A stretch of 32,000 nt of DNA, taken from NCBI GenBank assembly GCA_047651235.1, contig CP178758.1, positions 840,001 through 872,000 on the forward strand, written 5' to 3'. The first letter of the stretch is position 1. Each line of letters starts with the position of its first letter. The position numbers and the translations under genes were made by a program. This document shows, in pieces, positions 1-32,000 of this stretch. The notes beneath the pieces are model-generated. The model made no database searches. It had not been told where the DNA came from and was given only the letters and a program-made list of their open reading frames with translations. This stretch comes from Candidatus Electrothrix yaqonensis. GTDB taxonomy: Bacteria > Desulfobacterota > Desulfobulbia > Desulfobulbales > Desulfobulbaceae.

Positions 1-1
1 A

Positions 2-973
2 ATCGGTTTGTTTTGCAATATCGATGCCCGCTCCGTAATCACGGCCATTGATGTGAAGACCATCTACGAGCTGCCCCTGCGGCTGCATGAAGAAGATGCT
101 GATGACCGGATTCTGGAAAAACTGGGGATCTGGACCGGTGCCCCCAATATCCGGCCCTGGCAGGATCTGGTCAGCAAAATTAATAATCCCAAACATACCG
201 TCATGATCGGCATTACCGGAAAATATGTGGACCTGAAAGAGGCCTACAAGAGCCTGCATGAGTCCCTGATCCACGGCGGTATTGCCAATGAGACCAAGGT
301 GGAGCTGAAATACATTGCTGCGGATAATCTGGAGGACGGACAGGATATCGGCGATTCCGTGGCTGAGCTTGCCCAGTGCGACGGTATTCTGGTGCCGGGC
401 GGCTTCGGCAGCCGGGGGACTGAGGGGAAAATCAGGGCCATTACCTATGCACGGGAAAACAAAGTGCCTTTCTTCGGAATATGCCTGGGAATGCAGCTGG
501 CTGTGGTGGAATTCTCCCGGGCAGTCGCCGGTATGGAAGAAGCAGATTCCAAAGAGCTGAACCCGGCAACCGATGATCCGGTCATCTACCTGATGAAGGA
601 ATGGTATGATTTCCGCAGCGGCAGGACTGAAGTGCGGGATGAAAATTCCGATATGGGCGGCACCCTGCGCCTCGGAGCCTATCCCTGCAGGCTGCGCCGG
701 GATACTCTGGCCCATGCTGCCTATCAGCAGGAGGAAATCAGCGAGCGGCACCGGCACCGCTATGAATTCAACAACCAATACAGGGAACGGCTGGAACAGG
801 CCGGGCTGACAGTTAGCGGTACTTCTCCGGATGACACGCTGGTGGAAATTGTCGAACTGGCAGACCATCCCTGGTTTCTCGGATGCCAATTTCATCCGGA
901 ATTCAAGTCCAGCCCCATGCAGCCGCATCCGCTGTTCCGGGAGTTCATCAAGGCGGCTCTGCATAATCAGTGA
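2..973 (+). CDS. pyrG: CTP synthase, C-terminal portion (glutamine amidotransferase domain); 5' end outside the window
   Basis: Frame is open from the window edge to the stop at 971-973. Class-I GATase motifs [17 protein letters not shown] (nucleophile Cys), HRHRYEFN and QFHPEF match PyrG. Confidence 0.93.
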
Positions 974-1090
974 GACAATAATTAATGAAATATCAGAATA
1001 CTGCCCCGTTCTTGCGGACGGGATAATGTACTTCCTGAATAATTTCTGAATGCATGCTGTACAAAAAAAATTCGGAACCTCTCCTCTTCC

Positions 1091-1948
1091 ATGAAAGATT
1101 TTGCCATTACAGCTCCTCCCGGAGTAAAACCTGTTCAAGTCGGCCCCGGTCACCCTCTTTTGCTTATGGCCGGTCCCTGCGCCCTGGAATCCGGTGAACT
1201 GGGCTGGCAGATTGCCAAGGAAATGAAGGCGATCTGCGAACGCCTGGGCATCTCCTATATCTTTAAAGCCTCATTTGACAAGGCCAACCGGACCTCGCTG
1301 GATTCGTTCCGCGGCCCGGGCCTGCGGAACGGGCTGCGTCAGCTCCAGCGTATCCGGCAGGAGGTGAGCGTGCCGGTGATGTCGGATGTCCATGAAACCA
1401 GCCAGATGGATCTTGCTGCCGATGCGCTGGATATTATCCAGATTCCTGCCTTTCTCTGCCGCCAGACCGACCTGCTGGTGGCGGCGGCTAAATCGGGCCG
1501 GACAGTCAACCTGAAAAAAGGTCAGTTTGTCTCTCCCTGGGACATGCAGCATGCTGTAAAAAAAGTTCGATCAGCAGGCTGTGACCGCATTCTCCTGACG
1601 GAACGGGGGACAAGTTTCGGGTATAATAACCTAGTCGTGGATATGCGCTCTCTGCCGGTCATGCGCTCCTTGGGCTGCCCAGTCATTTTCGACGCCACTC
1701 ATTCGGTGCAGCTGCCCGGTGGGATGGGCGGGAAATCCGGGGGCCAGCGCAAGTTCATCCCTTCCCTGAGCAGGGCTGCAATGGCTGCCGGGATTGATGG
1801 CCTGTTTATGGAAGTACATCCTGACCCGAATCAGGCCCTCTGCGATGGCCCCAACAGTGTTCCCCTGAACAAGGCAGAGCCGCTGCTCAGGCAGCTGCTG
1901 GCAATACGGGAAGCCGTTTGTGCAGTGACGGCAGCGACAGATGAGTAA
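1091..1948 (+). CDS. kdsA: 2-dehydro-3-deoxyphosphooctonate aldolase (KDO-8-phosphate synthase)
   Basis: 285 aa with KdsA hallmarks [33 protein letters not shown] and [11 protein letters not shown]. kdsC lies directly downstream. Confidence 0.93.
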
Positions 1949-2582
1949 CTGTTCCGACTCCTCCGGCTGTTCCGGCTACTCTGACTGCAGCCTGACCCAG
2001 GCCCTGCGGGAACGAGCCATGCAGCGTGCCCGGCCGGTGCCGCGCTCTGATGCCTGGCAGGCCGCCCTGATGCGGGCAAAGAAGGTTGAACTGCTCCTGC
2101 TGGATGTGGACGGCGTTCTGACCGACGGCATCCTGTTCTACTCCGGTACTGCAGAGGAAATGAAAGGCTTCAACACGCAGGACGGCTTCGGGCTCCGCCT
2201 GCTGCGGGAAGCCGGTCTTGCTGTCGGCCTGATCACTGCCCGCAGCTCCGAAGCTGTGTTCAGAAGGGCCGAAGAGCTGAAGCTGGATCATGTCTATACG
2301 GACTGCCGCAACAAAGCTGAAATCTATAATGAAATACTTTTCCAAAGCGGCCGGAAGCCGGAACAGACTGCCTATATGGGAGATGACTGGCTGGATCTGC
2401 CGGTGCTGCTGCAGGTCGGGTGCAGCTTCGCCCCGGCTGATGCTGCTCCTGAGGTGCGCCGTCAGGTTGATTATGTCACAGAACGGTGCGGCGGACACGG
2501 CGCAGTGCGCGAAGCCTGCGATCTGATCCTGGAAGCACGAGGTCTGCTTGCCCCGCTGCTCAAAAAATACACCACAGGATGA
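1941..2582 (+). CDS. kdsC: KDO-8-phosphate phosphatase (HAD superfamily)
   Basis: HAD core [21 protein letters not shown] and [10 protein letters not shown]. The ATG at 1941 overlaps the kdsA stop (ATGAGTAA) but adds a ~40-aa Cys/Ser-rich N-extension. Alternative starts are at 2019 or 2070. Confidence 0.8.
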
Positions 2583-3157
2583 CTTCACAGATGATAGGAA
2601 GCTACAGAAATCTGCTTTGGATTCTCCCTCTTGGTGTGCTGGCAAGCAGCCCCTTATGGAAAGAATATGCGGAGAATTTTCTGAAGCCCCGGGGCGGCTA
2701 CGACGAGACGGCTGAAAAAGCATATCAGGAGCAGCCCCAGGATTTTGTCATGGATGATGTCAAAATCATCTTTACCAGCGAGGGGCTGCGGACCTGGACC
2801 ATCAAGGCCGACCAGGCCCGCACCGGAGAGACAGACCGGGAAATTGATATGATCGATGTCGATGCCCTGTATCACAAACAAGGAGCATCACCCCTGACCA
2901 TCACCAGCAGGAGCGGCAAATACCATATGGATGATCACCAGCTCACCCTGACTGAGGATGTGGTGATCATCAAACCACTGCAGCACGAAGAGCTGTATTC
3001 CGACCTGCTCCATTATTACGATACCAGCAAGATGCTGATCAGTCCGGGGGATGTGGAAATCCACGGCCCTAAATTCGATCTCCAGGCCGGAAGAATGGAT
3101 TATGATATCGCCATCGGCGGCTATAATTTCAGCAGGCGGGTCAAGGTACTGCTGTAG
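2579..3157 (+). CDS. lptC: LPS export system protein LptC-like (single N-terminal TM anchor)
   Basis: The ATG at 2579 overlaps the kdsC stop (ATGA). It has an N-terminal TM helix (LLWILPLGVLASS) and a ~190-aa beta-rich body. The position after kdsA-kdsC is conserved synteny. The tracked ORF start at 2486 is an upstream extension inside kdsC. Confidence 0.62.
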   Translation: MTSQMIGSYRNLLWILPLGVLASSPLWKEYAENFLKPRGGYDETAEKAYQEQPQDFVMDDVKIIFTSEGLRTWTIKADQARTGETDREIDMIDVDALYHKQGASPLTITSRSGKYHMDDHQLTLTEDVVIIKPLQHEELYSDLLHYYDTSKMLISPGDVEIHGPKFDLQAGRMDYDIAIGGYNFSRRVKVLL

Positions 3158-3463
3158 TCAGGTGGTTATGCGCAGCATTTCATTGCCGCCTTTCTGGAAC
3201 TCGTATGCCACCCTTTCTCTTCGGACCTGATATCCGTCATTGCGCAGTTCTGCAGTAATGCCGTTGAGATGGCGCGATCTTTTTCCTCCGAGCTCCAGCA
3301 GAGGAAAAAACCTGACCTCTGCAGCGACCCGACAGAGTTCTCTGATTGCCGCACGATGGAATTGCCGGGAAAGCTGCCCGCTGTAGAGAAAAAGAAAGTG
3401 GGAGCACAGGGCAAGACCAAAACTCCGGTCGGCAAAGCTGAGCCGGGGCAGGCTCTGGTTGAC
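3158..3463 (-). pseudogene. C-terminal fragment of a class-I SAM-dependent methyltransferase (N-terminal two thirds missing here)
   Basis: Minus-strand frame differs from the tracked 3166-3435 ORF. It reads ..LPRLSFADRSFGLALCSHFLFLYSGQLSRQFHRAAIRELCRVAAEVRFFPLLELGGKRSRHLNGITAELRNDGYQVRRERVAYEFQKGGNEMLRITT*. I recognise this as the C-terminus of a widespread methyltransferase family (FDLALCSHFLFLYS .. EVRIFPLL .. YEFQRGGN.ML). An in-frame stop lies at 3464-3466 and no start codon is present. Confidence 0.6.
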
Positions 3464-3540
3464 TTAGGAATGAAAATTTAATAACAACGGAACTTGCTGA
3501 CAGGTCATTGACAATTTCATAGTTGCGTTTATTCTCATCC

Positions 3541-3795
3541 GGTTATGAAGATAAAAACATATTCTCCTGAGATAGAAACGCGAATGCGTAATTTTTACGG
3601 CAGCCTGTCTGAAAAAGACCGCCGTCGGCCTTGATGACGCATTTTTCGCAGTGCTGAAAAATCACACGGCGGATTCGCCTATGGACTGTATAATATATAC
3701 AGTAATATCGGCTATATCACATTAGAGACAAGCGGTGACACCTCCGAGTTCGGGTGCGCCTGTATTCGGAACTGGTGGACGACACATGGAAAATC
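3541..3795 (+). pseudogene. Heavily deleted ISAzo13-family transposase remnant (three short collinear fragments in different frames)
   Basis: Three fragments: MKIKTYSPEIETRMRNFYGSLSEKDRRR (typical N-terminus), LDDAFFAVLKNHTADSPMD, and ITLETSGDTSEFGCACIRNWWTTHGK. They are separated by stops and frameshifts, span ~260 bp versus ~1.3 kb for an intact gene, and lack the DDE core. Confidence 0.55.
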
Positions 3796-3894
3796 TGAAT
3801 TCCTCTTCGAGACAGGCCGCAAAACGGCTGACGGTTTTAAAGAAAATATGAAATATGAAAATTCAATTCGACGAGTTTCTGCCGAAGTGGAATT

Positions 3895-4431
3895 ATGCCG
3901 CTGTTCCGTCAGGACGGCTTTGAATCCCGTAGTTATTTGATTCCCGTTCCTAACAGGGCGTATATTCCGGCAGGAAGACTTGTGCCGGAGGGCGGCTGGC
4001 TGGTCGTGATGCAGTATTACAGGTCACTTGGTGACAGATACTATAATTCGCTCATCGACATGCTCATTTTTGATGCAGTTATCTGCAACGAGGACCGCAA
4101 TTTCGGTCTGCTCATCGACAACGACAGCAACACGATTGCCGATACGGCCCCGATCTTTGATAACGGCCTGTCGCTGTTTAACTATGCAATGGACGATGAT
4201 CTTCAGGACATGGGAAATTATGTCGGTACACGCTTGATGGCAACCTCACAGGATTTTGTGACCTTTGCCCAACAGGTGATCACCGCCGCACAGAAGAAGA
4301 AGCTACGGAAGCTGATCAATTTCCGCTTCAGAAGGCATCCCCGGTATAACCTGCCTGCTCATCGATTGAAAATCATTGAAGACTTTATTCAGAAACGGGT
4401 GCATGAACTCCTGCGGCTTCAGACAGGATAG
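3895..4431 (+). CDS. HipA-like kinase C-terminal domain protein, apparently N-terminally truncated
   Basis: Motif DAVICNEDRNFGLLIDNDSNTIADTAPIFDNGLSLF matches the HipA_C catalytic-loop pattern (N.DRH/N.N.G.l....aP.FD.G). There is no N-terminal lobe or ATP-binding part, and the frame opens only at 3859 right after the IS remnant. Confidence 0.45.
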   Translation: MPLFRQDGFESRSYLIPVPNRAYIPAGRLVPEGGWLVVMQYYRSLGDRYYNSLIDMLIFDAVICNEDRNFGLLIDNDSNTIADTAPIFDNGLSLFNYAMDDDLQDMGNYVGTRLMATSQDFVTFAQQVITAAQKKKLRKLINFRFRRHPRYNLPAHRLKIIEDFIQKRVHELLRLQTG

Positions 4432-4438
4432 GCCCGGG

Positions 4439-4622
4439 CGTATCTACGAGTTGGGGGGCTGCCTACTCAGCATCGGGAGAACTTGAGGCTTCTGCCCCCC
4501 TTCACTGCCCACCTCCGGGGCAGATATACCCGGAAAACAGCGTCCCGGAGGGACTGCCGAAAATAACCCGGTGTTTCAACGCCGGGTACAGAAAATTGGC
4601 TCCCCCCTAACTCGTATATACG
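4439..4622. repeat. MITE-like non-coding element bounded by ~21-bp imperfect terminal inverted repeats
   Basis: Left end is CGTATCTACGAGTTGGGGGG (4439-4458). The reverse complement of the right end (4600-4622) is CGTATATACGAGTTAGGGGGGAG, giving 1 mismatch and 1 indel. The interior has several short GC hairpins and no ORF. Confidence 0.45.
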
Positions 4623-4625
4623 CTC

Positions 4626-5009
4626 CTAAGCTTCAACCACAAACTTCCGAATCTTGATTTCCGGCAGATGCTTATAATGCTTTTCGTTCCCGGTGACCAA
4701 CGCAACCTGCCTGATCACCGATGATGCACCAATCAACGCATCAGCCAGTTCCATAGAATGACTCAGAGCGTACTGCTCGACATAGAACATCGCTTTGGTG
4801 GAGATCAGCTCATCAATCTGAATAACTTGAGCGTTAAGTATGCCCAATGCCTTTTTAAATGCATTCAGTTCCCGTTTATCCCTTACTCCTTGGACAATTT
4901 CCATATAGGTCACCACGGACAGCGAGAACCGATCAAAACTGTGCAGAAGATCTATTGCGCTTTGATACTCTCTTGAGTACCAGATCAGCACATCTGTATC
5001 GACAATCAA
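4626..5009 (-). CDS. vapC: PIN-domain toxin (VapC family)
   Basis: 127 aa with an N-terminal MIVDTDVLI (first PIN acidic residue) and later acidic residues (EIVQG.., ADALIGA). A 4-bp ATGA overlap with the upstream antitoxin gene is typical type II TA organisation. Confidence 0.85.
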   Translation of the reverse strand: MIVDTDVLIWYSREYQSAIDLLHSFDRFSLSVVTYMEIVQGVRDKRELNAFKKALGILNAQVIQIDELISTKAMFYVEQYALSHSMELADALIGASSVIRQVALVTGNEKHYKHLPEIKIRKFVVEA

Positions 5010-5242
5010 AATGACCGTCCTTTTCTGATCTTCCGGACGTATCCCTCAACATCCTGCATATCTTCCCGATCTTTCCACATCCCGCAGAATTCATTCTGCT
5101 TGTCCTTTGTTACCTGTTCGTCAAGAGGAACAATTTTCGCATACGGCTTTCCGTGAAAGGTGATAACAACCTCCTCGCCCCTCCTTGCCGCATCAAGGAT
5201 TTTTTTTGTATGAAATCGCAAATCTTTGCTGGTTGCCTGCAT
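5006..5242 (-). CDS. Type II antitoxin, Phd/YefM-like
   Basis: 78 aa. The N-terminus (SKDLRFHTKKILDAARRGEEVVITFHGKPYAKIVPLDE) matches the Phd/YefM antitoxin fold pattern. It is translationally coupled to vapC, with SD AAGGAGGA upstream. Confidence 0.8.
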   Translation of the reverse strand: MQATSKDLRFHTKKILDAARRGEEVVITFHGKPYAKIVPLDEQVTKDKQNEFCGMWKDREDMQDVEGYVRKIRKGRSF

Positions 5243-5279
5243 AAAGCCGTCCTCCTTATCGTTAAAGTTTATATTTCAA

Positions 5280-5308
5280 ATTGTAAACTATACGGACGAG
5301 GCTGTCAA
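5280..5308 (-). promoter_or_regulatory. Near-consensus sigma-70 promoter for the antitoxin-vapC operon
   Basis: The minus strand reads TTGACA-N17-TACAAT (-35 at 5308-5303, -10 at 5285-5280), about 37 nt upstream of the antitoxin ATG. A short GTTTA..TAAAC palindrome overlaps the -10 and may be an operator. Confidence 0.6.
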
Positions 5309-5398
5309 ACAAAAGCTGTAGCGGGCTGGGAAGTGAAGCTGGAAGAGGAAAAAAGAAAGAGTTGCAAATGGGGAGTTTCTAATCGTCCGGTGAGGCAC

Positions 5399-5431
5399 AA
5401 AAAAAAGCGGAGCCATCCCTGATGACCCCGC
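5399..5431 (-). terminator. Rho-independent terminator downstream of nifK
   Basis: Minus-strand RNA is GCGGGGUCA-UCAGGGA-UGGCUCCGC (9-bp stem including G-U pairs, 7-nt loop) followed by U8. It lies 45 nt after the nifK stop. Confidence 0.7.
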
Positions 5432-5476
5432 CTGTCCTTCCTCTGCGCTTCTTGTACTTCTTGGACAGTCCTTCTC

Positions 5477-6850
5477 TTACAGCACCAACTCAAACTTGGT
5501 CTCAGGATCATCCCGATCCTTGCGATCCATTATCGCAGAGAGGATCTTCTCCAACAGACGCAACCCACCCTTATACCCGACCGTGGGGAAATACTGATGC
5601 CCCTGACGATCCAGGATAGGAAAGCCCCAGCGGACAAAAGGTACGTCCTCGTCACGGGCGATGTACTTGCCGTAGGTGTTGCTGATCAGCAGATCAACCG
5701 GTTCGTTCTTCATCCACTGATGGAGGAGGAAAAAATCGCCTTTGGCCTTCACATTGACCTCATACGGCATGTCCGCCGTGATCTCCTTGATCCGCTTCTC
5801 AAACTTTTTACCCGGAGTACCGGTAACAATGTGAACCGGACACATATCAATGGAAACCAGGAACTCGGTCATAGCGATGACCTGATCCGGGTCACCAACC
5901 AAGGCTACCTTTTTATTGTAAAAGTATTGGTGCATATCGGAAATCAGGTCCACCAGCTGACCGCGCTCGGTCATGATTTCTTCGGGCACGCTCACACCGG
6001 CAACAGTGCGCAGGGCATCGATAAAGCGATCCGTGGCCTTGAGACCGAAGGGCATATCCAGTACCGTGCAGGGCACCTTATTGGTCTTGTCCAGGGTGCG
6101 GGCGGCATCAGCTGAACACCACTCGCCCAGAGCCAGGGTACCGACTGCATCGCCGGAGGCCTTGAGCTCGGCGATTGTGGTGCCGCCTTCCGGGAACATC
6201 TTGTACTCGCCGGTGAGCGGGCTGTTCAGGACACCGGAAGTATCGGGGAACATGATGGTGGAAACGCCCATCAGCTTGCTCATCCGTTTGAGTTCTTCCA
6301 TGTCGCAGGGTTCGACCCAGCCGGGGATGAGGTTCACCTTGCCGTTTTTCTTGCCGGTCGTCTCGGCCAGCAGGGTCATTCCTTTGACCATATTGGAGAA
6401 ACCGGTCACGTGCGAGCCGACATAGCTGGGCGTGGACGCATAGATAACCTCTTTGCCCTCCGGGATCTTGCCTTCCTTGATCCCCTTTTTGCGGATCTGG
6501 GGCAGGTCGTCGCCGATGGTCTCGGACAGGCAGGTGGTGTGGACCGCGATGATGTCCGGGTTGTAGACCGTGAAAATATTGTTGAAGGCCTGCATCAGGT
6601 TGGCCTGACCGCCGAACACGGATGCGCCTTCGGTGAAGGAGCTGGTTCCGGCGGAGATCGGCTCTTTATAATGCCGGGTCAGGGTTGAACGGTGATAGGC
6701 GCAGCAACCCTGGGAACCGTGGCTGTGCGGCAGGCATCCGTGGATGCCCAGGGCCGCGTACATGGCGCCGATGGGCTGGCAGGTCTTGGCCGGATTCACG
6801 GTCAGGGCCTTGCGCTCGCTGATTTCTTTGGGGGTATGTCGTAATAACAT
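5477..6850 (-). CDS. nifK: Nitrogenase MoFe protein beta chain
   Basis: 457 aa, the short anaerobe-type NifK. P-cluster Cys contexts are present (GCCAYHRS, HTTCLSETIGDD). It directly follows nifD. Confidence 0.93.
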   Translation of the reverse strand: MLLRHTPKEISERKALTVNPAKTCQPIGAMYAALGIHGCLPHSHGSQGCCAYHRSTLTRHYKEPISAGTSSFTEGASVFGGQANLMQAFNNIFTVYNPDIIAVHTTCLSETIGDDLPQIRKKGIKEGKIPEGKEVIYASTPSYVGSHVTGFSNMVKGMTLLAETTGKKNGKVNLIPGWVEPCDMEELKRMSKLMGVSTIMFPDTSGVLNSPLTGEYKMFPEGGTTIAELKASGDAVGTLALGEWCSADAARTLDKTNKVPCTVLDMPFGLKATDRFIDALRTVAGVSVPEEIMTERGQLVDLISDMHQYFYNKKVALVGDPDQVIAMTEFLVSIDMCPVHIVTGTPGKKFEKRIKEITADMPYEVNVKAKGDFFLLHQWMKNEPVDLLISNTYGKYIARDEDVPFVRWGFPILDRQGHQYFPTVGYKGGLRLLEKILSAIMDRKDRDDPETKFELVL

Positions 6851-6878
6851 GGTATTTTAACCTCATAATGATCATCCA

Positions 6879-6904
6879 TAGGGGCACGGCGCGCCGTGCC
6901 CCTA
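6879..6904. repeat. REP-like GC-rich perfect palindrome in the nifD-nifK spacer
   Basis: TAGGGGCACGGCGCGCCGTGCCCCTA. It shares the GTAGGGGC..GCCCCTAC arms with two copies in the nifH-nifI1 spacer. Confidence 0.75.
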
Positions 6905-6929
6905 CGGAAGTATTTCCGCATGTTGAATT

Positions 6930-8573
6930 TTATTCCCAGACAAAGGTGCCGGAAAGCTGCGGATTATCCTGCCAGGGGGCCTTCATGTAGCCCCAGACCC
7001 TGCTGCTCACCAGGCGATCGATCTCTTTATAAAAATTGATCGCGCCTTTGAATCCGGCATACGGTCCGCCCGAGTCGTAGCTGTGCAGCTGCTTCATGGG
7101 CACGCCCAGCTTCTGGATGGAGAATTTTTCTTTGATCCCGGCGCAGAAGATATCCGGCTTCATCAGCTCGACCAGTTTCTCGGCTTCGTACTGATTCAGG
7201 TCGTCGATGACCAGGGTGCCGTCCTCCATATCCGGGGCCAGGCCGTCATAATCCTTGAATTTAAGGCCGCCTTCCTCCAAAGCCTTCAGCTCCTCTTCAC
7301 TCTTGCGAGGGCTAAAGCGGGTCTCATCGGCCTCCACCTCGATCTCCTCGATGTTGCGGCTGTCCGCATCCACCTTGATGTTCGGCAGAACCCGGCGGCC
7401 CTCGTAGTCGTCCCGATGAGCGAACTCGTAGCCGGCGGAGATGGTCTTCATGCCCAGTTCCTTGAACAGCTCCTGATAATGATGCGCTCTGGAACCGCCT
7501 ACAAACATCATCGCGGTTTTACCTTCGGTACGGGGCAGCACGTCCGCCGCTGCCGCCTCGACATCGGGCATCTCCTCGGCGATCACGGCTTCCACCTTGT
7601 CGATCAGCTCCTGATCCTCGAAATAGGCCGCGATCTTGCGCAGGGATTTGGCTGTGGCCTCGGCCCCGATAAAATTCACCTTGATCCACGGAATACCGAA
7701 CTTGGTTTCCAGCATGTCGGCCACATAGTTGATGGATCGGTGACACATGACCGCATTCAGGTCGGCCTGATGCGAGGTGGCGAACTGGTTGTAGGTCGAG
7801 TTGCCGGAAAAGGTGGCCAGGTTGGTGACCCCGCATTTTTTGAAAATCCGGTCGATCTCGAACCCGTCACCGCCGATGTTGTACTCGCCCAGCAGATTAA
7901 TCTTGTATTTGCCCTCAACCGGCTCGTCGTTCTCACCGACAATATGGCGGAAGACCTGGTTGTTGGCGATGTGATGCCCGGCAGACTGGGAAACCCCCTT
8001 GTAACCTTCGCAGCTGAAGGCATAGACGTTGCAGTCGCCGAACTTCTCTTTCATATTCCTGGCCACGGTATGGATATCATCACCGATCAGCCCTACCGGA
8101 CAGGTGGCGAAGATCGCGATGGACTTGGGGTGAAACAGGTCGTAGGCTTCCTGAATGGCTGTGGCCAGTTTTTTTTCCCCGCCGAAGATGATATCCTGAT
8201 CCTGCATATCCGTGGAAAAACAGTAGGGCATGAAGTTCTCGCCGTCCGGCCCTTCCGGTCCTGGATCGGTCTGATTCCGCCGGGTCAGCCACGAATAAAA
8301 GGCACAGCCGATGGGGCCGTGGGTGATGTTGACGATGTCGCGGGTCGGTCCCATAATAACGCCCTTGCAACCGGCGTAGGTACAACCCCGCATGGTGATG
8401 ATGCCTGGAATCGTGCGGACGTTGGCCGTAATTTCCGGCGTCCCGTTCTCCAGGGCCTCGTTGATCATTATCTGTTTGGCGCGTTTGCGGGCCACCTTGG
8501 GCGGGTACTTCTTGATCAGCTCCGCCTTGATGTCGGTGGGTTCCCACTGCACCAGTTTTTCTGCTGCTCCCAT
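6930..8573 (-). CDS. nifD: Nitrogenase MoFe protein alpha chain (group II / anaerobe type with ~50-aa insertion)
   Basis: 547 aa with RGCTYAGCKGV, HGPIGCAFYSW and CHRSINY (FeMo-co Cys context). An acidic insertion KVDADSRNIEEIEVEADETRFSPRKSEEELKALEEGG.. is characteristic of clostridial/deltaproteobacterial NifD. Confidence 0.95.
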   Translation of the reverse strand: MGAAEKLVQWEPTDIKAELIKKYPPKVARKRAKQIMINEALENGTPEITANVRTIPGIITMRGCTYAGCKGVIMGPTRDIVNITHGPIGCAFYSWLTRRNQTDPGPEGPDGENFMPYCFSTDMQDQDIIFGGEKKLATAIQEAYDLFHPKSIAIFATCPVGLIGDDIHTVARNMKEKFGDCNVYAFSCEGYKGVSQSAGHHIANNQVFRHIVGENDEPVEGKYKINLLGEYNIGGDGFEIDRIFKKCGVTNLATFSGNSTYNQFATSHQADLNAVMCHRSINYVADMLETKFGIPWIKVNFIGAEATAKSLRKIAAYFEDQELIDKVEAVIAEEMPDVEAAAADVLPRTEGKTAMMFVGGSRAHHYQELFKELGMKTISAGYEFAHRDDYEGRRVLPNIKVDADSRNIEEIEVEADETRFSPRKSEEELKALEEGGLKFKDYDGLAPDMEDGTLVIDDLNQYEAEKLVELMKPDIFCAGIKEKFSIQKLGVPMKQLHSYDSGGPYAGFKGAINFYKEIDRLVSSRVWGYMKAPWQDNPQLSGTFVWE

Positions 8574-8602
8574 ATTGTTCTCCTCAAATTTCCTGTTCAG
8601 GT

Positions 8603-8977
8603 TCAGACGATAGCCGCTTCACCCGTCTCTCCGGTCCGAACCCGAACCGAGTCGGCCACAGGCATGACAAAAATTTTGCCGTCACCGGGTTTTCCGGTCT
8701 GGTTGGGCGCGATGATAGCCTGGACAACGTCATCAACCTTGTCGTCCTCAACCACCACGGTCACCACCCGCTTGGGATAGAGTTTTCCTTTTTCACCCAG
8801 CACGGCCGCCGCTTCTTCGTATCCTTCATCAACGCCTTCAAGCACCTGCGGATTGATAAACCCTTTGCCCCGGCCCTGGGCCTCGCGGACAAAATAGGCG
8901 TCAACCCCGGCATCGCTTAAGGCCTGCTTGGTCTGGTTCATCATATTGATGCGTACCACAGCGATGACTTCTTTCAT
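8603..8977 (-). CDS. nifI2: PII-family nitrogenase regulator NifI2
   Basis: 124-aa GlnB-like protein with an extended T-loop. It is the second of two PII genes between nifH and nifD, and its start overlaps the nifI1 stop. Confidence 0.85.
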   Translation of the reverse strand: MKEVIAVVRINMMNQTKQALSDAGVDAYFVREAQGRGKGFINPQVLEGVDEGYEEAAAVLGEKGKLYPKRVVTVVVEDDKVDDVVQAIIAPNQTGKPGDGKIFVMPVADSVRVRTGETGEAAIV

Positions 8978-9321
8978 TACGCGGCCTCCTCGGCAACGCC
9001 TTCCTTCACGCCGGAGCTGATGGTATAGACTTCCTCGACCTCGCTGACAAAAATTTTACCGTCACCGAACGCGCCTTTGCCCGGTGTTCTGCCTGTATCC
9101 ATAATGGTCTGAATAACAAAGTCCTTGTCTTCATCCCGGACAACGGACATAAGCATGGTTTTGGGAATCTCATCATAGGTAACATCACCGATCTTGATAC
9201 CCCGTTGTTTCCCGCGACCGGCCACTGAATATTTGGTTACTGCCGGGAAACCGGCATCCATAAGCGCTGCCAGCACTGCATCTGATTTTTCCGGCCTGAC
9301 GATAGCTCTGATCATTAACAT
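8977..9321 (-). CDS. nifI1: PII-family nitrogenase regulator NifI1
   Basis: 114-aa GlnB-like protein (MIRAIVRPEK..., T-loop GRGKQRG). It is the first PII gene after nifH. Confidence 0.85.
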   Translation of the reverse strand: MLMIRAIVRPEKSDAVLAALMDAGFPAVTKYSVAGRGKQRGIKIGDVTYDEIPKTMLMSVVRDEDKDFVIQTIMDTGRTPGKGAFGDGKIFVSEVEEVYTISSGVKEGVAEEAA

Positions 9322-9348
9322 GAGAAGTTCTCCTTATATTTCGTATCT

Positions 9349-9376
9349 GTAGGGGTACGGCATGCCGTGCCCCTAC
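9349..9376. repeat. REP-like palindrome, copy 2 (nifH-nifI1 spacer)
   Basis: GTAGGGGTACGGCATGCCGTGCCCCTAC: 12-bp arms with one G-U position and a 4-nt centre. Confidence 0.75.
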
Positions 9377-9391
9377 CGTTTTATTCCCGCT

Positions 9392-9419
9392 GTAGGGGCG
9401 GTTCGCGAACCGCCCCTAC
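9392..9419. repeat. REP-like palindrome, copy 3 (nifH-nifI1 spacer)
   Basis: GTAGGGGCGGTTCGCGAACCGCCCCTAC, a perfect 28-bp palindrome with the same GTAGGGGC outer arms and a different inner stem. Confidence 0.75.
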
Positions 9420-9443
9420 CATCATGAAACCACCGCAATATGT

Positions 9444-10295
<852 letters not shown>

Positions 10296-10352
10296 TTATT
10301 CGTTGACAACGTGAACGCTGTGCTCCAAATTCAATGCAGTTGCCTTGAATAA

Positions 10353-10369
10353 AGCAAGGGGTGTGCCGG
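10353..10369 (-). promoter_or_regulatory. Sigma-54 (-24/-12) promoter of the nif operon
   Basis: The minus strand reads cGGCAC-ACCCC-TTGCT, matching TGGCAC-N5-TTGCW except for the first base. It lies about 85 nt upstream of the nifH ATG. Confidence 0.7.
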
Positions 10370-10466
10370 ATGGCGACTATAAATTTTTCTGCAATGATGC
10401 AGGTGTGTTGATTGAGAAAGGTGCAGGATAGAGAATGATGGGCGGATTTCGATCGATGGACAATTT

Positions 10467-10482
10467 TGTTAAAAACTCGACA
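10467..10482 (-). promoter_or_regulatory. NifA-type upstream activator sequence (TGT-N10-ACA)
   Basis: TGTTAAAAACTCGACA, about 100 bp upstream of the -24/-12 element. This is the classic spacing for an enhancer-binding-protein site. Confidence 0.5.
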
Positions 10483-10671
10483 TAGAGGTAGTTTGTGAAC
10501 ACTTTTCTACCGGAATGTTCAGCGGAAAAATTTAGCTGTGATGGACAGCATATCCGATACAGGCCGGGTCCGAACTTGGTAATATTTTTCCCCACAGGGA
10601 CACCGCAGACCTGCAGCCGGTGTCCCTCCCCCCTTCTCTTGCTAAACAACCTGTATAGAACCTGTGCCTTT

Positions 10672-11577
10672 CTACCAGAGTAAACCTGCAGGATCAGCTG
10701 CTGTCCAGTCATGCGGCAGAAAGGGCAGAGCCTGATTTCCTGCCCCAATGGTTAACTGCGCGGTTGCATGCGGAGCACGGGCGATCTCCATTAATCTGCT
10801 GTCATGGCAGTTAAGGATAACAGCATCAAGCCCCGCATCAAGCAGCATAGGCAGAAGTCGATGCTCCAGGCTGGCCCGGCCGTCCGCGTTCAGATACCGG
10901 GATGCCCCGGAAAGTGCGATAATCGTGCGCACCCTTTCACTACTCAACTGGGGCAGCAGGGTAAGGGTTTCCAGAACAGAATCAAGATCAGGTACACCCC
11001 GGCTGAGCTGCCAGGTCATCGGAGCAGGCTTAGGCTGAAAAATCGGGTCAAGATACAGCCGGGACAGGGGAAAACCGACGTGGACGGCTGTTTCCAGGAC
11101 ATCCAGGGCGATCTGCAGGCGATCCTCTGCTGTCACCGGAACCAGTCCTGGTCTGACAAGCAGAACAACCACCTCTGCATCGTACTGTAGGGCCTGCTGC
11201 AGGGAATCGGCAAGAGTTGCCGGATCAGCCGTGATTGAATTGACGGTCAGCGTTCCCTGATGCGCTTTTATCACGCCGGGCTGCGATAGAATCTGCGCTG
11301 AGGCGAACAGAGGTACCGGCACAGCCTGCTGCATCACGTCAACAGCCCAGGCAAACAGATCATCCTTCCGGCCTACCGGACCAAGATTCAAATCCAAGGC
11401 GTCTGCCCCGGCAGCAACCTGTTTTTTGGCCATATCGGCCAATGCTGCGCGGTCCCGTTGTTCAACAGCCCGGAGCAGTGCAGGGTTCATGAGATGTATA
11501 TCCTGGCCGATGACACGCAGCTGATTTTTTTCTTTTCCGGTACCAGCAGATTCAGGGTAGACAGAGTGGAACGACAT
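10672..11577 (-). CDS. Stand-alone pterin-binding domain protein (methyltetrahydrofolate:corrinoid methyltransferase / DHPS-like TIM barrel)
   Basis: 301 aa. VIGQDIHLMNP...AKKQVAAGADALDLNLGP...LTVNSITAD...LYLDPIF follows the MeTr/AcsE/MetH pterin-binding pattern (VIGERIN..Q..aGAd.LDvN.G...NSIs...DPl). It has no corrinoid or Hcy domain and is preceded by a cobalamin riboswitch. Confidence 0.55.
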   Translation of the reverse strand: MSFHSVYPESAGTGKEKNQLRVIGQDIHLMNPALLRAVEQRDRAALADMAKKQVAAGADALDLNLGPVGRKDDLFAWAVDVMQQAVPVPLFASAQILSQPGVIKAHQGTLTVNSITADPATLADSLQQALQYDAEVVVLLVRPGLVPVTAEDRLQIALDVLETAVHVGFPLSRLYLDPIFQPKPAPMTWQLSRGVPDLDSVLETLTLLPQLSSERVRTIIALSGASRYLNADGRASLEHRLLPMLLDAGLDAVILNCHDSRLMEIARAPHATAQLTIGAGNQALPFLPHDWTAADPAGLLW

Positions 11578-11614
11578 ACCTTTCTCCTTTCCTCGAAGGG
11601 ATAAAGTTGCTTGA

Positions 11615-11850
11615 TGTGCGTTACCGGCAGGTCTTCGGACTTGCGGACCCGGAATAAGGCCGGGAGCATTATGCTCTCCGTGCTTATTCCGCCTACTGGC
11701 TGTCGCTTCCCGTGCATTTCCGTTCTATGCTTCGTGCGCGCACAGTGCTTTTCCCTGATTCATTTTAAGGGAGACAGCATTCGTTTCCGCTCACCGCTGC
11801 GGGACAGTTTCGGATTCTCACCGAATTCCCTGCTGCTCTGTTGCCAAAAA
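11615..11850 (-). promoter_or_regulatory. Cobalamin (B12) riboswitch in the 5' leader of the pterin-binding gene
   Basis: The minus strand reads AGGGAAUUCGGUGAGAAUCCGAAACUGUCCCGCAGCGGUGAGCGGAAAC. The E. coli btuB leader reads AGGGAAUCCAGUGCGAAUCUGGAGCUGACGCGCAGCGGUAAGGAAAG. Further elements are CACUG..GGGAAGCG and the B12 box CAAGUCCGAAGACCUGCCGG (11624-11641). The SD GGAAAGGAG and ATG at 11577 follow. Confidence 0.88.
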
Positions 11851-12145
11851 CAGATGCAGCACGCTTTCCATACAGCCGTACAGCGTACCGGTAACTATGT
11901 ATGATGGATATGCAGAGCACAATATATTGTACACAGAGAACGGTCAAGCACTAAATACACAGACTGACCATTCGTCCCGCATAAGGGCGCCTGATGCAAT
12001 GCACACCCTGTGGTCAGGCAGCAGAACTTGCCCGGAAAGTCAATTTTGTTGCTCCTTCTGCCGTAACTCGTTACATTACGATAAAATAATCTGCAGTCAG
12101 TCAGACGGACATCCGGTACGCCGGTATAGGAGATTACGGAAGACC

Positions 12146-13045
12146 ATGTTTGATATTCAGCAGTACCTTGAAGAGCAGCGGCATCTTGTGGAACAGGGGC
12201 TGCAGCGCTATATGCTGCCGGAGGAAGGCAATTTTGCCGAGCACATCAAGACCATGCGCTACAGTCTCTTTATCGGCGGTAAACGGGTCCGGCCGATCCT
12301 CTGCCTTGCTGCAGGACGCTGCGTCAGTGATGACCGGAAAACGGAAGAGCGTTTACTGCCAGCTGCCTGCGCCCTGGAATGCATTCATACCTATTCGCTG
12401 ATTCATGACGACCTGCCTGCAATGGATAACGACGATCTGCGTCGCGGCCAGGCTACCTGTCATAAAAAATTCGGAGAGGCAGAGGCGATTCTCGCCGGTG
12501 ACGGCCTGCTGACCTATGCCTTTGTCCTGCTCAGCAATACGGAGCTGCCCGGCCCGGCCCCGGAAATACGGCTGCAGCTCATTTCCGTGCTGGCCGAGGC
12601 GGCCGGTTCCCTATGCATGGTGGGCGGCCAGTATCTTGATATTGCCAGTGAAGAAAAAGACATCCCTTTTGAGTTGCTCAAAACGATTCATCGGTCCAAG
12701 ACCGGCGCTCTGATAACAGCGGCAGTGCGTATGGGCGGCATCGGTGCCCAGGCCGATGCCGGACAGCGCCGGGCGCTGACCGATTACGGCGATGCTGTGG
12801 GGCTGGCTTTTCAGATTGTGGATGACCTGCTGGATGTCACTGCCTCAACCGAGCAGTTAGGCAAACCGGCAGGCAGCGACACCCGGCAGGGCAAGGCGAC
12901 CTATCCTGCTTTTTTCGGGGAAGAAAAAACCCGTGCCCTAGCCGGAGAGGCGGTGGAGCGGGCACTGGACGCTGTTGCCTCTTTTGATGAACGGGCAGAA
13001 CCACTGCGCGCTTTGGCCCGGTATATTTTCAGCCGGACATACTGA
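12146..13045 (+). CDS. ispA: (2E,6E)-farnesyl/geranyl diphosphate synthase (short-chain trans-prenyltransferase)
   Basis: 299 aa from the ATG at 12146 (SD TAGGAG upstream). It has the FARM IHTYSLIHDDLPAMDNDDLRRG and the SARM FQIVDDLLD. The tracked ORF start at 11897 is a non-homologous upstream extension. Confidence 0.9.
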   Translation: MFDIQQYLEEQRHLVEQGLQRYMLPEEGNFAEHIKTMRYSLFIGGKRVRPILCLAAGRCVSDDRKTEERLLPAACALECIHTYSLIHDDLPAMDNDDLRRGQATCHKKFGEAEAILAGDGLLTYAFVLLSNTELPGPAPEIRLQLISVLAEAAGSLCMVGGQYLDIASEEKDIPFELLKTIHRSKTGALITAAVRMGGIGAQADAGQRRALTDYGDAVGLAFQIVDDLLDVTASTEQLGKPAGSDTRQGKATYPAFFGEEKTRALAGEAVERALDAVASFDERAEPLRALARYIFSRTY

Positions 13046-13063
13046 GTTATACTGAATTACTGA

Positions 13064-13138
13064 ATGCCTTTTACCCTGTCAGAAATAGTCCCTTGGGGAC
13101 GTTCGTATGATGAATACGTTACCATGTTTTCCCTGTCA
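13064..13138 (+). pseudogene. N-terminal ~25-codon stub of a class-I SAM-dependent methyltransferase, interrupted by an ISAs1 element
   Basis: MPFTLSEIVPWGRSYDEYVTMFSLS is the characteristic N-terminus of the same family whose C-terminus lies at 3158-3463 on the opposite strand. Homology stops where IS-derived sequence begins. It sits 18 bp after the ispA stop. Confidence 0.6.
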
Positions 13139-14290
13139 CCCCCAGGGCTGTTCAGTTCTATAAGAGCTTGTATTTTCAAGACGTATGCAGTAATTGATAC
13201 AGAAAAACTTTACACGAGGATTCTGCATGCTGTTTTTTTGCTGAACACAATCAAAGATCATCGACGCGGGCAGGGCCGGCGATATGAGCTTACGCATATT
13301 CTTCTGTTTTCGATCATGGCGATCCTGAGCGGTTCGGATTCTTATCGCAAAATCCATCTGTTCGTTGATGCGCATCGTGAAAGGCTCAATGAATATTTCG
13401 GCCTGGACTGGAAAAAAGCTCCTGCATATACAACGATCCGCACTGTCATTCTGAATACTTCCGGTTCGGAACTTGAGCGGATTTTCAGGGAGCACGGCAA
13501 AGCTCTCGCGGAAGAGGAACCGGACGGAGAATTTATTCGTTGCGACGGCAAAACTCTCCGGGGAAGTCTCGATAACATGAAGGATATTAATCAGCTTCAG
13601 ATATTGAGTGCTTTTGCTGGCGACCGCGCCGTCGTTCTCGGCCATGAAGAAATCAGGGAGAAAAGCAATGAAATCCCGGCGGCGCGGAAACTGATGAAAG
13701 AACTCGGTTTATCCGACCGCATTTTTACCTTCGACGCCCTTCATTGTCAGAAAAAAACTCTTCAGGCCGCCGCTGAAACGGGAAACGATGTGATTGCTCA
13801 GGTTAAAAAAAATCAGAAAACTCTCCTGAACGACTGTGAAAATATCGCGAATACGTCTGTTCCTGATGATGTTTTCACGGAGCCTTTTGAAAAAAAAACG
13901 AAACCGTATAGAGAGTCGCAAAGTGGAAGTTTTTATCAGAATCGATCGATTTCGTCAGGTGTTTGATACAAAGAAGAAAAAATGGAAAAACACTCATGAG
14001 ACATCCTTTTATGTTTCAACAGCCGGTTCGGACGCTGAAGAAATATGTCAGGGAATCCTGGGGCATTGGCGGATCGAGAATGGAAATCATTATGTTCGGG
14101 ATGTTTCTATGGGCGAAGACCGCTCCCGAATTCGTTGCAATCCGCACATATTTGCGAAACTGAGAAGCTTTGCTCTCAATATTCTTCGTAAGAACAAGGT
14201 GAAAAATGTCAGCCGGGAGCTTTTCAGGAACTGTATGGATTTCAATGTATTATGGGCTGAAAGTCCATAGAATGAAAGGCAACTGAAAGT
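13139..14290 (+). mobile_element. ISAs1-family insertion sequence (approximate ends)
   Basis: It contains an ISAs1/H-repeat-type DDE transposase. The left boundary is inferred from the end of methyltransferase homology. I could not identify clean terminal inverted repeats. Confidence 0.6.
13227..14270 (+). pseudogene. ISAs1-family transposase, disrupted by homopolymer frameshifts
   Basis: Motifs IKDHRRGQGRRYELTHILLFSIMAILSG, IRCDGKTLRGS, KSNEIPAARKL and FDALHCQKKT, then after a +1 shift in an A9 run (13890-13898) RNRIESRKVEVF..HWRIENGNHYVRDVSMGEDRSRIR. The ATG at 13227 is out of frame by one T in a T7 run (13233-13239). An in-frame TTG at 13238 is an alternative start. Confidence 0.8.
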
Positions 14291-14355
14291 CGCTATTTCG
14301 GCTAAAGCCGATTAAAACCGCTGACTAAAGTCAGTGTGTAACGACTGAAAGTCGT
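14279..14355. repeat. Cluster of four small hairpins with related CT(G/A)AAAG cores (IS200/IS605-type subterminal structures)
   Basis: GCAACTGAAAGTCGC (14279-14293, imperfect), CGGCTAAAGCCG (14299-14310), CTGACTAAAGTCAG (14321-14334) and ACGACTGAAAGTCGT (14341-14355). They lie directly 3' of the tnpA remnant. Confidence 0.5.
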
Positions 14356-14678
14356 TATTCTATTTTAAAATCGTCATTATTATGATTTGGGTCATTTCTG
14401 TGATTTTCAATATAATTCCGTATCATTTCATCAGTAACGTGTCCGGAACTCAAAGCAACGCAGCCAATACCCCAAAAATGTTTTCCCCAGTATCTTCTGG
14501 ACAGTTGAGGAAATTCTTCCTGAATCTTTTTTGAAGAGCGACCCTTGAAAAATCGCACCATTTCACTCACGGATATTTTGGGAGGATATGACACATAGAT
14601 ATGGACATGATCCTGACTGATATAGCTGGAGCAACATAATTTGAATATGCCTACAAGAGGCATAAGTTTTGCCTTCAC
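14355..14678 (-). pseudogene. tnpA: IS200/IS605-family TnpA (Y1 transposase), N-terminally truncated
   Basis: DHVHIYVSYPPKISVSEMVRFFKGRSSKKIQEEFPQLSRRYWGKHFWGIGCVALSSGHVTDEMIRNYIENH matches the C-terminal two thirds of IS200 TnpA, including the HUH motif (HVH) and catalytic Tyr region. The first ~40 conserved residues are missing. Confidence 0.8.
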
Positions 14679-14772
14679 GCCTTTCAGATAGCTGATCCTG
14701 TATTCAGTTTATACTGCTCCAGCTATATCGATACTGCAACTGGCAATTACAAATTAAGTTCGGAGAGAGAAG

Positions 14773-16026
14773 ATGGAAATATTAGGAGGACCATTATTTG
14801 GAGTAGCGGGTGCTGGTGAGTCACACGGCCCTGCCTTTACCACAATTGTTTTTGGTTGCCCACCAGGGGTACGAATATCACGGCAGAGAGTGCAGAAATA
14901 CCTAGATAGGCGACGACCCGGCAGTAATAAATATGGTACAACTCGTCAAGAGGGAGATAACGTCGCTTTTCTATCAGGAATCTATGCTGAAGGAGAGCAT
15001 GATTTTCTGCTGTCCGGTCCAGATATCTGCATTCAGGTTGAGGGAGAGAGGTATCAAACTGAGACATATGAAGGTGGCTATACGACTGGAGAGCCGATTT
15101 CTGCTGTTGTTTTGTCGGCCTCCAAAATATCGAGACACTACCAGCAGTTTGTCGGGTCTAGCGGGGAAGTCCGTCCTGGACATACTGGTTTGGTCAAGCA
15201 TTATAAGTCAAAGGGATTTGTCGATGTCCGTGGCGGAGGGCGTTCCAGCTACCGCTCGACGATTTCTGATGTGATCGGTGGATCAATTGCACGTATTTTT
15301 TTAAAAAAACATTTTGACACAGTGATCTTGTCTTCAATTTGTCAGGTAGGGCCGTTGAAGGCTTCACAGAGTTTGGCTACTCATTTTGAACAGCTTATTC
15401 TGAATTCCCAGAGTCCAAAAGTATCATCGGAGGAAATCACACGGGTTGAGGAAAAACTGGCTGGCGCAGAAATCTATTCACTGGATACAACGTTCGCCCT
15501 AGAAGCTGCCAAGTTGATCGAAAAAACGCACGAACAAGGTGATTCACTGGGTGCGACCTTGGAAGTGGTGGCTTTAAATGTACCGCCTTTGGTTGGAGAG
15601 CCGCTTTATCAAAGTTTAAAATTACGTTTGATGGGGATATTAGGCGGGGTAAACGCTGCTCAATTTTGTGAGGTAGGCGGCGGTAGCAAGGTAGTAGGTC
15701 GTTTGGGGAGTGAAAATAACGATCCTATTCGTCGTAGCGGTTATCAGGCTAATAGTCATGGTGGGGTAATTGGAGGTATCACTACCGGTATGCCCTTAGT
15801 TTTCCGGGTGGGATTTAAACCCACTTCTACGATTAATAAACCTCAGCTATCCGTATGTAAGGATTTAAAAGAAATTGATTTTATAGCTGAAAAAGGACGG
15901 CATGATCCCTGTGTCGGTGTAAGAGCCGGGGTTACGCTTGAGTCACGAATGGCGATTGAGCTAATGAACGCCGTTTTAATGCACCAATCACATCAGTTGA
16001 ACACAGACCATTTTGAGTTGTTTTAA
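14773..16026 (+). CDS. aroC: Chorismate synthase family protein, divergent paralogue 1
   Basis: 417 aa, collinear with AroC: GESHGP, DRRRPGS, RPGHTG, RGGGRSSYRST, GDSLGA, VGEPLY, NSHGGVIGGIT, KPTSTI, KGRHDPCVGVRA. It carries a ~27-aa insertion between LSGIY and TTGEP relative to E. coli AroC. SD GGAGAGAGAAG precedes the ATG. Confidence 0.8.
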   Translation: MEILGGPLFGVAGAGESHGPAFTTIVFGCPPGVRISRQRVQKYLDRRRPGSNKYGTTRQEGDNVAFLSGIYAEGEHDFLLSGPDICIQVEGERYQTETYEGGYTTGEPISAVVLSASKISRHYQQFVGSSGEVRPGHTGLVKHYKSKGFVDVRGGGRSSYRSTISDVIGGSIARIFLKKHFDTVILSSICQVGPLKASQSLATHFEQLILNSQSPKVSSEEITRVEEKLAGAEIYSLDTTFALEAAKLIEKTHEQGDSLGATLEVVALNVPPLVGEPLYQSLKLRLMGILGGVNAAQFCEVGGGSKVVGRLGSENNDPIRRSGYQANSHGGVIGGITTGMPLVFRVGFKPTSTINKPQLSVCKDLKEIDFIAEKGRHDPCVGVRAGVTLESRMAIELMNAVLMHQSHQLNTDHFELF

Positions 16027-16027
16027 A

Positions 16028-17060
16028 AGACCTCCTGCAAAACTTGGTGATTTGACAGAAACGGCGGATGCTGATATTTTTTCGGTCACTTTTTCGATTA
16101 TCAACCCCGGAGGTCTGAAAATCATGCTCACATTCGAAAAACTCTCCCGCCGCCCTGAAACATTCCGCCGTCTGACCGGTGTCGATATTGATCTTTTCAA
16201 CGGAATGACGGAAAAGATCCGCCCTTTATGGGAAGAGCGGAGAGATAATTTTGAAAAGGGCGGGAGAAAGCACAACTTGGAAGGAGCTGAAAACCACCTT
16301 CTCGCCATGCTCCTGCGAAGTCTTCGCTTATCTATTACCGTTGTTACGTGACATATGAGTTCCTCAGTTTTTTCTTCGATTCCGATGAGACGACGGTGAT
16401 GCGCGCAGTGAAACGGATGGAAAAAATCGCGGTACGGGTGATTCATATTGAAAAAAAGCGTGAAATCACACGGGAAGATGCGGAATACCTGATAATCGAT
16501 GCGACGGAACAGCCGGTTCAGCGCCTGAAGAAAGGACAGAAGAAGTATTACAGCGGAAAGAAGGGAAAACACACGCTCGGAACGCAGTTTACCGCCGGTC
16601 CCGACGGACGGATTTTTTCGGTTTCGGCGTCGTATCCCGGAAGTGTTCATGATTTCAGGATATATAAGGAACAGAAGGGGCGGGAGCGTTTTCACGGTAT
16701 TCCGAAGAAGGCCGACAGCGGATATCAGGGAATCGCGGCATATGACCGGCGCGCCGAAATTCCCTTTAAAAAGCCCCGGAACGGTGAACTGACCGCCGAA
16801 CAGAAGGCATATAATCTTGATTTATCGAAAAAACGTATCAAAGTTGAGCATGTCATAAGAGAGGTGAAGGTATTTAAAATCATGTCGGAAACATACCGGA
16901 ACAGGCTTAAAGGCCATAATATAAAGAAAAATATCATATCCGGCATAGTGAATATGAAGGTTGCGGCACGGAAAATGAAGAAAGCTGCCTGAAGCGGAAA
17001 ATTTTGAAAAAGGGAAAAACCTCACCGCCTGAGAAGAACAGGCAGTTCTGCAGGAGGTCT
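16028..17060 (+). mobile_element. IS5-superfamily (DDE_Tnp_4 / Harbinger-like) insertion sequence with 16-bp terminal inverted repeats
   Basis: IRL is AGACCTCCTGCAAAAC (16028-16043). The reverse complement of IRR (17045-17060) is AGACCTCCTGCAGAAC, 15/16 identical. AAA flanks both ends (possible 3-bp TSD, low complexity). The element sits 1 bp after the stop of aroC-like 1. Confidence 0.8.
16124..16992 (+). pseudogene. IS5-like DDE transposase, split by one frameshift near 16310-16350
   Basis: The N-terminal HTH part is MLTFEKLSRRPETFRRLTGVDIDLFNGM..ENHLLAMLL. It continues in another frame as LIYYRCYVTYEFLSFFFDSDETTV... with the DDE_Tnp_4 pattern (IIDATEQPV, KKGKHTLGTQ, PGSVHDF, ADSGYQG, RIKVEH). 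There is no slippery run at the shift site. Confidence 0.75.
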
Positions 17061-17125
17061 AAAGAATGTTCTCTCTCCTCAAGTTTTTATAGTTCTGATT
17101 ATTTTTGATTCTATAGGGAGGCTGT

Positions 17126-17509
17126 ATGAGCAAAAAGTACCAAAATTTGATTTACAGAAATGTACTTGCTCCTCTTTCTTCAGTCCCATTTCATTCAGAT
17201 TGCTCATGTATTGAGAGAGCTGTTGCTGAAGAATTTCCTGTACATTTAGCAATTCATAGAATAACAAAGGCTCAAGGCTTACCACAAAAGTATGTTGAAC
17301 TCCATGAACATAATGCCCCCGAAATAAATATCTTGATAGGAGATGAGGGTGAAATGGAGTATCAGTTTCAACTTGAGGACGAAATTTATCATGTTCGTTC
17401 TCCTGCTAGTATTTGGATACCATCCGAACTCAAACATGCTGCAAATCTCATTAAAGGATCAGGTACTTATGTGTGTGTAATATTGAGCGGCACCTATGTT
17501 ACACAATGA
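17126..17509 (+). CDS. Small cupin-fold protein (function unknown)
   Basis: 127 aa. The segment YVELHEHNAPEINILIGDEGEMEYQFQLEDEIYHVRSPASIWIPSELKHA resembles the two-motif cupin metal site (H.H...E ... H). Its 3' end overlaps the aroC-like 2 ORF. Confidence 0.4.
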   Translation: MSKKYQNLIYRNVLAPLSSVPFHSDCSCIERAVAEEFPVHLAIHRITKAQGLPQKYVELHEHNAPEINILIGDEGEMEYQFQLEDEIYHVRSPASIWIPSELKHAANLIKGSGTYVCVILSGTYVTQ

Positions 17510-17552
17510 CAGGCTGTTTGTATTAAATTTTATAGAATGTGGAGGTGACGTT

Positions 17553-18806
17553 GTGGAGATATTGGGTGGGCCACTATTTGGGGTAGCCGGAGCTGGTGAA
17601 TCACATGGACCAGCTGTTACTACAATCGTATTTGGTTGTCCTTCTGGGCTGAAAATATCACGCCAAGGGGTGCAGCAATACCTGGACAGAAGGCGACCCG
17701 GCAGCAGCAAACATGGTACAGCCCGCCAAGAGGGCGATAAAGTAGCTTTTCTTTCAGGTCTTTATGGAGAAGGAGACTATGAACGTTTGTTGTCCGGCCC
17801 AGATATTCGAATCCAGGTTGAGGGAGAAGAATGCCAGACAGAAACATATGAAGAGGGATATACCACTGGCGAGCCAATTGCGGCAGTCGTTTTATCGACT
17901 TCTAAGATATCAAGACATTATGATCAGTTTGCTGGCCCTGGTGGTGAAGTTCGTCCGGGTCATACGGATTTAGTGAAGTATCATAAATCCAAAGGATTCG
18001 TTGATATTCGAGGTGGTGGACGTTCCAGTTATCGTTCCACCATTTCTGATGTGATTGGTGGCTCAATTGCTCGAATATTTTTAAAAGAGCATTTTAATAC
18101 TGTTATTCTGTCTTCAATTTGTCAGGTTGGGCCTCTGAAAGCCTCTAAGAGTTTGGCAGGTCATTTTGAGCAGCTTGTTATAGAATCCAAGGATCAGAAA
18201 ATATCATCAGGGGAAATCAAGCGTATTGAAGGAAAGTTAGCCGACGCGGAGATTCATTCTTTGGATACAGAATTTGCCCTTGAAGCTGCTCAGTTAATTA
18301 AGAAAACTCACGAAGAAGGTGACTCCTTAGGTGCGGCAGTTGAAATAGTGGCACTTAATGTACCATCTTTGGTCGGAGAGCCACTTTATCAGAGCTTGAA
18401 ATTACGTTTAATGGGCATATTGGGGGGATTAAATGCCGCTCAATTTTGTGAAGTCGGTGGTGGTACCGAGGTGGTAGGCCGACTAGGTAGCGAAAACAAC
18501 GATCCCATTCGCCAGACTGGTTATCAGGCTAATAGTCATGGTGGGATAATTGGAGGCATCACTACCGGTATGCCGTTGGTTTGTCGAGTTGGCTTTAAAC
18601 CTACCTCTACCATTAATAAGCCCCAGCTTTCTGTGCGTAAAAATAAGGAGAATGTTGATTTTATAGCTGGAAAAGGACGGCATGATCCTTGTGTAGGGGT
18701 GAGAGCAGGGATTACGCTTGAGTCTCGAATGGCTATTGAGTTGATGAACGCAGTTTTACTGCATCAGTCGCATCAGGTGGATACTGAGCATTTTAAGTTG
18801 TTTTGA
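17553..18806 (+). CDS. aroC: Chorismate synthase family protein, divergent paralogue 2
   Basis: A GTG at 17553 follows SD GGAGGTGA and gives a 417-aa protein collinear with paralogue 1. My hand count finds 75 differences in 417 gap-free positions (~82% identity). The tracked start at 17496 adds 19 non-homologous residues. Confidence 0.8.
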   Translation: MEILGGPLFGVAGAGESHGPAVTTIVFGCPSGLKISRQGVQQYLDRRRPGSSKHGTARQEGDKVAFLSGLYGEGDYERLLSGPDIRIQVEGEECQTETYEEGYTTGEPIAAVVLSTSKISRHYDQFAGPGGEVRPGHTDLVKYHKSKGFVDIRGGGRSSYRSTISDVIGGSIARIFLKEHFNTVILSSICQVGPLKASKSLAGHFEQLVIESKDQKISSGEIKRIEGKLADAEIHSLDTEFALEAAQLIKKTHEEGDSLGAAVEIVALNVPSLVGEPLYQSLKLRLMGILGGLNAAQFCEVGGGTEVVGRLGSENNDPIRQTGYQANSHGGIIGGITTGMPLVCRVGFKPTSTINKPQLSVRKNKENVDFIAGKGRHDPCVGVRAGITLESRMAIELMNAVLLHQSHQVDTEHFKLF

Positions 18807-18852
18807 GGTTAGGAAAGCGGTAGCAAAAAAGCAAACTTCAAGGAGAAAAACA

Positions 18853-19227
18853 ATGAAGACGTCAATCCAATCCATTGAACTCAAAGAAGGTGCGCAACTG
18901 CTGATTGAAGTAGAGGAAGTCGAGCTTCCTAAAACCAGAAAAGGAAGCGATTCAATTCCAAACTTGCCGCCTGGGACTGAGGAAATCGGATTCAATGATA
19001 AGGTTCAGGATATCAAAGAGCTGCTGCGGCAAAATTTGAGTGGTATTTTTGAAACCGTTGCCGAGTCAGTTAAGGAAAAACAGCCTGATGAATGGGGCGT
19101 GGAAGTAAATATCGGGTTCAAAGGGAAAACCAACCCGGTACCGGTCATACTCAGTGGCGAGGCTAATGCTGCAATCAAAGTTCACGCCAAATGGACTAAG
19201 GATAAATCGGAAGCGCAGAATGGTTGA
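18853..19227 (+). CDS. Trypsin-co-occurring domain 1 (Trypco1 / CU044_2847-like) small protein
   Basis: 124 aa. The N-terminal strand IELKEGAQLLIEVEE, acidic linker and C-terminal PDEWGVEVNIGFKGKTN..GEANAAIKVHAKW fit my recollection of the Trypco1 family. SD AAGGAG is present, and the stop overlaps the start of the trypsin-TIR gene. Confidence 0.6.
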   Translation: MKTSIQSIELKEGAQLLIEVEEVELPKTRKGSDSIPNLPPGTEEIGFNDKVQDIKELLRQNLSGIFETVAESVKEKQPDEWGVEVNIGFKGKTNPVPVILSGEANAAIKVHAKWTKDKSEAQNG

Positions 19228-20581
19228 CTGGAAACGGGCAGTCGCACGGGTTTATAGCGGAATTCCAGGTGAAAGAAGACGATTCTGCGGCACCGCCTTT
19301 ATGATTTCGGACCGCCATCTGCTAACCTGTTGGCATGTGGTTCGCGATGTTAAGGAGGAAACGCTGTATATTCGTGATGCCACTTCCTGTGGAGGAGGAG
19401 ATTTACCGGTGCGCCTTATAACTTCGAAGCAAGATGTCGATATTGCCCTGCTTGAGCTTAAAGAAGTTATTGAGGAGGGGGCCGAACGAGTTTCCTTGTC
19501 TCTTGAGAAAGCTTGTCCCGTTGTTAAAGACAAGACTGTCGAGTTGGCTGGATATGCCAGCGAGGATCGACCTCGTGATTATTTTAAAGAGATAATAGGT
19601 CAATATGAAGGTAAATATAGTCTCTACGCTATTGCGGTAGCGGTCGGTAAAGGAATGAGCGGCGCACCGGTACTGTATCAGGGCAAGCTGGTCGGTATCT
19701 CACGTCTACAGGGAGACAAGAGAACCTACCTGATCCCTCTCAGTGATTTTCGGGGCCTGCTGAAGGATCATGTTTTTTCAGAGAAGGAACAGATTCAAGC
19801 TATTACGTCTGAAAAAAAAGCAATATCGTCAAATGAGACTGCTATGTCATTACGCCGCAGTGTGTATATTTCCTACTCTTGGAAAGCAGCAGGTAAAAAT
19901 GATACAGTGGAAAAATTGCTGGCCGCTTTTGATAAGCAGGGGATTGAAGTCAAAAGAGATATTAATGAGATTGGTTACGGTGCCCCTATCAAGGCGTACA
20001 TGGATGAGCTGGCTGCTGGTGGGGCGATTATTCTGGTATTAAGCGAGCCGTATTTCAAGTCACCAAACTGCATGTACGAGTTGCGGGAGATATATCGCAA
20101 TAACCAAAAGGATTTTCGTAAGCTTATTTTTCCCGTGGTTATGCAAGATACTCACTTTCATCGGGCTATTGATCGCATCCCGTATATTTCTTTTTGGCAG
20201 GAGGAAACAAGAAAACTGGAACAAGCATTAGGCACAGTTGATATAAAGAATATTGGTCCTTCTCATCAAGAACTTCTTGATTATGCTGAATTTTCTATGA
20301 TTATTGATAAGCTTCAATATTTGATCGCTGATATGAATCACCTGAGTGAAGAGGAACATCTCAAAATAGATTTCTCCTCTTTAATTGAACGTGTCGTTGA
20401 TGTTTATCCTTTTGCTTCTGGCAGATTGGTTTCACAAGAGAACATTTTGTCGAATATCTCACCCAAGGAAGAGTTAAGATCGGAGGAAATATCTGAAGTT
20501 GAGAATATGTTAAAATATACAAAATTACCTCATGTGAGAGAGTCTCTTGAACGACGCTTGAATAAATTGAAATCACAATAA
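19220..20581 (+). CDS. Trypsin-like serine protease fused to a TIR domain (plus ~100-aa unassigned helical tail)
   Basis: The ATG at 19220 overlaps the upstream stop (ATGGTTGA). Protease triad contexts are LLTCWH39VV, D74IALLEL and GMS147GAPV. The TIR-like part runs from ~aa 214: VYISYSW..GIEVKRD..IILVLSEPYFKSPNCMYE287L, with the conserved Glu context. The tracked ORF start at 19154 lies inside the upstream gene. Confidence 0.75.
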   Translation: MVDWKRAVARVYSGIPGERRRFCGTAFMISDRHLLTCWHVVRDVKEETLYIRDATSCGGGDLPVRLITSKQDVDIALLELKEVIEEGAERVSLSLEKACPVVKDKTVELAGYASEDRPRDYFKEIIGQYEGKYSLYAIAVAVGKGMSGAPVLYQGKLVGISRLQGDKRTYLIPLSDFRGLLKDHVFSEKEQIQAITSEKKAISSNETAMSLRRSVYISYSWKAAGKNDTVEKLLAAFDKQGIEVKRDINEIGYGAPIKAYMDELAAGGAIILVLSEPYFKSPNCMYELREIYRNNQKDFRKLIFPVVMQDTHFHRAIDRIPYISFWQEETRKLEQALGTVDIKNIGPSHQELLDYAEFSMIIDKLQYLIADMNHLSEEEHLKIDFSSLIERVVDVYPFASGRLVSQENILSNISPKEELRSEEISEVENMLKYTKLPHVRESLERRLNKLKSQ

Positions 20582-20609
20582 AATTAAACAGCAAAGAGAA
20601 TGCTAATCA

Positions 20610-23354
20610 ATGGAAGGTAAACAGGTGCTGATGATGAGTAATAAGAGATTTGTCGGACGTGAAGAGGAAAAAGAATTGTTTAAGGATTTTTTAAAAAAGG
20701 ATAAGCGGCTACTTATTTTCCTAGGGGAAAGAGGAATCGGAAAAACAGCTTTACTTGAAGAGTTGCATTGTAGTGCCACAGAAAGCAAGCATATTTGTGC
20801 CTATTTTAAATGTACCGGTTCAGCGGATGAAGAGACGGGTATAATGAAGACGTTTAGAGAAAAAATAGGCAAAGATGTAACGGGGGAAATGATATTCCTT
20901 TCTAAAAATTTTTTTACATCGTTTGATGATACTCTTAGAAAGATTGAGAGCAGGAAATCTCAAAAAGATTCTGGAAATCTATATAAAAAACTACGGAAGT
21001 CATTTAGTTATGCCGTAGACGGTCTGTCTAAAAAGATAGGTAATGATGGTAAGCGATTAATATTTTTTTTTGACGAAACAGAAAGGTTAAGCCCCAGTAT
21101 AAAAAAATGGCTACGGCTACGTGTTGAAGAATCTTTAAGAAGAGATAATAATGTTTTTTTTGTTTTTGCGACAATAAATGATATTGATCAAAGAATAATA
21201 TGGAAAAGACGACAAGATATTTGTGAGAAAAAAATTTGCGAATTTACTGAAGATGAAAGAAAAAAATATTTAGCAGAGAACTTGCAGGAAGAAAAAGACA
21301 GTGCTTTGATGAATTCTCTCTCGTCTGTAACTGGTAATCCTCTTGCACTTTCATTGTTTTGTACTATTCAGAGATCAGAAGAAATAAGAGATGTTATTAA
21401 TAGGATTGGAAACGACAAAAGTCACTTAGATATTTCATTGATAACTATTATAAACGAAATATTACAAAAAGTTTTAAATGAATGTGATTGCAAAAAAATA
21501 GTACATCGTTCTTCTGTGTTGCGATCCTTCAACGAAGATATTCTTAATAATGTTTTAGAAAAAGAATGTATTCAAGAAAAATGCGGTAATCTGAAAAAAT
21601 GTTTTGAAGAAGGATATCTTAATAAGATTAAGAAAACTTTACTTGTTGAAGAAGTATATATATTAGTATGTAAAAATATTTATAATATATATAAATATCA
21701 TGACCAAATTAGAAGATTATTATATGAGGAATTGCAAGGTAATATTCATGTCAATTGTGAAAATTTGCATCAATCGTTCTTGGACTATTATGAAAAATGG
21801 TACGATAGAGTGAGTACCGATGCAGAGAAATCAGACCTCGTACTGCTGGAAATAATCTATCATCAATTAAAAATTGATGAGAAGAAAGGGTTAGAACGTG
21901 CTCGTAATGAGTTTAACGACGCTCGTCAATCATTTAATCTCAGTCGTTGTACAAGAATAATTTCCGAGCTGGAAAAGTTTTTTTGGAAGGATTCCCCCAA
22001 TGCTACGAAGCAAGTAATTGACTTTCTTCAAGGTAAATTAGCAGTAACACAAGGCCGTTATGATTATGCCATAAAAAAATTTGATCAGGTATTGCGTAGA
22101 CGTGATTTGTTAATAGGTAAAGATGAGTTAGCTTCAGAGGCACTTGTTGCGCTTGGTGAGTCTTATTTCCTTCCGGGAAAGCATCTTGACTCATTGGAAA
22201 AATCAAAAAAAGTACTTGAACGTTTAAATGAGCAAGAAGAAAAATACCCTATAATCAGTGCTTCTGCTCATTGGATTATAGGACGAATACATCGCAGTCA
22301 GGGAAATATGGAGAAGGCCGATGAGCATTTGAAACGCTGCATTGATCTATCAATTAATACAGGAAATTATTATTTTGCCGGATATGGGTTATGCACTTTG
22401 GGAGAGATATATCAGATGCAGGGTGACTATACACAGGCAATAATAAATCTTGACGATAGCCTGCACATGATGTCGCTTAATGGTGATGAGAATAGAAGGA
22501 AAAGTAAGGAGATTATTGGCAGAACTCTGCATATCCTTGGGAGAGTACATCAGTTTCAAGGGAAATGGGAGAAAGCAAAAGAAGAGCTATCTGTAAGTTT
22601 AGAAATTCGTCGGGAAGTTACCAAAGATAAACCACAGCACAGTCTCGGTTATGCTTATTGGGGGTTCGGTTGGTTCTACTTATTTCAGCGCAATGCCTCT
22701 GCTGCTATTGATGATTTAGAGAAAAGTGAAAATATATTCGAAACCCTTAATGAGAAAGACGGTATTGCCAGAACATATCGTTTACAGGCTGAAGTCTATC
22801 TCATGCAGGGGGATAATGAACAGGCCGCTGAACTTTTACGCAACGCTATAGCTATTCAAAAGGAAAAAAAGGGAAACTATGAACTGGGCCTGTTACATCT
22901 CGGCTTGACCAGATACCATATTGCTATGGAGAGTTGGCAGGAGGCTATAAAGACTAATGAAAAGGCGAGAATGCTTTGTGAGGGGTCTGGAGACCGTTGG
23001 GCGCAAGTCAAATCTGACATTTTACAATGCCAGATTGATATGCACTTATCTCAGTATGATGATCTGGAACCTCGAATAAGTAAAGCAAATATTGAGGTAG
23101 AAAATTTTCCAGACTTAATGTTTGAGCTTGAATTGGTGCGCGGTGAGTATGCTGTTAAAACAGACCGCTTGGACGATGGCGTTGAAGCATACAGCAAGGC
23201 GTACAACAAAGCAAAAGAGTTTTATCACCCTGACGAGCATAACGCAGACTATGTTGCAAGAGTTATCTACGGACAAGTGCAGAGCTTACCCCAGGAAAAA
23301 AAGGAGTACCTTACAAACGCGCTTCCAGAAATAATGTCCGTAGCAGCAGAGTAA
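20610..23354 (+). CDS. STAND-class P-loop NTPase (NB-ARC/AAA_16-like) with C-terminal TPR repeat array
   Basis: 914 aa with FVGREEEKE, Walker A GERGIGKT (20724-20747), Walker B LIFFFDETE and a GNPLAL (GxPLA-like) motif. From ~aa 470-860 there are repeated TPR-like units (e.g. GNMEKADEHLKRCIDL, GDYTQAIINLDDSL, GKWEKAKEELSVSLEI, GDNEQAAELLRNAIAI). No N-terminal effector domain is present, and composition is very AT/Lys/Asn-rich. Confidence 0.8.
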   Translation: MEGKQVLMMSNKRFVGREEEKELFKDFLKKDKRLLIFLGERGIGKTALLEELHCSATESKHICAYFKCTGSADEETGIMKTFREKIGKDVTGEMIFLSKNFFTSFDDTLRKIESRKSQKDSGNLYKKLRKSFSYAVDGLSKKIGNDGKRLIFFFDETERLSPSIKKWLRLRVEESLRRDNNVFFVFATINDIDQRIIWKRRQDICEKKICEFTEDERKKYLAENLQEEKDSALMNSLSSVTGNPLALSLFCTIQRSEEIRDVINRIGNDKSHLDISLITIINEILQKVLNECDCKKIVHRSSVLRSFNEDILNNVLEKECIQEKCGNLKKCFEEGYLNKIKKTLLVEEVYILVCKNIYNIYKYHDQIRRLLYEELQGNIHVNCENLHQSFLDYYEKWYDRVSTDAEKSDLVLLEIIYHQLKIDEKKGLERARNEFNDARQSFNLSRCTRIISELEKFFWKDSPNATKQVIDFLQGKLAVTQGRYDYAIKKFDQVLRRRDLLIGKDELASEALVALGESYFLPGKHLDSLEKSKKVLERLNEQEEKYPIISASAHWIIGRIHRSQGNMEKADEHLKRCIDLSINTGNYYFAGYGLCTLGEIYQMQGDYTQAIINLDDSLHMMSLNGDENRRKSKEIIGRTLHILGRVHQFQGKWEKAKEELSVSLEIRREVTKDKPQHSLGYAYWGFGWFYLFQRNASAAIDDLEKSENIFETLNEKDGIARTYRLQAEVYLMQGDNEQAAELLRNAIAIQKEKKGNYELGLLHLGLTRYHIAMESWQEAIKTNEKARMLCEGSGDRWAQVKSDILQCQIDMHLSQYDDLEPRISKANIEVENFPDLMFELELVRGEYAVKTDRLDDGVEAYSKAYNKAKEFYHPDEHNADYVARVIYGQVQSLPQEKKEYLTNALPEIMSVAAE

Positions 23355-23355
23355 T

Positions 23356-24210
23356 CTACTTTATGCTCTCCATAGCTTCCTCCATAACTTCAATCGGAGG
23401 TTCAACATCGGTATACATCTTGAATTTCAAAACCCCTTGCCACAGCAGCATCCTGTAACCGTACACGAGGGTACAGCCTCGTTTGCCAGCATTCTGAAGA
23501 AGTTTTGTTTCTCTGGGCTTACTCACAATGTCCATAACCGTCATGTCTGGTCCTAAGAGTTGTTCAGGGACTAATGACTCTCCTTCGTGGGCAGTATTTG
23601 CCATGCCCACAGGGGTTGTATTGATAAGAATTGTATCTTTTGTGACAAGGTCAGGAAGAGAATCGTAACCACCAAAAGGTACGCTGTCGTCTACTGCCGT
23701 CGCTAATTCTTTTGCTTTACTAACTGTACGATTTAGAATAGTGATTCGGCAGCCTTCATCTTGTAGAGCAAAGGCGATGGCTCTTGCCGCTCCTCCGCAT
23801 CCGAGTATGATGATATTCCTGTCTTTCATCGATGTCTTTTCCTGCAAGGCTCTGAGAGCACCCTCACCGTCCGTATTCCCCCCTATCAACTTGCCGTCCT
23901 TGTTCAAAACAACGCTTACTGCACCAACTCTCTTTGCGTTAGGATCAAGTTCATCTATATAATCCATTATGTCTATTTTGTAGGGGATTGTTACGCCTAC
24001 AGCGGCAACCCCCAGATTCCGTATTCCTGCCACGGCCTTTTCAAGGTCATGCACGGCAAAAGGGACATAAAGAAAATTGAGCTCCATTGCTTGTATTGCC
24101 GCATTATACATAGCATACATCTTGCTGGTTCGGTATGTTGAGCCGAAAAAGCCAATAAGCTTTGTTTCTCCATTAAGTTGCACTTGCTTCTCCTTCAAGT
24201 CGTTCCACAA
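23356..24210 (-). CDS. aroE: Shikimate dehydrogenase family protein (divergent substrate-site motifs)
   Basis: Motifs VTIPYK (catalytic Lys), GGNTDGEG (Asp), the Rossmann ILGCGGAARAIAF and NRTVSKAKEL. The tracked start is a TTG at 24210. A GTG at 24183 preceded by AAGGAG is a better start. It overlaps the aroK 3' end. Confidence 0.78.
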   Translation of the reverse strand: MWNDLKEKQVQLNGETKLIGFFGSTYRTSKMYAMYNAAIQAMELNFLYVPFAVHDLEKAVAGIRNLGVAAVGVTIPYKIDIMDYIDELDPNAKRVGAVSVVLNKDGKLIGGNTDGEGALRALQEKTSMKDRNIIILGCGGAARAIAFALQDEGCRITILNRTVSKAKELATAVDDSVPFGGYDSLPDLVTKDTILINTTPVGMANTAHEGESLVPEQLLGPDMTVMDIVSKPRETKLLQNAGKRGCTLVYGYRMLLWQGVLKFKMYTDVEPPIEVMEEAMESIK

Positions 24211-24733
24211 TTTTTTCTACCAGTATGTCTGGAGATTCTGAACTGCACTTCAAAGTTATGTCTGCTACCTGTTCATACATCGGCCTTCTTGTAGCAAGCA
24301 ATTCTTTAAGTGATTTTTCCGGGTTGTCTGGGTAAGGGAAAAAAGGCGGAATTCCTCCTGAGATTATTCTAGGTAAAAGAGAATCTGAACTGATATCCAG
24401 AAAGACTATTGTTCCCATGCCGTTCAGGAGTTCACGGTTGCTCTCCTCAAGCGGAAGTCCTCCGCCGGTAGCTAAAACATAATCTTTACCTTTTAGCGTA
24501 CTGTGAAGTTTTGTTAACGTCCTCGTCTCTAGCTCTCTGAAATAGTCACGACCGTATTTTTTGAAAATTTCTCTGAACGGAAGTTGTTCTTTTTTAGCAG
24601 CACAATGCTCCTGTTCAAGTTCAGAGTCGATATCAATAAATCGGACGTTCAGCATCTTTGCCAAGGCATTACCTGTGGTGGTCTTGCCACTTGATTTCAT
24701 GCCGATGAGGACTATTGCTGTGCCATGTTCCAT
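24173..24733 (-). CDS. aroK: Shikimate kinase
   Basis: 186 aa with the P-loop IVLIGMKSSGKTTTG, the IDIDSELE pattern (D.D) and LATGGG. Confidence 0.82.
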   Translation of the reverse strand: MEHGTAIVLIGMKSSGKTTTGNALAKMLNVRFIDIDSELEQEHCAAKKEQLPFREIFKKYGRDYFRELETRTLTKLHSTLKGKDYVLATGGGLPLEESNRELLNGMGTIVFLDISSDSLLPRIISGGIPPFFPYPDNPEKSLKELLATRRPMYEQVADITLKCSSESPDILVEKIVERLEGEASAT

Positions 24734-24739
24734 AACTCA

Positions 24740-26050
24740 TTAATCCTCTTCGACCAATTCGAAATTTGCCCCGGCATTTTTCATTTCAGGGATATACGTA
24801 CCAAAAGACTTTTCAACCATTTGAGCATCAGAGATTTTTGTTTCACCTTCTGATGCCAAACCGGCCACAGAAAAAGCCATTACCATACGATGATCATAGT
24901 AGCCGTTAATTTCAGCTCCTTTCAGTTTCCAGGTTCCGTCTTGGTGGATGATCATGCCGTCTTCTTTTTCCGTGATTTTTGCCCCCATCTTTTGTAATTC
25001 CTTACAGACTGCAGCAATCCTGTCGCACTCTTTCCACCGTGCAGTCAGGGCATTTTTTATGATGGTTTCGCCTTTGGCAAAACATGCGGCAACAGCCATT
25101 GTCGGCACCTGATCAGGAAGCAAATTCATGTCTACTTCAATGCCTTTCATTTCTCCTGATTTTGCTGTGATACAGTTATCCTCTATAGTAATATCCGCGC
25201 CCATTTTCTGTAATATATAGATCATCTGCCTGTCACCGTACGGGTCATCCAAGTCCATCCCCTGAATAGTAACGTGTGAATTCGGTGTAATGATAGCGGA
25301 TAACAAAGGATAGCCCGGGGTTGACCATTCCAGAGGAATCGTCGCCTCAAACGGTCGGGGCGGTTTGTTGCCGGGAAATGCATAATGTTCATATGTCCCC
25401 CCGACATTTTCATAGTGCAATCCGGCCTTATCAAACCAGTATAAGAGGAGATCAATATAAGCTGTTTCACCGGGGTTCTCGACATAAACATCAACAGGTT
25501 TTTCAGATAATGCCGATGCAATCAAGACGCTAAATACCGGTTGGCAGCCTATACCATTCATTCGAGTCATGCCGCCATTCACTTTTCCTTTAAAAACAAA
25601 GGGAGCCATGCCATCTTCTTTGGTAGAGATGACAGTTACACCTAGGTCTTCAAAAGGTTTGATGAAATCTTTTGTAATTTTTCTTAATTTCCGCAAGGAT
25701 TCATCACCGGTCAGGATTGTCCACCCAGGACATGCGCCAGCCACACCGGCAATAAAAACCAGCATTGTTCCAGAGTTGTTGACATTAATGATATCTTCAG
25801 GGGTGTGTAATTTTCCAGCAACTCCTTTGACCCTGAAGCAGTTATCTGCCGTTTCATTGATTTCGGCACCATACATTCGCATGGCTTTTACCGCCTCGTG
25901 CCAGTCACTGCTGATTTTCGGTCGATGAATAGTGGAAACTCCATCCGCCAGAGATGCTAAAATGAGCGCCCGAAATGAATGCGTTTTTGAAGGAGGCATA
26001 GAAATTATGCCGTTAATTGCATCACTTTTACGTACTTTTAAATACAACAC
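24740..26050 (-). CDS. aroA: 3-phosphoshikimate 1-carboxyvinyltransferase (EPSP synthase) family
   Basis: 436 aa with PPSKTHSFRALILASLA, NSGT, LTGDESLRK, ARWKECDRI, YYDHRMVMAFSVAGL and VEKSFGTY, collinear with E. coli AroA. Confidence 0.82.
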   Translation of the reverse strand: MLYLKVRKSDAINGIISMPPSKTHSFRALILASLADGVSTIHRPKISSDWHEAVKAMRMYGAEINETADNCFRVKGVAGKLHTPEDIINVNNSGTMLVFIAGVAGACPGWTILTGDESLRKLRKITKDFIKPFEDLGVTVISTKEDGMAPFVFKGKVNGGMTRMNGIGCQPVFSVLIASALSEKPVDVYVENPGETAYIDLLLYWFDKAGLHYENVGGTYEHYAFPGNKPPRPFEATIPLEWSTPGYPLLSAIITPNSHVTIQGMDLDDPYGDRQMIYILQKMGADITIEDNCITAKSGEMKGIEVDMNLLPDQVPTMAVAACFAKGETIIKNALTARWKECDRIAAVCKELQKMGAKITEKEDGMIIHQDGTWKLKGAEINGYYDHRMVMAFSVAGLASEGETKISDAQMVEKSFGTYIPEMKNAGANFELVEED

Positions 26051-26064
26051 AACACAACTCCTTA

Positions 26065-26526
26065 TTATTGATTATATTTATTTTTCAAAATTTCAACCAG
26101 GCTTCTGAAGCCTACGTAATAGCTTTCTTCTTTCAGTCCGGTCACACGGTCGATGCGCACATCATCAAGCACATTGATAGTCTTATTGATTCCTGTTTTA
26201 TCAATATTGGACATATGCACTTCCATAACAGGCTTGCCGAGGTCCACCAGGGCCTGGCGAAAGCTGTATGCGTATCGTATTAAAGCTCCCGGATTGACGA
26301 GAACTCCGTGTGCACTTCGCGACAGGTCGCTTTGCAGATAATCAATAATCCCCCCTTCATGATTAGATTGGAAAAAGTCAACCTGCACATCCAGCTGTTC
26401 TGCCAGCCGGGACAGTTCCCGGTTGATTTCTTCCATAGTGATGGACCCGTATTTTGACTCATCCCTTTTTCCTAACAGATTGAGGTTAGGACCATGTAGC
26501 ACAATGATTTTAATTTGATGCTCCAT
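26065..26526 (-). CDS. aroQ: Type II 3-dehydroquinate dehydratase-like protein (central catalytic motifs substituted)
   Basis: 153 aa. HGPNLNLLGKRDESKYG, FFQSNHEGGIIDY, VNPGA and MEVHMSN match AroQ. The usual (S/T)HTS and AREEFR..S motifs read IRYA and KTGINKTIN. Confidence 0.65.
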   Translation of the reverse strand: MEHQIKIIVLHGPNLNLLGKRDESKYGSITMEEINRELSRLAEQLDVQVDFFQSNHEGGIIDYLQSDLSRSAHGVLVNPGALIRYAYSFRQALVDLGKPVMEVHMSNIDKTGINKTINVLDDVRIDRVTGLKEESYYVGFRSLVEILKNKYNQ

Positions 26527-26571
26527 TTTTATTGAATTCCTTCCTTGTTGCCTTGTTGTAACGGGGTGAAC

Positions 26572-26856
26572 TTATTTGAGTGTCAGAAAAAATCGGTATA
26601 TTATCACAGATCGGGCAGGAGATATAGTCAAATGTGGCGTTTGAAAAAATAGCCGTCTATGTTGTCCGTAATTATATTTAAAATCCGTATAGTTATTTGA
26701 TTGACGCTGCAGCTCTTCCTCCACTGCGTCCGCGATTAACTTCCCGGCACCGGTATGCAGTAATCCGGCCAACGGATCGAGCAAACTTTCTTCTGGATTT
26801 TTCAGATCAATAATTTTATCTTGAGTCGTGGCTTTCTTCAACGTGACGGTTGCCAA
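26572..26856 (-). pseudogene. IS256 (Mutator)-family transposase N-terminal fragment
   Basis: ATVTLKKATTQDKIIDLKNPEESLLDPLAGLLHTGAGKLIADAVEEELQ matches the conserved N-terminal region of IS256-type transposases (DPL..LLR.GAR.L...A.E.E...). There is no DDE domain or IS ends. It is cut on both sides. Confidence 0.5.
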
Positions 26857-26858
26857 CG

Positions 26859-27020
26859 TGCCGGATCCTTCGCTACATCGCGACCTATGAGGATCATCGG
26901 ATCGCCATGTGTTTTGCCGTGGCCGGGCTGGGGGTTCCGGGGGTGAAGATCCACGGCGAGGGCTGCGTGGCCAAGTCTTTTCCTGATTTTTGGGAGTGGT
27001 TTGAGGGGATGGTGAAGTAG
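26859..27020 (+). pseudogene. aroA: 3' remnant (~50 codons) of a second, high-GC EPSP synthase gene (native aroA)
   Basis: ..RILRYIATYEDHRIAMCFAVAGLGVPGVKIHGEGCVAKSFPDFWEWFEGMVK* is the canonical EPSPS C-terminus (Y.DHR.AM, C..K.FP.F). Nothing homologous lies upstream of ~26850, where it abuts the IS256 fragment. One 60-nt line here counts ~63% GC. Confidence 0.8.
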
Positions 27021-27042
27021 AGGGCCGGGGGGATTTGAGGGC

Positions 27043-27167
27043 TTAACTAACCCAAGTTGCTACCTATGAACCCAACATGCTGTTTTTTCGTTCGGGTAAT
27101 TTTTCAGGCGTACTGTAACTGTCTGATCTGCTGTCACCACGTTGTAGGTGGCAACTTGAGTTAACTA
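27043..27167. repeat. Imperfect inverted repeat pair flanking ~80 bp between the aroA remnant and the R-M module
   Basis: The left arm TTAACTAACCCAAGTTGCTACCT (27043-27065) faces a right arm whose reverse complement (27146-27167) is TAGTTAACTCAAGTTGCCACCT. The core CAAGTTGC(T/C)ACCT is 12/13 identical, and both arms carry TTAACT. Confidence 0.35.
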
Positions 27168-27197
27168 ATATTTTAAATTGGCTAAAAAATACGCCTT

Positions 27198-27788
27198 ATG
27201 GCCTTAAATCGGATACCTGCTGAAATACGAAAGCGGTACGAAATCCATGAATGGAAACATGCCAGTGCCATTCTCCACAGCGATTTCCCTGAAGAATGGG
27301 CGGACATAATGGACGTGTTGACGGAGTTTCGCCTGTACAAAAGCTGGATCACGAAGCGCGGGGGCAGTAAATCTAAAATATCCGGTTTCATAGATGAGTT
27401 TCTGTATCAGAGAGGCTGGCTGGAAAAAGACTTTTCAACCCAAGTCGTTGTTGATGATCAGATCATGGAAACTCCGACTCATAAGATTGACTGCTACAAA
27501 AACCGCATTGCTTTGGAGATAGAGTGGAACAATAAGGATCCGTTCTTTGATCGGGATCTCAATAATTTCCGTTTGCTTTTTGATCTTCGGGCTATCAGTG
27601 TCGGCATAATCATCACACGATGTGATGATCTGCAGGACATCTTTAATGATCTCGGCAGGGGGCAATCTTTCGGAGCATCCACCACACATATGAGCAAATT
27701 ATTGCCGAGGATTGAAGGAGGAGGCGGGGCCGGTTGCCCGTTGCTTGTTTTCGGTATTTCCAAAAGTCTCTACATAGAGGATGAATAA
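27198..27788 (+). CDS. Type II restriction endonuclease, BglII/BamHI-fold-like
   Basis: 196 aa. KNRIALEIEWNNKDPFFDRDLNNFRLLFDLRAISVGIIITR resembles the catalytic E-x-E/-F-x-N block and following strand of BglII/BstYI/BamHI-type enzymes. A DNA methyltransferase gene starts 2 bp downstream. Confidence 0.55.
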   Translation: MALNRIPAEIRKRYEIHEWKHASAILHSDFPEEWADIMDVLTEFRLYKSWITKRGGSKSKISGFIDEFLYQRGWLEKDFSTQVVVDDQIMETPTHKIDCYKNRIALEIEWNNKDPFFDRDLNNFRLLFDLRAISVGIIITRCDDLQDIFNDLGRGQSFGASTTHMSKLLPRIEGGGGAGCPLLVFGISKSLYIEDE

Positions 27789-27790
27789 GT

Positions 27791-28444
27791 ATGTCAGAAA
27801 TATCAGCTAACGATGACCTGCTGGCCTTTGCCGGAAAAAATAAGTTCTCTACAATACTTGCTGATCCACCTTGGCAGTTCCAGAACCGTACCGGAAAAAT
27901 GGCACCTGAACATAAAAGGCTGTCCCGTTACCCGACCATGACAATCAGTGAAATCTGTGAGCTTCCCGTAAAGGCAATCGCTAACGAGACTGCTCACTTG
28001 TATTTATGGGTACCGAATGCTCTGTTGGCTGACGGTCTGAAAGTTATGGAGCATTGGGGTTTTACCTATAAAACAAATCTAATCTGGTACAAAATTAGAA
28101 AAGACGGAGGCCCGGACCGTCGGGGAGTAGGCTTTTATTTTCGCAATGTCACAGAAATTATTCTGTTCGGCGTCAGAGGAAAAAACGCCCGTACCCTCCA
28201 ACCCGGCCGCAGCCAGGAAAATATCATATCTGCCAGAAAAAGAGAGCATAGCCGAAAACCGGATGAGCAATATGATATAATTGAAACCTGCAGTCGGGGA
28301 CCGTTTTTGGAAATGTTCGCGCGAGGCCCCCGAACAGGCTGGGCTTCCTGGGGAAATCAGGCGGAACAATATTCCCCGGACTGGGCAACCTATAAAAATC
28401 ATTCTCAGTCAAAAGTCATTCCCTTACAACTGGCTCTTGGCTGA
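27791..28444 (+). CDS. MT-A70-family DNA N6-adenine methyltransferase
   Basis: 217 aa with ILADPPWQF (DPPW catalytic motif), YPTMTISEI, HLYLWVPN, WGFTY, the EHSRKPDE pattern and LEMFARG..GW..WGNQ. This is the full MT-A70 pattern. Confidence 0.85.
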   Translation: MSEISANDDLLAFAGKNKFSTILADPPWQFQNRTGKMAPEHKRLSRYPTMTISEICELPVKAIANETAHLYLWVPNALLADGLKVMEHWGFTYKTNLIWYKIRKDGGPDRRGVGFYFRNVTEIILFGVRGKNARTLQPGRSQENIISARKREHSRKPDEQYDIIETCSRGPFLEMFARGPRTGWASWGNQAEQYSPDWATYKNHSQSKVIPLQLALG

Positions 28445-28605
28445 AATCGTCCCGCAAGCCAATGCATTGAACATCCGCAGGCACGTTTTCCGGGGATGCC
28501 GGAACGGGTAAGGAAAAAGAAAAATCCGGTGCCTCTGCGCACGGAATCTGGTATATATTTTTGAATGGATTTAACCAATAAAAAACAGAGAAGGAGAAGA
28601 GCGTT

Positions 28606-28935
28606 ATGGCAAGTGAACATGTCATTGAAGTGAGTGACGGTGATTTTGAAACGACTGTGGAGCAGAGCGAACTGCCCTGTCTGGTTGACTTCTGGGCCCC
28701 GTGGTGCGGACCCTGCAAGGCTATCGGCCCGGTGATTGAGGAGCTGGCTGAAGAGTTTGCCGGCAAGGTGCAGATCGCCAAGATGAATGTGGACAACAGC
28801 CCGGCCACTCCGGGGAAATTCGGCATCAAGGCCATTCCGACCCTGATCCTGTTTAAAAACGGGGAAGCGGTTGACCGGCTCACTGGTGCTGCAGGCAAGG
28901 CCCAGCTCAAGGACCTGATCAGTAAAGTTATCTGA
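28606..28935 (+). CDS. trxA: Thioredoxin
   Basis: 109 aa with LVDFWAPWCGPCK (CGPC active site) and GIKAIPTLILFKNGE. SD AAGGAGAAG is present. Confidence 0.95.
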   Translation: MASEHVIEVSDGDFETTVEQSELPCLVDFWAPWCGPCKAIGPVIEELAEEFAGKVQIAKMNVDNSPATPGKFGIKAIPTLILFKNGEAVDRLTGAAGKAQLKDLISKVI

Positions 28936-28950
28936 GAGGGCGGCTAAGAG

Positions 28951-29025
28951 CAGGGAACTGAACAAAGCGTCTTTTCTGTTCACTGTTCAGCTCCCTGCCC
29001 GCTGATATTTTTCTTTTTATTTTCA
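28951..29025 (+). terminator. Hairpin plus T-rich tract downstream of trxA
   Basis: CAGGGAACTGAACA (28951-28964) pairs with TGTTCAGCTCCCTG (28984-28997), a 14-bp stem with 1 mismatch. ..GATATTTTTCTTTTTATTTT follows. Confidence 0.55.
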
Positions 29026-29068
29026 AAGCATGCCTGTTTTTGGCCATTTTTTTTGCAGAACAATACTC

Positions 29069-30013
29069 ATGAAGAAAGCAGATTATCAGCTGATCATTGT
29101 CGGCGGCGGCCCGACCGGCCTGACAGCCGGTATGTACGCAGCACGGGGCCGCCTCAAAACCTTGCTCATTGAAAAAGGCGCAACCGGGGGCCAGGTTATG
29201 CAGACTGACTGGGTGGATAACTATCCCGGTTTTTCCGACGGGATCAGCGGTTTTGATCTGGTTGAGAAAATGACCGCCCACGCCGAGCGGTTCGGTCTGG
29301 AAACCAGATTTGCCGCTGTCGCGTCAATGGATCTGCAGGGCGGACAAAAAAAGATCACTTTGGAATCAGGCGAGGAGCTGACCGCCCAGACTGTCCTCAT
29401 CTGCACTGGAGCCAAGCCGAGCAAACTGGGAGTTCCCGGAGAAGAGGAGCTGCAGGGCAGGGGAGTATCCTACTGCGCCACCTGTGACGCGCCTTTTTAT
29501 CGGGATCAGGAAATTGCCGTGGTGGGCGGCGGCAACACGGCAATTCAGGAAGCCCTGCACTTGACTAAGTTCGCCGCAAAGGTGACCGTGATTCACCGGC
29601 GGGATACCCTGCGGGCCACGGCAATCCTGCAGGAAAAAGCCTTTGCCGAAGAAAAAATCGAGTTTATCTGGGATGCGCAGGTTGCGGAGATCATCGGCAA
29701 CGAGGAAAGCGTAACCTCGCTGCATATCCGGCATAACAACGGTTCGACCTCAAGACTTGACGTAACCGGGATTTTTGTGCTGATCGGTGTGGTGCCGAAT
29801 AATGATATGCTGCCCACAGACCAGCTGGAGATGGATGAGGCTGGCTTTGTGGTCACGGATCACGAAATGTGCACCCGGCTTGCTGGCGTTTACGCAGCCG
29901 GAGATATCCGCAGCAAAAATTTCCGCCAGATCGTCAATGCTGCCGGGGAAGGGGCAACAGCCGAGCTTTCTGCTGAGCATTATCTCAGCAACTTGGCAGA
30001 CAGTACAGACTGA
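29069..30013 (+). CDS. trxB: Thioredoxin-disulfide reductase
   Basis: Start at MKKADYQLIIVGGGPTGLTAG (FAD GxGxxG). It has the redox CATCDA, the NADPH site VVGGGNTAIQEA and YAAGDI. The tracked start at 29030 adds 13 residues without an SD. Confidence 0.92.
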   Translation: MKKADYQLIIVGGGPTGLTAGMYAARGRLKTLLIEKGATGGQVMQTDWVDNYPGFSDGISGFDLVEKMTAHAERFGLETRFAAVASMDLQGGQKKITLESGEELTAQTVLICTGAKPSKLGVPGEEELQGRGVSYCATCDAPFYRDQEIAVVGGGNTAIQEALHLTKFAAKVTVIHRRDTLRATAILQEKAFAEEKIEFIWDAQVAEIIGNEESVTSLHIRHNNGSTSRLDVTGIFVLIGVVPNNDMLPTDQLEMDEAGFVVTDHEMCTRLAGVYAAGDIRSKNFRQIVNAAGEGATAELSAEHYLSNLADSTD

Positions 30014-30049
30014 ATACGGACTGAAGCGGTCCCGCCCGATACTTCCGCC

Positions 30050-30643
30050 TCATGAATGTGATATATCCTCGTTTTTCGGCTGGTTCTGCTCTGCCTGTTC
30101 CTTTGCCTGTGTCAGCCTGACAACACTCCAGATTGTACAACCGATGCCGGTGAATCCGGCAACAACGGACAGGGCGATGCTGCCGCAAATCTGTTTCAGC
30201 ATCTCGAAAAACACCGCGCGGGAAAACGAAAACACGCCCTGGTCACTTTCCCCGGTGATATCAAGGGCAATTCTGCACGGCTTCTGCACCTCAATATAGC
30301 CGATACTGCGTTTTGCGCTGCTTCCGCTGCTCATGGATATTGAGGAGGACGCGATAAAGGCAAACGGTTCCCCGGTTTCTGCATTGGTAAAGCGGATATT
30401 CATGCCGTCCGGCAGCTCCTCGGAGCGGTTGTAGCTCCTGCCGTCAAAGACTGTCTGGTAATTGTTCCATAAATAATATCGTCCCGGTTCTTTGACAGCA
30501 ACCTGTATGCTTCCGGGAACTATGAACTGTTCGTTCACAGAATCACCCAGAAAAAGGGGCACGATGATTATCAGGGGAATGACAACTCCGCCGAGAACAA
30601 ACAGGCTGACTCCGACAATGATGGTTTTTACGCCGCGTTTCAT
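30050..30643 (-). CDS. Hypothetical membrane protein (TM helices near both termini)
   Basis: Likely start is MKRGVKTIIVGVSLFVLGGVVIPLIIIVPLF at 30643, with a second TM GSIALSVVAGFTGIGCTIWSVV. The tracked ORF extends to 31012 but that part overlaps the tautomerase and ligA genes on the other strand. I recognise no family. Confidence 0.5.
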   Translation of the reverse strand: MKRGVKTIIVGVSLFVLGGVVIPLIIIVPLFLGDSVNEQFIVPGSIQVAVKEPGRYYLWNNYQTVFDGRSYNRSEELPDGMNIRFTNAETGEPFAFIASSSISMSSGSSAKRSIGYIEVQKPCRIALDITGESDQGVFSFSRAVFFEMLKQICGSIALSVVAGFTGIGCTIWSVVRLTQAKEQAEQNQPKNEDISHS

Positions 30644-30754
30644 AGGCCCGAACCTTGATTCAATGATGGATGATTGGCATATAAGAGAATTGTATATCCT
30701 GAATGCTCTGGCAGCAAAGGGATTCAGTATAAAAAACAGAACAGGAGAAGAACA

Positions 30755-32000
<1,246 letters not shown>

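Follow-up and report, generated by a model that had tools for sequence, protein, structure and literature searches.

A Trypco1, trypsin-TIR and STAND-TPR cassette between aroC and aroE in Candidatus Electrothrix yaqonensis: a candidate protease-gated, two-output cell-death system

Pairs of Trypco and trypsin genes were described in the vWA-MoxR/VMAP ternary conflict systems (Kaur, Burroughs, Iyer and Aravind, eLife 2020, PMC7159879). Evans et al. (bioRxiv 10.1101/2025.11.14.688446), who use the name "Pepco" for Trypco1 and Trypco2 alike, characterised a Trypco2 Pepco encoded with trypsin-Avs4: toxicity needs both Pepco and the catalytic Ser, and cleavage after the conserved Ile97, which lies in a C-terminal tail without structure, activates a beta-barrel pore that is pre-formed as a 9-10-mer. 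A proteolytically activated, pore-forming substrate is also found in the split system of CARD-trypsin protease, NLR-like STAND and gasdermin (Wein et al., PMC10312443), and immune sensors have repeatedly taken up trypsin-MBL and other protease-effector pairs (PMC12799240; bioRxiv 10.1101/2025.09.03.673762).

We examined a three-gene cassette within a 32,000-nucleotide stretch of the Candidatus Electrothrix yaqonensis genome (contig CP178758.1, positions 840,001 to 872,000), referred to here as the window. The original prediction had placed the cassette among NTP-dependent conflict systems of the Trypco-trypsin-STAND type; this is the class described by Kaur et al. (2020, PMC7159879), and its statement that the exact three-gene combination has not been characterised experimentally was upheld. 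The cassette is a version of an already known type of system, since in relatives at the same site protease and sensor form a single chain.

As in SsPepco/SsAvs4, a small non-enzymatic protein is encoded directly upstream of a trypsin-like protease under STAND control, and two cable-bacterial alleles (L005, L006) match exactly the two-gene SsPepco/SsAvs4 layout, in which the protease makes up the N-terminal part of the STAND protein. The window differs in that its small protein is Trypco1, without detectable sequence similarity to that Trypco2, its STAND is of the TPR type and unrecognised by Avs models, and its protease lies on a separate polypeptide that carries a TIR. Nor does its STAND have the N-terminally fused effector of Avs1-5. 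With the vWA-MoxR/VMAP systems the cassette shares Trypco1 and trypsin of the same families; in the MoxR-type system of Ca. Electrothrix laxa and Ca. Electrothrix sp. AR5, Trypco1 is 71% and the trypsin 61-64% identical to that of the window, and a planctomycete version carries a trypsin-TIR fusion (L013). The paralogous loci L003, L004, L013 and L014 have MoxR, vWA and VMAP genes, whereas the NTPase of the window is a STAND-TPR protein and no MoxR ATPase, vWA protein or VMAP/FGE was found in the cassette. CARD-gasdermin systems likewise place a trypsin-like protease on its own chain beside a separate STAND with C-terminal repeats, but couple the two by CARD-like domains on both partners, have gasdermin as substrate and lack a TIR; the window has no detectable CARD/Death fold and no gasdermin gene in the cassette, its proposed substrate is Trypco1, and a TIR is present. 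Trypsin-MBL pairs have the same kind of defence-associated trypsin and the same plan of a co-evolving protease/pro-effector pair plugged into different sensors, but the partner in the window is Trypco1 rather than an MBL nuclease, and a second effector, the TIR, is on the protease chain. Unlike Thoeris, the cassette has no separate signal-activated effector gene of the ThsA type: no ThsA-type SLOG, Macro or SIR2 effector gene was found in or beside it.

Layout and genomic position

Three co-oriented ORFs were verified at 18853-23354, with the coordinates, strand and 28-bp spacing of the original prediction, in the order Trypco1, Trypsin_2 plus TIR_2 protein, and AAA_16/TPR STAND NTPase.

17553..18806, forward strand: chorismate synthase copy 2 (aroC), left flank of the cassette, 46-nt gap
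18853..19227, forward strand: Trypco1 (Pepco-class) small protein, 124 aa
19220-20581, forward strand: protease-TIR protein, 453 aa, stop codon TAA at 20579-20581
19220..19774, forward strand: trypsin-like (S1C/HtrA-like) protease domain, residues 1-185, triad H39, D74, S147
19781..19855, forward strand: disordered linker, residues 188-212, containing AITSEKK, pLDDT below 50
19859..20404, forward strand: TIR (residues 214-335) and subfamily helical extension (residues 336-395), putative catalytic E287
20462..20581, forward strand: C-terminal two-helix hairpin (residues 415-453) and stop codon, candidate STAND docking element
20610..23354, forward strand: STAND NTPase with TPR array, 914 aa
23356..24210, reverse strand: shikimate dehydrogenase (aroE), convergent, kept right flank

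An AAGGAG lies upstream of the Trypco1 ATG. The Trypco1 stop overlaps the protease-TIR start by 8 nt (ATGGTTGA, 19220-19227), and this overlap is also present in L001, L005, L006 and the paralogous L003. The protease-TIR TAA is followed after 28 nt by the next ATG (20610), and the STAND ORF ends one base short of the convergent aroE stop. Since the split alleles described below share an MSNK start at 20634, not at 20610, the true STAND start may lie anywhere within 20610-20634.

The flanking aroC is 82% identical in amino acids to copy 1, which is a Chorismate_synt match. This left flank is kept in all alleles (observed in L001, L006 and L007), the window aroE is 98-99% identical in amino acids to those of L007 and L006, and aroK, aroA and aroQ lie beyond it; the site between aroC and aroE is thus a fixed position of the cassette in cable bacteria. 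The cassette does not stand as an island of its own: promoter and terminator signals around it do not rise above background, and it begins just 46 nt after aroC, with which it probably shares a transcript. The locus is vertically conserved within a housekeeping aro cluster and is not a mobile defence island, an observation that we count against the explanation preferred below. A restriction-modification pair lies 4 kb from the cassette. The PADLOC run proposed for the cassette returned no match to a system model.

An allelic series at one site

Four architectures were found in other cable bacteria, either at the aroC-aroE site or beside the same STAND.

Fused, between aroC and aroE: Trypco1 and trypsin::STAND (L005, L006)
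Split without TIR: Trypco1, trypsin with a coiled-coil tail, and separate STAND (L007, L026)
Split with TIR: Trypco1, trypsin-TIR-tail, and separate STAND (window, L001/L002, L024)
Without trypsin: small protein of unknown kind, TIR-tail lacking trypsin, and STAND (L025)

The expected co-occurrence of the three genes elsewhere was thus found in L001/L002 and L024. The fused proteins of L005 and L006 (1105 and 1114 aa) are 68-69% identical over 99% of the STAND; the STAND of L025, which has neither trypsin nor Trypco1, is 89% identical to that of the window. In the window allele the TIR, its extension and the hairpin, with a stop codon and a new start, occupy exactly the position of the trypsin-NTPase linker. 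In three architectures the junction falls at AITSEKK within the disordered linker, which by junction comparison is the point of allele divergence and a recombination/insertion hot spot; DNA similarity to L025 begins at window position 19796. Modules have been recombined between alleles. The fused form occurs also in Desulfobacteraceae (L018), and covalent trypsin::STAND fusion is the ancestral or commoner state, the split being secondary and located within the linker. Read against the four-architecture series, the window form looks like a fused protease-STAND that was broken in two when its linker took in a TIR-plus-tail cartridge. An independent fusion of trypsin and TIR beside Trypco1 is present in the planctomycete L013.

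The split alleles could instead be decaying remnants of a fused gene whose protease-STAND connection was broken by the TIR insertion, as the wider spread of the fused form, again including Desulfobacteraceae (L018), and the lack of a recognisable adaptor domain in the split form might suggest. We give this only the slightest chance. Alleles now 60-92% identical still have every ORF unbroken, all catalytic residues are retained, and the split junction with its shared MSNK start is kept in at least 5 contigs of two architectures. When the window was compared with L001, every segment, tail included, had a dN/dS of 0.09-0.32 (Trypco1 0.09, trypsin 0.31, TIR 0.16, extension 0.13, tail 0.32, STAND N-terminus 0.22); all parts of the cassette are under purifying selection.

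The protease-TIR, STAND and Trypco1 proteins

The chymotrypsin-fold triad proposed for the second protein was borne out: residues 24-160 match Trypsin_2 (E 2e-13), H39/D74/S147 are intact, and the triad is conserved across all full-length homologues. The AF2 model of the protease domain (pLDDT about 90) has an HtrA/DegS-like fold, with Deg2, DegS and HtrA1 as Foldseek matches (E 1e-9 to 1e-10, TM to target about 0.7); as in the Pepco module, the gene directly downstream of the small protein encodes an intact-triad, HtrA/DegS-like serine protease. In PADLOC the domain matched trypsins associated with defence, namely those of HamA1, RT-Protease_XI and Avs1b, the last weakly (E 2e-4) and over the trypsin domain only, and also to an LmuA-fused trypsin.

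Residues 215-335 match TIR_2 (E 5.7e-15), and E287, within the motif S281-x2-C284-x2-E287-L, aligns with the WCLxEL Glu of the plant TIRs L6 and RPV1, in agreement with the predicted TIR-like domain. At E<1e-10, 1,459 representatives of the module were found; the catalytic-position Glu is kept in 158 of 159 subfamily members and the S-x2-C-x2-E-L motif in 158-159 of 159, so that by sequence the window TIR appears to have the catalytic Glu of enzymatic TIRs. Its closest relatives, at 60-65% identity, are the N-termini of cable-bacterial TIR-NB-ARC proteins. The window TIR shares the motif with L6 and RPV1, and STAND-driven clustering is the activation to be expected from TIR-STAND/TIR-NB-ARC receptors; unlike in those, it is on another polypeptide than the NTPase, where it follows a protease. 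The tail of about 100 aa that had been called unassigned is so only in part: residues ~336-395 are a helical extension common to more than 1,400 TIR-subfamily representatives, and only residues ~415-453, which match no Pfam family, are a locus-specific hairpin. AF2 places its helices at 415-433 and 437-452 (pLDDT about 79), and the motif SEEI[SA]EVE..LL...R[EK]SLE[RE]RL..LK is preserved in alleles 60-92% identical.

The STAND NTPase region (residues ~13-260) has Walker A GERGIGKT at 39-46 (K45), Walker B LIFFFDETE at 150-158 (D155/E156) and GNPLAL at 242, followed by a helical middle region (261-430, GC 23-32%) and by TPR repeats from ~431 to the C-terminal end. Profile matches were AAA_16 (E 4.9e-9), TPR_12 (E 1.3e-28), AAA_22 and TPR_MalT, with NPHP3_N weak. 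The P-loop motifs and the TPR-like repeats of the original prediction are both confirmed, and Walker A/B, GNPLAL after the NTPase core and C-terminal repeats place the protein in the STAND superfamily. No match was obtained with the Avs family models of PADLOC and NCBIfam or with the PADLOC STAND models. The protein is 100% identical to one of Ca. Electrothrix sp. YB6, and 64-69% identical to P0028, P0029 and P0030. Profile search found no effector or adaptor domain N-terminal to its P-loop, as had been expected of a STAND without its own effector. No CARD, Death or EAD adaptor was recognisable on the protease-TIR or the STAND; the only hit of this type, Death_3 on the 48-aa tail (E 0.023), is well under the cut-off, and in AF2 the tail folds as a hairpin of two helices instead of a bundle of six. 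The lack of an adaptor domain on either protein, with nothing N-terminal to the P-loop, is likewise counted against the preferred explanation.

The TIR-tail might be chiefly a scaffold, its TIR and hairpin providing the oligomerisation and docking by which the split protease is brought back onto the STAND, with Trypco1 cleavage as the sole lethal output and no NADase role. Animal TIRs can act as pure interaction modules, the cartridge occupies the exact former place of the covalent linker, and L025 shows the TIR-tail as the constant partner of this STAND subtype. We nevertheless hold this to be improbable, in view of the near-invariant Glu and S-x2-C-x2-E-L (158-159 of 159 members), the alignment of E287 with the plant TIR NADase Glu, and the effector position of the same subfamily in TIR-NB-ARC proteins. 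Moreover, the split alleles L007 and L026 do without any TIR, and the TIR-tail of L025 has no protease to tether.

The Trypco1 assignment is secure in two profile libraries (PF19493, E 2.2e-11, 44.6 bits, cut-off 24.6; NCBIfam NF041216, E 3e-9, 37.5 bits, cut-off 23). The protein is predicted to start with a beta-hairpin, followed by a variable linker (residues 22-46) with a conserved LPPGxEE motif, an amphipathic helix (47-74) and two amphipathic beta-strands (80-92 and 104-115), with hydrophobic moments of 0.45 for the helix and 0.79 and 0.73 for the strands; a helix with strands of alternating polarity would be compatible with a polar-lumen barrel. IGFKG and K109-V110-x-A112-K113-W114 are invariant in the family alignment. 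At I108-K109 the alignment has 16 Ile, 1 Leu and 1 Met, and the Lys is invariant; unlike Ile97 of SsPepco, this pair lies inside the conserved Pfam domain, and just 2-24 residues follow W114 across the family. No protease cleavage site could be mapped from the family alignment. SsPepco of Evans et al. belongs to the sister family Trypco2 (PF19631), to which Trypco1 has no detectable similarity (hhalign probability 0.4%). Because of this, and because the AF2 monomer is uninformative (pLDDT 49), a pore or substrate role is argued from analogy and gene linkage, by which Trypco1 is probably the toxic substrate of the protease.

The linkage was seen in the window and in the related loci scanned, where Trypco1 adjoins a trypsin-like peptidase gene; 16 of 16 Trypco1 loci of species-representative genomes were inspected, with 10 downstream genes scanned, mostly trypsin, and these trypsin neighbours sit in MoxR/FGE or fused-STAND contexts. 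The linkage is independent of the sensor: Trypco1 tracks trypsin, not STAND. The original prediction had cast Trypco1 as a small adaptor, and in this it was not sustained, since Trypco1 is absent from the trypsin-less L025. An adaptor bridging the protease-TIR effector to the STAND, with cellular or phage proteins rather than Trypco1 as protease targets, would suit a small protein without enzymatic motifs that is translationally coupled to the protease, in which no cleavage site is mappable and which has no homology to the proven substrate Trypco2. It is quite improbable all the same. Trypco1 is kept in L005, L006 and L018, where covalent protease-STAND fusion leaves no need of an adaptor, and stands upstream of trypsin in MoxR/VMAP systems too, whose sensor is of another kind altogether; it is missing from L025, where TIR-tail and STAND persist. 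Trypsin genes, further, have either Trypco1 or Trypco2 as a neighbour but not both (PMC7159879), and Trypco2 was shown by experiment to be a substrate of the protease and a toxin that forms pores (bioRxiv 10.1101/2025.11.14.688446).

Proposed mechanism and its trigger

The explanation we prefer, which we judge about as apt to be right as wrong, is that the cassette is a STAND-controlled, protease-gated, two-output cell-death system, of the conflict or abortive-infection type, derived from a two-gene system of Trypco1 plus trypsin::STAND-TPR. The TPR array would bind a trigger, either phage-derived or a damage signal, upon which the NTPase would exchange or hydrolyse nucleotide and oligomerise. 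The protease-TIR protein, held non-covalently on the STAND (possibly by the C-terminal hairpin), would be concentrated on the oligomer, and proximity would switch on the HtrA-like protease, which would cleave Trypco1 and convert it from a latent form to a membrane-active toxin, by analogy with Trypco2/Pepco. The clustered TIRs would build composite active sites and degrade NAD+. The outcome would be cell death or arrest, which in a multicellular filament may amount to the sacrifice of one cell. How a separate STAND might license the protease, a question left by the original prediction, is answered in part by the fused/split series, and the conserved hairpin is a candidate for the physical coupling of the parts.

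The same biochemistry could serve a non-antiviral purpose, as an endogenously triggered cell-death, kin-conflict or stress switch of the filament, or through a link to aromatic amino-acid metabolism. Every cable-bacterial allele has the locus at the same place, between aroC and aroE, with probable aroC co-transcription; such systems are enriched in multicellular prokaryotes (Kaur et al., PMC7159879); and protease-effector modules have been linked to general stress responses (Evans et al.). We regard this as unlikely, though less so than the other alternatives, for extensive divergence of alleles and exchange of modules at a single site is what arms-race loci typically show, the nearest matches of the trypsin domain are trypsins associated with defence, the restriction-modification pair is nearby, and nothing ties TPR-STAND sensors to shikimate metabolites.

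A more general reading, which we advance tentatively and consider doubtful, is that the TIR, extension and hairpin make up a self-contained, trans-acting effector cartridge. It would dock on an effector-less TPR-STAND via a new short helical element, could be inserted into the protease-STAND linker to turn a single output into a dual one, and would be swapped among cable bacteria by homologous recombination at one fixed chromosomal site. If this is true, the dual output would be membrane attack by Trypco1 together with NAD+ depletion, and the four alleles found in nature would offer a set ready for dissecting the way in which STAND oligomers license effectors in cis and in trans.

Gene layout and domain content

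The original prediction described three genes on this stretch, and all three were present exactly where it had placed them; the cassette is real and correctly delimited.

Genes of the cassette
18853-19227, + strand: Trypco1, 124 aa (Pfam Trypco1, E 2.2e-11; the CU044_2847 family in NCBIfam)
19220-20581, + strand: protease-TIR protein, 453 aa (Trypsin_2, E 2e-13, residues 24-160; TIR_2, E 5.7e-15, residues 215-335)
20610-23354, + strand: STAND-TPR NTPase, 914 aa (AAA_16, E 4.9e-9; many TPR models, including TPR_12, E 1.3e-28, and TPR_MalT, E 1.5e-14)

All of these domain calls exceeded the Pfam curated cut-offs, so that each assignment proposed beforehand was backed by Pfam, and the motifs were found at the predicted residues, i.e., H39, D74, S147 and E287 in the protease-TIR protein, and K45 in GERGIGKT, LIFFFDETE at 150-158 and GNPLAL at 242 in the STAND protein. 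The ATG of the protease-TIR gene overlaps the Trypco1 stop (ATGGTTGA), the STAND start lies 28 nt past the protease-TIR TAA, and the STAND gene ends 1 base short of the stop of the convergent aroE. Rejoining of the split genes by readthrough or frameshifting was rejected: with respect to the protease gene the STAND gene is read in the +1 frame, and a TAA stands in the STAND frame at 20604-20606, just 5' of its ATG.

The AF2 model of the protease domain was confident (pLDDT about 90), and Foldseek placed its fold with the HtrA/DegS/Deg2 S1C proteases. The triad was kept in all homologues, and the PADLOC matches were trypsins fused to Hachiman HamA, Lamassu LmuA, RT-protease and Avs1b; judged by sequence, the window trypsin is a member of the defence-associated trypsin group. 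Within the TIR domain, E287 is the glutamate of an S-x2-C-x2-E-L motif and matches in alignment the WCLxEL glutamate of the plant TIRs L6 and RPV1, the catalytic residue according to published work; E287 was kept in 158 of 159 members of the TIR subfamily. A rival reading would make this TIR a scaffold only. Residues 336-395 form a helical extension that travels with the TIR subfamily (1,459 representatives at E<1e-10), and the nearest relatives of the TIR are the N-termini of cable-bacterial TIR-NB-ARC proteins, at 60-65% identity. Among the 150 best representatives, no further trypsin fusion with this TIR subfamily was found outside the cable bacteria, to which the fusion seems confined; two proteins matching in two stretches (P0039 and P0059) proved to be TIR-TIR tandems, and P0061 was an X-TIR protein.

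Beyond the extension, a disordered stretch (398-416) leads to two helices (415-433 and 437-452) that form a hairpin in the AF2 model, and the hairpin motif persists in alleles as low as 60% identity. The tail matched no Pfam family; a scan of it and of the L025 156-aa protein gave nothing significant, and a weak precomputed HetE-N match did not recur. Comparison of the hairpin tail with the K/E-rich one carried by the split allele that lacks a TIR gave no convincing homology (BLASTP E=18, with a poor DNA alignment). Two stand-alone cable-bacterial proteins of the same TIR-plus-extension subfamily, P0007 and P0009, finish with a conserved coiled-coil tail of another kind (…DLQQQ[WR][DE]LLSDKLN.LQKQ…), which suggests that cable bacteria commonly carry TIR cartridges (TIR, extension and tail) whose docking tails differ. 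In the STAND protein, Walker A, Walker B and GNPLAL are followed by a TPR array, and nothing precedes the P-loop on the N-terminal side; it is 100% identical to a protein of the cable bacterium Ca. Electrothrix sp. YB6. Neither the window STAND nor its fused relatives received an Avs or system-level assignment in PADLOC or NCBIfam, the window STAND matched no other PADLOC STAND model, and its sequence matches in the PDB were to generic TPRs only.

Alleles at one chromosomal site

We compared the cassette with its counterparts in other cable bacteria, which occupied the same chromosomal site in every contig long enough to show the flanks; L024 and L025 were on contigs too short for this and were linked through their STAND genes. 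Four allele classes were seen.

Allele classes at the cassette site
(a) L005 and L006: Trypco1 (124 aa), then a 1105- or 1114-aa trypsin::STAND-TPR fusion with a linker of ~40 aa
(b) L007 (Ca. Electrothrix sp. AW3_4) and L026: Trypco1, a trypsin of 271 aa ending in a K/E-rich coiled coil, and the STAND on a chain of its own (916 or 919 aa)
(c) the window, L001/L002 (GCA_016744835.1) and L024 (GCA_022765785.1): Trypco1, the trypsin-TIR-tail protein, and the STAND on a chain of its own
(d) L025: a 156-aa protein of no known family, a 269-aa TIR-extension-tail protein without trypsin, and a STAND with an N-terminus 89% identical

Over 99% of the window STAND, the class (a) fusion proteins matched it at 68-69% identity. 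The allele junctions all fall in the post-trypsin linker, at AITSEKK; this linker (residues 188-212) was predicted by AF2 to be disordered, and DNA similarity between L025 and the window starts within it, at 19796. The series is new here and reveals that the window form probably arose by insertion of the cartridge into the protease-STAND linker. The split alleles have their STAND start, MSNK (window 20634), in common, which points to the split having happened once. A metagenome scan with a single protein found nothing; repeated with an alignment, it gave one further informative locus, L026. The 156-aa protein of L025 (112-582) takes the Trypco1/trypsin position upstream of the stand-alone TIR-tail protein and STAND; its N-terminal helix is hydrophobic and rich in Ala, Gly and Val, and its C-terminus is acidic and beta-rich. 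This protein gave no significant Pfam match and no PADLOC match, and may be another latent effector.

A locus in decay is a rival reading of this variation. Between the window and L001, dN/dS was <0.35 in all parts (Trypco1, 0.09; trypsin, 0.31; TIR, 0.16; helical extension, 0.13; tail, 0.32; STAND N-terminus, 0.22), and synonymous divergence was strongly uneven, at 1.2 for the trypsin domain and 0.18 for the TIR. The domain phylogenies conflict with each other: the window trypsin shares 88% identity with its counterpart in the fused allele L006 and just 55% with the one in L001, while the nearest NTPase domain is that of L001 (80%). The uneven synonymous divergence and the conflicting trees together indicate that recombination swaps modules between alleles. 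The cassette behaves like a diversifying locus rather than a decaying one.

GC in the middle of the STAND gene is 23-32%, against about 43-46% around it. The trough (21200-21900) lies in the helical stretch that joins the NTPase to the TPRs (residues ~200-430) and overlaps the part of the STAND in which alleles differ most (residues 256-430, 54-73% identity). Conservation is higher in the TPRs and C-terminus (70-90%), the opposite of what is usual for ligand-binding repeat arrays.

The left flank of the cassette is a chorismate synthase gene (aroC), 46 nt from Trypco1, and the right flank is aroE-aroK-aroA-aroQ. Promoter- and terminator-like sites showed no enrichment over shuffled background and operon boundaries could not be called, so that co-transcription with aroC is possible. 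The tandem chorismate synthase region (14773-16026, 16013-16992, 17126-17509, 17553-18806) holds two copies of 82% amino acid identity and 76% nucleotide identity across the first 300 nt, separated in the window genome (YB6) by a DDE_Tnp_4 IS element. Arrival of aroC copy 2 together with the cassette was rejected, since in L007, too, an aroC1-like copy is present by its 3' end, upstream of a conserved 127-aa ORF without a Pfam match; the tandem pair is therefore ancestral and the IS alone is new in YB6. The aroC beside the L006 cassette resembles aroC1 (92%), a hint that the two copies have recombined.

Across the window, GC steps from about 54-57% (1-13000 and 28500-32000) to about 42-46% (13000-28500), and the low-GC segment includes a transposase-associated gene (13064-13966), both aroC copies, the cassette, aroE/K/A/Q and a restriction-modification pair. 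This pair (27198-28444, 4 kb downstream of the cassette) comprises a BglII-like restriction endonuclease (PF09195, E 2e-46) and an MT-A70 methyltransferase (E 6e-31), and is a ~1.2 kb insertion relative to L007; a 425-aa EPSP-synthase-family gene is present in L007 and absent from the window. A nitrogenase cluster on the minus strand (5477-10268; GC 51-59%, above the aro/cassette region) encodes NifH (PF00142, E 1e-121), two Oxidored_nitro proteins (NifD/NifK-like) and two small ORFs of 114 and 124 aa.

Trypco1, related systems and a proposed mechanism

Trypco1 and Trypco2 were described as mutually exclusive trypsin neighbours in NTP-dependent conflict systems of multicellular bacteria (Kaur et al., PMC7159879), and both have been renamed "Pepco" (Evans et al., bioRxiv 10.1101/2025.11.14.688446). 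The latter study found that trigger-dependent toxicity of SsPepco with SsAvs4 needs the small protein and the catalytic serine, that Pepco forms SDS-resistant 9-10-mer barrels, and that SsPepco is cut after Ile97 with loss of a 2-kDa tail, the truncated form being lethal to E. coli. SsPepco, as given in the supplement to that study, is a Trypco2 protein (PF19631), whereas the window small protein is Trypco1; profile-profile comparison of the Trypco1 alignment with SsPepco gave no detectable similarity, and the pore mechanism is therefore kept for Trypco1 as an analogy, not as homology. Split systems of trypsin-protease, STAND and gasdermin couple by CARD-like domains (Wein et al., PMC10312443), and Trypsin_2, TIR_2 and Trypco1 co-occur at DGR-diversified VMAP loci (Doré et al.). 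The cassette belongs to a class already predicted (Kaur 2020), and work on a sister family has demonstrated part of its core logic (Evans 2025). What is new is the split TIR-bearing variant, the allelic series and the evidence that modules are swapped by recombination at a fixed housekeeping site in cable bacteria.

The Trypco1 family alignment showed a beta-hairpin at the N-terminus, a linker that varies in length and carries a conserved LPPGxEE motif (G41 invariant), and an amphipathic helix (moment 0.45); IGFKG and K-V-x-A-K-W are invariant. Polar and apolar residues alternate along strands 80-92 (moment 0.79) and 104-115 (0.73). The AF2 monomer model was unusable (pLDDT 49), and no fold search was made for that reason. 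Scanning species-representative genomes with a pattern from the alignment gave 16 loci; the gene downstream of Trypco1 matched Trypsin_2 in 9 of the 10 scanned, those at L016 and L022 falling below the Pfam curated cut-off, and at L017 the downstream gene had no Pfam match. Most belong to MoxR + FGE-VMAP ternary systems. L018 (Desulfobacteraceae) encodes a fused trypsin::AAA_22::TPR protein. L013 (a MAG of the planctomycete Rubripirellula, 5176-13829) has Trypco1, a 674-aa Trypsin_2 + TIR_2 protein, then MoxR + FGE-VMAP; its TIR and that of the window are unrelated at BLAST level, and the protease-TIR fusion downstream of Trypco1 therefore arose at least twice. The L013 system is directly preceded by a group II intron reverse transcriptase.

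On the best reading, the cassette is a STAND-licensed system with two effectors. A trigger on the TPR array and nucleotide-dependent oligomerisation would concentrate the protease-TIR chain; by analogy with SsPepco, the protease would cleave Trypco1 and release a membrane-active toxin, and clustered TIRs would deplete NAD+ through a putative NADase activity. Pore formation by Trypco1 is likewise putative, and a non-viral trigger is a rival reading. Candidate cleavage sites are I108|K109, analogous to I97|R98 of SsPepco, or the conserved LPPGxEE linker. The covalent trypsin::STAND fusion of class (a) implies that the window protease is meant for control by the same STAND; the split chain would dock on it, and the candidate for this is the hairpin, the sole conserved element otherwise unexplained. 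Trypco1 had been proposed as a small adaptor, and this role was rejected: class (d) keeps the TIR-tail protein and STAND without a protease, so that the TIR-tail works with STAND on its own and Trypco1 goes with the protease.

Protease-gated effectors under STAND/NLR-like sensors are a current focus in bacterial immunity and in the origins of inflammasome-like signalling, and the cassette is of moderate interest, with clear experiments at hand. Trypco1, half of the "Pepco" group, beside an intact protease allows a direct test for a cleavage-activated toxin role, and protease and TIR on one chain would place two mechanistically distinct death outputs beneath one sensor. The allelic series (fused, split, split with TIR, TIR only) shows rewiring of immune modules and isolates the element that must mediate trans-coupling to STAND. 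The cassette adds to the evidence that multicellular bacteria hold such systems at conserved chromosomal positions, beyond mobile islands alone.
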